In this document: piece by piece, positions 1 through 64,000 of the stretch | How positions within the stretch are numbered: position 1 is the first letter of the stretch | Layout: the number at the start of each line of letters is the position of its first letter | Source of the DNA: Candidatus Zhuqueibacterota bacterium | GTDB lineage: Bacteria > Zhuqueibacterota > Zhuqueibacteria > Thermofontimicrobiales > Thiofontviventaceae | DNA: 64,000 bases | Direction: 5' to 3' | Assembly: GCA_016926625.1 (NCBI GenBank) | Contig: JAFGOE010000125.1 | Span: 21,341 to 85,340, forward strand | Notes under the pieces: generated by a model | Seen by the model: only the letters and a program-made list of their open reading frames with translations | The model's database searches: none | What the model was told of the DNA's origin: nothing | Position numbers and translations under genes: made by a program

Positions 1-1
1 C

Positions 2-574
2 ACGAACTTGAAAGAAAGCGACAAAATCGTCATCGGATCCATCGGGAGTTTAGTGCCTGTCAAAGGTCATGCCTACCTCTTTCTCGCGGTTCAGCAATTG
101 CCAAAGGAGATTCGGGAGAAAATTAAACTGCTCGTCGTCGGAGATGGTCCGATGCGACCCGAACTCGAGACACAAGTGCATCAGTTGGGACTCGATGATG
201 TCGTTATTTTTGCCGGTCATCGCGCTGATGTTCACCGAATGATCGATGTGTGCAGCTTCCTGATCAACTCATCCGTACAGGAAGGATTATCCAGGGTTGT
301 GGTTGAATCTTATCTCAGATCAAGGCCCGTTATTGCCACGGATCTCGATTATGCAGCCGAGGTGATTATACCGAATCAGAGCGGACTGATCGTACCAGTC
401 AGAGATTGCCGATCGCTCGCCATGGCGATGAAACGATACATCGAGAATCCGGAAATGGTGAAAATGCACGGTGTACGCGGGAAATCTTTCATCGCTGACC
501 GATTTACCCTCAGCAGGATGTTGGAAAATTACCACTTTCTTTATCATGAGCTGCTGATACAAAAGCGTAAGTAA
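2..574 (+). CDS. Glycosyltransferase family 4 (GT-B), C-terminal part; 5' end lies outside the window
   Basis: The ORF is open from the window edge. The GT1/GT4 C-terminal Rossmann pattern is present (KLLVVGDGP...EGLSRVVVESYLRSRPVIATD...FTLSRMLENY). Confidence 0.7.
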   Translation, partial: TNLKESDKIVIGSIGSLVPVKGHAYLFLAVQQLPKEIREKIKLLVVGDGPMRPELETQVHQLGLDDVVIFAGHRADVHRMIDVCSFLINSSVQEGLSRVVVESYLRSRPVIATDLDYAAEVIIPNQSGLIVPVRDCRSLAMAMKRYIENPEMVKMHGVRGKSFIADRFTLSRMLENYHFLYHELLIQKRK

Positions 575-813
575 AAATTGTAATTGAAACCCCACTCATC
601 CAGCCTGTTGTACTGTATCATAAAATATTATTTTTTCATAACTCTATGAAATATTTATAATTATAATCATAATACCGATAAAAAGGAATACTCTGGTATA
701 TTTTTTGTTGCTTTTTATGAGTATTTTAACAATATTTAATAATTATATTTCAGACAGTGATTGAACGGACACCGGATGGTTAGCGAGTAACGAATCTGAT
801 ACAATTAAATCTT

Positions 814-2484
814 ATGATCCATCAACTCATTCTATCAACACATAGCCTGCAACGGAGAGTAATCAGTCTAATCGTCATGGGTATAATCATGACAGGGACG
901 CCGTTGCATTCGGCAGACTATTACATCTCTCCGTCTGGCGACGATGCGAACTCAGGTTCAATAGATGCCCCCTGGAAAACGATCGGTAAAGCGAATAACG
1001 AATTAAGACCAGGTGATACGGCCTATCTCCGCCAGGGATACTATGCGGAGACCATTCAACCTTTGTCGAGCGGAGCCGCGGGCCTATACATCACGTATTC
1101 CGGGTACGCTGCAGAACGGGCTATAATCGGTTCGCGACCCGACGGAGCCAATTTAAGTGGTCGTAGTTATATTATCATCCGTAAACTCTCTTTCGAAAGC
1201 TGCAATTATTTCATTCGTTCATTTCCTGAAGGATTCGATTATTGCATCATCGAGGACTGTCGCATGTCCCGGCAGACTGGCTGGTGCGGAATTGAGGTGG
1301 GTGATGGCAGCAATCACAACAGGATCAGAAATAATGTAGTGGACAGTGGCGATATCGAAGGGGATTGTATCCATATCGGTTCCGATGATCTCGGTGAAGT
1401 ATACGGAGCGCGATACAATATCGTCGAGGGTAATGATGTATCCAATGCGCGGCATGGTGGGATCACGTGCGCCGGTGACAGGACCCGGTTCAATATCATT
1501 CGTAACAATTATGCTCATGACATCGGCGACAACTGTCTGGCAACAGGGGCACTCGCTGCGTGGATCTTAATCGAAGGGAACAGGATACACAATCCGGGTA
1601 CAGATCGCGACGGAGCGTCAGGCATCCAGTTACGATCGGAGTATACGATTGTGCGCAGAAACATTATGACCCGAAATTTTAATATGGATATCGACATTGA
1701 TGCGGCGGGGATTTTGCTGCAAGCGACCGACGATCGACCTTATGTCCGCTACAATAAAATATACAACAATGTGATCTACAATTTCGATCAACAGGCCACC
1801 CCCTGGCACGGCATCAAATTATCCGTCTACACCACGATCACACCATTTGGTCCGAATATTTTCAAGAACAACATTATCTATAAAAACGGCATCTCGAACG
1901 CGAACGCTTTTCAGATCTTTTACTCCCGCGTTCTCCGATCCACCCCAACGGATCGATTCGATTCCAACTTAATCCGCGGTTTGAATGCAAGTGAAAAAGT
2001 GATCTATTTTTTCGAATACAACAATCAAAAACTATCATTAGACCAGGCGAAACAGTCTTATTCTATGCTATTCACTGAAACGAATTTAGATCTTGATCCG
2101 ATGTTCCTGAATGAGACCGGGTTTAATTTTGAATTAATGTCTGGATCTCCCTGTCGTGACGCCGGCGCGTCGCTAACGCGAACGACCTCGGCTGGCAGTG
2201 GTAATCTGGTAAGTGTAGAAGATGCCGGATATTTTATTGACGGCTGGTCGATCACCGACGGTGACCAGATCAGAGTCGGCAGGAGTGAGCCGGTACGAAT
2301 CGTGCGTATCGACTATTCGACTAATACGATCACGCTCGATCGATCCATTCAATGGAACGCCAATGATAGTGTTAACCTAAATTATTACGGCAGTGCGCCT
2401 GATATCGGTGCGTACGAGTTTTATGTACCGCCTGATTACACCGCTCCTACCCCGCCACAAAATCCCGTCATCACGAATCCTTAA
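814..2484 (+). CDS. Secreted right-handed parallel beta-helix repeat protein (pectin-lyase fold)
   Basis: There is an N-terminal signal peptide (IVMGIIMTGTPLHSA). The ADYYISPSGDDANSGS...PWKTI start is typical of beta-helix proteins, and repeated NNxI/RNN turns recur throughout. Confidence 0.65.
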   Translation: MIHQLILSTHSLQRRVISLIVMGIIMTGTPLHSADYYISPSGDDANSGSIDAPWKTIGKANNELRPGDTAYLRQGYYAETIQPLSSGAAGLYITYSGYAAERAIIGSRPDGANLSGRSYIIIRKLSFESCNYFIRSFPEGFDYCIIEDCRMSRQTGWCGIEVGDGSNHNRIRNNVVDSGDIEGDCIHIGSDDLGEVYGARYNIVEGNDVSNARHGGITCAGDRTRFNIIRNNYAHDIGDNCLATGALAAWILIEGNRIHNPGTDRDGASGIQLRSEYTIVRRNIMTRNFNMDIDIDAAGILLQATDDRPYVRYNKIYNNVIYNFDQQATPWHGIKLSVYTTITPFGPNIFKNNIIYKNGISNANAFQIFYSRVLRSTPTDRFDSNLIRGLNASEKVIYFFEYNNQKLSLDQAKQSYSMLFTETNLDLDPMFLNETGFNFELMSGSPCRDAGASLTRTTSAGSGNLVSVEDAGYFIDGWSITDGDQIRVGRSEPVRIVRIDYSTNTITLDRSIQWNANDSVNLNYYGSAPDIGAYEFYVPPDYTAPTPPQNPVITNP

Positions 2485-2495
2485 ACCGGATGGAT

Positions 2496-3848
2496 CTAGG
2501 CGACTGCCAATCCGTACTTTCTCTCTTTTTTATAGTTCTCCAGGAACGAATCCGCCGCTTTTATTCCGCTCAGTATCGATGGCCCCATCAATAAATATTT
2601 CCATCCTCCCCATCGACCGAAGCTATGGATATCGTGGTGAGCCAGAAAATCGATCACCAGTTTCAGATGAGGTTCGTAGTTACATTGAAATATGAGATGA
2701 CAATATTTCAGATCCGAAACATCGCTCGTCACGATCTCACTCTCGTGTTCTAGCAGACCCACCCTCTTCAGGTCGGCGACGGTTCGCAAGTAGGCTTCCT
2801 CGCGTGATAAAGGGAATCGTTCGGCATGATAGGAGACCTCTGCACACAAAATGCTGTGTCCCGCAGGCGCGCTATAAGGCGCCACATTCGATTGAATCGT
2901 CACCCGATAAAACAAGATATCGGGCTCGTGGTAGCGAATAATTCGAAAGGGCGAAACCGGGTGTCGTTTGACACCGAGATTGATGACATATCCGGATGTA
3001 TATTGAATTTCTCTATTGGCTATCTCTCTGATCTCCCCGGGGATGCCTTCCATCATGTTGATCACCTCGGGCAGCGGCAGACTCGACAAGATCTGTGAAT
3101 AATGACTCGAAGTACCATCGCTGAATTTGATTTTTTTAATCCGCGGATGGATCGAGACTACTTCCTTGTTTAACTGCAGTTGATTGAACGATAGACGATT
3201 TGCCAATGCATTGATGAAACTCTGAATGCCTCCCCTGGAAGGGTATTGAAACTCGGCGTTCTCATCCATGGAACTGCCTGTATCGCGTAGCGATCCTCGC
3301 ACAAGCTCAAAGAAGTTTGGCCTGGTCACCCGATGTTTTACCCATTCTGCATCCAGCAAATAGGGTGTATATCGCAACCGTTTCTGATCATAGGGCAAGA
3401 AAAAATTCTTAAATATTCTATTCCCCAAAACGGATCGGAAGAAGTCGGCGTAATTAGACGCTTTCTTCTCATCTCTAAATTTTGACAAGCCGTAGTCGAT
3501 CAAACTGATTATAATTTCTTTTGCCGGCAGGCCATACAGATGGGCCTGATAGGGTGCTCTGATGTAATTACCCTTGATTTGAGAATGATAGAGCATCGAA
3601 TTGTGGCAGTATACCTCACTGTTATCGATCAGCGAAGCGACCAGCTCTTTGATTTGGGCTGGGGGACTGAAGATGATGTGTGGACCGATGTCGAACAAAA
3701 AATCATCTTTGTTTATCGTCCGGCATATTCCCCCGGCCTGATCTTCTTTCTCAAAAATCGTTGCCTTTATGCCGTCCTGATTCAAGCGATATGCTGCTCC
3801 CAGGCCTGAGAGCCCGCCGCCCAAAACGACAATTCCTTGTTCATTCAT
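2496..3848 (-). CDS. FAD/NAD(P)-binding oxidoreductase (amine-oxidase / protoporphyrinogen-oxidase-like superfamily)
   Basis: The N-terminal GxGxxG dinucleotide fold is IVVLGGGLSGLGAAYRL...FEKEDQAGG. The ATG at 3848 is preceded by a GAGGGG SD at a 6-nt spacing; the track's ORF extends to a TTG at 3875. Confidence 0.6.
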   Translation of the reverse strand: MNEQGIVVLGGGLSGLGAAYRLNQDGIKATIFEKEDQAGGICRTINKDDFLFDIGPHIIFSPPAQIKELVASLIDNSEVYCHNSMLYHSQIKGNYIRAPYQAHLYGLPAKEIIISLIDYGLSKFRDEKKASNYADFFRSVLGNRIFKNFFLPYDQKRLRYTPYLLDAEWVKHRVTRPNFFELVRGSLRDTGSSMDENAEFQYPSRGGIQSFINALANRLSFNQLQLNKEVVSIHPRIKKIKFSDGTSSHYSQILSSLPLPEVINMMEGIPGEIREIANREIQYTSGYVINLGVKRHPVSPFRIIRYHEPDILFYRVTIQSNVAPYSAPAGHSILCAEVSYHAERFPLSREEAYLRTVADLKRVGLLEHESEIVTSDVSDLKYCHLIFQCNYEPHLKLVIDFLAHHDIHSFGRWGGWKYLLMGPSILSGIKAADSFLENYKKERKYGLAVA

Positions 3849-3984
3849 ACATATCCCCTCGTATGCAGATATCAATATTCTTAAATACTTGCATAATCGG
3901 TTGGATGCGTAAATTTATGATTCAGGGGATTGTAGAACTACCAGACATGCTGATAAAAAGCGGTTAAAGGTTTAATCGAGAGAT

Positions 3985-4503
3985 TTACTGCAATAGTTTC
4001 GAATCGATTAAATGCTGAAATAATATCTTGAACCACACAGTATAGATGTCCGGATTAGTTTTCATATCAACGGCAAGGTCAGGGATCCCTATCCATTTGT
4101 AATCCTGCACCTCATCCGGATTGATCTCGATGGGTCCGTCATAGGTACCGAACAGGACGTGATCATACTCATGTTCTGTGAGGCCATGATCTAATTCGGC
4201 GTAATAGATAAATTGGTGGACTTCGCTTAGATCACAATCGAAACCCATTTCCTCCCCCAATCGCCGATGAGCAGCCTGTTCCACACTTTCGCCGGGGCGC
4301 GGATGACTGCAACATGCGTTGGACCACATTCCACCGGAGTGATACTTATGATCTGCCCGCTGCTGTAAAAGCATCTCACCACGCTGATTTAGAATAACGA
4401 TGGAGAACGCGCGGTGTAAAACAGCCTGCTCATGGGCGTTCATCTTCTCCGAAAAACCAGCCGGATTGTCATGTTCATCGACCAGAATCACATAATCATT
4501 CAT
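3985..4503 (-). CDS. idi: Isopentenyl-diphosphate delta-isomerase, type 1 (Nudix fold)
   Basis: Strong family motifs are present: HRAFSIVILNQRGEMLLQQRADHKYHSGGMWSNACCSHPRPGES...GEEMG, including the conserved Cys and Glu catalytic context. Confidence 0.85.
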   Translation of the reverse strand: MNDYVILVDEHDNPAGFSEKMNAHEQAVLHRAFSIVILNQRGEMLLQQRADHKYHSGGMWSNACCSHPRPGESVEQAAHRRLGEEMGFDCDLSEVHQFIYYAELDHGLTEHEYDHVLFGTYDGPIEINPDEVQDYKWIGIPDLAVDMKTNPDIYTVWFKILFQHLIDSKLLQ

Positions 4504-4583
4504 CTTATCTCCCTATTTAAGCGATTGATAGCCTTACATCATGTTTTTCATTTTTCCATAAAACTTTAAAATTACCTTAGCAA

Positions 4584-5591
4584 TTAAAACAGATGTTCAT
4601 CAGTTACGAACGCGTCTTTACCCGCGACGGCGGGAACGACTCGCTGCACTCCATCAATGCCGCTGATCTCCCTGGCGACCGATTCCAGGTCGGACCGATG
4701 GCATAGACAATGAACATTGGGTCCCGCATCGATGGTAAAATAACATTCCATCCCTGCACTTCTGAGCTTCATGATCGTTTTCATCACGTTCAGTGTCGCA
4801 GGAGACCAGTAAAAAAGCGGCGGATCGGATGTCATCATCACGGCGTGCATGTATTTACAATTTTCCTCTGCTGTACGGCCGACCGTCGTGAAATCGTTCT
4901 CCAGTATCGCCTTGCGCACAATTTCAGCCTGTTGTTGTGATTTGATGATACGGATATCATTGAACGGGCTCGAGTGAGCCGTCGCATGCCCCTCTTCAGA
5001 CGACACTGGCTTTTCGTTTTCATCGATGATGGCGATCGCCACGCTCATGTCGAATTCATCGCAGGAGCATATTTTTTCTGCATAAGCTGTCTCGTGAGAT
5101 CCTCCCTGATACAGGTAGACAAAGCCTCCGAATACAGACCGTGCCGCCGATCCCGAACCCAGCCGCACGTAAGAGGACAGCTTTTCCCGGCTCATGGTCA
5201 AACCAAGCGCCGAGGCGGCTGCCAGGCCCAGAGCAGCGAAGCCTGACGCAGACGAAGCCAGTCCTGCCATAGTCGGGAAATCGTTTCTGCTCTGCATCAT
5301 GAATTTTAACTCGATTCCGGCAAGTTCACGCAACGCATCGATGACGCGCCGGATGCGGTCGATGCGACTGCCGCGCAGCGGATTGGAATTGAGAACAGCC
5401 GTATCCTGATCGTACTGTTCGCTAAATTCCACCGTGGTATGACTCTGCAGACAAATGCCGTCCACCAGGCCGTACTTCGTCATACTCACCGTGTCGTTCA
5501 GCGGGATATTCAATGCCGATCTCTCTTCCGCTGACCGGCCCCAGTATTTGACCAACGCAATGTTCGAAAACGCTATCGCCGATGCTTTCAT
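4584..5591 (-). CDS. Diphosphomevalonate decarboxylase (GHMP kinase family; mevalonate pathway)
   Basis: The N-terminus NIALVKYWGRSAEERSALNIP plus the GHMP ATP-binding loop AGLASSASGFAALGLAA are hallmarks of mevalonate-PP decarboxylases. Confidence 0.75.
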   Translation of the reverse strand: MKASAIAFSNIALVKYWGRSAEERSALNIPLNDTVSMTKYGLVDGICLQSHTTVEFSEQYDQDTAVLNSNPLRGSRIDRIRRVIDALRELAGIELKFMMQSRNDFPTMAGLASSASGFAALGLAAASALGLTMSREKLSSYVRLGSGSAARSVFGGFVYLYQGGSHETAYAEKICSCDEFDMSVAIAIIDENEKPVSSEEGHATAHSSPFNDIRIIKSQQQAEIVRKAILENDFTTVGRTAEENCKYMHAVMMTSDPPLFYWSPATLNVMKTIMKLRSAGMECYFTIDAGPNVHCLCHRSDLESVAREISGIDGVQRVVPAVAGKDAFVTDEHLF

Positions 5592-5743
5592 GTTTATACC
5601 CAGATACTCGATCCGGTCGCCGGGTCATTCATAGTGAACATGGTTAAGATACCCCTTTATATTGTTGGATATGATACAAAATATCTATTTATTGCAATAT
5701 CATCGTAATAGATCGGTTTTTTGATACACCCCTCTGATATGAA

Positions 5744-6427
5744 TCATCGGTTCTGATTCGATGACTGATTCAATTGCACTCCATAATTACAGAGCCGTAC
5801 AATCGGGCATTCATCGCATCTCGGCTTCGCTGCCTTACAGATGGTCCTGCCCAGCTTGAGAAAGTTCATATGCAGTGAATACGATTTATTGCCAGGTACC
5901 AGGGATTGCATCAGATGGTGCGTCTTTTCCGCCGACGCATTGTCCGGCACCAGTCCGATTCGGCGACAGATCCGATGGACATGCGTATCCACCGGAAAGA
6001 TATCGACACCACACGTGAACATCAGTACCACGCTTATCGTCTTGATCCCGATCCCTTTTAATTGCATAAACTCATCGATCACCTCTTGTGGATTCCTCGA
6101 GCAGATAAAGTCGATATCTAAGCTACCGTACGTTTCGTAGATCCACTCCAAAATATGTTTAATGCGAACGCTCTTTTGATTGGACAGTCCAGCAGGCCTG
6201 ATCGCGGCGGCGATCTCTGCAGGCGATGAGTTCATGACATCCTCCCAGGCAGGGTATTTTTTCCGAAGCGCCTCGTAAGCGGCATCACGATTTTTATCGT
6301 TCGTGTTTTGAGATAGCACCGTATTGATCAGGCTGTTTAGCGGACGCCCTCCCCCTGCCCATTTCGGTTCGCCAAAATGGTTTTCCAGGCTTTTCGTGAT
6401 ATCGGCTACTCTTTGGTTCATCATGAA
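5744..6427 (-). CDS. nth: Endonuclease III-like HhH-GPD DNA glycosylase with C-terminal [4Fe-4S] cluster loop
   Basis: An HhH-GPD region (LKGIGIKTISVVLMFTCGVDIFPVDTHVHRI) and the motif CKAAKPRCDECPIVRLC are present. I placed the start at MMNQ (6427), which has a GGGAG SD; the track ORF extends to 6580 with an N-terminus that has no homolog. Confidence 0.7.
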   Translation of the reverse strand, partial: FMMNQRVADITKSLENHFGEPKWAGGGRPLNSLINTVLSQNTNDKNRDAAYEALRKKYPAWEDVMNSSPAEIAAAIRPAGLSNQKSVRIKHILEWIYETYGSLDIDFICSRNPQEVIDEFMQLKGIGIKTISVVLMFTCGVDIFPVDTHVHRICRRIGLVPDNASAEKTHHLMQSLVPGNKSYSLHMNFLKLGRTICKAAKPRCDECPIVRLCNYGVQLNQSSNQNR

Positions 6428-6562
6428 GTCATTACTCCCACATGTCTCATCATTTCCAATTATTTGATGGTGAGGATTACAAAAATGTATATCGAAAATA
6501 TAAAATTCATTTATCAGGCTCAGAACTGCGTCGTTTGGATGCAAGAATGTTAAAATAAACGT

Positions 6563-6588
6563 TTTTTTATTAAAAATCAAGTAAAAGC
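6563..6588. repeat. 26-nt AT-rich intergenic element TTTTTTTATTAAAAATCAAGTAAAAG, copy 1
   Basis: A near-identical copy lies at 39551-39577. Both copies sit 70-160 nt upstream of minus-strand genes. Confidence 0.45.
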
Positions 6589-6878
6589 ATCTGCCTTCAT
6601 TCGATAATATTACAAAAACTTGATATTTAAAACTTATTTTTTTGAGGCATAAATTTTGCAGATTTGAATAATTAAGGTATATAATAATTTAGAGATCGTT
6701 ATATCATTCAATAAAAAGTAGTTATAATTGGTTTTATTAACTAACATTTGCCCGTTTTACCGAGTGCGAAAGAGACTAACGACGATACAGAATATGACTC
6801 AAATTGAGAGAGCATGGCTCAAAACCAGTCATGATGATACAATTACAAATAGTAGATTTAGACGAAAGGATTCTTCAC

Positions 6879-9800
6879 ATGAGTAAGCAGCGCTTCCCCC
6901 TCCTGATCATGATTCTTATGATTTTTCTACTGCCGCATGATTCATTTACACAGGAATGGTCGAATGAGATATCAATCGAATTACCCGGTCAGGGGATGAC
7001 CACAACGCCCAATTTTGATATCGATCCAAGGACCGGACATTTGCACATTGTGACCATGAAAAATCCAGAAGGCGTACTATATACGGAGATGGACAAGGAT
7101 GGAAATATATTAAAACAGACCAGCATCGTTAACGCGGCCAAAGACGTTGCATCGGGTGGTGCCTGGAACGGGGCTGCAGTAGCCGTCGATTCGAAGGGTT
7201 ACCCCCACGTGGTCTATCGTGAACCTATTTACACCGACCCCCCTTCATTTACCAGCTATTATACCCATTGGAACGGTAGCGACTGGACGAGGCCGATCGA
7301 ATTGTCCAGACGGGTAAAGCGCGGTTGGATGCTGCGGATCGACATTGATGAGAACGATAAAGTACATATTTTGAGAGGATCCATGGCTGACGATCCGAAC
7401 GATCCGGAAGGCAATCTATTAGTAGGACCGGTGAAGTACTTCCGTTTCTCCAATGATGTACTGGAAACGACAACGGACGATATCTTTCGATACAGTGCGG
7501 ATGGGAGAGTGACATTGAGTGCGGCATTTGAGAACCAGGTTCATTTTTTGACCAGTTGTTCGGACTATCCTGAATGGGGTGGTCCGGTATGGTACTGGCG
7601 TTCCTTTAATGGAGGGGATACCTGGGAGAAGACCACAGTACAGAACTCGAACGCCAAACGCGCAAACGGTTCGCCGGATGTTTTTGTCGACGCAGCAGGC
7701 CATGTTCACATCGTATACGGCAGTCAGCAGGACTGGCAGGTCAATAAGTGGCCATCGGTGCGATACACTCGATTCGAGAACAATACGCAACTATTCGATA
7801 TCCCGGTCACACTGGAGGGTGAGGTTGCTAAGAGATTCGATACCCCACAAGGTGTGGCGTCCGTCGCCGCAAGCAGTGACGGAGAGATCGTGATCGTCTG
7901 TTTCTCCGAAGATTTCGGTGGTCGTCTGTTTACTAAAGAATCATACGATGGCGGACGCAACTGGTCACAGAAAGAATTGATCGCCGAGGAGAGCTGCGGC
8001 AGTCTCGGCCGCAACGGCCAGGTCATCCGGGCAATCGGCGATATATTTTACGCCCTTTACCCGACTCCATCCGGAGTAAAATTGCGCATAAAAGCCTTCT
8101 CAACAAATGCATCGCCTGTCGCAGATATCGGTGGTCCCTATAGCGGATATGAGGGTGATCTGATTCAATTCGATGCATCCGGCTCGACGGATGAAGATGG
8201 CAATATCGAGACGTATGAATGGGATTTCAATGATGACGGTGTCTATGAACTCATGATGACCATACCGTTCGCCTCGAATCTCTTTCCTGACGATTATAAC
8301 GGGAATGTGCGGTTAAGAGTCACCGATGGAGAGAATGCATCCAATACGGATCATGCCATGGTCATCATACGAAATGTCGCCCCCACGGCGTACGCGGGTG
8401 GTCCGTATCGTGGGATGTTAGGAGAAGTGATCCGACTGACAGGAACTGCGACCGATCCCGGCGCCGACCAGTTAACCTACAGTTGGGATCTTGATAATAA
8501 CGGTAGCTTCGAAACGCCAGGCGCGAATGTACAAAAGATATTTAATACCAATGGCAGGCATAATGTCGTTCTTAAAGTCAGCGATGACGATGGTGGTATC
8601 GGGTACGACACCACCATGGTGCAGATCAATAACGATCCTCCAATGCTCAGTCATATCGGCAATCAGACCATAGACGAAGGTGATTCCTTCGATAGTGTTA
8701 ATTTATATCAGGCTGTTTACGATGCAGATAATGATGATTCTGAGATCGGCTGGATTTTCTCTGGTCAAAAAAAGCTCAATATATCGGTCGAATTCGACAG
8801 CATCGCGCATATAGCCGTCGTCGACTCCGAATGGAATGGCAGTGAAACCATCCTCTTCATCGCCATGGATCCGGGTCAATCCGCCGATAGCGCGACTGCG
8901 GTTTACACGGTGCTTCCGGTTAATGATCCGCCTAAAATAGGTCGTATAAACGTCCCTCCGATTAACGAAGGGGAAGTATTCGACTACATCTTTCTGGATA
9001 CGTATCTGAGTGATCCGGATAACGCAATCTCCGAAATTATGTGGGACTTTAGAGGCAATAGCGATTTATCGGTCATGATCGATCAACGAGTTGCCATCGT
9101 TACCCCTCCGGACGAGGATTGGTATGGTGCTGAAGATGTAACCTTTGTGGCAACAGATGAGAATGGAAATGGCCTCTCTGCGGAAGCCGTGGTAAGGTTC
9201 ATCGTACAACCCATCAATGATCCTCCTCAAATCACCGGCATCCCTGATCAGACCGTAAAATATACGGAAAATTTTCATCCAGTACTGCTCGACACATGTG
9301 TAAACGATGTGGACACTCCACCAGCGAATATCCAATGGTCTTATTTCGGTAACCATCATTTCACGTTCAATATCAACTATCGCATACTCTCTGTGCAATC
9401 GAGTGAACCGGACTGGATAGGAACGGAGACTGTTTATTTTATCGCATCAGATGGTGAGTTTTCAGATACAACAGCAGCAACTTTTACGACTGTTTATTTT
9501 AATACTCCTCCTGTTACGCAGGGGTTCTTTAATCAGACCATCAACGAGAACGGTCATTTTGAAACGTTATATCTCGATAACATGGTCAACGACCCCGATC
9601 ATCGAGCCGATGAATTATCATGGTCATATTACGGCAATCATAATATGCTCGTCAGTGGTTTGAGCCAAAGGATGCTCCAGATTGCTGTCGCCGATTCAGA
9701 ATGGGCCGGTAGTGAGACCATCACTTTTGTCGTGACCGATCCGGGTGGACTGTCAGATAGCAGCTTCGCGACCTATTCTGTGATACCGATGAACGATCCG

Positions 9801-10727
9801 CCTAAACTCAGAAATTTCCCGCTCGTATCGTTTATCGAAGATTCGTCGTTCACGATGACCAGGACCGAATTGAAGAATTATCTGTTCGATCCGGATGGTC
9901 CATTTGAACAAATTCAACTTTCTTTCGATAATTCCGGTAAAATCAAAGGATCGTACAACCACAATACTGCTAAAATGACAATCTACACAGAAGCGGACTG
10001 GTTTGGAGAGGGACGGCTCGGTGTGATCACACAGGATAACTTATATGCATCGTCAACCACCAACATCGATGTCAAGGTTGTAGGAACACCGGATCCACCG
10101 TACGAATTCTCTCTGCTTACCCCGATTTATGGAACGTTCTACTCCCAAACTCCGGCTACACTTCAGTTTACCTGGGAAGAGGCCGTCGATCCGGACGCGA
10201 ACAGCGATGTAACCTACACGCTAAATCTCAGCCGCGATACGAATTTTTCACACATAATCGATCAATTCAATTTTCTGAGCGACACGACCCTGATATACAA
10301 ATTGCCAGATATATTTTATCCGGGAATTTACTATTGGCAGGTCATCGCGACGGACAATGACGGTTACGTCACAAAGTGCAGGGAGACCAGCGCATTTAAT
10401 ATGGAAAATGGCATCGACGTAGCGGATGATACCGACGAATCCGTTCCATCAGAATTCGCTCTGTTTCCTAATTACCCGAATCCGTTCAATCCGGAGACGC
10501 GCATCACCTATCACATACCCAGAGCGACGAATGTAACAATGCATATCTACAACAACCTGGGTCAATTAATTCGGACGTTGGTCGACAGGGATCATCATGC
10601 CGGAATCTATACGGTGCTGTGGGATGGGAAGGATTTGAACGGCAGTGAGGTCAGCAGCGGAATTTACATCTACCGATTAATCAGTGAAGAAAGGGTTCTG
10701 ACGCGCAAAATGCTGCTGTTGCAATAA
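6879..10727 (+). CDS. Giant secreted surface protein: BNR/Asp-box domain, 2 PKD domains, about 5 tandem NDPP repeats of roughly 95 aa, T9SS C-terminal sorting domain
   Basis: A signal peptide starts at MSKQRFPLLIMILMIFLLP (ATG 6879). The Asp-boxes are SFNGGDTW and SYDGGRNW. The PKD signatures are GGPYSGYEGDLIQFDASGSTDEDG and GGPYRG...TDPGADQLTYSWDLDNNG. A repeated V/P-NDPP module recurs. The C-terminal Por/T9SS CTD reads YPNPFNPETRITYHIP...GIYIYRL. Confidence 0.8.
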   Translation: MSKQRFPLLIMILMIFLLPHDSFTQEWSNEISIELPGQGMTTTPNFDIDPRTGHLHIVTMKNPEGVLYTEMDKDGNILKQTSIVNAAKDVASGGAWNGAAVAVDSKGYPHVVYREPIYTDPPSFTSYYTHWNGSDWTRPIELSRRVKRGWMLRIDIDENDKVHILRGSMADDPNDPEGNLLVGPVKYFRFSNDVLETTTDDIFRYSADGRVTLSAAFENQVHFLTSCSDYPEWGGPVWYWRSFNGGDTWEKTTVQNSNAKRANGSPDVFVDAAGHVHIVYGSQQDWQVNKWPSVRYTRFENNTQLFDIPVTLEGEVAKRFDTPQGVASVAASSDGEIVIVCFSEDFGGRLFTKESYDGGRNWSQKELIAEESCGSLGRNGQVIRAIGDIFYALYPTPSGVKLRIKAFSTNASPVADIGGPYSGYEGDLIQFDASGSTDEDGNIETYEWDFNDDGVYELMMTIPFASNLFPDDYNGNVRLRVTDGENASNTDHAMVIIRNVAPTAYAGGPYRGMLGEVIRLTGTATDPGADQLTYSWDLDNNGSFETPGANVQKIFNTNGRHNVVLKVSDDDGGIGYDTTMVQINNDPPMLSHIGNQTIDEGDSFDSVNLYQAVYDADNDDSEIGWIFSGQKKLNISVEFDSIAHIAVVDSEWNGSETILFIAMDPGQSADSATAVYTVLPVNDPPKIGRINVPPINEGEVFDYIFLDTYLSDPDNAISEIMWDFRGNSDLSVMIDQRVAIVTPPDEDWYGAEDVTFVATDENGNGLSAEAVVRFIVQPINDPPQITGIPDQTVKYTENFHPVLLDTCVNDVDTPPANIQWSYFGNHHFTFNINYRILSVQSSEPDWIGTETVYFIASDGEFSDTTAATFTTVYFNTPPVTQGFFNQTINENGHFETLYLDNMVNDPDHRADELSWSYYGNHNMLVSGLSQRMLQIAVADSEWAGSETITFVVTDPGGLSDSSFATYSVIPMNDPPKLRNFPLVSFIEDSSFTMTRTELKNYLFDPDGPFEQIQLSFDNSGKIKGSYNHNTAKMTIYTEADWFGEGRLGVITQDNLYASSTTNIDVKVVGTPDPPYEFSLLTPIYGTFYSQTPATLQFTWEEAVDPDANSDVTYTLNLSRDTNFSHIIDQFNFLSDTTLIYKLPDIFYPGIYYWQVIATDNDGYVTKCRETSAFNMENGIDVADDTDESVPSEFALFPNYPNPFNPETRITYHIPRATNVTMHIYNNLGQLIRTLVDRDHHAGIYTVLWDGKDLNGSEVSSGIYIYRLISEERVLTRKMLLLQ
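8625..10100 (+). repeat. Protein-level tandem repeats (about 5 modules of 285-300 nt) inside the surface protein gene, each ending in (V/I/M)NDPP
   Basis: The modules delimited by INNDPPMLSH, PVNDPPKIG, PINDPPQITG, TPPVTQG and PMNDPPKLRN recur, with conserved D-x-D and SEW/DW-x-G-x-E-T-I-x-F cores. The DNA copies are diverged. Confidence 0.55.
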
Positions 10728-10855
10728 GGAAATATTTTCTGGTAGACAATAGAAGATAAATCGCGTGATCAAACAGACCAAATACATATGGTCATATAGC
10801 ACGAGTTTATAATTTATTTAATTACATAGAGTTAACTCAATATATCGCTTCCATG

Positions 10856-10890
10856 AAAGCCTGGCAATTATCTGCCAGGCTTTCTTTATT
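10856..10890 (+). terminator. Rho-independent terminator after the surface-protein gene
   Basis: The hairpin AAAGCCTGGCA-ATTATC-TGCCAGGCTTT is followed by CTTTATTT. Confidence 0.6.
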
Positions 10891-10956
10891 TACATAAAAT
10901 TTGAGCCGGAGAACTCATCTTGTACAAATATTATGCCAAATGGCATAAGTTTAAAC

Positions 10957-10985
10957 TTGACAAAGTCCTAAGAATAGTTTATATT
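10957..10985 (+). promoter_or_regulatory. Consensus sigma-70-type promoter TTGACA-N17-TATATT upstream of gatC
   Basis: The -35 hexamer is perfect, the spacer is 17 nt, and the near-consensus -10 lies about 40 nt before the gatC ATG. A palindrome, TATGCCAAATGGCATA (10932-10947), sits just upstream. Confidence 0.4.
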
Positions 10986-11024
10986 TAGAGATATGATGAG
11001 CAAACAAGGTTCAGGATTGATAAA

Positions 11025-11318
11025 ATGAACATTACAAAGTCCGATGTGGAAAAAGTTGCTGCGTTGGCGAAATTAAAATTCAGCGAAAACGAGCTGGAAA
11101 AATTAACAAACGAGCTCGGCACGATCGTTGATTATTTTGAAAAATTGAATGAGGTGGACACGAGTTCCATCGCCCGGATTTCTCATATACACGATATTGA
11201 AAACGTGACTCGTGAAGATCAGGTTGAACAGTGGCTTAGCCAGGAAGAGGCATTAAGAAACGCACCGGATCAGAAAAACGGATTTTTCAGTGTTCCCAAG
11301 GTCATATCGAATGAATAA
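11025..11318 (+). CDS. gatC: Asp-tRNA(Asn)/Glu-tRNA(Gln) amidotransferase subunit C
   Basis: The size is 97 aa. The sequence VEKVAALAKLKFSENELEKLTNELGTIVDYFEKLNEVDT matches the GatC family. Confidence 0.85.
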   Translation: MNITKSDVEKVAALAKLKFSENELEKLTNELGTIVDYFEKLNEVDTSSIARISHIHDIENVTREDQVEQWLSQEEALRNAPDQKNGFFSVPKVISNE

Positions 11319-12078
11319 AGATGTCATTGGTGTAATCCCTGCTCGTTACGGGTCCACCCGTTTCCCCGGAAAGCCGCTCGCGCTATTAGGCAACAAACCG
11401 GTCATCCAGTGGGTTTACGAACGCGCGTCACAATCCCGCACGATCAAAAAGCTAATCGTCGCCACGGATGACGAAAGGATCTACAACAAGGTTCTCTCGT
11501 TCGGTGGCGAAGTACGTATGACGTCGTCGGAAATTCGTAATGGTACCGAGAGAGTTGCAGCAGTCGCCACTGATTTCGATGCGGAAATCATCGTTAACAT
11601 CCAGGGCGATGAACCCCTGATCGAGGGGGGCGTCATTGACATGGCGGTACAGTTGTTAATCGATGATGCTAAGGCAGTCATGGGTACGTTAATTAAGAAG
11701 ATCGATACCATGGAGGAGCTTCTGAACCGTAATCTTCCCAAGGTAGTCATCGATCGATCGTGCAACGCACTCTATTTTTCACGATCCATGATACCATTCA
11801 ATCGGGATATCGAAGATCATCAGGAATGGTTAAAAATCCATACGTATTACCGACACATCGGTTTATATGTCTATCGCAAAAAATTTTTAAAGGAATATGT
11901 GTCATGGCCGGAGACGTCACTTGAGAAGGCTGAAAAGCTGGAACAGCTCAGGGTACTGGAACACGGTTATCACATCAGGACAGCCTTAGTCGATTACACC
12001 CCTCAGGGAGTCGATACACCGGAAGATTTGGAATTACTCAACAAATACATAAAGGAGGCAATGATTGAGCAGCGATAG
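11311..12078 (+). CDS. kdsB: 3-deoxy-manno-octulosonate cytidylyltransferase (CMP-KDO synthetase)
   Basis: The N-terminus is [31 protein letters not shown]. The start was moved to MNKDV; it overlaps the gatC stop by 8 nt. Confidence 0.9.
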
Positions 12079-13690
12079 AGTGGTGAAATATATCTTTGTA
12101 ACAGGTGGCGTTGTATCATCATTAGGAAAAGGAATCGCCTCGGCGTCATTGGGTGTATTACTGCAGTCCCGGGGACTAAATGTCACCATCTTAAAATGTG
12201 ATCCCTATTTGAATGTCGATCCGGGCACATTGAGCCCATTTCAGCATGGTGAAGTGTATGTGACAGATGATGGAGCCGAAACCGATTTAGACCTCGGTCA
12301 TTACGAACGTTTTCTGAACAAGAGTATGTCCAAGAAGAATAACACCACCACGGGACAGATCTATTATGAGGTGATCTCCAGAGAGAGACGCGGAGATTAT
12401 TTGGGCAAGACGGTTCAGGTGATCCCCCATATCACGGATGAGATTCGCCGCAGGATTACAGATGTAGCCAAGAGTGAGCCAGATTTGGATGTCGTCATAA
12501 CCGAGCTCGGAGGAACGGTGGGTGATATCGAGGGTGCCGCATTTCTGGAAGCGATCAGGCAGTTCACACTCAACGCGGGTGACAGAAACGTTCTCAACAT
12601 CCATTTAACCCTTGTGCCTTACATCAAGGCTGCGGGAGAGATGAAGACGAAACCAACCCAGCATTCGGTGATGAAATTACGCGAAATCGGTATTCAGCCT
12701 GACATTATCCTTTGTCGCACCGAGACCGCGCTGTCCGATGATTTAAAGGCAAAAATTGCATTGTTCTGTAGCGTGCCCACTCGAGCCGTCATCGACGCCC
12801 GGGACTTACCGTCAATCTACGAGGTACCGCTCGGATTGCATGAAGGCAAGCTCGACGACATCGTCATCGAAAAATTAGATTTGAAATGCGGAGCACCGAA
12901 TTTGAAACAGTGGAGTAAATTTGTTGAAAAGATCAATAATCCTTCCCACCACGTCAAGATTGCGATCTGCGGGAAGTACGTCGATCTGCACGACTCGTAC
13001 AAAAGCATCATCGAATCGTTTGTGCATGCCGGAGGAGCTAATGATGCTCATGTTGATTTAAAGTGGATCGATTCTGAAAAACTTGAAAAAGACGGAGTCG
13101 AGAAATATCTCGATGATATCTGCGGACTACTCATTCCCGGAGGCTTTGGTGATCGTGGAATCGAGGGGAAAATCAAAGCCGTCAGGTACGCTCGCGAGAA
13201 GAAGATTCCGTTTTTCGGGATCTGTCTGGGATTGCAATGCGCAGTCATTGAGTTTGCCAGAAATATATGCGGGTTACAGGATGCCAATAGTATGGAGTTC
13301 AACGAGGAGACTGAGTTCCCGGTCATCGACCTCATGGAAGAGCAGAAACGCGTCAAATATATGGGTGGTACGATGCGGCTCGGAGCCATTACATGTCATC
13401 TAAAAAAAGGTACCAAATCCCACGCGATTTACGATTCTGAGACTATTCAGGAACGTCATCGCCATCGATATGAAGTCAACAATAAATATATACCTGATCT
13501 GGAGCGCAACGGCATGATCATGAGCGGGAAGAACACCGAGTTGGATCTGGTTGAAATGATCGAGATCAAAGACCATCCCTGGTTTATCGGCTGTCAGTTC
13601 CATCCGGAATTAAAATCGAGGGTTCTCAGCGTGCATCCGTTGTTCGCAGATTTCGTATCTGCTGCACTAAAATATAAGAAGCGAGTATGA
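12065..13690 (+). CDS. pyrG: CTP synthase
   Basis: [23 protein letters not shown] is the N-terminal P-loop of CTP synthase. The glutamine amidotransferase C-terminus GICLGLQ and HPEL are also present. Confidence 0.95.
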
Positions 13691-14526
13691 GAACAGTTAA
13701 TATCAATCATATTAAAATCGGACAGGGGCATCCGTTCGTGCTGATGGCGGGACCCTGTGTCATCGAGACGGAGAAGATCGCCTTCGAGACGGCTGAGTCG
13801 ATCAAAAAGATGACCGACGAGTTGAACATACCCTTTATCTACAAGTCGTCTTATAAAAAAGCGAATCGCCAGAGTATCGACTCCTATACGGGTCCCGGTC
13901 TTGATAAAGGGTTGTCAATTCTGGCGAGCATCAAAGAACAATATGATGTCCCGATCCTGACCGATATTCATCTCCCATCGGAAGCTGAGCCTGCAGCGGA
14001 GGTAGCCGATTTAATACAGATTCCAGCGTTTCTCTGTCGGCAAACGGACATCGTCATCGCTGCTGCGAAAACGGGAAAAGCGATCAATATCAAAAAAGGC
14101 CAGTTCATGGCGCCAGAGGATATGGGTGCAATCGTCGCGAAAGCGATGTCCACCGGAAACGACAGGATAACGCTGACTGAGCGCGGAACCACCTTCGGCT
14201 ATCACAATCTGGTCGTCGATTTCCGCTCTTTGCCGTTGATGAAATCGATCGGGGTGCCCATCGTATTCGATGCGACTCACAGTCTGCAGCTCCCCGGAGC
14301 CGGGGGCTCGAAATCAGGGGGTCAGCCGCAGTTTATTTTCCCGCTCGCCAGAGCCGCCATGGTTGCAGGGTGCAATGCGATATTTATTGAGACGCACCCC
14401 TGTGTGAGCGAAGCGCTCTGTGACGGCGCAAACATGCTTCCGCTGGAGCGACTGAAAGGATTGCTGATTCAGCTAAAGGCGATAGACGAATTAATGAAGC
14501 GACTCGAGAATGGATCTGCAGAGTAG
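13687..14526 (+). CDS. kdsA: 3-deoxy-8-phosphooctulonate (KDO8P) synthase
   Basis: The size is 279 aa. The motifs [13 protein letters not shown] and KSSYKKANR have the DAHP/KDO8PS fold. It lies in the KDO cluster. Confidence 0.9.
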
Positions 14527-15037
14527 ATTAAAAACCATTAAGATGGTGATTTTGGATGTCGATGGCGTGCTGACCGATGGGAGCGTCATTTACGCCGATG
14601 AGTCGTTCGAATTAAAAATCTTCGACATCAAAGACGGTTTGGGAATTCGCATGCTCATCGCGGGTGGATTGATCGTCAGCATCATCACAGGACGCACATC
14701 GGCTGCCGTGGCACGACGGGCAGGAGAACTCGGCATCCAGGACGTGTATCTGGGGAAAACACGAAAAACCGAAGCCTATGCGGAATTGCTCGGTAAATAC
14801 GGTTTCACGGGCGATGAAGTCGCCTGCATCGGGGACGATCTATACGATATTCCGCTGCTGCGCCGTGTCGGTTTCCCTGTCGCCGTAGCCGATGCAGTCG
14901 ATGAGGTAAAGCAGGTGGCCCGTTACATCACCCAAAAGGCAGGCGGTCGTGGCGCTGTCCGTGAAGTCAGCGACCTGATATTAAAGAATCAAAACAAATG
15001 GGAAGAGATATTAAGGGATTTTGGTATTCATGACTGA
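14510..15037 (+). CDS. kdsC: KDO 8-phosphate phosphatase (HAD family)
   Basis: VILDVDGVLTDGSVIY is HAD motif I. The size and cluster context also fit. Confidence 0.85.
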   Translation: MDLQSRLKTIKMVILDVDGVLTDGSVIYADESFELKIFDIKDGLGIRMLIAGGLIVSIITGRTSAAVARRAGELGIQDVYLGKTRKTEAYAELLGKYGFTGDEVACIGDDLYDIPLLRRVGFPVAVADAVDEVKQVARYITQKAGGRGAVREVSDLILKNQNKWEEILRDFGIHD

Positions 15038-16010
15038 CAAAGAATGCATCGAAAAAGGGAAAGAGGTTGTTCGCAAGGAATCCGAGGCCATCATTGGTCT
15101 GATGGATAAGATCGACAGTTCGTTTGTACGGGTTGTCAATACGATCTACAACTCCAAAGGGCGAGTCGTCATCTCCGGGATGGGCAAATCAGGCCTCATC
15201 GGCAAAAAGATAGTCGCCACATTAACGAGTACCGGTACAGCGGCGGTATTCCTGCATCCGGCCGAAGCCGTCCATGGTGATTTGGGAATCTTGGGTAAAA
15301 ATGACGTCTTCTTGTGTATCTCGAAGAGCGGGGACACTCATGAGCTGACGAGCATCATCCCCATCGTAAAGCGATTAGGCGCTATTGTAATCACCATGAC
15401 GGGCAACATGCGTTCCCGATTAGCTCAGCGATCGGACATCGTATTGGACGTCAGCGTCAAAGAAGAAGCCTGTCCCAACAACCTGGCACCCACGTCCAGC
15501 AGCACCGCTGCATTGGTCATGGGCGACGCGATTGCAGTCGCTCTGCTGGCGAAACGTAATTTCAGCTCGATCGACTTTGCGCTTTATCATCCGGGCGGAA
15601 TTCTCGGGATAAATCTCAGCCTGCTGATCGATGACATCATGTTCACCGAAGAACGTATCCCGTTAGTACATGAGGACACCGATCTGGAAAAAGTCATCCT
15701 GGAAATCACCTCGAAACGGTTTGGTTCCACATGCGTCATCAACCAGCAAGGTGAATTAACAGGCATTATTACCGACGGCGATATACGGCGATTACTCGAA
15801 AATAAGGGGAAAGACAACCTTTGGGAGCTCAGGGCTAAGGACATCATGAACAGGAATCCGAAAATAATTTGTGCGGGAGAACTTGCCACACACGCCTTGA
15901 AAATTTTATCGGATTTCAGCATCATGCAAATAATCGTGATCGACAGTAAGAACCACCCCATCGGAATTGTTCATTTACATGATTTATTAGATGCAGGCAT
16001 TCATGGATGA
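15021..16010 (+). CDS. kdsD: Arabinose-5-phosphate isomerase (SIS domain plus tandem CBS)
   Basis: The SIS motif is GRVVISGMGKSGLIGKKI and the C-terminal CBS pair is present. It is adjacent to kdsC, as in the E. coli yrbG-kdsD-kdsC-lptC-lptA-lptB-rpoN locus. Confidence 0.85.
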   Translation: MVFMTDKECIEKGKEVVRKESEAIIGLMDKIDSSFVRVVNTIYNSKGRVVISGMGKSGLIGKKIVATLTSTGTAAVFLHPAEAVHGDLGILGKNDVFLCISKSGDTHELTSIIPIVKRLGAIVITMTGNMRSRLAQRSDIVLDVSVKEEACPNNLAPTSSSTAALVMGDAIAVALLAKRNFSSIDFALYHPGGILGINLSLLIDDIMFTEERIPLVHEDTDLEKVILEITSKRFGSTCVINQQGELTGIITDGDIRRLLENKGKDNLWELRAKDIMNRNPKIICAGELATHALKILSDFSIMQIIVIDSKNHPIGIVHLHDLLDAGIHG

Positions 16011-16930
16011 AGAATCTGAAACGAACGATTAAGCGGGCGAAGAACTGGTTCATCTATATTGCGACGAAAGCACTGGTACGACTCTTAAACTCTGTTCGTC
16101 GTACAACGGCCTTTAACATTTTGAAATCTCTGGGCATATTGGCATATTACGTCCTGCCTGATGAGAGAAACAAGACGAAACGACATTTAAAAAAGGTTTT
16201 CGTCGATGAGAACGACCGTGCGATAAACCGAATGGCAAAAGACGTTTTCATCTATATTGGCTGCAATGTGGTCGACGCGTTCCGTATTGCTAAATTTACG
16301 CCAGAGAATATCGACGACTATGTTACTGCTCACGGACTGCAGAAGCTGGATGCGGCACAGGCAAAGGGAAAGGGCGTATTGCTGGTCACCGGACATATTG
16401 GCAACTGGGAGTTATTGGGTGCCTATCTGGCGATAAAAGGATATCCGCTATACGTGATTGGTGCGCCTCTCTATGACCCGCGGATGGATCAGATACTGGT
16501 GAAAAACAGAGAAAATTCCGGGTTAAAATATATACCGAGAGGCGATTCGACACGTTTGATCTTAAAGGCGTTAAAAAACAGGGAGATGATCGGCATACTG
16601 ATCGATCAGGATTCCCGACATGTCAGCGGAGAATTCGTCGATTTTTTAGGGCATGAAGCATACACCCCCGTGGGTCCGGCGGTATTAGCGATGAAGACCG
16701 GTGCACCTCTCGTGCCTCTCGCGATACACTTAAGGTCAGACTACCATCATGTGATTGAGATCGGTGATGTGATCGAACTTGAAAGCAGCGACGATGAAAA
16801 GGCGGATCGAATACAGAACACCTTAAAATGCTCCAAAGCAGTGGAAACATTCATCCGCAAACATCCGAAACAATGGGTGTGGATGCATCGACGCTGGAAA
16901 ACGAAAAGGAAAAAAATTGCAAAAACATAA
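16007..16930 (+). CDS. lpxL: Lipid A biosynthesis lauroyl/myristoyl acyltransferase (LpxL/HtrB family)
   Basis: The HtrB-family pattern is LLVTGHIGNWELLGAYLA...GILIDQD. It lies in the LPS operon. Confidence 0.75.
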   Translation: MKNLKRTIKRAKNWFIYIATKALVRLLNSVRRTTAFNILKSLGILAYYVLPDERNKTKRHLKKVFVDENDRAINRMAKDVFIYIGCNVVDAFRIAKFTPENIDDYVTAHGLQKLDAAQAKGKGVLLVTGHIGNWELLGAYLAIKGYPLYVIGAPLYDPRMDQILVKNRENSGLKYIPRGDSTRLILKALKNREMIGILIDQDSRHVSGEFVDFLGHEAYTPVGPAVLAMKTGAPLVPLAIHLRSDYHHVIEIGDVIELESSDDEKADRIQNTLKCSKAVETFIRKHPKQWVWMHRRWKTKRKKIAKT

Positions 16931-17567
16931 TTTTGATTTGTTTATTTATAATGATATATTTAAATTAAGAATAGCGATCGTGATTTTATTAGGCATCACG
17001 ATGATGCCCCTGTCGTGTTCGAAAGATTATGATCAGCCGAGGGCAGAGGTGCCGGGCAAATATCCCTCCCAGGAGGGCTGGAACTCTAAGTTGACCGCCA
17101 CGAAGGATGGCATGACAGCAGCGATTATCAAATATGGCCACATGAGGCGCTATGATGAGGAACAAACGGTCTACTTCGATGAAGGCGTGGAAGTTGACTT
17201 TTACAACAATGAGGGGGTGCATACATCGAAGTTGACTTCTGACAAGGGCAGATTGGAGGAGCAGACTTCTAATGTGGAAGCGCTGGAGAACGTGGTGGTT
17301 GTTTCAGATAGCGGAATAACGTTGCGTACAGAAAAGTTATGGTGGGACAACGCAGCGGAGAAGGTTAAAAGCGATCAATTTGTGACGATTACGACGGCAG
17401 ATAAAGACACATTATACGGTATAGGATTCGAATCGGATCAGACGCTGTCGAATTGGATATTGATGGAACCGAGAGGCAAGACGGATAAAAAAATTAATTT
17501 AAATTTCGATCGTGCGAAACAGAAGGCCAGTGAACCCGATACGTCAGGACGAAAGCCGACGTCATGA
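16917..17567 (+). CDS. lptC: LPS export protein LptC-like (lipoprotein form)
   Basis: There is a lipobox (LSC). The beta-jellyroll LptC-like region reads TVYFDEGVEVDFYNNEGV...ENVVVVSDSGITLRTEKLWWD. It sits between kdsD/lpxL and lptA. Confidence 0.55.
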   Translation: MQKHNFDLFIYNDIFKLRIAIVILLGITMMPLSCSKDYDQPRAEVPGKYPSQEGWNSKLTATKDGMTAAIIKYGHMRRYDEEQTVYFDEGVEVDFYNNEGVHTSKLTSDKGRLEEQTSNVEALENVVVVSDSGITLRTEKLWWDNAAEKVKSDQFVTITTADKDTLYGIGFESDQTLSNWILMEPRGKTDKKINLNFDRAKQKASEPDTSGRKPTS

Positions 17568-18682
17568 GGATGCATATTTCCATCATATTACTTTTGCTGA
17601 CTGCCATGGCCGTAAATGCGGCCGAGGAGAAGCTGGAGATAACGGCCGACATCATGCGCGGTGAAATGACGTCGAATGGCCCGGCAAGGATACTGGAAGG
17701 GAATGTTCACCTTAAACAAGGCGAGACAAGTCTGTATTGCCAGCATGCGATTTGGTATGTAGATCAGCATTACACGATATTAGAACAGAACGTCAAATAT
17801 GACGACGGACTGAAGGTGCTGACGGCCGATAAGGTCATTTATGATGATGCCAATAAGGTATTAAACGCTATCGGCCATGTGGTTCTTATCGATTCTGTCC
17901 GCACGATTCGATCCGATCGGGCTGTATATTATGATGTGACGGACAAAATCACGGCGTCCAGTAATGTAACCCTGTTCGACAGGGAAAATAATGTCACGCT
18001 TACGGGTGAGTATGCGGACTTTATCCAGGAAAGAGGCTACGCGACGATCACCGGAGATCCGGTTCTGGTCAAACGAGACAGCACCGGGAACGAGGAGATC
18101 CGTGTCAAGGGCATAAAAATGGAATTAATTGATGATTCGGACCTGGCGCTGGTTACCGATAGCGTAAAGATCATTCATCGGGACGGTACGGCTTACTGTG
18201 ATACGGCAAAATTTGATCGATCTCAAAACATCTTAAGATTAATCGGGCAACCGAGGGTTTTACAAAAATATGATCGATCGACCGGTGATGAGATCCAGCT
18301 ATTTTTTCATAAGAACGATCTCGATTCGGTCATCATCATCGGCAATGCAGTCGTTACCTCGCCAGTTGACACATTGGACGTCGCCGGAAGGCTGAACCGA
18401 TTACTGGGGGAACGTATCACACTGAAGATAGAAAACAATCAACTGAAAACTGTGCAGGTGAATGGTCGGGCGACGAGTTACTACTATATTTTTGAGAAAG
18501 ACGAATACCGGGGCATGAACAAGATCATCGGCGACAGGATTGTGATGGATTTGAAAGACCGAAAAATCGATACCATCATCATCGAGAGTGATCCTGAGAG
18601 TTCCACAGGAATTTATTATCCTCCTGAGGTTGATATCCGGAACGAGCCATCGGATGCGGAAGTGTCCGCTGCTGACCTTTAA
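17564..18682 (+). CDS. lptA: LptA/OstA-N domain periplasmic LPS transport protein (extended, repeated OstA-like units)
   Basis: A signal peptide is present. The [20 protein letters not shown] and [12 protein letters not shown] repeats resemble LptA. The gene sits immediately upstream of lptB. Confidence 0.65.
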
Positions 18683-18716
18683 TGCAATAGACAAGTTGAG
18701 GAAGACAGATAGACTG

Positions 18717-19448
18717 ATGGGATTAAAACTACACGCTAAAAATTTAGTCAAGATATACGGTAAGCGCAATGTGGTTAATGATGTCAGCCTTGAGGTGAAT
18801 CAGGGCGAGATTGTGGGACTCCTGGGCCCGAACGGTGCGGGAAAGACGACGACATTCTACATGATCACCGGTATGATCAGACCTAATTCCGGAGGGATTT
18901 ATTTAGACGATCAGGAGATAACGAATTATCCGATGTACCGGCGTGCTCAATTAGGAATCGGATATTTGGCTCAGGAAGCATCAATATTTAGAAAATTATC
19001 CGTTGAAGACAACATCATGGCCATCCTGGAGACGTTGAATCTGACGCGTAATGAAAAGAAAGAGAGATTGGAACAACTGCTGAACGAACTGAATGTGAGT
19101 CATATCAGAAAAAGTAAAGGTTATATGTTATCGGGTGGTGAAAGAAGGCGAGTGGAGATTACGAGGACATTAGTCACCAGCCCGAAATTTATCCTACTGG
19201 ATGAGCCATTTGCGGGGATCGATCCGATCGCCGTGGAGGATATTCAGCATATTGTAACGGATCTAAAATCAAAAGGCATCGGGGTACTGATAACCGACCA
19301 TAATGTGCATGAGACGCTATCGATCACCGAAAGGGCGTACTTATTATTTGAAGGCGAAGTATTAAAGTCGGGTACATCTGATTTTCTGGCCAGCGACCCG
19401 GAATCGCGCCAATTATATCTTGGTGAAAATTTTAGATTAAATCGTTAG
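18717..19448 (+). CDS. lptB: LPS export ABC transporter ATP-binding protein
   Basis: Walker A is GPNGAGKTT, the ABC signature is [11 protein letters not shown] and Walker B is [12 protein letters not shown]. The start was moved to MGLKL (ATG 18717). Confidence 0.9.
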
Positions 19449-19480
19449 CATTATTTTTACTAACATGAGATTCGAGAATT

Positions 19481-20926
19481 ATGAACATCAGCTTGCAACA
19501 AAAAATGGCATTGAAACTACAGCAATCTCCGCAGCAAGTTCTGCTCTCCTCCCTGCTCCAGCTACCACTTACGAGCCTGGAGCAGAGAATTAGAACCGAA
19601 CTGGAACTAAATCCATTCTTAGAAGAAGATCTTACTATGGAAGAAACCATGGAAGAGGAGATGGAATTAGTCGAGGCGGAAGAAGAGCCGTTATCGGAAG
19701 AAGAACAGGAGTACGAGGGAGATATCGCCAAGGCGGAACGGGATGAGGACAAGGAATTGGATTGGGATACGATATTGAACGATGAGAATAACTACGAGGT
19801 CAAACCTCCGAAGGACGATAGCGCGGAGACATATGAGAAACCCGATGTGTTAGTTACCACGCTATCGGATTATCTGCTCAGTCAATTACACATGTCTAAA
19901 TTAGACGATACGCAGATGGTGATTGGTGAGTACATCATCTGGAACATAAATGACGACGGTTACCTCTCTATCGAGATAGAGATCATTGCGAACAATTTTG
20001 GTGTGACCATCGAAGAAGTCCTGACCGTACTCAGAACAGTTCAGCGCTTCGATCCTGTAGGCATCGGAGCCAGAGATTTACAGGAATGCCTGCTGATACA
20101 ACTCGAAGAGATGGAGGACAAAAATCAGTTAGCGATCGAGATCATCAGAGACCACTTCGAAGATTTTAAAAATAAGCGTTTCGAAAAGATCACCAAGAAA
20201 ATGAATATATCCGTTGAAACGTTTAAAGAAGCCTTCGCTGAAATTCTGAAATTAAATCCCAAACCTGGCGAAGGGTACACCAATTCAAATCAGATGTACA
20301 TCATACCGGATATCACGGTGAAGAAGGAGAATGGCGAATTTAACATTTACATCAACGACTGGAACGTCCCGCATTTGAGGATCAATAATTCATATAAGAA
20401 ATTGTACCTGGACGGGAAAAACACATCCAAGGAAACGAAGGATTACATCAAAAATCGTTTGGAATCAGCACGCTGGCTAATTAACTCCATCCATCAACGG
20501 CGGATGACGATCCTTAAGGTGATGGAGGCGATTATTAATAAACAGCAGGAGTTTTTCGAAAAGGGCGCTAACTATATCAAACCCATGATTTTGAAAGACA
20601 TTGCTGAGCAGATCGACATGGATATATCGACGGTGAGTCGGGTGACGAATGGGAAATACGTTCAAACCGACTTCGGGGTGTTTGAGCTAAAATATTTCTT
20701 CAGTGAAAAGATAAAACGTGATGGTGGCGAGGATGTTTCCAATAAGAAGGTGCGAAACAGAATAAGGGCCATCATCGAAAAAGAGGACCCGAAGAAGCCT
20801 CTGAACGATCAAAAAATAGCAAACTTACTGAAAAATGAAGGCTTTAACGTCGCTCGTCGCACCGTAGCCAAATATCGGGAGCAGATGCAGATACCAGTCT
20901 CTCGTTTACGACGCAAACTAATATAA
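19481..20926 (+). CDS. rpoN: RNA polymerase sigma-54 factor
   Basis: The Gln/Leu-rich region I is LQQKMALKLQQSPQQ and an acidic region II follows. The C-terminal RpoN box is ARRTVAKYRE. It lies downstream of lptB, the conserved arrangement. Confidence 0.9.
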   Translation: MNISLQQKMALKLQQSPQQVLLSSLLQLPLTSLEQRIRTELELNPFLEEDLTMEETMEEEMELVEAEEEPLSEEEQEYEGDIAKAERDEDKELDWDTILNDENNYEVKPPKDDSAETYEKPDVLVTTLSDYLLSQLHMSKLDDTQMVIGEYIIWNINDDGYLSIEIEIIANNFGVTIEEVLTVLRTVQRFDPVGIGARDLQECLLIQLEEMEDKNQLAIEIIRDHFEDFKNKRFEKITKKMNISVETFKEAFAEILKLNPKPGEGYTNSNQMYIIPDITVKKENGEFNIYINDWNVPHLRINNSYKKLYLDGKNTSKETKDYIKNRLESARWLINSIHQRRMTILKVMEAIINKQQEFFEKGANYIKPMILKDIAEQIDMDISTVSRVTNGKYVQTDFGVFELKYFFSEKIKRDGGEDVSNKKVRNRIRAIIEKEDPKKPLNDQKIANLLKNEGFNVARRTVAKYREQMQIPVSRLRRKLI

Positions 20927-20952
20927 CGCAACATTAACTGGGAGGTACAGAC

Positions 20953-21969
20953 ATGCAGGTTAGCAGAGATGGGAATATCCGTTTCGGAGACGACGAAATC
21001 AAAATACCTCAACCGAACAAACAATTTTTTCTCATTGTTTTTGTTATTTTACTCGTTTTGATTTTAATCCTATCTTCAGTTTATACGATAAAGACGGACG
21101 AAGTGGGTGTCATTAAACGATTCGGTAAGTACACGAACACGACGATGCCGGGATTGCATTTCAAATTACCGTTAGGTATCGATACCGTGACGAAAGTGAA
21201 GGGCAGCAATTTCATATTCCCTGTAGAATTCGGATATCGCACAGTAAGGGCTGGTGTGAAGACGCAGTTCAGTAAAGGTAGTGCCTATGAAGAAGAGGCA
21301 CTGATGTTGACCGGTGACCTGAACTGCGCCGAGGTAACCTGGGTCGTCCAATACAGAATCACAAATCCAAAGGATTATTTATTTAACGTATACGGCACAC
21401 CACTTGAGGGCCCTATCAAGACATTTAGAGACATCTCAGAAGCCGTGATGCGCAAAGTGGTGGGCGACCACAGTGTGGATGAAGTAATCATCTTGAATCG
21501 ACGTGAGATAGCACAGCAAGTTAAAAAGGAGATGCAGACTATTTTAGACGAATATAAAATCGGAATGACAGTCGAAACGGTTGAGCTCCAGGATGTTAAT
21601 CCCCCTGATCCGGTTAAACCCTCCTTCAATGAGGTCAATGAAGCCAGGCAGGAGATGGAGAAAGTAATCAACGAAGCGTATGAAGCGTACAACAAAGTGA
21701 TTCCGCGCGCCTCGGGCGAAGCTGAAAAGACGATCAAGCAGGCTGAAGGTTACGCGTTGAATCGAATCAACGTCGCAGAGGGTGATGCGAATAAATTTAA
21801 ATCGATCTACGACGAATACAGGCTTTCGAAAGATGTAACGAGAAGACGACTGTACATAGAAACATTAAATGAAATACTACCGAAAATAAATCGTAAATAT
21901 ATCGTCGATAAGGATCTCGAAAACATTGTACCTCTGTTGCAATTTGATGCGAAAGGAGGTCAGCAATGA
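20953..21969 (+). CDS. hflK: FtsH protease modulator HflK (SPFH/band-7)
   Basis: The product has an N-terminal TM helix followed by an SPFH domain. It is paired with a downstream hflC-like gene. Confidence 0.8.
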   Translation: MQVSRDGNIRFGDDEIKIPQPNKQFFLIVFVILLVLILILSSVYTIKTDEVGVIKRFGKYTNTTMPGLHFKLPLGIDTVTKVKGSNFIFPVEFGYRTVRAGVKTQFSKGSAYEEEALMLTGDLNCAEVTWVVQYRITNPKDYLFNVYGTPLEGPIKTFRDISEAVMRKVVGDHSVDEVIILNRREIAQQVKKEMQTILDEYKIGMTVETVELQDVNPPDPVKPSFNEVNEARQEMEKVINEAYEAYNKVIPRASGEAEKTIKQAEGYALNRINVAEGDANKFKSIYDEYRLSKDVTRRRLYIETLNEILPKINRKYIVDKDLENIVPLLQFDAKGGQQ

Positions 21970-22913
21970 AAAAAGGAAGATTTTTATTTTATGCCATCGC
22001 AATTTTGATCTTTTTGTTTCTGCTTCTGATGAGTGAGATATTTTATATCATCGATGAAACGAAACAGGTTGTCATCACACAATTCGGTCGTCCTGTCGGA
22101 GAGCCGAAGACGAATGCGGGACTCCATGTAAAATTGCCGTTTATTCAGGATGCGAACTATTTTGAAAAACGGCTGATGGAATGGGACGGGGTACCAACAG
22201 AGATCTCGGCCAAGGATAAGGTCTTTATCGAGATCGACACGTACGCGCGATGGAAAATCGTGGATCCGCTCAGGTTTTTCGTGTCTGTGCGTAATGAGAT
22301 AGGTGCCCAGGCTCGACTGGACAATATCATCGACGCTGCGGCTCGAGATCAGATCACGAGTTTTGTTCTGCTCGAGGTCGTTCGCAGCAGTAACCGTAAA
22401 ATGGAATTCATCGAGCCCGAGCTTGATGTCACTTCAGCCGGGTTAATGGATACAACGACAGTAGGAAGAGAGAACATCGCCAGGGCGATATTAGAGGATG
22501 GGTCAATAAAATTGATCGAACACGGTATTGAATTAGTCGATGTGCGCGTTAAACGGATCAATTACATCGAATCCGTTCGACAGAAAGTATTTGAGCGTAT
22601 GATCGCCGAGCGGCTTCGAATCGCTGAAAAATACAGATCAGAAGGCCAGGGCGAAAAAGCCGAGATCGAGGGATCGATGGAAAAGGAGTTGCAGCGAATA
22701 CGATCGGAGGCGTACCGGCTTGCTCAGGAGATCAAGGGTAAATCGGACGCTGAAGCGATTCGTATATATGCCGCAGCCTATGAAAAGGATCCTGAATTCT
22801 ACTCGTTCATGAGAACATTGGAGACATACAAAAATACGATCGATGAAAAAAGTTATCTCATTTTAAACACGGAAAGCGATTACTTTAAATATTTGGAAAG
22901 CATCGGCAAATAA
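21966..22913 (+). CDS. hflC: FtsH protease modulator HflC (SPFH/band-7)
   Basis: The product has a TM helix plus an SPFH domain. It overlaps hflK by 4 nt. Confidence 0.8.
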   Translation: MKKGRFLFYAIAILIFLFLLLMSEIFYIIDETKQVVITQFGRPVGEPKTNAGLHVKLPFIQDANYFEKRLMEWDGVPTEISAKDKVFIEIDTYARWKIVDPLRFFVSVRNEIGAQARLDNIIDAAARDQITSFVLLEVVRSSNRKMEFIEPELDVTSAGLMDTTTVGRENIARAILEDGSIKLIEHGIELVDVRVKRINYIESVRQKVFERMIAERLRIAEKYRSEGQGEKAEIEGSMEKELQRIRSEAYRLAQEIKGKSDAEAIRIYAAAYEKDPEFYSFMRTLETYKNTIDEKSYLILNTESDYFKYLESIGK

Positions 22914-22949
22914 TGGAAAATTTAATCAGAACTAGTGTAAGAGGAATAG

Positions 22950-23477
22950 ATGTTTAGAGCGACTACCATTTTAGGCATCCGGCATCAAGGCAAGGTCGCC
23001 ATGGGGGGTGATGGCCAGGTAACCCTGGGTGACATGGTGATCAAGTCTCAGGCTAAGAAGATCAGAAAGCTGTATAACGACTCCATATTGACGGGATTTG
23101 CAGGGACTTCAGCCGATGCATTCACACTATTCGAAAAATTCGAGAGTAAACTCGAGCAGTACCGGGGCAACTTAAACCGCGCCGTCATAGAATTAGCTAA
23201 GGAATGGCGAAGCGATAAATATCTTCGTCGATTGGAAGCACAATTAGCCGTTTTGAGTAAAGAGAATTTATTTCTTGTATCAGGAAACGGTGATATTCTC
23301 GAACCGGATGATGATATCATAGCGATCGGTTCAGGAAGCGGTTTCGCACTTGCTGCTGCCAGAGCATTGCGAAAATACAGCGATCTGGATGCTGCTGAGA
23401 TCGTGAGAAAATCGATGGAGATAGCCGGATCGATCTGTATCTATACTAATACCAACATCATCGTTGAAACCCTGTGA
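22950..23477 (+). CDS. hslV: ATP-dependent protease HslVU, peptidase subunit
   Basis: The Ntn-hydrolase start is [21 protein letters not shown] and [14 protein letters not shown] is present. Confidence 0.9.
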
Positions 23478-23486
23478 GGCATATTC

Positions 23487-24839
23487 ATGGAAGAATTGAC
23501 ACCAAGACAAATTGTGAAAGAGCTGGACAAGTATATCATCGGACAGGACAAAGCGAAAAAATCAGTAGCGATCGCCTTGCGAAATCGGTGGCGCCGGCAG
23601 CATGTGAACGACGAGATACGGGATGAAATCATGCCGAACAATATTATCCTGATCGGGCCTACCGGGGTTGGAAAAACGGAGATCGCACGGCGATTGGCAC
23701 GCCTGGCCAACGCGCCGTTTATCAAGGTTGAAGCGTCAAAGTTTACTGAAGTCGGTTATGTGGGACGCGACGTCGAATCGATCATCCGTGATCTCGTCGA
23801 TCTCAGCGTCTCCATGGTTCGAGCGGAAAAAACTGAGAGCGTCCAGAAAAAAGCAGAAGAATTAGCCGAAGAGCGACTCCTCGATGTATTGCTGCCCCCG
23901 ATCAAAAAATCCAAGATCAATAAATCGTCTTCCGAGGAGGATGAATTATATCAAAAAATGGAACGTACGCGAGAGAAATTGAAGAAGCAGTTGAACTCGG
24001 GGCAGTTGGACGAGAGAACCGTTGAACTCAATATCTCTTCCGATAGCTTCCCCATGATGCAGGTGATCTCCCCGATCGGCATCGAAGAGATGGGAATGAA
24101 CATCCAGGATCTGTTAGGTCCCATGATGCCGAAGAAGACGAAAAAACGAAAGATGACGATCCCCGAAGCCAGGCGATATCTGGTTCAGGAAGAATCACAG
24201 AAATTGATCGATATGGACGAAGTGATTAAAGAAGCGATCGAGCGGGTGGAAAATAGCGGGATCGTGTTTTTAGATGAAATCGACAAGATAGCGGGCAGCG
24301 ATTCACAACACGGCCCGGACGTATCGAGATCCGGTGTCCAGCGGGATCTGCTACCCGTGGTTGAGGGGACGAACGTTATCACCAAATATGGGATGGTAAA
24401 AACCGATCACGTTTTGTTCATTGCCTCTGGTGCATTTCATATTTCGAAACCCTCGGATCTGATCCCTGAGTTGCAGGGACGATTTCCGATAAGGGTCGAA
24501 TTGAACAGCTTGACAACAGAAGATTTTGTGAGGATACTTACTGAACCGGAAAACGCTCTCTTAAAACAGTATATTGCGCTGATGGAGACCGAGAATGTCA
24601 AATTGACGTTCACCGATGATGCCATTCGGGAGATAGCGCGCACGGCCGACATAGTAAACGACAAAGCCGAAAATATCGGCGCCCGCCGTTTACATACCAT
24701 CATGACGACCATCCTGGAAGACATTTTATTTGAACTGCCTGGTAGCGACATGTATGAGATCAAGATTGATGAAAAGTACGTACAGTTACGTTTGAACGAT
24801 ATTGTACAAGATGAAGATTTAAGTCGCTACATCCTTTAA
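23487..24839 (+). CDS. hslU: ATP-dependent protease HslVU, ATPase subunit
   Basis: [34 protein letters not shown] is the HslU N-terminus. The P-loop is [15 protein letters not shown]. Confidence 0.95.
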
Positions 24840-24866
24840 TGACCCCAATAACGATAAATTCAACTA

Positions 24867-25793
24867 ATGAGGCTAAGTACTATGACCAAAGACTTCTTAT
24901 CGATTGCTGAATTGACACGTGATGAGATCGATGACATCTTCGCATTGAGTCAGGAAATTAAATCGAAATTAAAGCAGGGAGAGACCTATCACCCACTCAA
25001 AGGTAAAACGTTGGCGATGATCTTTCAAAAACCATCGGCCAGGACTCGTATTTCGTTCGAAACAGGAATGTTTCAATTAGGCGGACACGCGCTGTATCTG
25101 GCACCATCCGATATTGGCGTGGGCACGAGAGAATCTTATGCCGATGTGGCCAGGGTGGTCTCCCGTTATAATGATATCATCATGGCACGGTTGTTCGGTC
25201 ATGAAGGCATGATCGAACTGGCACGACACTCGGACGTACCCGTCATCAACGGGCTCACAGACCTGTTGCACCCATGTCAGGTGATGGCTGACACGCTCAC
25301 GATTTTAGAGCACCTGGGTAGAGTGGAAGGCGTTCACATCACGTTCGTCGGCGACGGCAACAATTTGGCCAATTCATGGCTGAATTTTGCGTCGAAATAC
25401 CCGGTCAAACTCAACCTGGCCATCCCGGAGGGCTTCGATCCGGATAGTGCAATCTTAAAGAATGCCAGGGCGAATCACGCCAGTGAAATCAATATTCTTC
25501 GCGATCCTGCGGAGGCCGTAAAGAATGCCGATGTCATCTACACCGATGTATGGGCCAGCATGGGACAGGAAGCAGAAGCAGAGAAACGAAATAAAGTCTT
25601 TCAGAGCTATCAGATAAATTCAGCGCTCATCCGGCATGCCAAACCGAACGTGTTGGTGATGCATTGTCTTCCGGCCCATCGCGGTTATGAAATCACCGAT
25701 GAAGTCATCGACGGACCGCATTCGATCGTATTCGATGAAGCTGAAAATCGTCTCCATGTGCAAAAAGCGATCATGGTTAAATTACTATCCTGA
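24867..25793 (+). CDS. argF: Ornithine carbamoyltransferase-family protein (OTCase-like)
   Basis: The carbamoyl-P site is STRTRISFE. The sites DxxxSMG (VWASMGQE) and HCLPAHRG are of OTCase type rather than ATCase (HPLP). Confidence 0.75.
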   Translation: MRLSTMTKDFLSIAELTRDEIDDIFALSQEIKSKLKQGETYHPLKGKTLAMIFQKPSARTRISFETGMFQLGGHALYLAPSDIGVGTRESYADVARVVSRYNDIIMARLFGHEGMIELARHSDVPVINGLTDLLHPCQVMADTLTILEHLGRVEGVHITFVGDGNNLANSWLNFASKYPVKLNLAIPEGFDPDSAILKNARANHASEINILRDPAEAVKNADVIYTDVWASMGQEAEAEKRNKVFQSYQINSALIRHAKPNVLVMHCLPAHRGYEITDEVIDGPHSIVFDEAENRLHVQKAIMVKLLS

Positions 25794-25818
25794 AGAACAT
25801 ATTTATAAATGCCAATCA

Positions 25819-26793
25819 ATGAATATCGAAATAGAACCCTATAGCGACTCGATGTCGGAAACCTGGGATGAGTTTGTATGGAATTCCAACAACGGAACCT
25901 TGTTCCAGACGAGAAAATTCCTGAAATATCATCCCGCAGAACGCTTTGAAGATCAATCACTCGTCTTCAAGAAAAAGAATCAACTGGTTGCCCTGTTCCC
26001 GGCAACTGTACGCTATGAGAACCATCGTAAAATCCTCTCGTCACATAGAGGAGCATCGTACGGAGGAATTGTCACACGTTCGACGGTAAGCATCAAAGAC
26101 TCGTTTCAAATCGTCGAACTCTTAATCGACTATGCGAGGGAGAACGGTTTCAAGGGGATCGATCTTACTCCCCCACCGCAGATCTACTTTACCAAACCGA
26201 CGAACTATGTTGATTTCGCCCTTATGGTCAACGGATTTGGATACAAAAAACGAGAGATATCCAGTGTCATACCTTTATTCTTTCAAAGCGACGAAGTCCT
26301 CGAAACGTTTACGCCCGAATCACGAAGAGCCGTAAGGCGAGCCGTGAAATTAGGGGTGACAATTCAGGAGTCGGATCGATTCGATGAATTTTACGCGATT
26401 CTGCAGAATAATCTCAACATGCGGCACAATGTAAAACCGACTCATACGCTGGAGGAAATATATTTACTCAAAAAAATTTACCCGGATCGGATCAAGCTGT
26501 TCGGAGCATTTCTGGAAGACGGTACGATGATAGCGGGTGTGATCATGTTCAACTGCAATGAAAAAGTAACACTCGCGTTCTACATCAGCCATAACCAGCA
26601 TTACCAGCAGTACAGGGGGGTCAACTACCTCTTTTTTGAGATTATTAAATGGGCGATTTCTCAAGGTTTCAGCTATCTCGACTTCGGGATCTTCACGGTC
26701 GATATGGATCCCAATTGGGGATTAGGCCGATTTAAAGAGAGTTTTGGAGCTTTGGGTGTTTTCCGCGATACATTTCTAAAATATCTGGATTAA
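25819..26793 (+). CDS. FemAB-family / GNAT-fold (aminoacyl- or acyl-transferase) protein
   Basis: A two-lobed GNAT-like architecture is typical of FemAB/COG2348 proteins. The start was moved to MNIEIEPY (ATG 25819). Confidence 0.5.
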   Translation: MNIEIEPYSDSMSETWDEFVWNSNNGTLFQTRKFLKYHPAERFEDQSLVFKKKNQLVALFPATVRYENHRKILSSHRGASYGGIVTRSTVSIKDSFQIVELLIDYARENGFKGIDLTPPPQIYFTKPTNYVDFALMVNGFGYKKREISSVIPLFFQSDEVLETFTPESRRAVRRAVKLGVTIQESDRFDEFYAILQNNLNMRHNVKPTHTLEEIYLLKKIYPDRIKLFGAFLEDGTMIAGVIMFNCNEKVTLAFYISHNQHYQQYRGVNYLFFEIIKWAISQGFSYLDFGIFTVDMDPNWGLGRFKESFGALGVFRDTFLKYLD

Positions 26794-26824
26794 TCTCTGT
26801 GCAGACGATTTTTCACGGATAAAA

Positions 26825-27928
26825 ATGAACCTTGAAAATAAATTGAAAATTTTACACATCGCTCCGGTCAACACCGCAGGTGTTCCTTATGCCTTCATGG
26901 ATGCGGAGCGTCAGCTCGGTTATCAAAGCCGCCTGGTAACGCTCCATCGACATCCCAATAACTTTCCGGAAGATATCTGCCTCGATCTGCCGTTTTTCAC
27001 TTTCCCTGGTATCGATACGATCAAATCAGTACTGCGCCAACATCGTACCACCATCAAGAGCCATAATTTCGAAACGTCCAGTACAGAACTGCCCCCGAAA
27101 TGGAAGCCTGCTAATGCGATTGAAAAGGGATTAATTCACCAGCGGGAAAAGCTATGGTCAAAAAAAATCGCCGCGTTCTGCGACGAGATCGATTTACCGT
27201 CATTCGATATCATCCAGTTGGACGGAGGACTGGGCTTTTATCGTGATGCCAGGATCATCGAGTCGCTGAAGAGATCGAACAAGACCATTGTATGCTGTTA
27301 TACGGGTAGCGACCTGAGGATACGCGGAGTGATTCCGGCCATCGATCGTTTGAGCGACCTGAATGTAACCGTTGAATTCGATCATTTAAAATTACATCCA
27401 AACATCCATCATGTGTTTTTCCCTTTCAATTGGAAGGATATGCCGGAGCCAACACGCAGATCGTCGTCGAATCGAGTGATCATCGGGCATGCCCCTACAA
27501 ACAGGGCTGCCAAGGGAAGCGATATCATCATTCGTCAGGTTCAGGAACTCGAGGCGTTATATCCGATCGAGTTAATGCTCATCGAAAATGTATCGTATCG
27601 TGACGCGCTGCGATTGAAATCCACATGCGATATATTCATCGATCAGATAGGGAATTTAGGTTACGGTATCAACTCCCTTGAAGCTTTGGCGATGAAGATA
27701 CCAACCTGCTCGTGCCTTGCATCTGGTTTTGAACTGCTATATCCGGACCACCCCTTTGTGACCATCGATGAGAGTAACATGAAGTCGAAATTAATCGAAC
27801 TGATTGAAGACACAGATCTGAGAGCGAAAACGGGTCAATACGGACACGACTGGGTGATCGAGCACCACGATTCGCTCAAGGTCGTCTGTAAGATTCACCA
27901 ATTAATAGAAGACGTGCCAAAGCATTAA
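26825..27928 (+). CDS. Hypothetical protein with glycosyltransferase GT-B (GT4-like) C-terminal fold
   Basis: The C-terminal half shows the GT4 pattern (RAAKGSDIIIRQVQEL...DIFIDQ...SLEALAMKIPT...). The N-terminal half is of unknown origin. Confidence 0.45.
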   Translation: MNLENKLKILHIAPVNTAGVPYAFMDAERQLGYQSRLVTLHRHPNNFPEDICLDLPFFTFPGIDTIKSVLRQHRTTIKSHNFETSSTELPPKWKPANAIEKGLIHQREKLWSKKIAAFCDEIDLPSFDIIQLDGGLGFYRDARIIESLKRSNKTIVCCYTGSDLRIRGVIPAIDRLSDLNVTVEFDHLKLHPNIHHVFFPFNWKDMPEPTRRSSSNRVIIGHAPTNRAAKGSDIIIRQVQELEALYPIELMLIENVSYRDALRLKSTCDIFIDQIGNLGYGINSLEALAMKIPTCSCLASGFELLYPDHPFVTIDESNMKSKLIELIEDTDLRAKTGQYGHDWVIEHHDSLKVVCKIHQLIEDVPKH

Positions 27929-27958
27929 TTATACACAAAATCAATAGCTGAGGATATC

Positions 27959-29056
27959 ATGGGATTTAAATGCGGTATTATCGGGCTGCCGAATGTCGGT
28001 AAATCCACTATTTTCAACGCACTGACTGCGCAGCAAGTCGATGCGTCGAATTATCCGTTTTGCACGATAGAACCCAATGTGGGTATTATTCCGTTGCAAG
28101 ATGATCGACTCGAAAAAATTGGGGAATTGACCGGCTCACGGAAAATTACACCCACGACACTTGAATTTGTGGACATTGCCGGACTGGTGAAAGGCGCGAG
28201 TAAAGGGGAAGGATTAGGAAATCAATTTTTAAACCACATTCAAGCGGTCGATGCCCTGGCGCATGTCGTCCGTTGCTTCGACGATCCCAACGTTGCCCAT
28301 ACGAGTGCCGAGCTGGATCCGGTCAGCGACATCGACGTTATCCATACCGAGCTGATCTTGAAGGACATTGAAATCATCGATCGGCGTTTGGAGAAGGACC
28401 GTAAATTAGCCAGAACGGGTGATAAGGATTATAAAAAGCATGTCGACCTTCTTGAACATATCGTGCAGCGACTCAATGAAAATGTCCAGATAAAGCACAT
28501 GGGTCTCGCAGAGAGCGACCTCGTTTTATTGAGTGAACTCAATCTCATCACCATAAAACCAAGTTTCTACATTGCGAACATCGATGAAGGTCACCTGCAT
28601 GACAATCGTTACATTGCCGCCATAAGCGACTACGTCCACCAGTTCGACGAGCCGGTCGTCGCATTTTGCGGTAAAGCCCAGGCCGAAATTTCGCAGCTCG
28701 ATCCGGAGAGTCGCATACTTTTTCTCCAGGAACTGGGTCTGGATGAGGTCGGATTCACTAAGGTCGTCAAGGTCGGTTATAAGGTGCTCAATTTGATCAC
28801 ATTCTTCACCGCGAACGAAAATGAAGCGCGGGCATGGACGATTCCTTACGGTACTCTCGTTCACAGAGCAGCAGGAAAGATTCACAGCGATTTTGAGAAA
28901 GGGTTCATCAGGGCGGAGGTGATCAAATTTGAAGATCTGGTGAGATACGGTTCCGAACATGCTTTGCGGGAGAGCGGGAAAATAGCGGTACATGGTAGAG
29001 ATTATGTGGTTCAGGAAGGTGATCTGATCTTCTTTATCCAGGCCCCGGCTCGATAG
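27959..29056 (+). CDS. ychF: Ribosome-binding ATPase YchF (Obg-family GTPase)
   Basis: The G1 motif is GIIGLPNVGKSTIFNALT. The size is 365 aa and the C-terminal TGS domain is present. Confidence 0.9.
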   Translation: MGFKCGIIGLPNVGKSTIFNALTAQQVDASNYPFCTIEPNVGIIPLQDDRLEKIGELTGSRKITPTTLEFVDIAGLVKGASKGEGLGNQFLNHIQAVDALAHVVRCFDDPNVAHTSAELDPVSDIDVIHTELILKDIEIIDRRLEKDRKLARTGDKDYKKHVDLLEHIVQRLNENVQIKHMGLAESDLVLLSELNLITIKPSFYIANIDEGHLHDNRYIAAISDYVHQFDEPVVAFCGKAQAEISQLDPESRILFLQELGLDEVGFTKVVKVGYKVLNLITFFTANENEARAWTIPYGTLVHRAAGKIHSDFEKGFIRAEVIKFEDLVRYGSEHALRESGKIAVHGRDYVVQEGDLIFFIQAPAR

Positions 29057-29106
29057 CCACGAGTAATGCCACATCGAGGAGGCAGAGGATAGATACAGTC
29101 GAGCAC

Positions 29107-29982
29107 CTATTGCTGTAATTTTGAATGATAAGCCGTCAGTCGGATGACGATTTCGTATGGAATGGTGAAGGATCCCATGGCTGGACCTAATTTTTTATCA
29201 CCGTGATAGTCAGAGCCTCCGCTCTCCTGAAGGTCGTACTGTTTCACAAGTTGTTTATATCGTTCAATCTGGGCTATTGAATGACGCGGATGAACAGTCT
29301 CGATCCCATCGATCCCCAGAGCGATTAAATCGCGCAACCCCTGAAGCTCGATATCAACTCCGGGATGAGCAATAAAACTGATGCCGTTCGCTTCTTTAAT
29401 AATTGTTATCGCCTCGGAAGGTGTAATTTTATATTTAGGGATATAGCACGGACAATCATCACCCAGATACTTCTCGAACGCTTCATTATGGTTCTTCACG
29501 CAGTTTTTCTCGATCAATATTTCAGCGATATGCGGACGTCCGATCGATCTTTCCCCGTACCTGCTTTTCAATTCCTCCCAATCGATGATGATATTGCATT
29601 GTCGCAGACGATGCAGTATCTGTCGGGCTCGATTCATTCTCTCATTCTGGAAATACTTTAAGTATGAATTTAATTGGACGTTATCCGGATCGATAAAATA
29701 ACCGAGGATATGAATCTCAGTACGATCCTTGCGACAGCTTATCTCGATGCCCGGGATGAATTCGATGTCATATTGTTGAGCTAAATTTTTGGATATATTT
29801 AAGGCAGCGACATTATCATGATCCGTAATACTGATCGCCCTCAATTGGAATTTCTGTGCGAGAAGAAAGATCTCTTCAGGAGATAATTTACCATCGGAAA
29901 AATTCGAATGGATATGGAGATCTGCCTTTTGAGGCGTCACTGAGCTAACACGTCGTCTCTTTGGTTCGTGATTCATGTTCAA
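29107..29982 (-). CDS. PHP-domain phosphoesterase, TrpH/YciV (RNase AM)-like
   Basis: The PHP metal-binding start is ADLHIHSNFSDGKLSPEEI...AISITDHDNVAA...IPGIEIS. The size of about 290 aa matches the YciV family. Confidence 0.7.
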   Translation of the reverse strand: MNMNHEPKRRRVSSVTPQKADLHIHSNFSDGKLSPEEIFLLAQKFQLRAISITDHDNVAALNISKNLAQQYDIEFIPGIEISCRKDRTEIHILGYFIDPDNVQLNSYLKYFQNERMNRARQILHRLRQCNIIIDWEELKSRYGERSIGRPHIAEILIEKNCVKNHNEAFEKYLGDDCPCYIPKYKITPSEAITIIKEANGISFIAHPGVDIELQGLRDLIALGIDGIETVHPRHSIAQIERYKQLVKQYDLQESGGSDYHGDKKLGPAMGSFTIPYEIVIRLTAYHSKLQQ

Positions 29983-30015
29983 TTTTCAGGTTTTGGGTGA
30001 TCTTGTTCTAAGATT

Positions 30016-31068
30016 TCAATCGTGATGGAACATCCTGTCCAGCGCTATTTTCGCGTTTTGTTTAACCGAATCCGGTACTCGAATCAAATGATATGATCCT
30101 AAATTCTCCAGTGTATACAGCAGATCAAGCGCACTAATTTTATTCATCGTAGCACAGAATGACGTGGATAACGGGATCACGGTCTTATCCGTGAATCTGG
30201 CAGCTAAACGATGGACCAGATTATATTCTGTACCGATCGCGATAACGCTTCCAGCAGGCGCATGTTCCACGTATTTCAGGATGTAACCGGTAGAACCGTT
30301 ATCGTCACTGGCCTGAACCACGTCGGCATCACATTCAGGATGGACGATTACCTTCACATCGGGGTATTGATTACGGACCGTCTCGATATGTTTGACTGTA
30401 AAAAATCGGTGTACATAACAGTAACCATCCCACAGAATGACTCGTGCCTTGTTCAACCGATCCACATCATGGATGATATCATCGTTCCACAGGACGATTT
30501 CATCGGCCGGAATATTCATCTTTAAGGCGGTATTACGGCCGAGGTTTTGATCGGGAAAGAAAAAAACCTTCTCCCCCCTCTTGAACGCCCATTTCAGCAT
30601 GCTTTCCGCATTTGATGAGGTACAGACAGCGCCTTGATGCTCCCCGCAAAAGGCCTTTAATTCAGCCCTGGAGTTGATGTAAGTGATCGGAATGATGTCG
30701 TTTACACTGACTATACGATGCAGATGATTCCATACATCTTGCACCTGATCGATATTTGCAAAATCAGCCAGAGGACAACCCGCCTCCAGGTTAGGTAATT
30801 GAACGATTTGATCGTCCGTGGTGAGGATATCGGCGCTTTCAGCCATAAAATGGACACCACAGAATACGATATAGGCAGCTTCCTTCTGCTTCGCGGCTTT
30901 GTGACACAATTCAAGCGAATCCCCGGTGAAATCGGCATGTGCGATCACCTCTTCTTTTTGGTAATGATGTCCGAGGATGACTAGTTTAGAACGCCATCGT
31001 GCTTTTATCTGTTCAATCTTTCGTGCAGTATCGAGTTCTGATTTATCAGTGTCGTTGCGATGAATCAT
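30016..31068 (-). CDS. nadA: Quinolinate synthase A
   Basis: NadA-family triplicated-domain motifs are present (ILGHHYQ...HFMAESA...VHPEC) with Fe-S ligand cysteines. Confidence 0.85.
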   Translation of the reverse strand: MIHRNDTDKSELDTARKIEQIKARWRSKLVILGHHYQKEEVIAHADFTGDSLELCHKAAKQKEAAYIVFCGVHFMAESADILTTDDQIVQLPNLEAGCPLADFANIDQVQDVWNHLHRIVSVNDIIPITYINSRAELKAFCGEHQGAVCTSSNAESMLKWAFKRGEKVFFFPDQNLGRNTALKMNIPADEIVLWNDDIIHDVDRLNKARVILWDGYCYVHRFFTVKHIETVRNQYPDVKVIVHPECDADVVQASDDNGSTGYILKYVEHAPAGSVIAIGTEYNLVHRLAARFTDKTVIPLSTSFCATMNKISALDLLYTLENLGSYHLIRVPDSVKQNAKIALDRMFHHD

Positions 31069-31075
31069 CGATCAC

Positions 31076-31888
31076 CTATCTTTTTTGTTCTGATTCGTTG
31101 CTATCCTCTGAATGATCTTCGTTTGGGGAAGAAGTGTCTTCATTCTGGCTTCTCGATTTAATTACAAAGGCGGAAACTAGGATACTTATTTCATACAGGA
31201 TCAGTAGTGGACCGGCCAGTAGCAGTTGAGTAACCACATCGGGCGGAGTCAAAATAGCGGCTGCGATAAAAATCAGTACGATGCCATAGCGACGATGTTT
31301 ACGCATGAAGCCCGGATTCAAAATCCCGATCTTAGTCAGGAAATAGGATAGCAACGGCAGTTCGAATACAATACCGAATACCATCACCAGTAGCGTGACG
31401 AAGCTAAGATATTCTTTGATCGTAATGCTGGGTTCAAGGTTGCTGGTCTGATAGCCTAACAAGAATTTAAGACCAAATGGAATGATGACATAGTAACAAA
31501 AGGCGGCTCCGGTGAGAAAGAAAAGGCAGGAAAAGAGAATGATTAAGGGTACGTACTTTCTCTCTTTCTCCAGCAAGCCGGGAGCGACAAACTTCCAGAG
31601 CTGATAAAAAATCACTGGAAGGCTCAAGATGATACCCGCGAAGACAGATATTTTGATATGAATCACGAAACTTTCCGTGGGCGCGAGGAAGATGAGTTTA
31701 TCCGGATACGGTTTGGTGAGGAAAGAAACGATTTCGGGTGAAAAAAAATAACATACAATGGTGAATGCAAAAATCGAGAGAATGCTTCTCAGCAGACGAG
31801 TTCGCAGCTCGTCCAGATGATCCAGAAAAGGCATCACTTTTTCATCTCGTTTTTTGTTCTTCTTCTGATCTGAATTGGTCTCCGTCAT
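31076..31888 (-). CDS. tatC: Sec-independent (Tat) protein translocase subunit TatC
   Basis: MPFLDHLDELRTRLLRSIL is the TatC N-terminus. There are six TM helices. Confidence 0.85.
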   Translation of the reverse strand: MTETNSDQKKNKKRDEKVMPFLDHLDELRTRLLRSILSIFAFTIVCYFFSPEIVSFLTKPYPDKLIFLAPTESFVIHIKISVFAGIILSLPVIFYQLWKFVAPGLLEKERKYVPLIILFSCLFFLTGAAFCYYVIIPFGLKFLLGYQTSNLEPSITIKEYLSFVTLLVMVFGIVFELPLLSYFLTKIGILNPGFMRKHRRYGIVLIFIAAAILTPPDVVTQLLLAGPLLILYEISILVSAFVIKSRSQNEDTSSPNEDHSEDSNESEQKR

Positions 31889-31892
31889 CGAG

Positions 31893-32528
31893 TTATCCGA
31901 TCTTTAATCCCGAGAATCCGAGGAAGGCTATGGACATCAATCCGGCCATGATAAATGCGATAGGAATACCTTTCAACGCTTCAGGAATTGGCGCCAATTC
32001 CAGTCGCTCTCTGATCCCTGCCATTAAAATCAAGGCCAGCGTGAAACCCACTCCGGCCGAGAAACCATGTACGATACTCTCGATAAACGAATAGTTTAGA
32101 TCGAGGTTTAGAATGGTGACGCCTAATATGGCGCAATTCGTCGTAATCAAAGGCAGATAAATACCGAGCGAACGATACAAACCGGGACTCAGCTTTTGGA
32201 TCACCATTTCCACGAACTGCACCAACGCTGCGATCACCAGTATGAAAGCGATTGTTTTCAGAAACATAAGATCAGGGGGTTCTTTTGCCGAAAACAGGTG
32301 ATAGAATAGGTTTGAGGGACTGGGCTTGAGCAAAAAATTATTGATCAGCCAGGTGGCCATCGATGCCAGGGTCATCACAAAGACGACGGCAAATCCCATT
32401 CCGATCGCGGAATCTATTTTCTTAGACACCCCAATGTAGGGGCAGATTCCGAGAAAGCGTGACAGAACGAAATTATTAATGAAGATCGATGAGATTGCGA
32501 TTATGAATAGACTTTTAACTTCCATCAT
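31893..32528 (-). CDS. rnfA: Rnf electron-transport complex subunit A
   Basis: The RnfA/NqrE family pattern is NNFVLSRFLGICPYIGVS...AIGMG. Confidence 0.8.
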   Translation of the reverse strand: MMEVKSLFIIAISSIFINNFVLSRFLGICPYIGVSKKIDSAIGMGFAVVFVMTLASMATWLINNFLLKPSPSNLFYHLFSAKEPPDLMFLKTIAFILVIAALVQFVEMVIQKLSPGLYRSLGIYLPLITTNCAILGVTILNLDLNYSFIESIVHGFSAGVGFTLALILMAGIRERLELAPIPEALKGIPIAFIMAGLMSIAFLGFSGLKIG

Positions 32529-32549
32529 GTTCCTCCGATACCGGCCATG

Positions 32550-33146
32550 CTATTTCTTCGTTTTTTTATCAATCCAATTAAAGAATCCCAGGTACAGGCC
32601 TAATGTAAGGAAGGCACCTGGAGGTAGAATGAGTATTAAAACAGGTTCAAAACCAGAGCCAAATACTGGCACACCCCACAATTTCCCATCCCCGAGCAGC
32701 TCTCTGGTCACTCCGAGAAGAGTCAGCGCCAGCATAAATCCGATCCCCATACCTAAACCGTCCAATAGAGAATAGAAAACAGAATTTTTGCCGGCGAATG
32801 CTTCCGCACGACCGAGTATGATACAGTTGACGACGATAAGCGGAACGAAGATTCCGAGAGATTTATGCAGATCTGGAGCGAACCCTGCCATGGCGAGATC
32901 CACGATCGTCACGAACGTGGCGATCACGACGATATAGATCGGGATTCTGATCTTTTTCGGAACCATATTGCGAATGAGGGAAATGATCACATTGGAGCAA
33001 ACGAGCACAAACGTAGCCGCTGCTCCCATCCCAATGGCGTTTTGCACGGAATTTGAAACAGCGAGAGTCGGACATAATCCTAAAACCAACCGGAATACAG
33101 GATTCTCCGCATAAAAGCCCTTGAAAAATTCTTTTGTCATCGACAT
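32550..33146 (-). CDS. rnfE: Rnf electron-transport complex subunit E
   Basis: The RnfE/NqrD family pattern is NPVFRLVLGLCPTLAVSNSVQNAIGMG. Confidence 0.8.
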   Translation of the reverse strand: MSMTKEFFKGFYAENPVFRLVLGLCPTLAVSNSVQNAIGMGAAATFVLVCSNVIISLIRNMVPKKIRIPIYIVVIATFVTIVDLAMAGFAPDLHKSLGIFVPLIVVNCIILGRAEAFAGKNSVFYSLLDGLGMGIGFMLALTLLGVTRELLGDGKLWGVPVFGSGFEPVLILILPPGAFLTLGLYLGFFNWIDKKTKK

Positions 33147-33160
33147 GTTTAAGTTCCTCT

Positions 33161-33748
33161 CTATTCCTTAACGGCTTCTTCGGCTTTTTGAAGGTGTTCT
33201 TTCAATACGTTCAATGCATCTCTGATCGAGTTCGTGACAGCGCGCGAGGAAATAGTCGCCCCTGTAATCGCTTTAATATTCCCACCATCCTGCTCTACCG
33301 CGAGGTCCTCTGGTGTTTTGCCCAAGAATTGTACCTGAAACCAGGGTTTTTCCTCACCATAGCGTATCTCTTCTATTTTTGTACCCAGGCCTGGTGTCTC
33401 CACCTGATGCAAAACGGTCAGCCCGATGATGGCGCCTGCTGTATCGACGCCGACCATGGTCTCGATCTCACTGGAATAGCCCTGTCCTTTCGCCACGATC
33501 GCGTAACCGACAAGTTCATTCTTTTCGGGTGTTTTATATCCTTTGTAGTACTCGACTTCAGAGCTGTCGACTTTAACGATCGCGTCTTTATGTGCCAGGG
33601 GAAGAGCAATTTTTAAGGCGTTTTCAATGACGAGTTTCTTTTGTTCATCAATTTTTGGTTTAGTAACAGAATTTACCATCGCCAGAGCGGCTGCCGCGAT
33701 AACGGTGACCAATAACAGGATACCACCTAATTTAATAATATCTTTCAT
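33161..33748 (-). CDS. rnfG: Rnf complex subunit G (FMN-binding)
   Basis: There is an N-terminal TM helix. The FMN-attachment site is TGATISSRAV. Confidence 0.75.
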   Translation of the reverse strand: MKDIIKLGGILLLVTVIAAAALAMVNSVTKPKIDEQKKLVIENALKIALPLAHKDAIVKVDSSEVEYYKGYKTPEKNELVGYAIVAKGQGYSSEIETMVGVDTAGAIIGLTVLHQVETPGLGTKIEEIRYGEEKPWFQVQFLGKTPEDLAVEQDGGNIKAITGATISSRAVTNSIRDALNVLKEHLQKAEEAVKE

Positions 33749-34785
33749 TTTTTTTTGACCTCGCCAAATACTTTAGGTTTCGAGTAACGATCAATTAACG
33801 GTACAGTTAAATTCATTAATAAGATTGAATATGAAACGCCTTCGGGATAACCTCCGACGAGTCGGATCAATACAGTGATGACGCCGCAACCCACACCGAA
33901 TATGATTCGTCCTTTATAAGTTACCGGAGAGGTGACCATATCCGTTGCCATGTAGAACGCCCCCAGAATCAAACCTCCGGCCAGAACATGGAAAATCGGA
34001 TCTCCTGAGAAAAGTCCCTCCGTCCCGCCGAAAATCCAGGAGAGAAGGGCGACGGTCCCGATGTAACTCAGAGGAATTTTGAGGCTAATATATCGTTTAT
34101 AAATCAGGAATAATGCTCCAAGCAATAGTAGCAGTACGGAGGTTTCACCGATACAGCCACCTATTCTACCGAAAAACAGATTGCTATAGGCGTCGGAAAG
34201 TTGGGAGAGCACCTCACCAGGAGGAACGATATCGTTTGTATCGGTGATTAAATTAGCGTTCGTGGCGATTGCGGTTTTCGCCTGTCGGAACACGTTCAGC
34301 GGCGTTGCAGAGGTGATAATGTCGATACCGGAGAGGGTTCCACCCCGGGGTATGGTTTTAAAGATGGTCATGTGAGTCGGCCATGACGCCAGCAAAAATG
34401 CTCTTCCTAACAAAGCAGGATTCATGGGATTATATCCCAATCCACCGAACACCACCTTCCCGATGCTGATAGCAAACACAGATCCGATCATCGGAATCCA
34501 CCATGGAACTTCGGCCGGGACATTAAAAGCGAGAAGCAAACCGGTCAGCATAGCGCTACCGTCGGAGATAGTGATTGGTTTCTTTAATAACTTTTCTAGA
34601 ACAGCCTCGGTAAGGACGGCGGATACCATTCCGATCAGCATGACCCATAACGCTCGTTGTCCGAAAAAATATATCGCTCCGATCGCTGCCGGGACCAATG
34701 ATAATGTAACGGAATACATTATCCTGGGGATCGATTCACGATCCGTAATATGTGGAGAAGAAGAAACGAAAAATCTATTTTCCAT
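33745..34785 (-). CDS. rnfD: Rnf complex subunit D
   Basis: The product is polytopic. The RnfD/NqrB N-terminus is SSSPHI and the site ...GGYPEGVSYSIL is present. Confidence 0.85.
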   Translation of the reverse strand: MENRFFVSSSPHITDRESIPRIMYSVTLSLVPAAIGAIYFFGQRALWVMLIGMVSAVLTEAVLEKLLKKPITISDGSAMLTGLLLAFNVPAEVPWWIPMIGSVFAISIGKVVFGGLGYNPMNPALLGRAFLLASWPTHMTIFKTIPRGGTLSGIDIITSATPLNVFRQAKTAIATNANLITDTNDIVPPGEVLSQLSDAYSNLFFGRIGGCIGETSVLLLLLGALFLIYKRYISLKIPLSYIGTVALLSWIFGGTEGLFSGDPIFHVLAGGLILGAFYMATDMVTSPVTYKGRIIFGVGCGVITVLIRLVGGYPEGVSYSILLMNLTVPLIDRYSKPKVFGEVKKK

Positions 34786-34842
34786 GCATCTGCTTCCTTA
34801 TAAATTTTCGCTCGAATGAATAAATTCAGATTTTCGATTCGA

Positions 34843-36174
34843 TTAAGCTGCTTCTTTTCGCATCTTATTTACTTTTAATTTACCATATTTAAACAGATGA
34901 ACGTGTCTAATCTTTGAGGGGCACACGTAAGAACAGCACCCGCATTCGATGCAATCGAGTATATTGTTTTCTGCTGCTTCCTCATATTTTTGATGTTCCA
35001 CGAGCTGTGCCAATATATTCGGCATCAGGTTCATCGGGCAGGAGTCCACGCAGCGCGCGCATCGAATGCACGGTTTCGACTCCGGCATAGAGGCGTCCTT
35101 CCTGTTCAGGACGACGATGCCCGAGGTCCCCTTCGTTATAGGCGCTTCAAGGTCGGCCTGGGCAATTCCCATCATCGGACCGCCATTGATCACCTTGGCA
35201 GCATCATCGGTGAGTCCGCCACAGAATTCAAACAGATTAGCCATTGGGGTACCGATGCGCGTCAGTACGTTCGCTGGTTCCCTGATGCCTTTACCCGTAA
35301 CGCTCACGACCCGTTCATAGAGTGGCTTATTCATGGCGACAGCTTCGTAAATAGCCCTGGCAGTTCCGGTGTTCTGCACAAGACAGCCGACGTCCATGGG
35401 CAACCCTCCTGCAGGTACCTTGCGGTCGGTTACGGCTTTAATCAACTGTTTTTCCGCGCCCTGTGGATATTTTACATGAAGTCCGATCACGCTGATCGAA
35501 TCGCCTTGCTGTTTAATCAGTTTCCGCAGCGTCTTGATGGCTTCCGGTTTGTTCTTTTCGATCGCGATGTAGCCCTGTTTGCAATCCAAAATTTTCATTA
35601 AAATTCTCATCCCGGCCAGGACTTCATCACCGTGTTCGATCATCACCCGTGCGTCTGAGGTTAGATACGGTTCACACTCAGCGCCGTTGAGAATGAGTAT
35701 ATCGATCTTCTTGGGTGGCGGAGGTGACAATTTTACATGGGTTGGGAACGCAGCTCCCCCCATCCCCGCGATTCCGGCTTCAAGAATTTTCTTCTTCATT
35801 TCCGATACGGATAGATCAAAGTAATTCTCGTTCAGTTTGATCTCCGGAACTAACTCTTCTTCACCCTCTGTTTCGATGATAATGGACAGGATGTTGCCTC
35901 CGAGAGGATGAGGTCGAGGTTCTATGCTCTTCACCACGCCGGTGACCGATGAATGTGCTGGTACCGACACGAATCCTTTCGCATCGCATACCTTTTGTCC
36001 GGTCAGCACTCTCTGTCCCGGTTCTACACAAGGAGTTCCCGGAGCGCCGATGTGTTGCTGCACCGGAATAATGATATAAGGAGGAACAGGCATTTTTTCG
36101 ATCGCCTTTTTTTCCGCCAATTCTTTCTTTCCGGGCGGATGAACACCGCCTTTGAATGACAATCTTCTAAACAA
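34843..36174 (-). CDS. rnfC: Rnf complex subunit C (NADH-binding, two [4Fe-4S] ferredoxin motifs)
   Basis: The N-terminus is FKGGVHPP and the two ferredoxin clusters are CIRCARCVDSCP and CIECGCCSYVCPS. The start is TTG (GAGG SD 8 nt upstream); an in-frame stop lies just upstream. Confidence 0.85.
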   Translation of the reverse strand: MFRRLSFKGGVHPPGKKELAEKKAIEKMPVPPYIIIPVQQHIGAPGTPCVEPGQRVLTGQKVCDAKGFVSVPAHSSVTGVVKSIEPRPHPLGGNILSIIIETEGEEELVPEIKLNENYFDLSVSEMKKKILEAGIAGMGGAAFPTHVKLSPPPPKKIDILILNGAECEPYLTSDARVMIEHGDEVLAGMRILMKILDCKQGYIAIEKNKPEAIKTLRKLIKQQGDSISVIGLHVKYPQGAEKQLIKAVTDRKVPAGGLPMDVGCLVQNTGTARAIYEAVAMNKPLYERVVSVTGKGIREPANVLTRIGTPMANLFEFCGGLTDDAAKVINGGPMMGIAQADLEAPITKGTSGIVVLNRKDASMPESKPCIRCARCVDSCPMNLMPNILAQLVEHQKYEEAAENNILDCIECGCCSYVCPSKIRHVHLFKYGKLKVNKMRKEAA

Positions 36175-36197
36175 ATCTGCACCTCTCTCTCAACATT

Positions 36198-36250
36198 AAA
36201 AAAAATGCAGGCATCGTCCATAAGAATGCTTGAAATGAGTTTGCCTGCAT
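36198..36250 (-). terminator. Hairpin plus U-run on the minus strand immediately after nrdR and abutting the rnfC RBS (terminator/attenuator-like)
   Basis: On the minus strand, ATGCAGGCA-(28-nt loop)-TGCCTGCAT is followed by TTTTTTTT. The U-run ends about 20 nt before the rnfC start. Confidence 0.4.
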
Positions 36251-36286
36251 AAATGACAGTAATCGTATTTCATGGATCGTCAAATT

Positions 36287-36730
36287 TTAGAGATCTTTTA
36301 ACTCTGATAGAAATTCTTCTTTATCCTGAAAATTCAGATAAACCGATGCGAACCGTAGATAGGCGACCTTGTCTAGTTTTTTCAGATAGTGCATGACCAG
36401 GTTTCCGATTTCTCTTGAATTGATCTCCTCAGTGAACTTTTCTCTGAGTTGAAATTCAACTTTCGAAGCGATCTCATCGATCGTTTCACTCGATATCGGC
36501 CGCTTTGAACATGCAAGACGTATACCGCTAATTAATTTCTCTGAACTGAACGGCTCCCGTCTCTTGTCAGCCTTGACAACGATGAGCGGTGATTGCTCTA
36601 AATATTCTTTCGTTGTAAACCGCCGCTTACACGCCAGGCACTCCCGACGACGACGAATGACGGTCCCATCACTTTTCATCCGAGAATCGACAACCTTACT
36701 ATCTCTGTAGTTACAGTATGGACATTTCAT
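36287..36730 (-). CDS. nrdR: Transcriptional repressor NrdR (Zn-ribbon plus ATP-cone)
   Basis: MKCPYCNYRDSKVVDSR...CLACKRRFTT is the zinc ribbon. An ATP-cone follows. Confidence 0.9.
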   Translation of the reverse strand: MKCPYCNYRDSKVVDSRMKSDGTVIRRRRECLACKRRFTTKEYLEQSPLIVVKADKRREPFSSEKLISGIRLACSKRPISSETIDEIASKVEFQLREKFTEEINSREIGNLVMHYLKKLDKVAYLRFASVYLNFQDKEEFLSELKDL

Positions 36731-36755
36731 AGCAGTCCTTATTCAATAAAATTTA

Positions 36756-38042
36756 TTAAAAATTTGGATATAAGGGGAATTTTTTACAAAGGTCTGTTAC
36801 ATCCGCCCGTACCTGGTCGATAACGGCTTTATTCTCTTTATTGGTTATCACGCGATCGATTAATTCAGCGATAATCTTTATCTCCGGCTCTTTCATTCCG
36901 CGTGTCGTCATGGCCGGCGTACCGATTCGAATTCCGCTCGTAGTAAACGGACTCTGATCATCGAATGGAACCATGTTTTTGTTGACGGTAATTCCAGCTT
37001 CTTCCAGAATTCTCTCCGCTTCTTTACCCGTCACCCCCTTGTTTCTTAGATCGATCAACATCAAGTGCGTATCCGTACCACCGGATATGATATGATAATC
37101 CTTTTTGAGTAACTCATCGGCCAATGTTTTTGCATTCGTGATGACCTGTTTCGAATAGTCAATAAAATCAGGCTGTAGTGCTTCTTTGAAAGCGACCGCC
37201 TTGGCTGCGATCACATGCATCAACGGTCCACCCTGAAATCCCGGGAAAACACTGGAATCGATGAGTTGTGAAACAGTCTTGAGTTTCCCTTTTGGGGTCT
37301 TCAATCCCATATCGTTTTCTTCATCTTTTCCGATCAAGATCATCCCCCCTCGCGGCCCTCTCAACGTTTTATGCGTCGTTGTCGTCACGGCATGACAGTA
37401 GGGGATGGGACTCCCAATGAGTCCTGACGCAATTAATCCGGCAGGATGAGCCATATCGGCTATTAATTTTGCACCGACTTTATCCGCGATGCTGCGGAAC
37501 GACTCGTAGTCTATCTCTCTGCTATACGCACTGGCGCCTGTGATAATAAGCCGAGGTCGTTCCTTTAAGGCTAAATGCTCGACCTGATTCATGTCGATAT
37601 AGCCGGATTGATCCACCCCGTAGGATATGATATTAAAAAATTTGCCCGAAAAATTGACCGGACTCCCATGTGTCAGGTGACCGCCATGGTCAAGATTCAT
37701 GCCCATGACGGTATCTCCAAAGCTGGCGAAAGTAAAATAGGCCGCAATATTCGCTTGCGAACCAGAATGAGGCTGCACATTAGCATGCTCCGCCTTAAAA
37801 AGTGCTTTCGCACGTTCGCGGGCCAGCTCTTCTGCTACATCGACAAACACACAACCACCGTAATAACGTTTGCCAGGATATCCTTCCGCATATTTGTTGG
37901 TCATGACGTGTCCCATAGCCTCCAGAACCGCAAGGCTCACAAAGTTCTCAGAGGCGATGAGTTCCAATTTATCGTTTTGACGGGATACTTCGTTTGTAAT
38001 CGCCTGGTAGACTTCTAAATCAGTCGCTTGCAAATATTTCAT
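36756..38042 (-). CDS. glyA: Serine hydroxymethyltransferase
   Basis: The PLP-lysine region is [14 protein letters not shown], and both the N-terminus and C-terminus are canonical for SHMT. The start was moved to MKYLQ (ATG verified at 38042). Confidence 0.95.
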
Positions 38043-38185
38043 TATGAAAATCCTCTCGCTGCAGGTTGCTTGCATCAAACCCTACGGTTTCACCCTTTTC
38101 AACGTTCTGGTTCGTGCACGATTACGGTGTGATCATCGGAAGAGTGAATATGTTCCGAACAACGCATTGCCCCCTTCAGACATTG

Positions 38186-39484
38186 TTAGATAACACTAGC
38201 GATCCACTTATAACAGTCTTCATCCACCCTGTAGCCATTTCCGCTTTTTCTGCTCTTATTAAAGAATTCATCCTGCGTGCTCGGCAAAAAGTCCTTCAGA
38301 TAAGACATCCTGCGCTCGGCGATGTCTTGAAACTGGATGTCTCTGGCAGCTCGCTGATATTGTCTATAGGCTTCTCTGAAAACGAGTTTATCGTCAAATT
38401 TGGGAGAAGTCCTGCCTTTTTGATCCATACAATGGTCGACTGATGCTTCATAGATTTCACCAAGCACGATGTAGGCCAGTCCGTAATTCGAATCAATTTC
38501 GAGTGCTCTGCGGACATAATTTCTGGCGGTCGAGAATTGTTTCATCTCTTTGTAATTGGTTGCAATATCGGTGTAGACTTTTTTATTATCGGGTACAGCT
38601 TCTATTATCTTTTTATAGGTAGTTATCGACTCGTTATATCTTCCCAATCCGTAGAATGACCCGCCTAAATACTCCATTGCGATCATGTCATCCGGATTTT
38701 TCGCCAAATAACTCTGAAATTTTTCCACGGATTTTGCGTATTCACCCTGATTGTAATACGACTTACCCAGGTCGAACAACAACTGAATGTTGTTCGGATC
38801 CAGCTTCAAAGCGTTCTCTAACGCTTCCACTGCGGCATCCTCATCACCCGAACTCTTCAACAACTGGCCCAGTGTCTGCTGGGCATCTTTGTCCGCAGGA
38901 TCGAGTGCGATTACTTTCTGATAAGCGCCGATAGCGTCTTCTGGCTGATTATTCCTGATATACAGGTTTGCCAGCTGTTTCCAATCATTGATCTGCGAAT
39001 CATCCTCCTCGACTACCTGCTCGTATTCCAGGATAGCGTCATCGATCTGCTCTCTGTTGGCCAGAATGTAAGCGTAATTCCTTCTCATCCCAACGTTTTC
39101 AGGATATTTTTCGAGACCCTGTTCCAGGACTAATTGGGCTGAATCAATCTCCCCAAGCTTAAAATATGAATCTGAAAGCAAGGAATAAACGTCTTTGAAA
39201 CGATCGATTGTATCGAGCTCGATTACTTTCCAGAATGGTTTGATCGCACGGTTATAGATCTTTGGTTTGTAGTATTCATAACCCGTGCTCCATGCTTTAT
39301 TTAATTCGAAAATATAAGCACGCTGCAGTGAATCCTCGATCGCCTTGGCTCTTTCCGGATCGATCGTTGTTTGTTGAGCGGTTGGTGCACATCCAGATAA
39401 ATAAATTAAACCTCCGATAGTCACGAGAATAACGGCCGCTGTAACAACCAGGTTTAATCCTCTCAGGTTCACAGAATTTCTCAT
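38186..39484 (-). CDS. TPR-repeat lipoprotein (exported)
   Basis: A signal peptide with lipobox LSGCA is present. About 8-9 TPR-like units follow (AxxxYxxAL / LGxxY periodicity). Confidence 0.65.
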   Translation of the reverse strand: MRNSVNLRGLNLVVTAAVILVTIGGLIYLSGCAPTAQQTTIDPERAKAIEDSLQRAYIFELNKAWSTGYEYYKPKIYNRAIKPFWKVIELDTIDRFKDVYSLLSDSYFKLGEIDSAQLVLEQGLEKYPENVGMRRNYAYILANREQIDDAILEYEQVVEEDDSQINDWKQLANLYIRNNQPEDAIGAYQKVIALDPADKDAQQTLGQLLKSSGDEDAAVEALENALKLDPNNIQLLFDLGKSYYNQGEYAKSVEKFQSYLAKNPDDMIAMEYLGGSFYGLGRYNESITTYKKIIEAVPDNKKVYTDIATNYKEMKQFSTARNYVRRALEIDSNYGLAYIVLGEIYEASVDHCMDQKGRTSPKFDDKLVFREAYRQYQRAARDIQFQDIAERRMSYLKDFLPSTQDEFFNKSRKSGNGYRVDEDCYKWIASVI

Positions 39485-39550
39485 TACTCCCTCTCCTTAT
39501 GAATTGTGATTCGCCTCGGTATGATATTTATAAATAATAAAATTACTATA

Positions 39551-39577
39551 TTTTTTTTATTAAAATCAAGTAAAAAG
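39551..39577. repeat. 26-nt AT-rich intergenic element TTTTTTTTATTAAAATCAAGTAAAAAG, copy 2
   Basis: This is a near-identical copy of 6563-6588. It lies about 70-90 nt upstream of the minus-strand TPR gene start. Confidence 0.45.
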
Positions 39578-39592
39578 TTATAAAATTACAAT

Positions 39593-40798
39593 TTATTTCG
39601 GTCTCACAAACCATTTCTCACCCCCGCTAACCGAAAAGGTGAGCTTATAAATCGTCTCCTCGAACATGTTGCTGTCCAGATTCCCTCGCTTGCCATATGC
39701 AAATGCGAAATCGAGCCGCCCGAAACCTCCATAATAGGGCAGACCGAAACCAAGGGTGGCTAAGTATTCTGAAGCCTTGTTCCCCTGATCATCCGGGTAA
39801 CCCAGAGAACTGAAATTAAAACCAATCCTGTAAGTTATCTTCTTGCGATAAGGCTGCAAGTAACCCGATACCGGCAATAGTTCACAACCAAGAGACACAC
39901 TATGATTATCGTCGAGATTTCCCGAGGTCACACCATCCAGTTCAAATTTCGATAGTGGATGATACAGGTAGTCGACCAGGAAACGAGTTCTATTCTGTAG
40001 CGTGTAGGATGTTCCTGCTCCGAACATGTGAGGTATCCAGAGGTCAGAGCGGACAGTCTTAGTAGCCTCTCCGAAGGTATATTTTATTCTGTTGTTGACA
40101 TTCAGAGGAACTCCTGATGCATATATAGCACCCACAGACCAATTCTTCGTGATGTCAGCAATTAGACCTGCAGTAACGCTTCCCCCCCACATCTTGGTTA
40201 CGATCTGATCCTTTGTATCTCTGAATAAATCCGAGACAAAGATTACCCTCCAAACTTCCTCTGCTTTCCCGAAATTGAAATTTGCGTTGATCCCTAAGAA
40301 ATAGCGCCCGCGATAACTCGTAGCTACACCGAAAGAAATTTGGTTCAATCCGCCCTTGATGTCGATTTCACGCGTGTACTTATTACCCGTTGAAAGGTAA
40401 TCTGATTCGCTCGCCTCTAAGAAATTATAAGTCAGCGGACGCATACCAAATCCGATGACCAACTTATCAACGATGAGCGGTACGGCGAAGCGAACGCCAT
40501 TGACATTGGTATAATGGCTCAAACCATCCATATCAAGCGACTTGATATCCGTGCTTTCGTGCATCAGTTCAGCCTCAAACTTGGTAACCGGTATGGCGAT
40601 CATGGCCGCGGGATTCAGTACATTGATCGAATTAGGATCTGTGACGCTTAAACCGGTACCGCCACGCCCCAGAAGAGTAGGCTGATTGAAATAACTGAAC
40701 TGACCCAGTCGATTTATCTTATAAGTCGTCCCTGCTGAAAGTGAGGTCACGGTGACAGAGCAACACATCAGAATGAATATAATCTTCTTCTTTAACAT
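39593..40798 (-). CDS. Putative outer-membrane beta-barrel protein (FadL/PorV-like fold suspected)
   Basis: A signal peptide is present. Alternating amphipathic beta-strand character is Gly/Tyr/Phe-rich and there are no TM helices. The family assignment is uncertain. Confidence 0.35.
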   Translation of the reverse strand: MLKKKIIFILMCCSVTVTSLSAGTTYKINRLGQFSYFNQPTLLGRGGTGLSVTDPNSINVLNPAAMIAIPVTKFEAELMHESTDIKSLDMDGLSHYTNVNGVRFAVPLIVDKLVIGFGMRPLTYNFLEASESDYLSTGNKYTREIDIKGGLNQISFGVATSYRGRYFLGINANFNFGKAEEVWRVIFVSDLFRDTKDQIVTKMWGGSVTAGLIADITKNWSVGAIYASGVPLNVNNRIKYTFGEATKTVRSDLWIPHMFGAGTSYTLQNRTRFLVDYLYHPLSKFELDGVTSGNLDDNHSVSLGCELLPVSGYLQPYRKKITYRIGFNFSSLGYPDDQGNKASEYLATLGFGLPYYGGFGRLDFAFAYGKRGNLDSNMFEETIYKLTFSVSGGEKWFVRPK

Positions 40799-40816
40799 CA
40801 GGATACCTCATTTAAA

Positions 40817-41980
40817 TTAATAAAAGTCTTCACGGGGTGGCAGCGTATACCTGATCAATATACGCGGAGCCAACAAAGAATCAGCCGACGAACCATAAAA
40901 GGCCGTTCTGGCTATGGTTTCCGATTCACCTGTTGACTGCAACATCAATCCATAATTGACAAATGAAGGATCATTAGCAGACCACATTTGGAACAAGCTG
41001 GTGATATTAACTGTCACCGTATCGTTCAGTACACTACCCGCATAACCGCTAAACGTGGAATCGATGACCAGATCCTGTGGATCGTCTGCTTCGTTACTTA
41101 TTCGCATGACGGTAATGTTCCCGGCGCCCATCGCATCGAAAAGCGATTTTTCATCGTCAATCTTTAAGATCAACTCGGCACGATTGATCGTCGCCGTGCT
41201 ATCCAGATTATCGAGCACATTAAATCGTATCACGCTGCGCGCTGCCACGCCTTTCCCGATATACAGATGATCATCATCGAGATTTAAGTTTTCTTCGATG
41301 ACAAATACGTCTCGATTTGATAGAATATTGACTGTGTCCGGTTCTCCATTGTGTTCATAGATGATCTCGAGTATCGGGCTTTGATTCAACAAGGCTTCGC
41401 GACTGTAAAAATCGACCATGAATGTGGCGTTTTCAGCTTCTATAGACACCCCGAAATTTTCTTCGCCACTCGATGTGTCGATCCAGGTTTCGACCAGATC
41501 GACTGGCAGTTCAAACTCGACGGAATCACCTATCTCAGGGTAAATTTCAGCGGAGCCAAGCGGCATGTTATCAGCCGTCACCTCATTCCATTCTTTGATA
41601 CTGGTCTCGGTCCAATCTGACAGTAGTCTATATACATTCGCATTGAAGGGAGCAGACGCCGTATCACCGAGGACGTCCCAGGAATACAAGGTAATCTTAG
41701 CACTTTCGACTCGATCCACTGAATCGGGGAAAGTAGCAAACGAGAGCAGAAGCCTCGCCTTGTATTCATCATTAGCTTGCCCCAATAGTAAATGCAAACT
41801 CGATCCGGTGTTGTTTTTGAACGTGTAAAATGCGTCTTGCGAGGCATCAGAATAAAGGATTTTTTCGAATAGCTGAGGCCCTTCACCCGTTCCGAGTGGT
41901 AATTTTTTATCTCCACTGCACGCCAGAAGGAGTGCAAAAAGGAGAGGCATTATCATTAACTTTCTCATAAATCTCCTCAT
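40817..41980 (-). CDS. Hypothetical lipoprotein with an internal two-fold repeat
   Basis: The lipobox is LLACSG. The two halves share the pattern AR-x-hh-F/V...RxESAKITL / RAELILKI. No family could be assigned. The start was chosen at MRRFMRKLM. Confidence 0.4.
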   Translation of the reverse strand: MRRFMRKLMIMPLLFALLLACSGDKKLPLGTGEGPQLFEKILYSDASQDAFYTFKNNTGSSLHLLLGQANDEYKARLLLSFATFPDSVDRVESAKITLYSWDVLGDTASAPFNANVYRLLSDWTETSIKEWNEVTADNMPLGSAEIYPEIGDSVEFELPVDLVETWIDTSSGEENFGVSIEAENATFMVDFYSREALLNQSPILEIIYEHNGEPDTVNILSNRDVFVIEENLNLDDDHLYIGKGVAARSVIRFNVLDNLDSTATINRAELILKIDDEKSLFDAMGAGNITVMRISNEADDPQDLVIDSTFSGYAGSVLNDTVTVNITSLFQMWSANDPSFVNYGLMLQSTGESETIARTAFYGSSADSLLAPRILIRYTLPPREDFY

Positions 41981-42011
41981 GATAAGAACGCTTCGATGAG
42001 TTAACTGGAAG

Positions 42012-43268
42012 TTATGCTTTGTTTTGAAATACAATTTGACCCTTTTTTATCGTCATCACGACGTGGTTGATGCCGAAATGATAGGGTAAATAATCTTGAT
42101 TTTTTATATCCCACACGACCAGATCAGCTACATAATGCTCTTTTAGCGTACCGATGCGGTGATCCCTGTCGATGGCACGCGCACCATTCAACGTGGCTGC
42201 AACCCAGCTTTCCTCGGGTGTCATTTTCATCTGGGTACATGCGATGGTCATGATGATGGGTAACGATTCAGTCATACAACTGCCGGGATTAAAATCCGTT
42301 GCCAGGGCGACCGGTAAACCCAGATCGATCATTTTTCTGGCATTGGCGTAGGTTTTTAAACCCAGGAAGAACACGGCTCCCGGTAAAAGCACCGGCGTAA
42401 CGCCCCGTAACTTCATCTGTTGTAGCGAATCATCCGACGCATAATCGAGATGGTCGGCAGAGATGACCCCCAACTCAGCGGCGATTTTCGTAGCAGCGCT
42501 CGATGCTAATTGCTCGGAGTGAATTTTTAATTGGAGTCCCGCATCCTTAGCCGCACCTAAAATCTTTATCGTCTCTTCGATCGTAAACACATGTTCTTCA
42601 CAAAAGATATCACAAAACTCGGCTAATTTCTCGTCCACCACCAGGGGGATCATTTCATTGATGATCAGATCGATATATTTTTGTCTGTCATTACGATATT
42701 CATCGGGGATCTCATGCGCACCGAGAAATGTCGGAACCAGATCCAAAGGCTGCATGGAATCTAATTTTTTTATAACTCGTAATATTTTTATTTCATCGGC
42801 CACGCTGAGGCCGTAACCACTTTTCGCTTCGATGGTGGTTGTTCCATGCCGTAAAAAATTCTTCAGATGGGGAATTGTATGATCAATTAATTCTGTTTCG
42901 CTCGCCGAACGTAATTTCCTCACACTGGAACGAATCCCCCCTCCTGCCAGCGCTATGTCCTGATAGGACTTACCCAGCGCTCGCATTTTGAACTCCTGCT
43001 CTCTGGTTCCGAAGAAAACAGGATGCGTATGGGCATCGACGAATCCCGGAGCAACTAACTTCCCTGCAGCAGATATTACCTTGCATTCCGGTACATGCGC
43101 CATGACATCGTCATGCGTCCCAATCATCACGATCTCATCACCAGCACAGGCGATAGCACCGTGGTTAATCGTTCGCAGACTACCGAAACCATCCGCATTC
43201 GTCTCAGGTATCAATATAACATCGATATGATTAATTACTAAATCTATCGTCGGATCAGTCACACCCAT
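42012..43268 (-). CDS. hutI: Imidazolonepropionase-like amidohydrolase
   Basis: The metal-binding pair is PGFVDAHTHP. The region ALAGGGIRSSVRKLRSASE...HGTTTIEAKSGYGL closely matches the HutI family. Confidence 0.7.
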   Translation of the reverse strand: MGVTDPTIDLVINHIDVILIPETNADGFGSLRTINHGAIACAGDEIVMIGTHDDVMAHVPECKVISAAGKLVAPGFVDAHTHPVFFGTREQEFKMRALGKSYQDIALAGGGIRSSVRKLRSASETELIDHTIPHLKNFLRHGTTTIEAKSGYGLSVADEIKILRVIKKLDSMQPLDLVPTFLGAHEIPDEYRNDRQKYIDLIINEMIPLVVDEKLAEFCDIFCEEHVFTIEETIKILGAAKDAGLQLKIHSEQLASSAATKIAAELGVISADHLDYASDDSLQQMKLRGVTPVLLPGAVFFLGLKTYANARKMIDLGLPVALATDFNPGSCMTESLPIIMTIACTQMKMTPEESWVAATLNGARAIDRDHRIGTLKEHYVADLVVWDIKNQDYLPYHFGINHVVMTIKKGQIVFQNKA

Positions 43269-43397
43269 AATCTACTTTGCCAGATAACGTTGCTCTTCAA
43301 TTAAATAAAATTGTAAGATAGGAAATATTTTTAAGAATACCAAACAAAAAATTACTAACTCAAACTTCGCTTATCAGCGAATTAAAGCTCGAATCGG

Positions 43398-43904
43398 TCA
43401 ATTGATTGGCTCATACTGAACAGTAAAATAGGTTTTATCATCGACCGGAGCGCCCCAATGATTTTTCTTCAGACGAATGGTCAGAAGCGCTATTTTATCC
43501 AGGTAAACCTTCAAATCTTCCCGGGTATTTATCGTAAACGCTTCTTCTTTCCATCCGCTGTACGCATAATATTTCGCTTTTACCTTGTACACCCCGGGTT
43601 GAAGTTTCATCTTATACTCGTAATCCTCTTTGAAATTATAGCTCTCATCAGGCGTGATGCGATAATTATTGACGTACAATTGAATTCGGTTCTTGTAGCT
43701 ATCGTTCATATCGGCCACATTCTCGATTTTTACGATCAGGTTGTGAGGCATATTTTGCTGTTCATATTCAGCCAACGGTGCGATCGGTTTGATCTTGATA
43801 TACGAATCAGACGGATTGATTTCCGAACGAAACGCACAGCCGCTGATGAGAACAGCCGATAATGTAAAAACGATCAGTACGCATAATTTCCGATTTATTT
43901 CCAT
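43398..43904 (-). CDS. Hypothetical small lipoprotein
   Basis: The start is at MEINRK, with lipobox ISGCAF. No homolog was recognised. Confidence 0.35.
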   Translation of the reverse strand: MEINRKLCVLIVFTLSAVLISGCAFRSEINPSDSYIKIKPIAPLAEYEQQNMPHNLIVKIENVADMNDSYKNRIQLYVNNYRITPDESYNFKEDYEYKMKLQPGVYKVKAKYYAYSGWKEEAFTINTREDLKVYLDKIALLTIRLKKNHWGAPVDDKTYFTVQYEPIN

Positions 43905-44016
43905 ACCAATCCTCCACGAAATGACACGTATGTTGAAATTAGCTCTAATTAACATTATATTTTACATGTCAAATTGATTTAAAGTTCATTAAAATGAATG
44001 AAATTATGCATCCGGA

Positions 44017-45459
44017 CTAACGGGTATAGAAATCGATGACCGTCTCGATCGATTTGGCACACACCGGGCAGAAACCGGTAAGGCTTTTTGAGAACATACG
44101 ACAATCTAAATATGGACGATATAAGCCCTCTGATGCATAGCCCGAACCTTCGAATGCGCCTACGTGGTTCCAATATTTCTGATCTCTCAGGAGTTCATGC
44201 ATCTGCTCCGAAATTTGTTTCTGCTGGTCAGCATAGTCAGAACGCGATCGATCCAGATTATGTATGGCGGTAGATAATGAATCATACAGCGACTTCTGCC
44301 AGGGAGTAGGAACAGGTATCCCTTTTTTAATCATCGATGCCCATTTCACCGTGCCGTTTGCCACTATCCCCACATTCGGTTCCCACGGGTCGACTCCCTG
44401 AGGATAGAATTCCGAGTAAGCGACATCCGAAGTATAGTACTCATCACCGAGTCCCCCAAAGGCGTGTCCGAATTCGTGCACAAACACATAATCGCTCCAC
44501 CAACTGGTCTGCTCACCCTCATCCTTGTCATAGCAAGTGGAATAAAGATTATAAATACCGCCGCCACCGTAGCGATTTGAGTTCACCAGAATATAGATTT
44601 GATCATAAGGCACTGCAGAGGCGATATTCCTTATCGCTTCATTTTCGTACGTCAAAACATATCGGGGTGAATCCATGGAGTTGTAGGAACAACCCAGGGC
44701 ATTGTTCTTCCAGATATTTTGACGCGGCTGGTCTATGCCGGAATCGATCGAAGGCACCTCGACCGACCAGATGTTAAAATCGCTCTTACGCGACTTGAAC
44801 GGCTCCTCAGTGAATAATAATTTGGTGTAATGCCGAACTCGTTCACGAAATCTGTCCATCTCCGCCTCCGCATACCCATCGCCCAGGATCACGATATCCA
44901 CCTTGACCGAAGGATCGCCATTGTACATGATTTTTGCGGATTTCAGATTGCCGACATGGCTTTCCCTGTTCACAAACCTTGATTCCGGATCGATCGTAGT
45001 GGAAAATATGTCGTAAAATTTATTGTATTTATCCCTGTTGGCAATAATGACTTGCACCTGTCTCTTCGGATACGGCAGGAGAACAGATTCATGAAATGAT
45101 CTATAAATCCCGTTGGCCGCCTCCTCCGTTGTTTGCCACTCACCGAAGATACTGCAGAAACCACGCGAATATATCATCTGATTCGTCCTGGTATCGATCA
45201 CCTTGAGCAGGTACTTACCAAGATTCAGCGTATCGATCAGATTTACCTTGCTGCCAGACCAAAGCTGCTTGCCTAACAGAGCACATGCAGGCTCTTCGTA
45301 AACAGCGTCTAAACTGATGATTTCTTCACCCTTGATCCCGGTATGATAGTAATCAACGCGCATGGTCTTATCCATGAAAAACGTATCAAAATCAGCCGCA
45401 ACAGCCGAAAAAGTCATCAGAACCAGCAGAAATGTTGTACTCGCTATCTTTCTGTACAC
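44017..45459 (-). CDS. Secreted zinc metallopeptidase, M64 (IgA-peptidase)-like, with Cys-rich C-terminus
   Basis: A signal peptide is present. The motifs are DKTMRVDYYHTG, ILGDGYAEAEMDRF and HExxH (VFVHEFGHAFGGLGDEYY). The C-terminal CxxC pairs are CPVCAKS. Confidence 0.55.
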   Translation of the reverse strand: MYRKIASTTFLLVLMTFSAVAADFDTFFMDKTMRVDYYHTGIKGEEIISLDAVYEEPACALLGKQLWSGSKVNLIDTLNLGKYLLKVIDTRTNQMIYSRGFCSIFGEWQTTEEAANGIYRSFHESVLLPYPKRQVQVIIANRDKYNKFYDIFSTTIDPESRFVNRESHVGNLKSAKIMYNGDPSVKVDIVILGDGYAEAEMDRFRERVRHYTKLLFTEEPFKSRKSDFNIWSVEVPSIDSGIDQPRQNIWKNNALGCSYNSMDSPRYVLTYENEAIRNIASAVPYDQIYILVNSNRYGGGGIYNLYSTCYDKDEGEQTSWWSDYVFVHEFGHAFGGLGDEYYTSDVAYSEFYPQGVDPWEPNVGIVANGTVKWASMIKKGIPVPTPWQKSLYDSLSTAIHNLDRSRSDYADQQKQISEQMHELLRDQKYWNHVGAFEGSGYASEGLYRPYLDCRMFSKSLTGFCPVCAKSIETVIDFYTR

Positions 45460-45482
45460 ATGGGCCTCCTTACGATTGAAGG

Positions 45483-45854
45483 TTACTCTTTTTGAATGAA
45501 TAATCGGATATTTTGAATCGATTTATTGGAAATTTGTACGGCCGGAGTCCATTCCTCTCGAACACATCTCTCCCCTTTACGCGTGGAATCTGTATCCAAA
45601 TCTAAAACAACGGTAGGATCGGGAAAACGATTCTCGATCGTAACGCCATCGATAGTCAATCGCACCACCGTGCTTACAAAGTTTTCTATCGGAACATCCT
45701 TTAAATAGAATTTAATATTAAGACGATTGAATTCGCTTTCGAGTTGCCAGTCGAATTTTTTTATTTCGATCAGATGATCATCCCGGTAGACTGTTTTATG
45801 GCAACACAGAAACGAAAGCAAAATGAACAGACCAAAATATAAATATTTTTTCAT
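45483..45854 (-). CDS. Hypothetical small secreted protein
   Basis: A signal peptide is present and the size is 123 aa. No recognisable family was found. Confidence 0.3.
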   Translation of the reverse strand: MKKYLYFGLFILLSFLCCHKTVYRDDHLIEIKKFDWQLESEFNRLNIKFYLKDVPIENFVSTVVRLTIDGVTIENRFPDPTVVLDLDTDSTRKGERCVREEWTPAVQISNKSIQNIRLFIQKE

Positions 45855-46066
45855 CCCGATTTCCTGCTACTTTTGAGCTCCTTGTATAGAGATCACCTTA
45901 TTTATTTGATTTATATACAAGTTATAAATATACTTATCGCCAAATTAAAATGCAAGTAAAAATAGATTTTTTTTAATATTTAAAATTTTCTTTTGTTTAA
46001 ATGATTTTTTTCTTATATTTAATACTTAAAATATGCAGTCTTGACAACATGGAGCCATGTTCGCGA

Positions 46067-48730
46067 ATGAATACGCAAGAGTTACCCAAAATTTATGCAC
46101 CCGAAGAGATCGAAAGAAAATGGTACAAAATTTGGTTGGATAGTGGTTACTTTCAGGCGAAAGTCAATAACGATAAACTGCCCTATTGTATTGTCATTCC
46201 GCCGCCCAATGTAACAGATAAGCTACACATGGGGCATGCTTACAACAACACAATACAGGATATTTTTATCCGCTTTCATCGGATGCAAGGGTATGAGACC
46301 TTATGGTTACCAGGCACAGACCATGCAGGCATCGCCACACAAAACGTCGTGGAGCGTCACTTAAAGCAGAAGGAGCATAAAACCCGTCACGACATCGGTC
46401 GCGAAAAATTCGTCGAACGCGTATGGGAATGGAAAGAGAAGCATGGGAACATCATCATCGATCAATTAAAAAAAATCGGTTGTTCCTGCGATTGGTCCCG
46501 CGAGCGTTTCACCATGGATGAGGAACTTTCACGTGCCGTTATCGAGGTCTTTTGTTCGCTGTATGAGAAGGGATTGATCTATCGTGGTGAGTATATCATC
46601 AACTGGTGTCCCCGTTGTACCACCGCGCTATCGGATGAGGAAGCCATCCACGAGGACCATGAGGGCAAGTTGTGGTACATTCGATACCCTGTGAAAGATA
46701 CGGAAAAGTCTATCGTGGTTGCCACCACCAGGCCTGAGACCATGCTGGGTGATGTGGCCGTCGCTGTCAATCCAAACGATACCCGATACAAGAAACTCGT
46801 CGGTAAAACAGCGATCCTGCCGATATTAGAACGAGAGATACCGATCATCGCGGACGAATACGTCGATTCCAAGTTCGGGACCGGTGCGGTGAAGATTACA
46901 CCGGCTCATGATCCGAACGACTTTGAAATCGGAAGAAGGCATAATCTGAAACCGATTAACGTGATGAACACCGACGGCACCATGAACGAAAACGCGGGTA
47001 TGTTCAAAGATTACGATCGCTTTCGCTGTCGCGACGCCCTGGTTAAACAATTAGAATCCCAAAAGTTACTCGAAAAAACCGAAAAACATCAACATGCCAT
47101 CGCACACTGCCAGCGATGTTCGACCCTTGTCGAGCCCTATTTATCGAAACAGTGGTTTGTTAAGATAAAGCCGCTGGCTGAACCAGCGATGAAAGTGGTT
47201 CAGGAGGGCAAAATCACTTTTCATCCGTCAAAATGGATCAAGGTCTATATCAATTGGATGGAAAATATCAGGGATTGGTGTATCTCGCGTCAACTATGGT
47301 GGGGTCATCGTATCCCTGTCTATTATTGCAGGGATTGCGATAATATGATGGTTCGACGAGAAGCTCCGCAACGCTGTGATAGCTGTGGCAGTAGCAATAT
47401 AAAGCAGGACGAAGATGTGCTGGATACATGGTTTTCCTCATGGTTGTGGCCGTTCTCGACCCTGGGCTGGCCAGAGAAGACACCGGAGCTCAGATACTTT
47501 TACCCGACCCATACGCTTGTGACCGCAGCGGATATCATTTTCTTCTGGGTAGCAAGAATGATCATGGCAGGGATCGAGTTTATGGATGAGGTTCCGTTCA
47601 GAAAGGTGTATTTCAACGGAATCATACGCGACGAACAGGGACAGAAGATGAGCAAATCCCTGGGTAATGGGATCGATCCGCTGGAGATGGTAGAAAAATA
47701 TAGTGCCGATGCGGTACGATTTTCGCTGATGATTCTCTCCGCAGAAGGACAGGACATAAATCTTTCTGAATCTAAATTCGAAATTGGTCGTAACTTTTCC
47801 AACAAGCTCTGGAACGCCTTCCGTTTTCTTCGTTTAAGTATCAATGAAAACGACATCGAGAACGCGTTTAAAGAATCGTTCAAGCATGATCTGGCCTCGT
47901 TAGAGTCCAGCGATCGATGGATTTTGAGTCGATACCACCGCATCGTTCTAGATATCACGGGCAATATCGAGAGCTTTCGGCTGAACGAAGCCATCGAAAA
48001 GCTCTACGGCTTTTTCTGGCATGAATATTGTGATTGGTATCTGGAACTGATTAAACCACGATTGTATGGTGAGGATAAAACGGCTCGTGACCTTGCGATC
48101 TGCATCGGAGTATATGTACTGAGAGGGATCAGCAAACTTTTACATCCGTTCATCCCGTTTATCACCGAAGAGATCTGGCATCATATCAAGATGCAACATG
48201 AACCTGATCTCATTGTTTCGCAGTGGCCGGAATATGAAGAATCATTCATTGACGATGAAAATGAGAAATCGTTGTTATTAGTTCAGGAGCTGATCAGCGC
48301 GATCAGAAACATACGTGGTGAAATGAACGTTCCGCCGAATAAGAAAGCGAAATTGGTTATTAAGACGACAGAACAAAAAATCGCCGAGAGTAGTCAAATA
48401 TATATACAGAAACTCGCTCAGATCGATGAAATTGTTATCGGACCCGCTGTCAGTAAACCTAAATTTTCAGCGACCACGGTGATTCGTAATATGGAGCTGT
48501 TTATTCCGCTGGAAGGATTAATCGATATCGACCTGGAGAGAACGCGATTGAGCAAAGAAATAGACCGCCTCGAGGCACAGATCGAATCGGCGGATAAGAA
48601 ATTGATGAACAATGATTTCCTCGCCAAGGCCCCGCAAGATGTGATCGATCGCGAAAAGAAAAAGAAAGACGATTTCAAAGAGATTTTAGTTAAGTTTAAG
48701 AATAATTTGCAAAGTCTTATCGATAATTAA
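46067..48730 (+). CDS. valS: Valine--tRNA ligase
   Basis: The class-I HIGH motif is PPPNVTDKLHMGHAYN and the KMSKS motif is present. A C-terminal coiled coil follows. The start was moved to MNTQELPKIYAP (ATG 46067). Confidence 0.95.
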   Translation: MNTQELPKIYAPEEIERKWYKIWLDSGYFQAKVNNDKLPYCIVIPPPNVTDKLHMGHAYNNTIQDIFIRFHRMQGYETLWLPGTDHAGIATQNVVERHLKQKEHKTRHDIGREKFVERVWEWKEKHGNIIIDQLKKIGCSCDWSRERFTMDEELSRAVIEVFCSLYEKGLIYRGEYIINWCPRCTTALSDEEAIHEDHEGKLWYIRYPVKDTEKSIVVATTRPETMLGDVAVAVNPNDTRYKKLVGKTAILPILEREIPIIADEYVDSKFGTGAVKITPAHDPNDFEIGRRHNLKPINVMNTDGTMNENAGMFKDYDRFRCRDALVKQLESQKLLEKTEKHQHAIAHCQRCSTLVEPYLSKQWFVKIKPLAEPAMKVVQEGKITFHPSKWIKVYINWMENIRDWCISRQLWWGHRIPVYYCRDCDNMMVRREAPQRCDSCGSSNIKQDEDVLDTWFSSWLWPFSTLGWPEKTPELRYFYPTHTLVTAADIIFFWVARMIMAGIEFMDEVPFRKVYFNGIIRDEQGQKMSKSLGNGIDPLEMVEKYSADAVRFSLMILSAEGQDINLSESKFEIGRNFSNKLWNAFRFLRLSINENDIENAFKESFKHDLASLESSDRWILSRYHRIVLDITGNIESFRLNEAIEKLYGFFWHEYCDWYLELIKPRLYGEDKTARDLAICIGVYVLRGISKLLHPFIPFITEEIWHHIKMQHEPDLIVSQWPEYEESFIDDENEKSLLLVQELISAIRNIRGEMNVPPNKKAKLVIKTTEQKIAESSQIYIQKLAQIDEIVIGPAVSKPKFSATTVIRNMELFIPLEGLIDIDLERTRLSKEIDRLEAQIESADKKLMNNDFLAKAPQDVIDREKKKKDDFKEILVKFKNNLQSLIDN

Positions 48731-48817
48731 ACAATGATGATTATAAATGAATCAATGAACCATAGGAAAGAGCGGCAACTTACGTTGATTCGCTCTTTCT
48801 TTTATAGAGGAGAAACG

Positions 48818-50179
48818 ATGATGAAATTTATTGGATTGCTTTTTCTGGTCGTTGCGCTCAATTACGTCCATGCGCAGGGACAAGACATGTCGTTGACGAT
48901 ATACAATGAAGACCTGGCACTGGTCAAAGAGATACGCGACATCAAACTGTCACAGGGATTGAACCAGATCGAATTCACCGAGGTCGCCGCTCATATCGAT
49001 CCGACATCGGTGCATGTGAAATCGATCGACGCACCCAATGAAGTAAAGGTGATCGAACAGAATTTTGAATACGACCTCGTTAGCAAGAGTAAAATATTAA
49101 AAAAATACATTGATGAGGAAATTTCCGTAGCAACCAAGGAGAGTGGATTCTTTCAAGGTCAGTTATTGAGCGCATCAGATGGCACGATCGTGCTCAAGAT
49201 GAACGATGGTGGGATTAAGATCCTCTCGGAGGAATCGATCATCTCTGTGGACTTCCCCAAGTTACCCGAGGGCTTAATCACAAAACCCACGCTTGTCTGG
49301 CAGATCAACAGCTCTCGAGATCGAGATAATAATTTAGAGCTGAGCTATCTTACTTCCAATATCAATTGGCATGCTGAATACGTGGCTGTCGTTAAAGATG
49401 ATGACCGTTCTTTGGAGATGAATAGTTGGGTCACCATCGACAACAGGTCCGGTGCCACCTATAAAAATGCCAAACTTAAATTAGTCGCCGGAGACGTGAA
49501 CCTGGTGAGAGAAGCAGTCTCACCCCGCGCGATGGGAAAGTCGTACATGGTCAACGCGCAAGAAATGGCAGCACCTCAATTCGAGGAACGATCATTTTTT
49601 GAGTATCATCTCTATGAATTAGGGAGACGCACAACGGTGAGAGACAATCAAACCAAACAGATCGCCCTGTTTGAAGGAGCCAAAGCCTCGGCAAAGAAAA
49701 TTTACATATTCGATGAAAGTAAATACAACGAGGATATCGGTGTAACCCTGGAGTTCAAAAACAGTAAAGAGAACGGACTCGGAATTCCGTTACCAATGGG
49801 TAAGGTCAGAGTATACAAAGAAGATGTCAAGGATAAATCGTTAGAATTTATCGGCGAAGACAAGATCGAACATACTCCGAAAGATGAAAAAGTACGAATA
49901 TATCTGGGGAATGCATTCGACATTAAAGCGACCCGAAAAGTTCTGAATCAGAAACGTTTAAGCGACAGGGCGAGAGAAGAGACCATCGAGATCGAACTGA
50001 GAAATCGCAAGTCGGAAAAAGTGAATATTCTGGTCGTCGAACATTTATGGGGCGATTGGACTGTCAAAGAATCGACGCACACCTATAAGAAGAAAGACGC
50101 CTACACCCTGGAATTTGATGTTCCGGTCGATGGTGAAAAGGAAGTCACCGTTCAATATACCGTGTTGAAAAAATGGTAA
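48818..50179 (+). CDS. DUF4139-family exported protein (mucoidy-inhibitor MuiA-like)
   Basis: The signal peptide is MMKFIGLLFLVVALNYVHA. The architecture is typical of the DUF4139/TIGR02231 family (...NINWHAEYVAVV...). Confidence 0.55.
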   Translation: MMKFIGLLFLVVALNYVHAQGQDMSLTIYNEDLALVKEIRDIKLSQGLNQIEFTEVAAHIDPTSVHVKSIDAPNEVKVIEQNFEYDLVSKSKILKKYIDEEISVATKESGFFQGQLLSASDGTIVLKMNDGGIKILSEESIISVDFPKLPEGLITKPTLVWQINSSRDRDNNLELSYLTSNINWHAEYVAVVKDDDRSLEMNSWVTIDNRSGATYKNAKLKLVAGDVNLVREAVSPRAMGKSYMVNAQEMAAPQFEERSFFEYHLYELGRRTTVRDNQTKQIALFEGAKASAKKIYIFDESKYNEDIGVTLEFKNSKENGLGIPLPMGKVRVYKEDVKDKSLEFIGEDKIEHTPKDEKVRIYLGNAFDIKATRKVLNQKRLSDRAREETIEIELRNRKSEKVNILVVEHLWGDWTVKESTHTYKKKDAYTLEFDVPVDGEKEVTVQYTVLKKW

Positions 50180-50251
50180 GAACTGATGAAGGCTCAGAAC
50201 AGAAATAATGTTTTGAGCCTGTAAACTGGATATTTATAAAAGCTAATCGTT

Positions 50252-52366
50252 GTGGATGATAAACAGCAACATATTCTGGATTCTTCACCTCAATATCTGA
50301 AGGGGATCGGAGAAAAAAGAGCAAACGCACTCCGGGGTATCGGTGTACACACGGTTAGGGATTTGTTATATTACTTTCCGAGACGATATCTCGATCGGAG
50401 TAACATCACGCCAATGCAGCATATCAGGCGTGATCAGACGATCACCGCTGTCGGTAAGGTGATATCCGCTAATATCGTCAAAGGCCGCAAGACTAGGTAT
50501 GTTCTGCTGCTCTCTGACAATACAGGTTTCTTGATGTGTGTCTGGTTCAACAGAGTGCAGTATTGGGAGAAACTATTCAAGACCGGGGAGACGCTGGCCG
50601 TCAGTGGGAAAGTCACCTATTTCAATGGCAATCAACTGATACATCCTGAATTCGACCGATTGACCGATGAAGATGGTGAAAGTAACGATGAAAAGTTTCT
50701 GCATACCGGTGCCATCATTCCCCTCTATGCATCGACAGAAGCGTTGACGAAAATCGGACTCGATAGCCGGGGATTCCGCAGAATTATCAAGAATTTACTT
50801 CGTACTCACTCCGATTCTATTCCAGAAATTCTATCCGATACCCTGGTTCAGGAAAATCATCTTATCTCTCTGCAGAACGCTCTAAATAACATCCATTTTC
50901 CTCACAATTTTTCTAAGTTAGAAGCCGCACGGCGACGCTTGAAATTTGATGAGCTTTTCTACTTACAGCTCATGCTGGCTTATCGCAAACGATCCATAAA
51001 AGCGTTGCAGAAAGGCATTGAATTCAAGGTAGTGGGTGAGAGAACGAGACAGCTTGTCGAACGATTGCCCTTTAAATTTACCGATGCCCAGAGAAAGGTA
51101 CTTGGCGAGATACGTATCGATATGAAGAATCCGCATCCGATGTATCGGCTCATCCAGGGTGATGTCGGTTCCGGCAAGACGATCGTTGCGCTCGTCTCCA
51201 TGCTGATGGCGATTGAAAACGGATTTCAGACCGCTCTGATGGCACCGACAGAGATACTGGCAGAACAACACTACTTGACAACGCACCATTTGCTGGAAGA
51301 TCTCGGGGTCAACACGAAATTATTGATCGGTGCTCAACGTAAAACTGCTCACAACGAAATTTTGAACAGCATTCAAGACGGCAGCTGCGACATTGTTATC
51401 GGTACGCATGCCCTGATACAGGAAAATGTTGTTTTTAAAAATTTAGGCCTGATCGTGATCGACGAACAGCATCGATTCGGCGTCATGCAGCGGATGAACC
51501 TCATGAGCAAGGGGCACTATCCGGATATTCTGGTTATGACCGCGACGCCGATCCCACGGACCCTGTCGCTGACCACATACGGTGATCTGGATATTTCGGT
51601 GATCGATCAAATGCCTGCCGGACGCCGACCCGTCAAAACTCATCTGAGAACTGCCGACAAACGAGATAAAATTTACGAATACGTAAAAACTCAAGTCGGC
51701 ACTGGGAATCAGGCATACATCGTATTCCCGTTGATCGAAGAATCAGAGAAGATGGACCTCCAGGCAGCCACCGAGGCCTATGAACGGATGTCACAGACCA
51801 TCTTTTCTCAATTAAAATTAGCCCTGTTGCACGGCCGTATGAAGAGCGAGGAAAAAGATGATATCATGTCTCGATTCAAGTCCAGGGACATCGAAATACT
51901 GGTCAGTACCACGGTTATCGAAGTCGGCGTGGATATTCCGAACGCGAATTTGATCGTGATCGAAAATGCTGAGCGGTTTGGGCTATCACAGCTTCATCAA
52001 TTGAGAGGACGGGTCGGCAGGGGCAGTGAACAGGCACATTGCATTTTAATCGCAAAACCCCCCTTAACTCACGAGGCTCGATCCAGGTTGAACGCGCTGG
52101 TCGACACGAACGATGGATTTAAGATCGCTGAGTACGATCTGCAATTAAGGGGGCCCGGCGAATTTTTCGGAACCAAACAGCACGGTATGCCTGAGCTGCG
52201 TATCGCCGATCCGCTTGTCGACAAAGACCTCTTGCTTCTCACACGGGAAAAAGCATTCGAACTTGTCGATCGTGATCCGCAATTGTTGGATAAAGACAAC
52301 AAACCTATTCATGATAATTTTTCAAAATTTCATTCCGATAAGTTTAAATTGCTTCGATCAGGATAG
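50252..52366 (+). CDS. recG: ATP-dependent DNA helicase RecG
   Basis: There is a wedge domain followed by an SF2 helicase. Motif I is GDVGSGKT, the DEAH-type motif is VIDEQHRFG, and the C-terminal motif is QLRGRVGRG. Confidence 0.9.
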   Translation: MDDKQQHILDSSPQYLKGIGEKRANALRGIGVHTVRDLLYYFPRRYLDRSNITPMQHIRRDQTITAVGKVISANIVKGRKTRYVLLLSDNTGFLMCVWFNRVQYWEKLFKTGETLAVSGKVTYFNGNQLIHPEFDRLTDEDGESNDEKFLHTGAIIPLYASTEALTKIGLDSRGFRRIIKNLLRTHSDSIPEILSDTLVQENHLISLQNALNNIHFPHNFSKLEAARRRLKFDELFYLQLMLAYRKRSIKALQKGIEFKVVGERTRQLVERLPFKFTDAQRKVLGEIRIDMKNPHPMYRLIQGDVGSGKTIVALVSMLMAIENGFQTALMAPTEILAEQHYLTTHHLLEDLGVNTKLLIGAQRKTAHNEILNSIQDGSCDIVIGTHALIQENVVFKNLGLIVIDEQHRFGVMQRMNLMSKGHYPDILVMTATPIPRTLSLTTYGDLDISVIDQMPAGRRPVKTHLRTADKRDKIYEYVKTQVGTGNQAYIVFPLIEESEKMDLQAATEAYERMSQTIFSQLKLALLHGRMKSEEKDDIMSRFKSRDIEILVSTTVIEVGVDIPNANLIVIENAERFGLSQLHQLRGRVGRGSEQAHCILIAKPPLTHEARSRLNALVDTNDGFKIAEYDLQLRGPGEFFGTKQHGMPELRIADPLVDKDLLLLTREKAFELVDRDPQLLDKDNKPIHDNFSKFHSDKFKLLRSG

Positions 52367-52463
52367 TGTACCATCCTAATGAGTCCATCGACAATGTCTG
52401 ATAAAGAATTTGAATGTGATCATCGAATATGGACCATAAATATTCCTGAAAACGATTATTTTG

Positions 52464-52492
52464 TTGACATTCGATTGCCATTCATTTATATT
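52464..52492 (+). promoter_or_regulatory. Consensus promoter TTGACA-N17-TATATT about 190 nt upstream of the sensor gene
   Basis: The -35 hexamer is perfect and the spacer is 17 nt. The promoter is followed by a long untranslated leader that contains an 18-codon ORF (MEIASFKSISSSFCTASG). Confidence 0.35.
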
Positions 52493-52681
52493 AAGTTAGA
52501 CTACGGTCATCACAGGATGCGAGGCTGTTAACTATGGAAATCGCTTCTTTTAAAAGTATTTCAAGCAGCTTTTGCACTGCATCTGGCTAAATGATGATGG
52601 TTCATTATCAGTAATCATTTCCGGATCGATTAACTAAGTAAATTTCATCTATCAGAAAGCTCCTCTTAAGCAGAATTCATT

Positions 52682-54784
52682 ATGGTACTTAAACACACAG
52701 AAAAATATCTAAATATCATACCGATAGCAGCGCTGTCGCTCGTACTGGTGATTGATATCATCTCGTTTCTGCGTCGCAGCGTGATCATGATGGTTCCATA
52801 CATCAGAGAGCTTCTCATCGTGCTTGGCATTCTGTGTGTGATATTCATGATATACCAGACGAGATGGCTGAGGGGGAAAACGATCCTGGCAAAGGTCAAA
52901 CTGTTAGCCGTGACCATTGTGGGGCTTTACATCGGATATTTTTTACCCAAAATAGTCCTCTTAAGCGGATTTGAGATGGGACAAACAGGAACCACGGGAT
53001 ATTTTTCATCTTTAAATGTACTGATCTATTCGACACTGACATCGCTCAGCGTGACTTTCTTATGCATCATCGCTTTGCACTTGTTAGGTTACCTGATTTA
53101 TATCAAGCGCAGGAAAACAACGCATCGAAATTTTCTATTTACGATCATCATCATGGCAGGCCAATTTCTTTATCTGCAAGGGATCAGCGTTGCCGGATCG
53201 AAACCCGTTTCATTATCTGCAGGCGGTCCGATCGGTGCGATTTTATTAATCAGCCTGATCGTATCGTTTGTCATCAATTCATCTCGCAATTCCTGGATCT
53301 ATTTTTTTAACCGCAGCCAAAAGATCGCTCTGTTTTTTGCCGGATTTCTGCTTGTACCGATCTCTTACGGTCTCGTTAACATCCCCTTAAATCAGGTGAT
53401 CGCAGCCTACAGTCCTTCTCTGGGAATCTTAACGATGCAAACCTCACTGTTTATTTTTATTTATTTGGTCATTGCTGAGCTCATTTTATTGTTTCACCTG
53501 CCTACTGCGGGCTTGTATGATAAAAAGACCAGGGAGATCAGTACATATCACCAGTTGAGCCGTTCGATATCAATGGAATTTAATCCTGATAAGGTCGTCG
53601 ATCAGATCACTCAGCAATCATTAAGCGTCATTGATGCCGATGCGAACTGGTTAGAATTGATCGACCATGAAACAGGGAAGCTTGAGATTGTCTCTTCGAA
53701 TCGCATACCTGACTCAGATCGGGATATTTTGAAGGCGACGGAGAACGATCAAATCGCATTATGGATTATAAAAAACAAGCGGCATATTCTGATCAACGAC
53801 ATAAGTAAAGACGAAAAAGCAGCTGTATTCCGAACTCTCGATAGCAATATTGCTTCACTCGTTGCGGTCCCTCTCATATCGTATGAGAAGTTATTAGGAA
53901 TTTTATTTGCGGTCAAATATGAACAATACGGGTTCGCTGATGAGCACGTGGATACACTGCAGGCGTTCGCCGATCAAGCGGCCATCGCTTTGGAAAACGC
54001 CAGACTTGTCCGCGAATCGATCGAGAAAGAGCGGCTGGAGCAAGAACTAAAAATTGCACATGATGCGCAGATGAAATTACTCCCGAAATCCATGCCCCGT
54101 CTTTCCAATTATCAAATCGAAGCAATCTGCGTGACCGCTAATGAAGTCGGTGGAGATTATTACGATTTCTTTCAGCTATCGAAGGATAAACTAGGAATTG
54201 TCATTGGGGATGTCTCCGGCAAAGGACCGGAAGCAGCTTTTCATATGGCTGAGATTAAAGGTGTCATCGAATCGCTATCGCACATCTATGAATCACCGAT
54301 GGAGATCCTGATCAGGACGAACAAGATTATCTATGAAAATCTTGATCCTGACATGTTTATTACATTGAGCTACGGGATACTGGATACGAAGACGAATACT
54401 CTCAAATTCTCCAGAGCAGGACATTGTCCGCTCATTCATTATGTATACGATGAAGACGAGGTCAGATTAATCGAACCACACGGTATCGGTGTAGGGCTTG
54501 AAAAGGGTGATCTATTTACCAGGAATATCGAAGAAATTCAAATCAAAATACAGCCTGCTGATATACTTCTTTTCTATACTGACGGTATCGTCGAAGCGCA
54601 AAACACGAGTCAAGAAGAATTCGGAGAAGAACGTTTGCAATTAAAAGTAAAGCAATTAAAAGACGAGACCGCTTCCGACATGATGAGGAAAATTATCCAG
54701 TCGATACAATCGTTCGCCGGTTCTGCGAAACCGCACGACGATTTAAGCATGGTGATCGTTAAACAAAATCATCACTTAAGATGA
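52682..54784 (+). CDS. Membrane sensor: polytopic (about 8-10 TM) N-domain, GAF, then PP2C/SpoIIE-type Ser/Thr phosphatase
   Basis: The N-terminal 270 aa are hydrophobic helices. The GAF-like middle region follows. The PP2C region includes GDYYDFF...GDVSGKGPEAAFHMAEIKG...YTDGIVEA. Confidence 0.75.
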   Translation: MVLKHTEKYLNIIPIAALSLVLVIDIISFLRRSVIMMVPYIRELLIVLGILCVIFMIYQTRWLRGKTILAKVKLLAVTIVGLYIGYFLPKIVLLSGFEMGQTGTTGYFSSLNVLIYSTLTSLSVTFLCIIALHLLGYLIYIKRRKTTHRNFLFTIIIMAGQFLYLQGISVAGSKPVSLSAGGPIGAILLISLIVSFVINSSRNSWIYFFNRSQKIALFFAGFLLVPISYGLVNIPLNQVIAAYSPSLGILTMQTSLFIFIYLVIAELILLFHLPTAGLYDKKTREISTYHQLSRSISMEFNPDKVVDQITQQSLSVIDADANWLELIDHETGKLEIVSSNRIPDSDRDILKATENDQIALWIIKNKRHILINDISKDEKAAVFRTLDSNIASLVAVPLISYEKLLGILFAVKYEQYGFADEHVDTLQAFADQAAIALENARLVRESIEKERLEQELKIAHDAQMKLLPKSMPRLSNYQIEAICVTANEVGGDYYDFFQLSKDKLGIVIGDVSGKGPEAAFHMAEIKGVIESLSHIYESPMEILIRTNKIIYENLDPDMFITLSYGILDTKTNTLKFSRAGHCPLIHYVYDEDEVRLIEPHGIGVGLEKGDLFTRNIEEIQIKIQPADILLFYTDGIVEAQNTSQEEFGEERLQLKVKQLKDETASDMMRKIIQSIQSFAGSAKPHDDLSMVIVKQNHHLR

Positions 54785-54793
54785 AAAAAAACA

Positions 54794-54822
54794 TTGACAA
54801 AGTTCATGATGTTTATTATATT
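54794..54822 (+). promoter_or_regulatory. Consensus promoter TTGACA-N17-TATATT driving the aromatic-operon leader
   Basis: The -35 hexamer is perfect and the spacer is 17 nt. It shares the 10-mer TTGACAAAGT with the gatC promoter. Confidence 0.45.
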
Positions 54823-54869
54823 ATAGTCATCGTGTTATGGTCTTTACGCTAACCAGGGGTAAATTCACG

Positions 54870-54950
54870 ATGCATATCCTCAGCATAACCTATACAATAT
54901 TCTATTATTATTATTTTCTATCCGCGTTACGCAGCAGGAGTTCGGACTAA
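54870..54950 (+). CDS. Tyr/Phe-rich leader peptide (26 aa: MHILSITYTIFYYYYFLSALRSRSSD)
   Basis: The ATG lies 10 nt after GGGG. There are four consecutive Tyr codons flanked by Phe. It is located between the promoter and an intrinsic terminator directly upstream of the chorismate mutase/DAHPS/tyrA operon. Confidence 0.5.
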   Translation: MHILSITYTIFYYYYFLSALRSRSSD

Positions 54951-54982
54951 CGTTAGATAAAGCATTCTAAATAAAGTAAATG

Positions 54983-55014
54983 AACCCGCTGCCTGAGAAA
55001 GCGGGTTTTTTTTT
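54983..55014 (+). terminator. Intrinsic terminator (attenuator) 12 nt upstream of the chorismate mutase start
   Basis: AACCCGC-(11-nt loop)-GCGGGTT is followed by nine T. The SD sequence GAGG and the CM ATG follow immediately. Confidence 0.55.
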
Positions 55015-55026
55015 GAGGTCACTGCC

Positions 55027-55317
55027 ATGGAGTTAGAAAATTTAAGGGAAGCGATCAACGAAATCGACAGAGAATTGGTCGTGTTATTGAACAAAAGAGC
55101 AGACCTTGCCCTGCGGATCGGTAAAATCAAATTGCTTCATCGGATGCCGATTCACGACATGGCGCGGGAACTGATTGTGCTGGAAAATATCACTTCGGCA
55201 AACAATGGGCCTCTAAAAGATCTGCAGCTGAGAACGATATTTAAAACAATTATGAGTTCGTGCCGTGAAGTACAAAATCATTTAGGGGAGCAATATGATT
55301 ATCGTAATGAAGAATGA
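55027..55317 (+). CDS. Chorismate mutase (AroQ class)
   Basis: The size is 96 aa. The sequence LENLREAINEIDRELVVLLNKRADLALRIGKIK matches the AroQ helical CM. Confidence 0.85.
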   Translation: MELENLREAINEIDRELVVLLNKRADLALRIGKIKLLHRMPIHDMARELIVLENITSANNGPLKDLQLRTIFKTIMSSCREVQNHLGEQYDYRNEE

Positions 55318-56308
55318 CGCCTCAGAGGCGCAAATTAAGGCTGTCGCTGATAAGTTAGTTGATTTGGGATTAAAGGTACATCGAAGCGATGGTGAAGCCA
55401 GAACGATCATCGGTGCTATCGGGGACACCTCCAAGGTCGATGATATCGTCATCAAGTATATGGCCGGTGTTCTCAATGTGGTGCGCATTATTGAACCGTA
55501 CAAATTAGCGAGTCGCAATTTTCATGAAGATTCCAGCGTAGTCGAGATCGGAGATATCAGGATCGGTGCTGAAAAAGTGATCATCATTGCTGGGCCCTGC
55601 GCTGTGGAATCCGAAGATCAGGTCACGGAAATAGCGAAGTTAATTAAGGAAGCGGGCGCATCGATATTGAGAGGCGGAGCTTTTAAACCCCGATCATCAC
55701 CCTATTCATTTCAGGGATTGGGAGAACAGGGTTTAAAATTACTGCACGCCGCGGGTAAACAATACGAATTACCTGTCGTCTCTGAAATTTTAGAAGCCTC
55801 TCATATTGAGCTGATGGATCAATATGTGGATATCTATCAGGTCGGTGCGAGGAACATGCAAAACTTCTGGTTGTTACGGGAATTGAGTAAGATCAGAAAA
55901 CCCGTGCTGTTAAAACGTGGCATGGCTGCGACCATCGAAGAATTGTTGATGGCAGCCGAGTACCTGATGTCGGGTGGAAATTATAATGTTATCCTGTGCG
56001 AGCGCGGCATAAGGACCTTCGAGAATTACACTCGAAACACGATGGATATCTCCGCGATCCCTGTAGTCAAAAAACTAAGCCATCTCCCGATTATCGCCGA
56101 TCCGAGTCATGGGACAGGGATACGCGATCATGTGGCACCGATGGCCAGAGCCGCAGTTGCAGCCGGTGCCGACGGCCTGATGATCGAGGTCCACAACAAT
56201 CCCGCCGCCGCTCTCTCGGATGGGCCGCAATCTTTGCTCCCGAATCAATTTAAAATGCTCATGGAGGAGTTAAAAATTATCTCATGGGCTATCGGAAGGT
56301 CGGTGTAG
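55295..56308 (+). CDS. aroF: 3-deoxy-7-phosphoheptulonate (DAHP) synthase, class I-beta, with N-terminal ferredoxin-like regulatory domain
   Basis: The catalytic core ([13 protein letters not shown]...[13 protein letters not shown]...IADPSHGTG) is of KDO8PS-like I-beta type. The N-terminal extension of about 70 aa resembles the Thermotoga-type FL/ACT domain. The gene overlaps the CM gene by 23 nt. Confidence 0.85.
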
Positions 56309-56310
56309 AC

Positions 56311-57414
56311 ATGAGCGATGTATCGAAAATAACAATCATCGGACTGGGTCTCATCGGAGGATCGCTGGGACTTGCATTATCCAATAAAAAAGAATACGAT
56401 AGAATCTACGGAATCGATGAATTTTCCGTGGTTCACCACGCCATGGAACGCGGCATCATAGATCAGGGATTTACACCGGAGGATAGCGAAACAGCCTTAC
56501 GAGACTGTGACCTGGTCTTCCTCTGCACACCCATTTACACCATTCTCGACTACCTGAAAACGATAACGAAATGGATACGACCAGGGACAGTGGTCTGCGA
56601 CGTCGGCAGCACAAAGGGTCAAATCGTCAATGCAGCGAATCAATATTTTAACGATGCATCGGTTTATTTTCTGGGGACTCACCCAATGGCCGGCGCTGAA
56701 ACCCGAGGCATCGAAGCGGCGGATGCCTATCTGTTTGAAAACATCGTATGGGTGTTGACTCCATTTCAAAAAATTCCTGACCAGAAAATCAGGGACATCG
56801 GAACAATTCTGGAATCGATTGGTGCAAAAGTATTGTTACTCTCACCGGAACTGCACGATAAGATTGCTGCTGCCGTGAGTCATTTGCCGCAGATGGCCGC
56901 GATCGCTTTGACCAATCTAATATCAAGACTGCAACAGGAAAACATGAACTACATCCGACTCGCTGCAGGAGGATTCCGTGATATGACCCGTATCGCATCC
57001 AGCCCTTACTCTGTTTGGAAAGACATCTGCGGAACCAACAAAGAACAAATCGCTTTCTTTATCGATCAGTTCATCGATGAATTAAAGAGAGTGAAAGAGC
57101 ATGTGCTGAACGATAAACTCGAGCCTGATTTTGAAAACTCGAACGTGACACGCCTCTCTATTCCGCGCGACACCAGAGGATTTCTGAAACCTGCTTACGA
57201 TGTCTCGATTGGCGTGCAGGACAAGCCGGGCGTCATTGCCGAAATCAGCACCGCGCTGGCGAACGAAGGCATCAACATCAAGGACATCGAGGTATTAAAA
57301 GTGCGTGAAGGTGAAGGCGGAACATTCCGCATGTCATTTTCGAGCAGCTCCGATAGAGACTGGGCAATTGGTATCATCCGTCATATCGGTTATTCATGTT
57401 ATGCACGTGATTAA
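56311..57414 (+). CDS. tyrA: Prephenate dehydrogenase with C-terminal ACT domain
   Basis: The NAD fold is ITIIGLGLIGGSLGLAL. The ACT domain is VSIGVQDKPGVIAEISTALANEGINIKDI. Confidence 0.85.
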   Translation: MSDVSKITIIGLGLIGGSLGLALSNKKEYDRIYGIDEFSVVHHAMERGIIDQGFTPEDSETALRDCDLVFLCTPIYTILDYLKTITKWIRPGTVVCDVGSTKGQIVNAANQYFNDASVYFLGTHPMAGAETRGIEAADAYLFENIVWVLTPFQKIPDQKIRDIGTILESIGAKVLLLSPELHDKIAAAVSHLPQMAAIALTNLISRLQQENMNYIRLAAGGFRDMTRIASSPYSVWKDICGTNKEQIAFFIDQFIDELKRVKEHVLNDKLEPDFENSNVTRLSIPRDTRGFLKPAYDVSIGVQDKPGVIAEISTALANEGINIKDIEVLKVREGEGGTFRMSFSSSSDRDWAIGIIRHIGYSCYARD

Positions 57415-57428
57415 ATCAGGGAATATGA

Positions 57429-58736
57429 ATGAACATTTCATTATCACCATGTTTTAATTTATCCGGTATCATATCGATGAACGGTGATAAATCGATCTCT
57501 CATCGGGCGTTGATGTTTGGCGCAATCGCTCAGAGTGTAACACATATCACTAATTTATCAACCAGCGAAGATGTGAGCAGTACGGAACGATGTCTCAAAC
57601 AATTAGGGATTAAGATCGTGAGACAGGAAGGGGTAACCATGGTCCACGGAGTGGGTCTTCGCGGATTCCAAAGACCGTTACGACCCCTGGATGCAGGGAA
57701 TTCAGGTACTACCATGCGGCTGCTGACTGGATTACTCGTGGGGCAGGATTTTGATGCGATATTGACGGGTGATGAATCACTACGGAAACGGCCGATGAAA
57801 CGCATTTTAGAACCCTTATCTCGCATGGGTGCGTCGATTAAGGCGACAACGGGGAATTTCGCACCGCTGAATATTCACGGATCTCCGATCTTTTCAACGA
57901 CCTATACCATGCCCATCGCCAGCGCACAGGTAAAATCCTGTCTGCTGATGGCGGCGTTATATGCCAGAGGAGTGACAACGATCCATGAAAATGCCGCGAC
58001 ACGAAATCATACAGAACTCATGTTAGCAGATTTCAACGTTAAAATCGACGTCGAAGCTCATCGCATCTCGATCAAGGGCGATCAACAACTGTTAGCAAAT
58101 GATATTGCGGTTCCTGGTGATGTCTCCTCGGCCTCATTTTTCCTCGCCGCGGCGCTACTTACTCCGAACTCAACGGTGACCATCAGAAATGTGGGACTCA
58201 ATCCGACGCGTCTTGGATTCATCAGAGTGCTGCAAAAGATGGGCGCCCAGATCGTTATCAATCCTGTCATCAGTAATCAACAGGAGCCTTTTGGAGATAT
58301 CACTGTCCGAACCTCCCCCTTGCGAAGCATCACCCTGACGGCGGAAACTATTCCCTCCCTCATCGATGAACTGCCCATTTTCGCCATTATCGCTTCGCAG
58401 GCTAAAGGAGTTACCACAGTCACCGGTGCGAAAGAGCTGCGATTTAAAGAGAGCGATCGTTTGAGAGCTATATCGCATAATTTGAAACAAATGGGAGTCG
58501 AGATTAATGAGTTGGACGATGGTTTTATCATCTATGGGATACAACAATTAAAAGGTGCCCATATCGATTCATATCATGATCATCGTATCGCCATGGCGTT
58601 TTCGGTTGCGGCACTCATAGCGTCTGGCGTGACCACGATTCACGATGCTGAATGTATATCGATATCTATGCCCGAATTCTTTCAGGTGATGGATTCGATC
58701 ATTCAGAATTCGAATTATTATACGACTATTGTATAA
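57429..58736 (+). CDS. aroA: 3-phosphoshikimate 1-carboxyvinyltransferase (EPSP synthase)
   Basis: GDKSISHRALMFGAIAQ is the EPSPS N-terminal motif. LDAGNSGTTMRLL and RPM are also present. Confidence 0.9.
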   Translation: MNISLSPCFNLSGIISMNGDKSISHRALMFGAIAQSVTHITNLSTSEDVSSTERCLKQLGIKIVRQEGVTMVHGVGLRGFQRPLRPLDAGNSGTTMRLLTGLLVGQDFDAILTGDESLRKRPMKRILEPLSRMGASIKATTGNFAPLNIHGSPIFSTTYTMPIASAQVKSCLLMAALYARGVTTIHENAATRNHTELMLADFNVKIDVEAHRISIKGDQQLLANDIAVPGDVSSASFFLAAALLTPNSTVTIRNVGLNPTRLGFIRVLQKMGAQIVINPVISNQQEPFGDITVRTSPLRSITLTAETIPSLIDELPIFAIIASQAKGVTTVTGAKELRFKESDRLRAISHNLKQMGVEINELDDGFIIYGIQQLKGAHIDSYHDHRIAMAFSVAALIASGVTTIHDAECISISMPEFFQVMDSIIQNSNYYTTIV

Positions 58737-58753
58737 CAAGAAATAGGAATGAT

Positions 58754-59614
58754 ATGCTAAAATTTGCCATTATAGGAGATCCCGTGGCGCATTCGCTGTC
58801 GCCTCTGATGCATTCATCGTTCTATGATTATTATCGCATTGATGCTGATTACAACGCCATTCTGGTTAAACCGAACGATTTAAAGGAATTTCTGCAAAAT
58901 CTCAGGGACAGCGATTATCTGGGGATCAACGTCACAATTCCACATAAAGAGAGTGTCATCCCTTTTCTTGATGCTGTGAGTAAAGAGGCGCAAACGATAG
59001 GAGCTGTGAATTGTATCCTTAGAAGAAATGGGAAACTGATAGGTTATAACACGGATATGAGCGGCTTCGAAGCGAGTCTGCCGGTTTCAATGTATGGAGA
59101 AAAGACAGTAATCATCGGAGCAGGAGGTGCAGCACGTTCCATCTTGACCGCCTGCATCAACGCTGGTTCCCAGCAGATCGTCATCTTTAACCGCACACCA
59201 GAGAAAGCGGAGAAATTGAGAACGGAGTTCTCAGGGAAGTTTCCTCATACCGTACTTAAAGCTTATGCACTGGCTGATCCGATACTAAAATCGGAATTAT
59301 CACAAGCCAGTCTACTCATCAACGCGACATCGTCTGGAATGGAACCCGACTCTGATGAAAGACTGCCGCTGCGACCGGAGGATCTGCATCAGGGAATTTT
59401 CGTATACGATGTCGTTTATACCCCACCGACAACGGATCTGATCAAAATCGCTATTCAAGCCGGGGTCAGCTATTTAAATGGACTCGATATGCTGATACAC
59501 CAGGGGCTGGAGTCGTTAAAAATTTGGTTAAATCATGAATTACCGTTCCAAAAATCGCTGATAAAACGAACAAAATCCGAATTGATGAGTAAATTATTAG
59601 ATAATAACTCGTGA
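58754..59614 (+). CDS. aroE: Shikimate dehydrogenase
   Basis: The N-terminus is FAIIGDPVAHSLSPLMH and the NADP site is GAGGAARS. The start was moved to MLKF (ATG 58754). Confidence 0.9.
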   Translation: MLKFAIIGDPVAHSLSPLMHSSFYDYYRIDADYNAILVKPNDLKEFLQNLRDSDYLGINVTIPHKESVIPFLDAVSKEAQTIGAVNCILRRNGKLIGYNTDMSGFEASLPVSMYGEKTVIIGAGGAARSILTACINAGSQQIVIFNRTPEKAEKLRTEFSGKFPHTVLKAYALADPILKSELSQASLLINATSSGMEPDSDERLPLRPEDLHQGIFVYDVVYTPPTTDLIKIAIQAGVSYLNGLDMLIHQGLESLKIWLNHELPFQKSLIKRTKSELMSKLLDNNS

Positions 59615-59636
59615 AAAATAACTAAAACAGATCATC

Positions 59637-60182
59637 ATGCAACTACAAACCCACATCTTTTTAATCGGCTTTATGGGATGCGGCAAGACAACAATTGGTA
59701 AAGATCTTGCGGTTAAATTTAATGTTCAGTTTATCGATACAGACGTAATCATTTCTGAGAAAACAAATCTCTCAATACCGGATATATTTGAGAAATGGGG
59801 AGAAAGTAAATTCAGAGAAATCGAAACACAGGTCATTGGGTCTATCGTCGCGCTTCCCCCATCCATCATATCATTAGGTGGAGGAGCTATTTTATCGGAA
59901 CAAAACCGTTCTGTCATTTTCAATTCGGGTCTGTCGATTTACCTCAAATGGCGAGTAAAAACGCTTTTCAAACGGCTGGCTGATTGTGATAGCAGACCGC
60001 TTTTAAGCAATATCCCTCAATCCAAATTGCTCGAACAGATCATGAGCATGATGAACGAACGATCAAAATATTATGAGCGCGCGCACATTGTCATACCCGG
60101 AGATCGATATAAAAATATTAATCTTTTGATTGAACACATAATTCATGAAATCTCAACCTATAAAATTCCAACGATCCGTTAA
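59637..60182 (+). CDS. aroK: Shikimate kinase
   Basis: The P-loop is IFLIGFMGCGKTTIGKDLA. The size is 181 aa. Confidence 0.9.
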   Translation: MQLQTHIFLIGFMGCGKTTIGKDLAVKFNVQFIDTDVIISEKTNLSIPDIFEKWGESKFREIETQVIGSIVALPPSIISLGGGAILSEQNRSVIFNSGLSIYLKWRVKTLFKRLADCDSRPLLSNIPQSKLLEQIMSMMNERSKYYERAHIVIPGDRYKNINLLIEHIIHEISTYKIPTIR

Positions 60183-61251
60183 TCTAAAGACGAAAAGCTA
60201 TCCCGTCTATATCGGGAGCAATTCAACCACGAAACTATCTCCTCTGCTCACTACTCACGGAATCGAAAACCGTATAATTATCATCACCGACGATATTGTG
60301 GAAGGTCTCTATGGGAATCGATTATTAGAACAGTTAAGCGCTGACCACTACGAGGTCTCTATCTATTCTTTTCCAAACGGTGAACGCTCTAAATTTAGTA
60401 TCACGGTTGAACAGATTTATTCCTGGATGTTAGAGAACAACTGCAAACGCGACGTCACGATCATTGCACTGGGCGGCGGCGTGGTCGGTGATATTGCAGG
60501 ATTCGTTGCGGCGACCTTCATGAGAGGCGTACGTTATGTTCAAATTCCGACGACCCTGCTCGCGCAGGTCGATAGCAGTGTCGGCGGCAAGGTTGGAATC
60601 AATCATGAGCTTAGCAAAAACGTCATCGGTGCGTTTTATCACCCCCTGTTCGTGCTTATCGATCCTGCCGTGCTCAGCACGCTGAACCAACGTGAGATCA
60701 CATGTGGTCTTGGAGAGGTAATAAAATACGGACTTATTAAAGACATTGATCTATTCGTGGAACTCGAGGCACATTTGTATGATCTTTATGAATCAGACAA
60801 TCAACGTTGGATCGAAAAAATTATCTATCAGTGTTGCTCTATCAAAGCAGACATCGTCGAGCAAGACGAGCAGGAGAGCGGTATCAGACGTATTTTAAAT
60901 TTCGGGCATACGATCGGACATGCACTGGAAGCGGCGACAGGTTATGATTATCTCAATCACGGGGAGTCAATATTGTATGGAATGCTATCCGCATCCTATG
61001 TGGCACATCGGTTGAACTACCTGCAACGTCATGAATTCGAGCGTATCCTCCGGGTGCTCGCATTGATTGACAAGCCCCCTCTGCCTGACGATCTGACTGA
61101 GGACATGCTGATGCAACGGGTTAGACATGACAAAAAACAACAGGAATCAGGACTCCATTTCGTGTTATTGGATCGCATCGGACATGCGAAAATTGAATTA
61201 GTATCCGATCAGCTGGTACGCAGCGGCATTGCTCATCTCCTTCACAGTTAA
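60145..61251 (+). CDS. aroB: 3-dehydroquinate synthase
   Basis: The NAD site is GGGVVGDIAGF. The metal site is ...GHTIGHALE. Confidence 0.9.
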   Translation: MKSQPIKFQRSVNLKTKSYPVYIGSNSTTKLSPLLTTHGIENRIIIITDDIVEGLYGNRLLEQLSADHYEVSIYSFPNGERSKFSITVEQIYSWMLENNCKRDVTIIALGGGVVGDIAGFVAATFMRGVRYVQIPTTLLAQVDSSVGGKVGINHELSKNVIGAFYHPLFVLIDPAVLSTLNQREITCGLGEVIKYGLIKDIDLFVELEAHLYDLYESDNQRWIEKIIYQCCSIKADIVEQDEQESGIRRILNFGHTIGHALEAATGYDYLNHGESILYGMLSASYVAHRLNYLQRHEFERILRVLALIDKPPLPDDLTEDMLMQRVRHDKKQQESGLHFVLLDRIGHAKIELVSDQLVRSGIAHLLHS

Positions 61252-62507
61252 TCTGTCCTGCCTTTCCAGGCTCGTAAGCTACGAATCCGTTCCACCACGG
61301 GCGGGTGTGAATAATAAAATTTAGCGAAAAAGGGATGCGGATGCAGATTCGACAAATTATCCTTTGATAATTTAATTAGTGCACTGGCAAGCGGCTCAGG
61401 ATCACCAATTAACTCACACGCGAATCGATCGGCCTCACGTTCATGTTTTCTGGAAATATAGGCACTGAGCGGTGTGAAGGGGAATGATACAATTCCTAAG
61501 ACAAAACTCAGTAACATAATTTTTACGAAAAATGTTGAATCTGAAATTTGGAATGTTTCTATCAGGATATCTGATTTTAAGATCCGAAATGCCAGATATA
61601 TACCGGCAAAGCCTATCAGTTCCGATATAATGATCGTCTTCAGGATATGTTTCTTCTTCCAATGACCGGCTTCATGAGCCAATACCGAGATAATCTCATC
61701 ATGATTCATCTTCTGTAATAACGTATCAAACAAGACAATGCGTTTTACTTTGCCGATACCCGTAAAATATGCGTTCGTATGCCTGCTCCGTTTCGATGCA
61801 TCGATCTTGAAAACGCGACTCACCTTTAATCCTGCTTTTTCCATGACGTTCTTGATTTTGTCCTCCAACCCCTCTTCTTCGGTGATGGGGGTAAATTTAT
61901 TGAACAGAGGTTCGATGACGTACGGGGAGATATACATTAAAAACAGGCTGAAGATCAGGAAAAATGCCCATACCCAGAGCCACCAACTATCCGGGAAACT
62001 CTGGATCAACCACAAACCGATGGAACCGATAATGCCCATCAGGATCACAGAGATGATGAACGATTTAAGCAAATCGATGAGCCATAGTTTAAATGTCTTC
62101 GTGTTAAAACCGTATTTGTTTTCGATCTTGAATGTTTCATAAAGATCGAACGGGATATCGAGTATTGTGGATATAAAACTTAACAGGATAAAATAAACGA
62201 GTCCTTTTAATATGAAGCAAATCGTAAATCCATGAATCCACGTGTTATACATATCCAGCAGTCCACCGAAGATAAATAATAACAGGATCACATTATCGAA
62301 GATGGAAGAGATGTATCCGAAACGACTGTGTTCGACGGTGTAGTCGCGTGTCTTTTTCAGCAGCCCGGCATCGATATATCCATCAAATTCAGGCGGAATA
62401 GTCGCCCCATGTTTTTTGAGATACTTCAAGTTCAGAAATTTTAGATAGTAACTGAATGAAACGATTATCAGATATAGAAAGAGAAGTGCGAATTGAATCC
62501 TGTTCAT
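61248..62507 (-). CDS. M48-family (Ste24/HtpX-like) membrane zinc metalloprotease
   Basis: Multiple TM helices are followed by HEAGHWKKKH (HExxH), a downstream ExxxD and the C-terminal HPP motif. Confidence 0.8.
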   Translation of the reverse strand: MNRIQFALLFLYLIIVSFSYYLKFLNLKYLKKHGATIPPEFDGYIDAGLLKKTRDYTVEHSRFGYISSIFDNVILLLFIFGGLLDMYNTWIHGFTICFILKGLVYFILLSFISTILDIPFDLYETFKIENKYGFNTKTFKLWLIDLLKSFIISVILMGIIGSIGLWLIQSFPDSWWLWVWAFFLIFSLFLMYISPYVIEPLFNKFTPITEEEGLEDKIKNVMEKAGLKVSRVFKIDASKRSRHTNAYFTGIGKVKRIVLFDTLLQKMNHDEIISVLAHEAGHWKKKHILKTIIISELIGFAGIYLAFRILKSDILIETFQISDSTFFVKIMLLSFVLGIVSFPFTPLSAYISRKHEREADRFACELIGDPEPLASALIKLSKDNLSNLHPHPFFAKFYYSHPPVVERIRSLRAWKGRTD

Positions 62508-62510
62508 ATA

Positions 62511-63062
62511 TTAATCCTTATTCAAATTCCGGATACTAGTTGCAGATTTAACTGTTGTGCTTATGATTTTCTCAATAAGCCTTGACGTTGATATTTTCTC
62601 CAGACAGGGTGCGATGACAATCTTACCGCCGTTCATTTCGACAATGTGGCGTTCTTCCTGGTCAATCGTATCGATGGTATAATCTCCCCCTTTCACATAT
62701 ATGTCGGGCTTTAACCGACTCAATATATCAAGCGGTCTTGGTTCATGGAAAACGATGAGATAATCGATGTAAACGATGGAGTCTAAAACCAGGGCTCGTT
62801 CGACCTGGGACATCAGCGGTCGATCGTTCCCTTTGAGGGATTGAACCGACGCATCTCTGTTTAATCCGACGATCAGTATATCCCCTGTGTTTTTAGCGAA
62901 TTTAAGGTAGATGACATGGCCCGCATGCAGAATATCAAAACAACCGCTCGTCCAGACGACTTTCGCACCCTGTTCACGAAGCGGATTGATCCGCTCTATT
63001 AAGGTATCGAGTGGGAACAACTTGTTGATTTGGGTGAGATCGGGGTAGCTCAATGTCTTCAT
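62511..63062 (-). CDS. Heptose-1-phosphate adenylyltransferase-like cytidylyltransferase (RfaE/HldE domain II type), stand-alone
   Basis: The HxGH nucleotidyltransferase motif is GCFDILHAGHVIYL. Other matches are LIVGLNRDASV and KGGDY. The C-terminal ISTSRLIEKI is also present. Confidence 0.75.
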   Translation of the reverse strand: MKTLSYPDLTQINKLFPLDTLIERINPLREQGAKVVWTSGCFDILHAGHVIYLKFAKNTGDILIVGLNRDASVQSLKGNDRPLMSQVERALVLDSIVYIDYLIVFHEPRPLDILSRLKPDIYVKGGDYTIDTIDQEERHIVEMNGGKIVIAPCLEKISTSRLIEKIISTTVKSATSIRNLNKD

Positions 63063-63076
63063 AACATAAATTTATC

Positions 63077-64000
63077 TTACGCTCTCTCTTGCTTTAAAAT
63101 CACCTGCGCAGCTTCCAACAAATCAGATACGATATAATCGGCCTTAGCTGCCTCAATTTCAGATGCGTCGTAAAGATCTGTTTTTATCAGTATCGTCTTT
63201 AAATTTGCGTTGCGGCCTGTCTCCACATCGGTTAATCTGTCGCCTATAAAATAACTATGCGTCAGATCGATATTCATTTCTTCATTGGCGCGTTTGATCA
63301 GACCTATTTTAGGTTTACGACAATCACATTCTTCGGCGAGACTATGAGGGCAAAAATAGATCTTATCGATTAGGATATCGTTCTGATGCAGTTTATTCAA
63401 CATGACGCTGTTGACTCTGTAAAAATCCTGTTTCGTAAAATATCCCAGACCGATGCCTCCCTGATTGGTCACGATCACCAGACGATATCCCATATTTTTT
63501 ATCATTCGCATTCCATCGATGGCATTAGGGAGAAATTGAAATTCATCCGGAGCACTTAAGAAGCCCTTTTCTATATTGATTGTACCATCTCGATCAAGGA
63601 AAACCACGGGCGACGCCTTGGTGGATCTGCGTTCAAAATGTCCCACGTCCTCTATTTCCTCCACGTAATGAACAACGCTGTTAACGGATCCTGAGATCTT
63701 TTCGATAATTTGCGATGTCGAAATATCGACCTGCACCGGTATTAACTTCACCTGGCCTCCGAGACTTTCGATGACCCCTTTGGAGGTCAATTTGTCGGGG
63801 GAGTAATCACCGGCTTTGAAATAAATATGTGGCTGAAGTTCCTGGATATTGCGTTCATTTCGGCGTTCATCGAATAAAAAGGCGTAATCCACGACTTCCA
63901 GGGCAGCGATCAGACGAATTCTGTGCTGCTGTGGAATAATAGGTCGATTTTCACCCTTGTAGCGCTTGACCGATGCATCGGAATTGACGGCGACAATGAG
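63077..64000 (-). CDS. gmhB: Bifunctional fusion: N-terminal heptose-1-P adenylyltransferase-like domain plus C-terminal D,D-heptose 1,7-bisphosphate phosphatase (GmhB, HAD); 5' end lies outside the window
   Basis: Translating the same frame upstream of the track's GTG at 63892 continues without a stop to the window edge. It gives LIVAVNSDASVKRYKGENRPIIPQQHRIRLIAALEVVDYAFLFDE...FKAGDY...STSQIIEKI, the adenylyltransferase domain. The GmhB motifs follow: FLDRDGTIN, VTNQ and FCPH...CDCRKPKIGLI...IGDRLTDVETG. Confidence 0.75.
   Translation of the reverse strand, partial: LIVAVNSDASVKRYKGENRPIIPQQHRIRLIAALEVVDYAFLFDERRNERNIQELQPHIYFKAGDYSPDKLTSKGVIESLGGQVKLIPVQVDISTSQIIEKISGSVNSVVHYVEEIEDVGHFERRSTKASPVVFLDRDGTINIEKGFLSAPDEFQFLPNAIDGMRMIKNMGYRLVIVTNQGGIGLGYFTKQDFYRVNSVMLNKLHQNDILIDKIYFCPHSLAEECDCRKPKIGLIKRANEEMNIDLTHSYFIGDRLTDVETGRNANLKTILIKTDLYDASEIEAAKADYIVSDLLEAAQVILKQERA

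Follow-up and report, generated by a model that had tools for sequence, protein, structure and literature searches.

Leader-peptide attenuation is a classical form of gene control, known from pheL and trpL in Escherichia coli. Related solutions have been described for aromatic amino acid operons in other bacteria. In Corynebacterium glutamicum the aroF DAHP synthase operon is under the control of the aroR leader, which contains Phe-Tyr-Phe (Neshat et al. 2014, as presented in PMC11802643). The response reported in that account is to Phe limitation only, not to Tyr. The Merino database holds predicted attenuators before tyrA/aro supraoperons (as given by PMC1173090, Table 7), and candidate leader peptides have been listed for Flavobacterium (PMC9723704). 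None of these predicted elements is represented in Rfam 15. In the Firmicutes, aromatic operons carry Tyr/Phe T-box leaders (PMC2494555).

Here we analyse the region before a chorismate mutase (CM)-DAHP synthase (DAHPS)-tyrA-aroAEKB operon in a metagenome-assembled genome (MAG) of the uncultured phylum KSB1. The whole stretch of DNA analysed, 64 kb long, is called the window. Its sequence and the folding models make it very probable that a ribosome-mediated leader-peptide attenuator adjusts expression of the operon to how much charged tRNA-Tyr and tRNA-Phe is available. In its mechanism this is nothing new: it is classical attenuation, found here in an uncultured phylum. A first-pass annotation had already read the locus as an attenuator, and every computational check that it proposed came out in favour of this reading.

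Layout of the leader region and the operon

The leader region contains the following features.

54794-54799, + strand: -35 hexamer TTGACA of the leader/operon promoter (consensus scan)
54817-54822, + strand: -10 hexamer TATATT, with a 17-nt spacer to the -35 (consensus scan)
54855-54859, + strand: Shine-Dalgarno (SD)-like AGGGG, 10 nt before the leader ATG (sequence read)
54870-54950, + strand: leader ORF of 26 codons plus TAA, MHILSITYTIFYYYYFLSALRSRSSD (ORF list, sequence read)
54900-54917, + strand: putative regulatory codons TTC TAT TAT TAT TAT TTT, encoding FYYYYF (sequence read)
54982-55008, + strand: intrinsic terminator hairpin, -14.2 kcal/mol (scan and ViennaRNA)
55006-55014, + strand: T9 tract of the terminator (sequence read)
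55015-55018, + strand: GAGG, SD of the chorismate mutase gene (sequence read)

The promoter (54794-54822) is sigma-70-like and agrees with the consensus at 11 of 12 positions. Hence it is near-consensus rather than "perfect", as it had been called, whereas the position and the spacing given for it were right. Transcription would start near 54829, a few bases past the -10. A start downstream of the terminator had been raised as an alternative, but the consensus scan found no promoter-like site between 54823 and the operon. Since the gap between terminator and operon offers no other promoter-like site, transcription of the operon must cross the terminator.

The 26-codon ORF with four Tyr codons between Phe codons is present as first described, with its ATG at 54870 and its TAA at 54948-54950. 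Judged by its start codon and SD, it appears to be a short translatable ORF. The SD is weak in the window copy and its spacing is long; its GG aligns with the GGAG of relatives, in which the ATG is also conserved. We rejected an in-frame ATG at 54837 (37 aa) as the leader start, since only about 8 nt separate it from the likely transcription start and it lacks an SD. A 5'UTR hairpin (-12.2 kcal/mol) buries the leader AUG in the window copy only, and no conservation of it was found in the relatives compared.

Across its six reading frames the window holds no run of at least five aromatic codons other than FYYYYF. Dinucleotide shuffles yield 0.03 runs of at least six aromatic codons per window. 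Because Tyr and Phe both occur in the leader, both are probably sensed; which of the two dominates cannot be read off the sequence. An independent Logan assembly (L001) carries this region without any difference. A search of the window's intergenic regions found no further amino-acid leaders. An apparent gap of 581 nt at 36175-36755 is an nrdR gene.

The terminator had been described as a 7-bp GC-rich stem with T9, ending 12 nt before the chorismate mutase gene, and each of these details holds. The core stem pairs ACCCGCU (54984-54990) with AGCGGGU (55000-55006), giving 7 bp, 5 of them G-C, around a loop of 9 nt. A-U and G-U pairs lengthen the stem out to 54982/55008. From the T-run to the ATG of the chorismate mutase gene (55027) there are exactly 12 nt (55015-55026), with the GAGG inside.

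All seven operon genes named by the first-pass annotation are confirmed by Pfam. For the chorismate mutase, NCBI lists an identical protein under a candidate division KSB1 bacterium.

55027-55317, + strand: chorismate mutase (CM_2), first operon gene (Pfam)
55295-56308, + strand: DAHP synthase, FXD domain plus DAHP_synth_1 (Pfam)
56284-57414, + strand: prephenate dehydrogenase TyrA with ACT domain (Pfam)
57429-58736, + strand: EPSP synthase AroA (Pfam)
58652-59614, + strand: shikimate dehydrogenase AroE, real start probably 3' of 58652 (Pfam)
59637-60182, + strand: shikimate kinase AroK (Pfam)
60145-61251, + strand: 3-dehydroquinate synthase AroB, last operon gene (Pfam)
61248-62507, convergent: M48 peptidase, next gene after aroB

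Alternative structures and the position of the ribosome

Folding of the leader transcript yields a second structure that competes with the terminator.

54922-54927, + strand: CCGCGU, pairs with AGCGGG (55000-55005) in the full-length fold (folding)
54931-54948, + strand: antiterminator 5' strand GCAGC-A-GG-A-GUUCG-G-ACU (folding)
54953-54970, + strand: small internal hairpin UUAGA/UCUAA in the antiterminator loop (predicted)
54975-54992, + strand: antiterminator 3' strand, of which 54981-54992 (UGAACCCGCUGC) holds the terminator 5' arm (folding)

The antiterminator 5' strand spans the last six sense codons of the leader and the first base of its stop codon. The 3' strand shares the terminator 5' arm, and thus the two structures are mutually exclusive. 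An alternative pairing of leader sequence (GCAGCAGG) with the terminator arm had been suggested as a possible antiterminator; it is real and lies within the minimum-free-energy fold. The pairing of CCGCGU with AGCGGG extends the antiterminated state, which reaches -28 to -30 kcal/mol, compared to -14.2 for the terminator alone. In transcripts cut before the terminator 3' arm, the antiterminator engages all 8 core bases of the 5' arm, and its match is equalled by 2 of 300 shuffles. The internal hairpin at 54953-54970 is not conserved in sequence; relatives also form a hairpin there, but its sequence varies.

Which structure forms depends, in the model, on where the ribosome is. We scanned the window copy with a ribosome footprint of 30 nt, replacing an over-generous model that masked all RNA 5' of the ribosome. 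For an A site on codons 1-16 the antiterminator retains 8/8 core bases. On codons 17-20 this number falls to 6/8 and then to 4/8, on codons 21-24 it is 1/8, on codons 25-26 it is 3/8, and on the stop codon 1/8. When the antiterminator pairing is lost, at codons 21-24 or at the stop, folding with the modelled ribosome produces the terminator.

The first-pass annotation had asked for mutually exclusive pause, antiterminator and terminator structures. Antiterminator and terminator do exclude each other and do so depending on the ribosome, but folding of the window copy gave no evident 1:2 protector or pause hairpin. Such a hairpin belongs to the E. coli trp paradigm and not to the attenuator class as a whole. 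Candidates for it are weak and non-conserved in L164 and L166 and clear in L084 and L048. It is also present in Acidobacteriota leaders.

From these elements we propose the following sequence of events. Transcription would begin at about 54829, and the 26-codon leader would be translated while it is being made. A shortage of Tyr-tRNA or Phe-tRNA would make the ribosome stall on FYYYYF (54900-54917), with its footprint ending before 54931. The stalled ribosome would leave 54931-54948 free to pair with 54975-54992 once the latter has been transcribed. The antiterminator would then sequester the terminator 5' arm, and RNA polymerase would continue into the operon. When both tRNAs are plentiful, the ribosome would advance over codons 17-26 and the stop codon (54948-54950), covering the antiterminator strand. 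If the strand is covered during synthesis of the terminator arms, the hairpin at 54982-55008 with its T9 would form and transcription would halt 12 nt before the first gene. This course presupposes that the leader is translated, that ribosome and polymerase are coupled and that the operon responds to Tyr and Phe; these points, like the start of transcription, are inferred.

Conservation and competing explanations

Thirteen distinct relatives show the same layout before this operon; their DAHP synthase identities to the window copy run from 89% down to about 62%. Those of the 13 that have a name belong to KSB1/Zhuqueibacterota. The close relatives are L164/L165 (89%), L166 (82%), L167 (75%) and L168 (73%); the more distant ones include L169, L170, L171, L006, L002, L011, L012 and L084. 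Hence the search of related genomes that had been proposed as a check finds the Tyr/Phe mini-ORF, the antiterminator and the terminator kept before this operon at both close and larger distances. The four closest distinct relatives (L164-L167) are syntenic as far as a GAF-SpoIIE gene.

Among the five closest relatives conservation is limited to seven elements: the -35, the -10, the SD, the aromatic codons, the antiterminator strand and both terminator arms. The -35 ATTGACAA and the -10 TATATT are invariant in this alignment footprinting, and the antiterminator strand keeps the motif GCAG[CU][AG]GG. Every family member has a T-run of 5-10 after the hairpin. The Tyr/Phe cluster is found at the corresponding place in all 13 relatives, with diverged flanks. 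Within the cluster the residues stay Tyr and Phe, their codons alternating between TAT and TAC and between TTT and TTC, and the remaining peptide is free to vary. This pattern indicates selection on the cluster at the level of the encoded amino acids, with synonymous codons varying.

Both helices are also backed by covariation. On a plain MAFFT alignment (A7) the antiterminator is 87.5% paired, compared to 31-67% in slid controls, and 3 of its 8 pairs are compensatory; its covariation score is reached by 6 of 500 shuffles. The terminator is 86.7% paired on the same alignment, and none of 500 shuffles reaches its score. A hand-anchored alignment (A6), which is biased towards the structure, gives similar results. 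Over both alignments 84-88% of the antiterminator is paired; its compensatory changes, 3-4 pairs, are modest in number and vary with the alignment used. In the terminator 86.7-92.3% of cells are paired and 4-6 pairs are compensatory. The long-range helix also emerges independently from RNAalifold. On the first MAFFT alignments RNAalifold mis-registered the arms, and hence pairs were counted on A7 and A6.

A covariance model (R1) was built from 12 members. In a search of 948 kb it recovered one member outside its training set (L170, 44.9 bits, E = 3e-7) and no other match at E <= 0.1. The window copy (54900-55016) scores 76.5 bits, as one of the training sequences. At gathering score no Rfam family matches anywhere in the window or in 10 member loci. 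The nearest family is Phe_leader (RF01859), with 25.9 bits and E = 0.045 over the full length of the model. Since its gathering score is 55, the window leader falls outside this family. Thr_leader (21 bits) and Trp_leader (16.5 bits) are sub-threshold as well.

Analogous aromatic leaders were seen at Acidobacteriota and Clostridia loci. Before CM-DAHPS, no local leader was found at most loci of Acidobacteriota and Zixibacteria. At these loci CM-DAHPS abuts two ORFs of TrpB/TrpA size (an identity taken from length only) without a gap, and hence a local leader is not expected. Chorismate mutase homologues were of little use for tracing the element; the next matches are 42-48% identical and lie in other gene contexts, such as a Bacteroidota trpA-CM context (L162) and a high-GC Fibrobacter locus without a leader (L163). 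An ORF with YSYFYF in a Bacteroidetes MAG (L023) was left out, as it has neither a terminator nor a nearby start codon.

Alternative hairpins alone do not identify the sensor. The switch could be real while a T-box-like tRNA sensor, a small-molecule riboswitch or a TRAP/PyrR-type protein operates it and the ORF is incidental. In favour of such a sensor, the antiterminator is the fold that the window copy adopts without any ribosome. Furthermore, in six relatives (L164, L166, L167, L168, L169 and L012) the antiterminator GGG ends 15 nt before the stop codon, and in all of them except L164 a ribosome parked on the stop leaves the strand unmasked in the simple model. In these five the strand is blocked only during the passage of the ribosome over it; termination there must therefore rely on timing.

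We nevertheless regard a sensor other than the ribosome as unlikely. T-box and riboswitch models find no match in 54600-55200 even at E <= 10, and none at gathering score in the 10 member loci. A ligand or a protein would be expected to bind between the helices, and that region is not conserved. What is conserved besides the helices is a start codon with its SD and an in-frame Tyr/Phe cluster. The spacing from the GGG of the antiterminator strand to the stop codon, moreover, is always 6, 9 or 15 nt.

If the ribosome is the sensor, it could still report general translation capacity or the coupling of ribosome and polymerase, with the aromatic run as nothing but a slow patch. Without a protector helix any failure of leader translation would lead to read-through, and the sequence of the Tyr run (TATTATTATTAT) is AT-rich and of low complexity. 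However, the codons match the end products of the operon and stay Tyr/Phe in every relative. At L153, where a prephenate dehydratase lies downstream, the leader is dominated by Phe and Trp instead. Hence a general sensor seems quite improbable, and we retain the reading in which the ribosome responds to Tyr and Phe.

The hairpin might also be a plain constitutive terminator, or mark where a small independent transcript ends, next to a chance ORF; the operon would then be transcribed from elsewhere. In favour of this, terminator-like and promoter-like consensus matches are about as frequent across 52-64 kb as in shuffles. But the T-run is only 12 nt from the first gene with no promoter-like site after it, the preceding gene ends 200 nt earlier, 5' of the conserved promoter, and 13 relatives keep the whole arrangement before the operon, including the competing helix. 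This conservation strongly disfavours a constitutive terminator, which we consider very unlikely. That the ORF mainly encodes a functional hydrophobic micropeptide, such as a membrane peptide or toxin, is hardly credible: the predicted peptide is indeed hydrophobic and aromatic, but its length (19-32 aa) and sequence vary outside the aromatic cluster, and its apparent C-terminal conservation (CSG, SSG, GSG) tracks the nucleotides of the antiterminator strand.

Comparison with known attenuators

The leader described here leaves the understanding of attenuation itself unchanged. It provides a concrete, testable regulatory element for the uncultured candidate phylum KSB1/Zhuqueibacterota, in which, to our knowledge, gene regulation is essentially unknown. 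It indicates that the lineage uses sigma-70-type promoters and intrinsic terminators and suggests that transcription and translation are coupled. A Tyr-rich example joins the short list of amino acids sensed via leader peptides. The covariance model is ready for annotating loci where gene callers place spurious small genes or none. As the element is compact (about 190 nt) and made of generic bacterial parts, it could serve in a trial as a Tyr/Phe-responsive sensor in E. coli.

The proposed attenuator is absent from Rfam and from the literature searched. We tentatively suggest that it may be the type example of an uncatalogued family of Tyr/Phe leader-peptide attenuators, present in 13/13 relatives and with independently evolved analogues in Acidobacteriota and Clostridia. 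On this tentative view it might also be the first attenuator with a run of Tyr codons at its core, and one of a simplified three-strand design. This design would lack the protector helix, and its SD-like antiterminator strand would lie within the ORF at a fixed 6, 9 or 15 nt before the stop, possibly held by the terminating ribosome.

Compared to the T-box leaders of the Firmicutes (PMC2494555), the kind of target gene is the same, and there too uncharged tRNA leads to antitermination. However, the KSB1 element is too short for a T-box, has no T-box match, and its sensor would be a translated ORF. The Merino and Flavobacterium lists had already predicted terminators and antiterminators before aromatic operons, and leader peptides in FCB-group bacteria (PMC1173090, PMC9723704). 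KSB1 is absent from these lists, and neither a Tyr/Phe leader ORF nor a defined family appears in them.

The closest functional precedent, going by its description in PMC11802643, is aroR of C. glutamicum: a mixed Phe/Tyr leader, ribosome stalling and a DAHP synthase operon. It is actinobacterial and, as described there, has only a Phe-Tyr-Phe triplet; this comparison is one of descriptions, not of sequences.

The class to which the KSB1 leader corresponds in design is that of E. coli pheL-pheA (RF01859), trpL, hisL and thrL. Both have a promoter, a short ORF with a run of end-product codons and an antiterminator that overlaps an intrinsic terminator placed directly ahead of the first biosynthetic gene. 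In both, the position of the ribosome would choose the structure. In contrast to pheL and trpL, the run is dominated by Tyr and not by Phe or Trp, the antiterminator 5' strand lies within the ORF before the stop codon and not after it, and the copy studied here is without an evident 1:2 protector helix. Unlike in E. coli trp, an untranslated leader is predicted by folding to read through. Finally, the KSB1 leader belongs to another lineage and precedes a larger operon, which combines CM, DAHPS and tyrA with four shikimate genes.

Leader anatomy and operon

All tests that can be done computationally favour reading this operon leader as Tyr/Phe leader-peptide attenuation, a candidate regulation. 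The leader fills the 242 intergenic nt that separate the genes for a GAF-SpoIIE phosphatase and chorismate mutase, with the following features.

52682-54784, GAF-SpoIIE phosphatase gene, upstream neighbour of the leader
54794-54822, promoter: TTGACA (54794), 17 nt, TATATT (to 54822); 11/12 match to the sigma-70 consensus
10 nt before the leader ATG at 54870, Shine-Dalgarno (SD)-like AGGGG
54870-54950, leader ORF (ATG 54870, TAA 54948-54950), 26 codons, MHILSITYTIFYYYYFLSALRSRSSD
54900-54917, aromatic codons TTC-TAT-TAT-TAT-TAT-TTT (FYYYYF)
54984-54990/55000-55006, terminator core stem ACCCGCU/AGCGGGU, extendable to 54982/55008; loop of 9 nt
55006-55014, T9 tract
55027-55317, chorismate mutase gene, first gene after the terminator

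The 26-codon ORF, with its four consecutive Tyr codons flanked by Phe codons, and the intrinsic terminator (7-bp GC stem plus T9) 12 nt before the chorismate mutase start are present as the first-pass annotation described them. The promoter, described there as a perfect TTGACA-N17-TATATT, has both hexamers and the spacer and falls short of a perfect consensus match. Starting instead at an in-frame ATG 33 nt further upstream (54837) would make the leader 37 aa long; this codon is not conserved, lacks an SD and sits about 8 nt from where transcription is inferred to start.

Only twelve bases, GAGG among them, separate the T-run from the chorismate mutase ATG, and a consensus scan finds no promoter-like site between terminator and operon. 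Hence, the operon would be expressible solely by read-through. Pfam assigns the seven downstream genes to CM_2, DAHP synthase (DAHPS), TyrA-ACT, AroA, AroE, AroK and AroB, in agreement with the proposed CM-DAHPS-tyrA-aroAEKB order. These genes are tightly packed or overlapping, and the operon end faces a convergent gene. NCBI labels identical proteins as candidate division KSB1 bacterium, and the leader region is identical in an independent Logan assembly.

FYYYYF is the sole run of at least five aromatic codons in six frames of the 64-kb window, where Tyr and Phe each account for about 4% of the codons in genes; dinucleotide-preserving shuffles yield 0.03 runs of at least six per window. Promoter-like and terminator-like consensus matches show no general enrichment. 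Thus the case rests on combination, position and, above all, conservation.

Elsewhere in the window, a second TTGACA-N17-TATATT site (11/12, 52464-52492) precedes the GAF-SpoIIE gene, which starts at 52682, by 190 nt; this implies a long 5'UTR for that gene. The minus strand at 29107-38078 carries an Rnf complex operon (31893-36174), TatC, NadA and SHMT, and an apparent gap there (36300-36730) holds an nrdR gene. No tRNA genes or Rfam matches were found across the window.

Conservation and covariation among relatives

Relatives were gathered by DAHPS scans of a species-level genome collection and of metagenomes, followed by protein search and contig look-ups. The closest DAHPS in the genome collection is 64% identical, and several loci there share the leader layout.

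Table. Relatives with the leader (locus; DAHPS identity to the window; leader peptide)
L164/L165; 89%; MHSISLIYFIIHFYYRMTMLCSGNATNY
L166 (= L082); 82%; MLNFGIKYITFYYYRISRICSGNTPSF
L167; 75%; MRQKIATLFYYEYYYRLRCSGMYFFI
L168; 73%; MLFREFTYFFNVNFYYFYYSSHNGSSRRHSTF
L169 (KSB1); 66%; MNSFTATFFYYFYFCFSSARSSGAMVFS
L171 (KSB1); 66%; MNLFYNNIFYFFAIHSGRR
L084; 67%; MIYYFYNYFYLAVPGSGRK
L002; 64%; MNYYFAKYYFFYFSWSKGMD
L006 (KSB1); 63%; ...DYSGFYFYADSRSSGKG
L011 (= L105, L106); 62%; ...RYYESYFYFASFGSGGMD
L012; 63%; MLTYLSEKYFYFTSCGRYERT

In every tabulated relative, a -35 of TTGAC type and a -10 of TATATT type precede the leader and a GC hairpin with T-run follows it, and nearly all of these loci continue into CM-DAHPS-TyrA(-AroA). 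The GAF-SpoIIE neighbour is kept in the closest four distinct relatives (L164-L167). L167 has no chorismate mutase gene; its attenuator (1284-1500) lies directly before DAHPS.

A covariance model of the KSB1-type leader (R1), built from 12 sequences, was run on 948 kb, made up of the window and 170 loci. The training members are recovered, the window is matched solely at 54900-55016, and there is one new member, L170, in a Zhuqueibacterota MAG (44.9 bits, E = 3e-7). On inspection, L170 has both promoter hexamers (TTGACA/TATATT), a terminator and the leader MVIMNDQFGHHWTHRFYYFIFRSRAVGG. Its attenuator (630-835) does not directly adjoin chorismate mutase but lies about 400 nt ahead of it. An 87-aa 'gene' (708-971) placed across this attenuator by the gene caller is probably spurious. 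With L170, a Tyr/Phe mini-ORF and terminator precede the same operon in 13 distinct relatives beside the window.

In the five closest sequences, only the -35, the -10, the SD, the aromatic codons, GCAG[CU][AG]GG, AACCCGCTGC and AGCGGG with the T-run are conserved; the sequence between these seven elements has diverged. Judged from the alignment, they are a phylogenetic footprint of exactly what the attenuation model would need. Among relatives, the codons switch between TAT and TAC and between TTT and TTC, yet Tyr and Phe are kept, and the remaining peptide varies freely. This argues that selection in that stretch acts on codon identity rather than on a peptide or RNA motif.

Each base of the terminator 5' arm changes along with both its partners, in the terminator 3' arm and in the antiterminator strand. 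In L012, U is replaced by A in the 5' arm and A by U in the two partners; G/A at two positions is matched by C/U. Covariation support for the putative antiterminator is real but modest, and RNAalifold on truncated transcripts likewise gives the long-range helix.

Table. Helix support in a plain MAFFT alignment (A7, 12 sequences) and a hand-anchored alignment biased towards structure (A6, 13 sequences): paired cells; compensatory pairs; shuffles reaching the covariation score
A7, antiterminator; 87.5% (31-67% with the partner slid); 3/8; 6/500
A7, terminator; 86.7%; 4/10; 0/500
A6, antiterminator; 83.7%; 4/8; 4/500
A6, terminator; 92.3%; 6/9; 0/500

Alternative folds and ribosome position

The MFE fold of the whole leader is a long-range helix, not the terminator. 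GCAGC-A-GG-A-GUUCG-G-ACU (54931-54948) pairs with AGU...UGAACCCGCUGC (54975-54992), a segment containing the terminator 5' arm; the antiterminator pairing suggested as possible in the first-pass annotation is thus part of the MFE fold. CCGCGU (54922-54927) also pairs with the terminator 3' arm in this fold. Predicted energies are -14.2 kcal/mol for the terminator alone versus -28 to -30 kcal/mol for the antiterminated state. In a transcript cut before the terminator 3' arm, the state relevant during transcription, the antiterminator takes up 8/8 core bases of the 5' arm; 2/300 shuffles of the intervening sequence equal it in pairing and energy. In the full-length fold, leader codons 3-5 (CCUCAG, 54878-54883) pair with UUGAGG (55013-55018), covering the chorismate mutase SD, which could be an added translational layer or incidental.

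Moving a ribosome footprint of 30 nt along the leader switches the prediction between the mutually exclusive folds. This modelled behaviour is what the attenuation model requires.

Table. Core bases in the antiterminator by ribosome position
No ribosome, or A site at codons 1-16 (through the aromatic run); 8/8
Codons 17-20; 6/8, then 4/8
Codons 21-24; 1/8
Codons 25-26; 3/8
Ribosome on the stop codon; 1/8

Several features fit poorly. A protector/pause (1:2) helix, the hairpin that enforces termination of an untranslated leader in the E. coli trp scheme, is missing from the window copy, and folding without a ribosome predicts read-through. The window leader SD is weak, and a 5'UTR hairpin (CAUCGUG...CACGAUG, 54826-54874, -12.2 kcal/mol) buries the leader AUG; conservation of this hairpin does not extend to the four closest relatives.

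The antiterminator 5' strand (within 54931-54950) is itself SD-like (GGAG/GGGAGG). The distance from its GGG to the leader stop falls into classes: 6 nt (five loci: L002, L006, L084, L170, L171), 9 nt (the window) and exactly 15 nt (six loci: L164, L166, L167, L168, L169, L012). In five of these six, L164 being the exception, the footprint model leaves the strand unmasked when the ribosome waits on the stop. Termination in these five would come from passage of the ribosome over the strand during transcription of the terminator arms, or from something else. It is conceivable that the SD-like strand interacts with the terminating ribosome.

Other aromatic leaders and known systems

Aromatic leaders also occur in other lineages. 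In two Acidobacteriota/Terriglobia MAGs (L048, 1544-1709; L056, 1541-1706), a leader MQHRFYYLYAFTYRFPYPGSG... precedes CM-prephenate dehydratase-DAHPS; this aromatic leader, MQHRFYYLYAFTYRFPYPGSGPARLGRGGNQS, has a clear protector hairpin, antiterminator and terminator. An unassigned contig (L153, 2238-2423) carries ...YYFGFSFWGFSFFWFF... and a terminator before DAHPS-prephenate dehydratase, and Anoxynatronum (Clostridia; L063 and L066, 2638-2867) has an aromatic leader and terminator before DAHPS. The leaders of L153, L063 and L066 are long and rich in Phe, Trp and Tyr, and no T-box was found at these loci. Phe and Trp dominate in L153, with prephenate dehydratase next, which hints that codon content follows operon content. 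R1 detects none of these leaders; they look analogous and may have arisen independently.

Many Acidobacteriota/Zixibacteria loci (L003, L008, L013, L016, L022, L097 and others) have two ORFs of about 400 and 265 aa followed by CM-DAHPS with no intergenic gap; their TrpB/TrpA-like sizes, the only basis for their identity, suggest a trp-aro supraoperon.

Around 2010, the Lyubetsky group reportedly predicted classical attenuation in several non-proteobacterial phyla. In the literature searched, neither an attenuator in KSB1 nor a leader with a run of tyrosines was found. Attenuators before tyrA supraoperons were predicted long ago, without leader ORFs (PMC1173090). In 2010, leader peptides beyond Proteobacteria and Actinobacteria were regarded as unusual (PMC2965389), and flavobacterial ones have been inferred since (PMC9723704).

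Our folds and comparisons support the element as a new, well-conserved case of a known leader-peptide mechanism, with Tyr/Phe regulation predicted. The mechanism itself is unsurprising and the interest moderate; the element can help to annotate a candidate phylum and is possibly a compact Tyr/Phe sensor. The mechanism proposed is the one known from E. coli pheL, trpL and hisL. Rfam Phe_leader is the best near-match (25.9 bits against a threshold of 55), a score that places the element outside that family. Functionally, the nearest precedent is the Phe-Tyr-Phe leader aroR, which controls the aroF DAHP synthase operon in Corynebacterium glutamicum (PMC11802643). What is distinctive here is the absence of a protector helix, the antiterminator strand inside the ORF and the Tyr-rich sensor.

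Follow-up and report, generated by a model that had tools for sequence, protein, structure and literature searches.

At the end of the window (the whole 64-kb stretch of DNA analysed here, from a candidate-division KSB1 bacterium) there are two adjacent genes that each carry an HldC-type nucleotidyltransferase domain. The minus-strand open reading frame at positions 63077–64000 runs for 307 codons without interruption up to a stop codon and is the 3′ part of a longer gene. The missing 5′ end was found on a public Logan contig of 11.7 kb (L001), which shows 100% identity to the window across 1,201 overlapping bases. The complete gene encodes a 359 amino acid protein (N-terminus MDDKIKS...), and there are only 4 open codons upstream of its ATG. 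From the N- to the C-terminus the protein displays 14 residues that precede the transferase domain, the HldC-type transferase domain itself (termed NT1), a linker, and a complete GmhB domain; the motifs VVFLDRDGTIN, ECDCRKPK and FIGDRLTD are all present in the translated window segment. A second transferase (termed NT2), whose open reading frame includes GCFDILHAGHVIYL, stands alone downstream. The positions are shown in Table 1.

Table 1. Features of the fusion locus and its downstream neighbours (window positions unless stated otherwise)
Feature	Position	Strand	Description
NT1, first 52 residues	beyond window end, L001:4503-4658		includes GFTSGAFDILHAGH; basis L001
NT1, C-terminal two thirds	63686..64000	-	residues 53-157 of the 359-aa fusion; HldC-type heptose-1-phosphate nucleotidyltransferase
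Inter-domain linker	63614..63685	-	residues about 158-181 (~25 residues), predicted flexible
GmhB domain of fusion	63080..63613	-	DRDGT, TNQ, CPH...CDCRKP zinc loop, GD...D; stop codon 63077-63079
Spacer between fusion gene and NT2	63063..63076	-	14 nt; no terminator-like site
NT2	62511..63062	-	183-aa stand-alone HldC-type nucleotidyltransferase, canonical HldE-domain-II/HldC clade
M48/Ste24-like membrane metallopeptidase	61248..62507	-	Peptidase_M48_N + Peptidase_M48; starts 3 nt past the NT2 stop

A reading made from the sequence alone (termed the sequence-only reading) had described an N-terminal cytidylyltransferase-fold domain of the HldE domain II type fused to a complete GmhB, and the translation and the family matches given below bear this out. 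That reading had also allowed for a sugar kinase in the upstream portion; the recovered 5′ sequence encodes transferase. No kinase domain is present in the full-length protein, and as the next gene upstream is SIS/GmhA-like, there is none ahead of NT1.

The fusion is a real and conserved gene arrangement. It is common in full length to at least 120 protein clusters with 52%–100% identity, drawn from NCBI, JGI, ENA and Logan assemblies, and so did not arise as an artefact of frameshift or assembly. A stop codon or frameshift between the two domains, raised earlier as a possibility, is seen neither in the open reading frame nor in the public contig of identical sequence, and a closed 5.2-Mb genome carries the same cassette of genes. 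Frameshift, mis-assembly or a chimeric MAG contig has a negligible probability as the source of the fusion or of the duplicate transferase. Other organisms share the architecture: among the matches listed in genome and metagenome scans (the counts are illustrative), it is widespread in metagenomes and occurs in other phyla. A rough neighbour-joining tree (BLOSUM62, without support values) places the fusions such that they appear to have arisen at least twice.

The GmhB domain passes both models of the beta-type phosphatase, with 180.0–180.5 bits for NF006506 (the GmhB equivalog, cutoff 178) and 155.4–155.8 bits for TIGR00213 (cutoff 149.6), and falls below the alpha-type model NF050049 (143.7 vs. 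a cutoff of 250). It has ~38% identity to E. coli GmhB, with the same catalytic and zinc-loop motifs (136 bits with PDB 2gmw; Foldseek TM 0.87 and rmsd 1.8 with 3l8e). The motifs DRDGT, TNQ, CPH...CDCRKP and GDRLTD are invariant across 21 aligned orthologs. The domain is found in a heptose context, with an HldC-type domain as its fusion partner and a GmhA-like gene immediately upstream. By the family models it is predicted to be a complete beta-type heptose-1,7-bisphosphate 7-phosphatase. Unlike the E. coli enzyme, it is tethered covalently to a nucleotidyltransferase. The tether is poorly conserved in an alignment of 21 fusion orthologs, and an AF2 model of the fusion (pTM 0.52) has a pLDDT below 50 at residues 158–176; both domains are confidently folded and display no fixed geometry relative to each other.

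The part of NT1 within the window matches Pfam CTP_transf_like over its residues 1–105 and gives 113 bits with NCBIfam rfaE_dom_II. For full-length NT1, rfaE_dom_II (TIGR02199) is the best-scoring transferase model at 172.0 bits, below its curated cutoff of 181.5. NT1 aligns with B. pseudomallei HldC (BpHldC, PDB 5x9q) at 99 bits, and the AF2 model superimposes on BpHldC 5xf2 with a TM of 0.88 and an rmsd of 2.1, which shows the cytidylyltransferase (Rossmann-like) fold. NT2 gives a closely similar picture. It matches CTP_transf_like (5.6e-19) and scores 168.8 bits with rfaE_dom_II, again below the cutoff yet the best transferase model, and 99.9 bits with 5x9q (sequence comparison only). Thus the stand-alone paralog that had been reported directly downstream is found 14 nt from the fusion gene. 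It has 119 stand-alone orthologs, many of which are called HldC in KSB1 genomes by NCBI. Both transferases are of the HldE domain II type (PF01467, CTP_transf_like), and neither has a match to PF00483 (NTP_transferase, the fold of HddC and the GDP-heptose alpha pathway).

NT1 and NT2 both carry the signatures FDILHAGH (HxGH) and ISTS. The motifs HxGH, N59, K69, RP, K116, DY and S-T-T/S are kept in ~120 orthologs of each copy; at least 118 of 120 sequences have H37, G39, H40 and S-T-(T/S). NT2 departs from the pattern in only 2 of 48 conserved columns, against a median of 1, and a degenerate or inactive NT2 is thereby ruled out. The suggestion of an inactive regulatory copy is thus contradicted, since all catalytic motifs are kept in both. 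The two transferase domains have a 42% identity (E = 2e-38). In the neighbour-joining tree NT2 groups with the canonical HldE/HldC sequences, and NT1 lies in a separate clade of fusions only. A simple tandem duplicate, as had been assumed, is not what is found: each copy comes from an old clade of its own, with a separate origin, and a recent duplication is ruled out by the tree together with the clade-specific signatures.

These signatures lie in the proposed sugar-phosphate binding residues of BpHldC, which are Asn30, Asn59, Lys69, the Lys100 loop and Lys116 (PMC7993394). N59, K69 and K116 are kept in NT1 and NT2. Asn30 is replaced by Ser in 120/120 NT1 domains, and the window NT2 also has Ser there. 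The loop K100-T101-P102 is Arg-Arg-Asn in all 120 NT1 domains, and an Ala117 substitution in the sugar-phosphate pocket is likewise invariant in the NT1 clade. NT1-type fusions of other phyla show x-Asn-Asn at the Lys100 loop. The invariant changes at Asn30 and the Lys100 loop fall in BpHldC substrate motifs (PMC7993394), so that the substrate of NT1 could differ.

Nucleotide preference has one known sequence marker. An Arg at position 5 of the STT motif (STTR5) marks heptose nucleotidyltransferases that are promiscuous for CTP and UTP (PMC11461863 and PMC11573728). The window NT1 (VQVDISTS) and NT2 (CLEKISTS) both have Ile at this position and lack the Arg; a preference for ATP is therefore predicted for both. 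Among the NT2 orthologs 16 of 119 have Arg and 17 have Lys, and none of the 120 NT1 domains has either. The STTR5 marker is not strictly required for NTP promiscuity.

The genes are arranged, in part past the window end, in the order HAD-IA phosphatase-like, GmhA-like, NT1::GmhB, NT2 and M48 peptidase. Six genomes, which belong to KSB1, Zhuqueibacterota and unclassified relatives, carry this cassette (loci L001, L002, L003, L007, L088 and L089; CP070762.1 is an example of a complete genome that carries it), and the M48 peptidase is its conserved last gene, in the same place in all six. Some relatives (L005 and L090) have the fusion without an adjacent NT2. For 19 fusion clusters the longest contig is equal in size to that of an NT2 cluster, which suggests that these fusions and the matching NT2 genes are on the same contig. 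A scan for promoters and terminators, overall no richer than in shuffled sequence, showed no terminator on the same strand between the genes of the cassette; this is consistent with co-transcription, and the cassette may form an operon-like unit.

The GmhA-like gene encodes a putative sedoheptulose-7-P isomerase of 232 aa and ends 12 nt upstream of the fusion gene. Its protein scores 112.6 bits with TIGR00441 against a cutoff of 209.45, a shortfall attributed to an insertion of ~27 aa: the alignment with solved GmhA structures (88 bits) consists of two blocks split by this insertion, and the catalytic blocks GNGGS, H..E, STSG and Q..H are all visible. The HAD-IA gene was considered as a beta-phosphomutase that would replace kinase and phosphatase; this found no support, the best matches being generic HAD-IA phosphatases.

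The window also carries the LPS genes kdsB, kdsA, kdsC, kdsD, an lpxL-like gene, lptC, lptA and lptB, and by its gene content the organism is predicted to make Kdo-containing LPS. A heptose kinase, an HldD epimerase and a GT9 heptosyltransferase were found neither in the 64-kb window and an extra 5.5 kb nor in the 10 kb around any fusion of the KSB1 type. HldD and GT9 gave no match in a Pfam scan of all larger window open reading frames, and no kinase was detected in the window by a PfkB-motif regular expression or by an HMM made from nine kinases of the fusion loci. A profile search of a set of 5.8 billion proteins gave, among the 120 matches listed, only Woesearchaeota/Nanoarchaeota-type kinases, none of which matched a KSB1 contig in length. 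Of the gmhA gene and heptose kinase that the sequence-only reading had proposed to look for nearby, the first has a GmhA-like candidate directly upstream and the second was not found in the window or in the 10 kb around the KSB1-type fusions. A complete pathway in this organism would therefore depend on genes elsewhere. In other lineages there are clusters with gmhA and a PfkB heptose kinase whose sole transferase is an NT::GmhB fusion, so that exactly four activities are encoded (e.g. L013, L018, L020, L021, L023, L094, L095 and L096). The kinases there are backed by Pfam and by source names; an E. coli HldE N-terminal domain served as the phmmer probe only, and its matches were validated in the same way.

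The transferase domain shares the fold and motifs of domain II of E. coli HldE (RfaE) and belongs to the same pathway. The packaging differs, as the sequence-only reading had claimed: in HldE the partner is a PfkB kinase domain (steps 2 and 4), whereas here an N-terminal transferase is joined to a phosphatase (steps 3 and 4) and there is no kinase domain. The monodomain NT2 resembles the split HldA/HldC system of Burkholderia and Neisseria and clusters with BpHldC (5X9Q/5XF2). However, BpHldC has the STTR5 Arg (FEHDRSTT) where NT2 has Ile, no hldA kinase is nearby, and a second, fused transferase is present. Heptose nucleotidyltransferases (HENases) have been classed as monodomain, kinase/transferase and isomerase/kinase/transferase types (Tang et al., Science 2024, as summarised in PMC11461863 and PMC11573728). 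NT2 belongs with the monodomain type and the fusion is another multi-domain packaging of the four activities, but a transferase/phosphatase didomain is missing from the three types listed in those summaries. A GmhB-type HAD-IIIA domain joined to an enzyme from its own or an adjacent pathway is also seen in HisB, a GmhB-derived phosphatase fused to IGP dehydratase (PMC9798254), and in the HddC-like::GmhB, GT9::GmhB and NT::GmhB::HATPase_c fusions found in this analysis. These have other partner domains, and steps 3 and 4 of the beta (ADP-heptose) route are linked in the HldC-type fusion alone.

The locus is probably best explained by a bifunctional NT1::GmhB acting at two consecutive steps. Its GmhB domain would remove the 7-phosphate of heptose-1,7-bisphosphate (step 3), and the tethered HldC-type NT1 would then convert heptose-1-phosphate and NTP to NDP-heptose (step 4). 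NT2 would be a canonical monodomain HldC, and the step-2 kinase (HldA type) would be encoded elsewhere in the genome. The substrates and the nucleotide used are predicted here from comparison with related enzymes. The scores of both transferases just under the curated rfaE_dom_II cutoff count against this explanation, as do the low TIGR00441 score of the GmhA-like protein, the invariant NT1 substitutions at Asn30 and the Lys100 loop, and the failure to find a kinase, HldD or GT9 in the regions covered. Alternatively, NT1 and NT2 may use different nucleotides and make, for instance, ADP-heptose and CDP- or UDP-heptose for different glycans; two nucleotide-heptose products had been suggested by the sequence-only reading. 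The synthesis of CDP- and UDP-heptose by such enzymes is documented (PMC11461863 and PMC11573728), the copies come from different old clades that were held together over long evolutionary distances, and the Arg and Lys residues in NT2 orthologs but not in NT1 would fit two products. The presence of Ile at the promiscuity position in both window copies and the lack of a visible second set of heptose-using genes nearby make this unlikely. An arrangement where one copy is the working HldC and the other an isozyme without a distinct role is also held to be improbable. Both copies look like competent HldC enzymes, some relatives have no NT2 next to the fusion, and in other phyla the fusion suffices by itself; but the catalytic residues are fully conserved in either copy in ~120 clusters each, and six divergent genomes have kept the gene pair, which argues for selection on both. 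That both transferases were retained for so long would reflect some division of labour, by substrate or NTP preference or within a hetero-oligomer, and not redundancy alone.

It is quite doubtful that the fusion-only NT1 clade, with its Ser30, Arg-Arg-Asn and Ala117, is a functionally distinct transferase, e.g. for the bisphosphate, another NTP or another sugar. A re-ordered pathway, in which NT1 adenylylates heptose-1,7-bisphosphate to ADP-heptose-7-phosphate, GmhB then dephosphorylates it, and NT2 takes heptose-1-phosphate, is very unlikely. Zhou et al. (Nature 2018) reportedly found that host adenylyltransferases adenylylate the bisphosphate to ADP-heptose-7-P, and the two extra arginines that all NT1 domains of the clade carry could bind a second phosphate. 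However, NT1-type fusions from other phyla lack the arginines, the model for the ordinary beta-bisphosphate phosphatase is passed by the GmhB domain, and the AF2 model has no fixed inter-domain geometry. The reading is purely inferential.

The gene arrangement is a variation on the well-known chemistry of ADP-heptose. NDP-heptoses are precursors of the LPS core and potent immune agonists that act through ALPK1. A search for transferase::GmhB fusions found no description in the searchable literature, and the didomain would be a fourth architecture beside the three that have been classified. As the only architecture that joins consecutive steps, it is a natural test case for substrate channelling. 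Automated annotation labels the fusion only as GmhB or “HAD-IIIA hydrolase” and the window NT2 only as a generic adenylyl/cytidylyltransferase; reconstructions of the pathway for KSB1-type genomes would therefore list the HldC step as missing, in error. If NT1 were indeed distinct, the NDP-heptose pathway of these bacteria would be branched or re-ordered, its two transferases would not be equivalent, and the classical HldA kinase would possibly be missing. That a fused transferase and a free one, each from its own clade, are kept side by side may point to functional specialisation.

The open reading frame that runs off the window end has a cytidylyltransferase-like family match in its first 105 residues and a complete GmhB phosphatase at residues 130–305. 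The transferase part covers positions 41–143 of 144 of the rfaE domain II model, and the GmhB part scores 180.5 bits with NF006506 (beta-heptose-1,7-bisphosphate 7-phosphatase equivalog, cutoff 178) and 155.8 with TIGR00213 (cutoff 149.6). All of the motifs quoted in the sequence-only reading are present in the window translation. A public 11.7-kb contig (L001, Logan SRR13394437) is 100% identical to the window across a 1,201-base overlap, adds 5.5 kb past the window end, and also encodes the 183-aa protein of the neighboring stand-alone transferase (NT2). The whole gene encodes 359 aa with the N-terminus MDDKIKSREALAVLCKKFRQEGKKIGFTSGAFDILHAGH, and the protein gives 172 bits with rfaE_dom_II and 180 with the GmhB equivalog. 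Only four open codons precede the ATG and an SIS protein is encoded upstream; thus the architecture is an HldC-type transferase (NT1), a linker and GmhB, with no kinase domain.

NT2 scores 168.8 bits with rfaE_dom_II (cutoff 181.5) and 5.6e-19 with Pfam CTP_transf_like. The GmhB domain is above its curated cutoffs and both transferases are slightly under theirs. The transferase domains of NT1 and NT2 share 42% identity (E = 2e-38). Translation, family scores and the completed gene thus confirm the fusion and the second transferase that the sequence-only reading had described. NCBI lists an identical fusion protein, assigned to a candidate division KSB1 bacterium and labelled as a phosphatase only.

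An AF2 model of the fusion, made from a 21-sequence alignment, displays two confident domains (mean pLDDT 84; pTM 0.52). The linker (residues 158–176) has a pLDDT <50; together with the pTM this points to a flexible connection that leaves the two domains in no fixed geometry in the predicted structure. In Foldseek searches the N-terminal domain resembles Burkholderia pseudomallei HldC (BpHldC; 5xf2, TM 0.88) and the C-terminal domain E. coli GmhB (3l8e, TM 0.87, rmsd 1.8); none of the matches is a solved chain with both domains.

Full-length fusions form at least 120 protein clusters (52–100% identity) across assemblies of NCBI, JGI, ENA and Logan, and their labels read KSB1, Calditrichaeota, Zhuqueibacterota or unclassified. 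In an alignment of 21 sequences, every catalytic residue of the two domains is invariant. The fusion belongs to a five-gene cassette that recurs in six loci (Table), with the gene order HAD / SIS-232 / NT1::GmhB / NT2 / (methyltransferase in some) / M48, and the peptidase and HAD-IA genes flank the heptose genes in all six cassette genomes. Among the matches listed, 19 fusion clusters have a longest contig equal in size to that of an NT2 cluster, which suggests that the two share a contig. A sister group (L005, L090) has the fusion alone, near uvrC.

Going upstream of the fusion, L001 encodes the SIS protein, the HAD-IA protein and an RND efflux pump. The best families of the SIS protein are all GmhA, yet its score of 112.6 bits is far below the cutoff of 209. 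It retains the GNGGS, H..E, STSG and Q..H blocks, and its alignment to solved GmhA structures falls into two parts, with an insertion of ~27 residues between GNGGS/H..E and STSG. The protein has an N-terminal extension, and is 232 aa long in all five cassette genomes with a reported called length.

Features in the window and in related public contigs (L numbers)
Feature	Location	Strand	Remarks
Truncated fusion ORF	window 63077-64000	minus	307 codons, stop TAA
NT2, 183 aa	window 62511-63062	minus	14 bases downstream of fusion; same family as NT1
M48/Ste24-like membrane peptidase	window 61248-62507	minus	starts three bases after NT2
SIS/GmhA-like protein, 232 aa	L001:3792-4490 (~window 64169-64867, past end)		ends 12 nt before fusion
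HAD-IA phosphatase-like gene, 251 aa	L001:2950-3705		
Five-gene cassette	L001, L007		
Five-gene cassette	L002		closed 5.2-Mb genome CP070762.1
Five-gene cassette	L003		Zhuqueibacterota MAG
Five-gene cassette	L088		75%-identical relative, same aro-gene synteny
Five-gene cassette	L089		KSB1 MAG
Fusion + gmhA + PfkB kinase	L013, L018, L020, L021, L023, L094, L095, L096		
LPS operon	window 11290-20926	plus	kdsB, pyrG, kdsA, kdsC, kdsD, lpxL-like acyltransferase, lptC, lptA, lptB, then rpoN
Aromatic amino-acid cluster	window 55295-61251	plus	DAHP synthase, prephenate dehydrogenase, aroA, aroE, aroK, aroB; aroK/aroB overlap 38 nt
Rnf-type ferredoxin:NAD oxidoreductase cluster	window 31893-36174	minus	ion-translocating; RnfC-, D-, G-like, two Rnf-Nqr membrane subunits; adjoined by tatC
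Mevalonate-diphosphate decarboxylase-like gene	window 4584-5591	minus	
PKD/Ig-repeat protein, 1,307 aa	window 6804-10727	plus	T9SS C-terminal sorting domain
367-aa ORF	window 26825-27928	plus	no Pfam match
401-aa ORF	window 39593-40798	minus	no Pfam match
NT1-type transferase + GmhB + C-terminal HATPase_c	L016:8328-10142; L019:142-2049		two independent Pseudomonadota MAGs
GT9 heptosyltransferase fused to GmhB	L079:8957-10609		Zixibacteria
NTP_transferase (HddC-like) fused to GmhB	L034:9230-10576		Acidobacteriota
PfkB kinase fused to SIS isomerase	L013:8479-10002		archaeal MAG
HldE in two ORFs	L087:9248-10723		PfkB, 229 aa; PfkB-C + transferase, 240 aa

Several other fusions of heptose genes were seen (Table). 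The triple fusion with HATPase_c, a GHKL/histidine-kinase-type ATPase domain, is a single uninterrupted open reading frame of 605 or 636 aa. The HldE of L087, in two ORFs, either carries a frameshift or is truly split; its transferase domain, at 55% identity, is closer to NT2 than any other non-KSB1 sequence among the matches listed. The aromatic amino-acid cluster converges on the heptose cassette in the window, with matching synteny in L088.

A rough neighbor-joining tree built from 67 transferase domains splits into two clades. All KSB1-type fusion domains (NT1) fall in the first, along with fusion domains from MAGs of Delongbacteria, Terriglobia, Bdellovibrionota and Pseudomonadota and from two DPANN-type archaeal MAGs. 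The second comprises NT2 and its orthologs, E. coli HldE domain II, BpHldC and further HldE/HldC sequences. Saccharibacteria fusions fall inside this canonical clade, and thus the transferase::GmhB fusion appears to have originated at least twice. A residue census in BpHldC numbering (PMC7993394) shows HxGH, N59, K69, R73-P74, K116, D119-Y120 and S-T-(T/S) conserved in both sets (120 NT1 domains, 119 NT2 orthologs). NT1 domains display N30 to S and K100-T101-P102 to R-R-N (120/120) and G117 to A (119/120); NT2 orthologs are canonical-looking at these positions. The window NT2 is typical of its group, deviating at two of 48 conserved columns. The separate clades and NT1-specific signatures rule out a recent tandem duplicate, and with the conserved motifs neither transferase looks inactive, contrary to the proposal of an inactive copy. 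NT1 and NT2 are thus old paralogs brought or kept together.

The proposal that two NDP-heptoses are made is not positively supported by this genome. According to two commentaries on Tang et al. 2024 (PMC11461863; PMC11573728), enzymes that can form CDP-/UDP-heptose as well are marked by an Arg at position 5 of (F/L)xxGxSTT (“STTR5”), although this residue is not a strict requirement. The window motifs are VQVDISTS (NT1) and CLEKISTS (NT2), i.e. Ile at this position in both. Arg is found in 0/120 NT1 domains and in 16/119 NT2 orthologs, with Lys in a further 17/119; two NDP-heptoses might be made in some relatives.

The organism makes Kdo-LPS and carries a long LPS operon (Table). The sequence-only reading had proposed looking for gmhA and a heptose kinase nearby; a GmhA-like gene is present. 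Neither the window nor L001 yielded a heptose kinase, an HldD or a GT9 heptosyltransferase, and no KSB1-type fusion had one of these within 10 kb. No KSB1 heptose kinase was among the 120 matches listed from a profile search of a large protein set. Many bacteria, including E. coli, have dispersed heptose genes, and thus their absence nearby is weak evidence. In other lineages the fusion immediately adjoins gmhA and a PfkB heptose kinase (identity backed by Pfam and NCBI names) and is the sole transferase there. The comparison gives good evidence for such fusions performing steps 3 and 4 in the synthesis of NDP-heptose.

In the proposed pathway, the GmhA-like protein would isomerize sedoheptulose-7-P, a putative kinase encoded elsewhere would form heptose-1,7-bisphosphate, the GmhB domain would remove the 7-phosphate, and tethered NT1 and/or free NT2 would activate heptose-1-P with ATP. 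The two transferases may be kept through different NTP or sugar preference, as a hetero-oligomer, or by redundancy. More speculatively, NT1 could act before the phosphatase, with its Arg-Arg, invariant in NT1 domains, binding the 7-phosphate.

HldE joins steps 2 and 4, whereas the fusion joins the consecutive steps 3 and 4. The published heptose nucleotidyltransferase types, as summarized in the two commentaries (PMC11461863; PMC11573728), are monodomain, kinase/transferase and isomerase/kinase/transferase; a transferase/phosphatase type is not among them. Full-text literature searches found no description of a transferase::GmhB fusion. A GmhB-type domain fused to IGP dehydratase is known in HisB (PMC9798254). 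Fusion proteins are already in public databases under automatic names, and both fusion domains and NT2 are recognizable members of known families. The fusion is a conserved, uncharacterized packaging of the ADP-heptose pathway, accompanied by a second transferase. Its significance would be greater if the NT1 clade has a function of its own, or if the organism really lacks the kinase.
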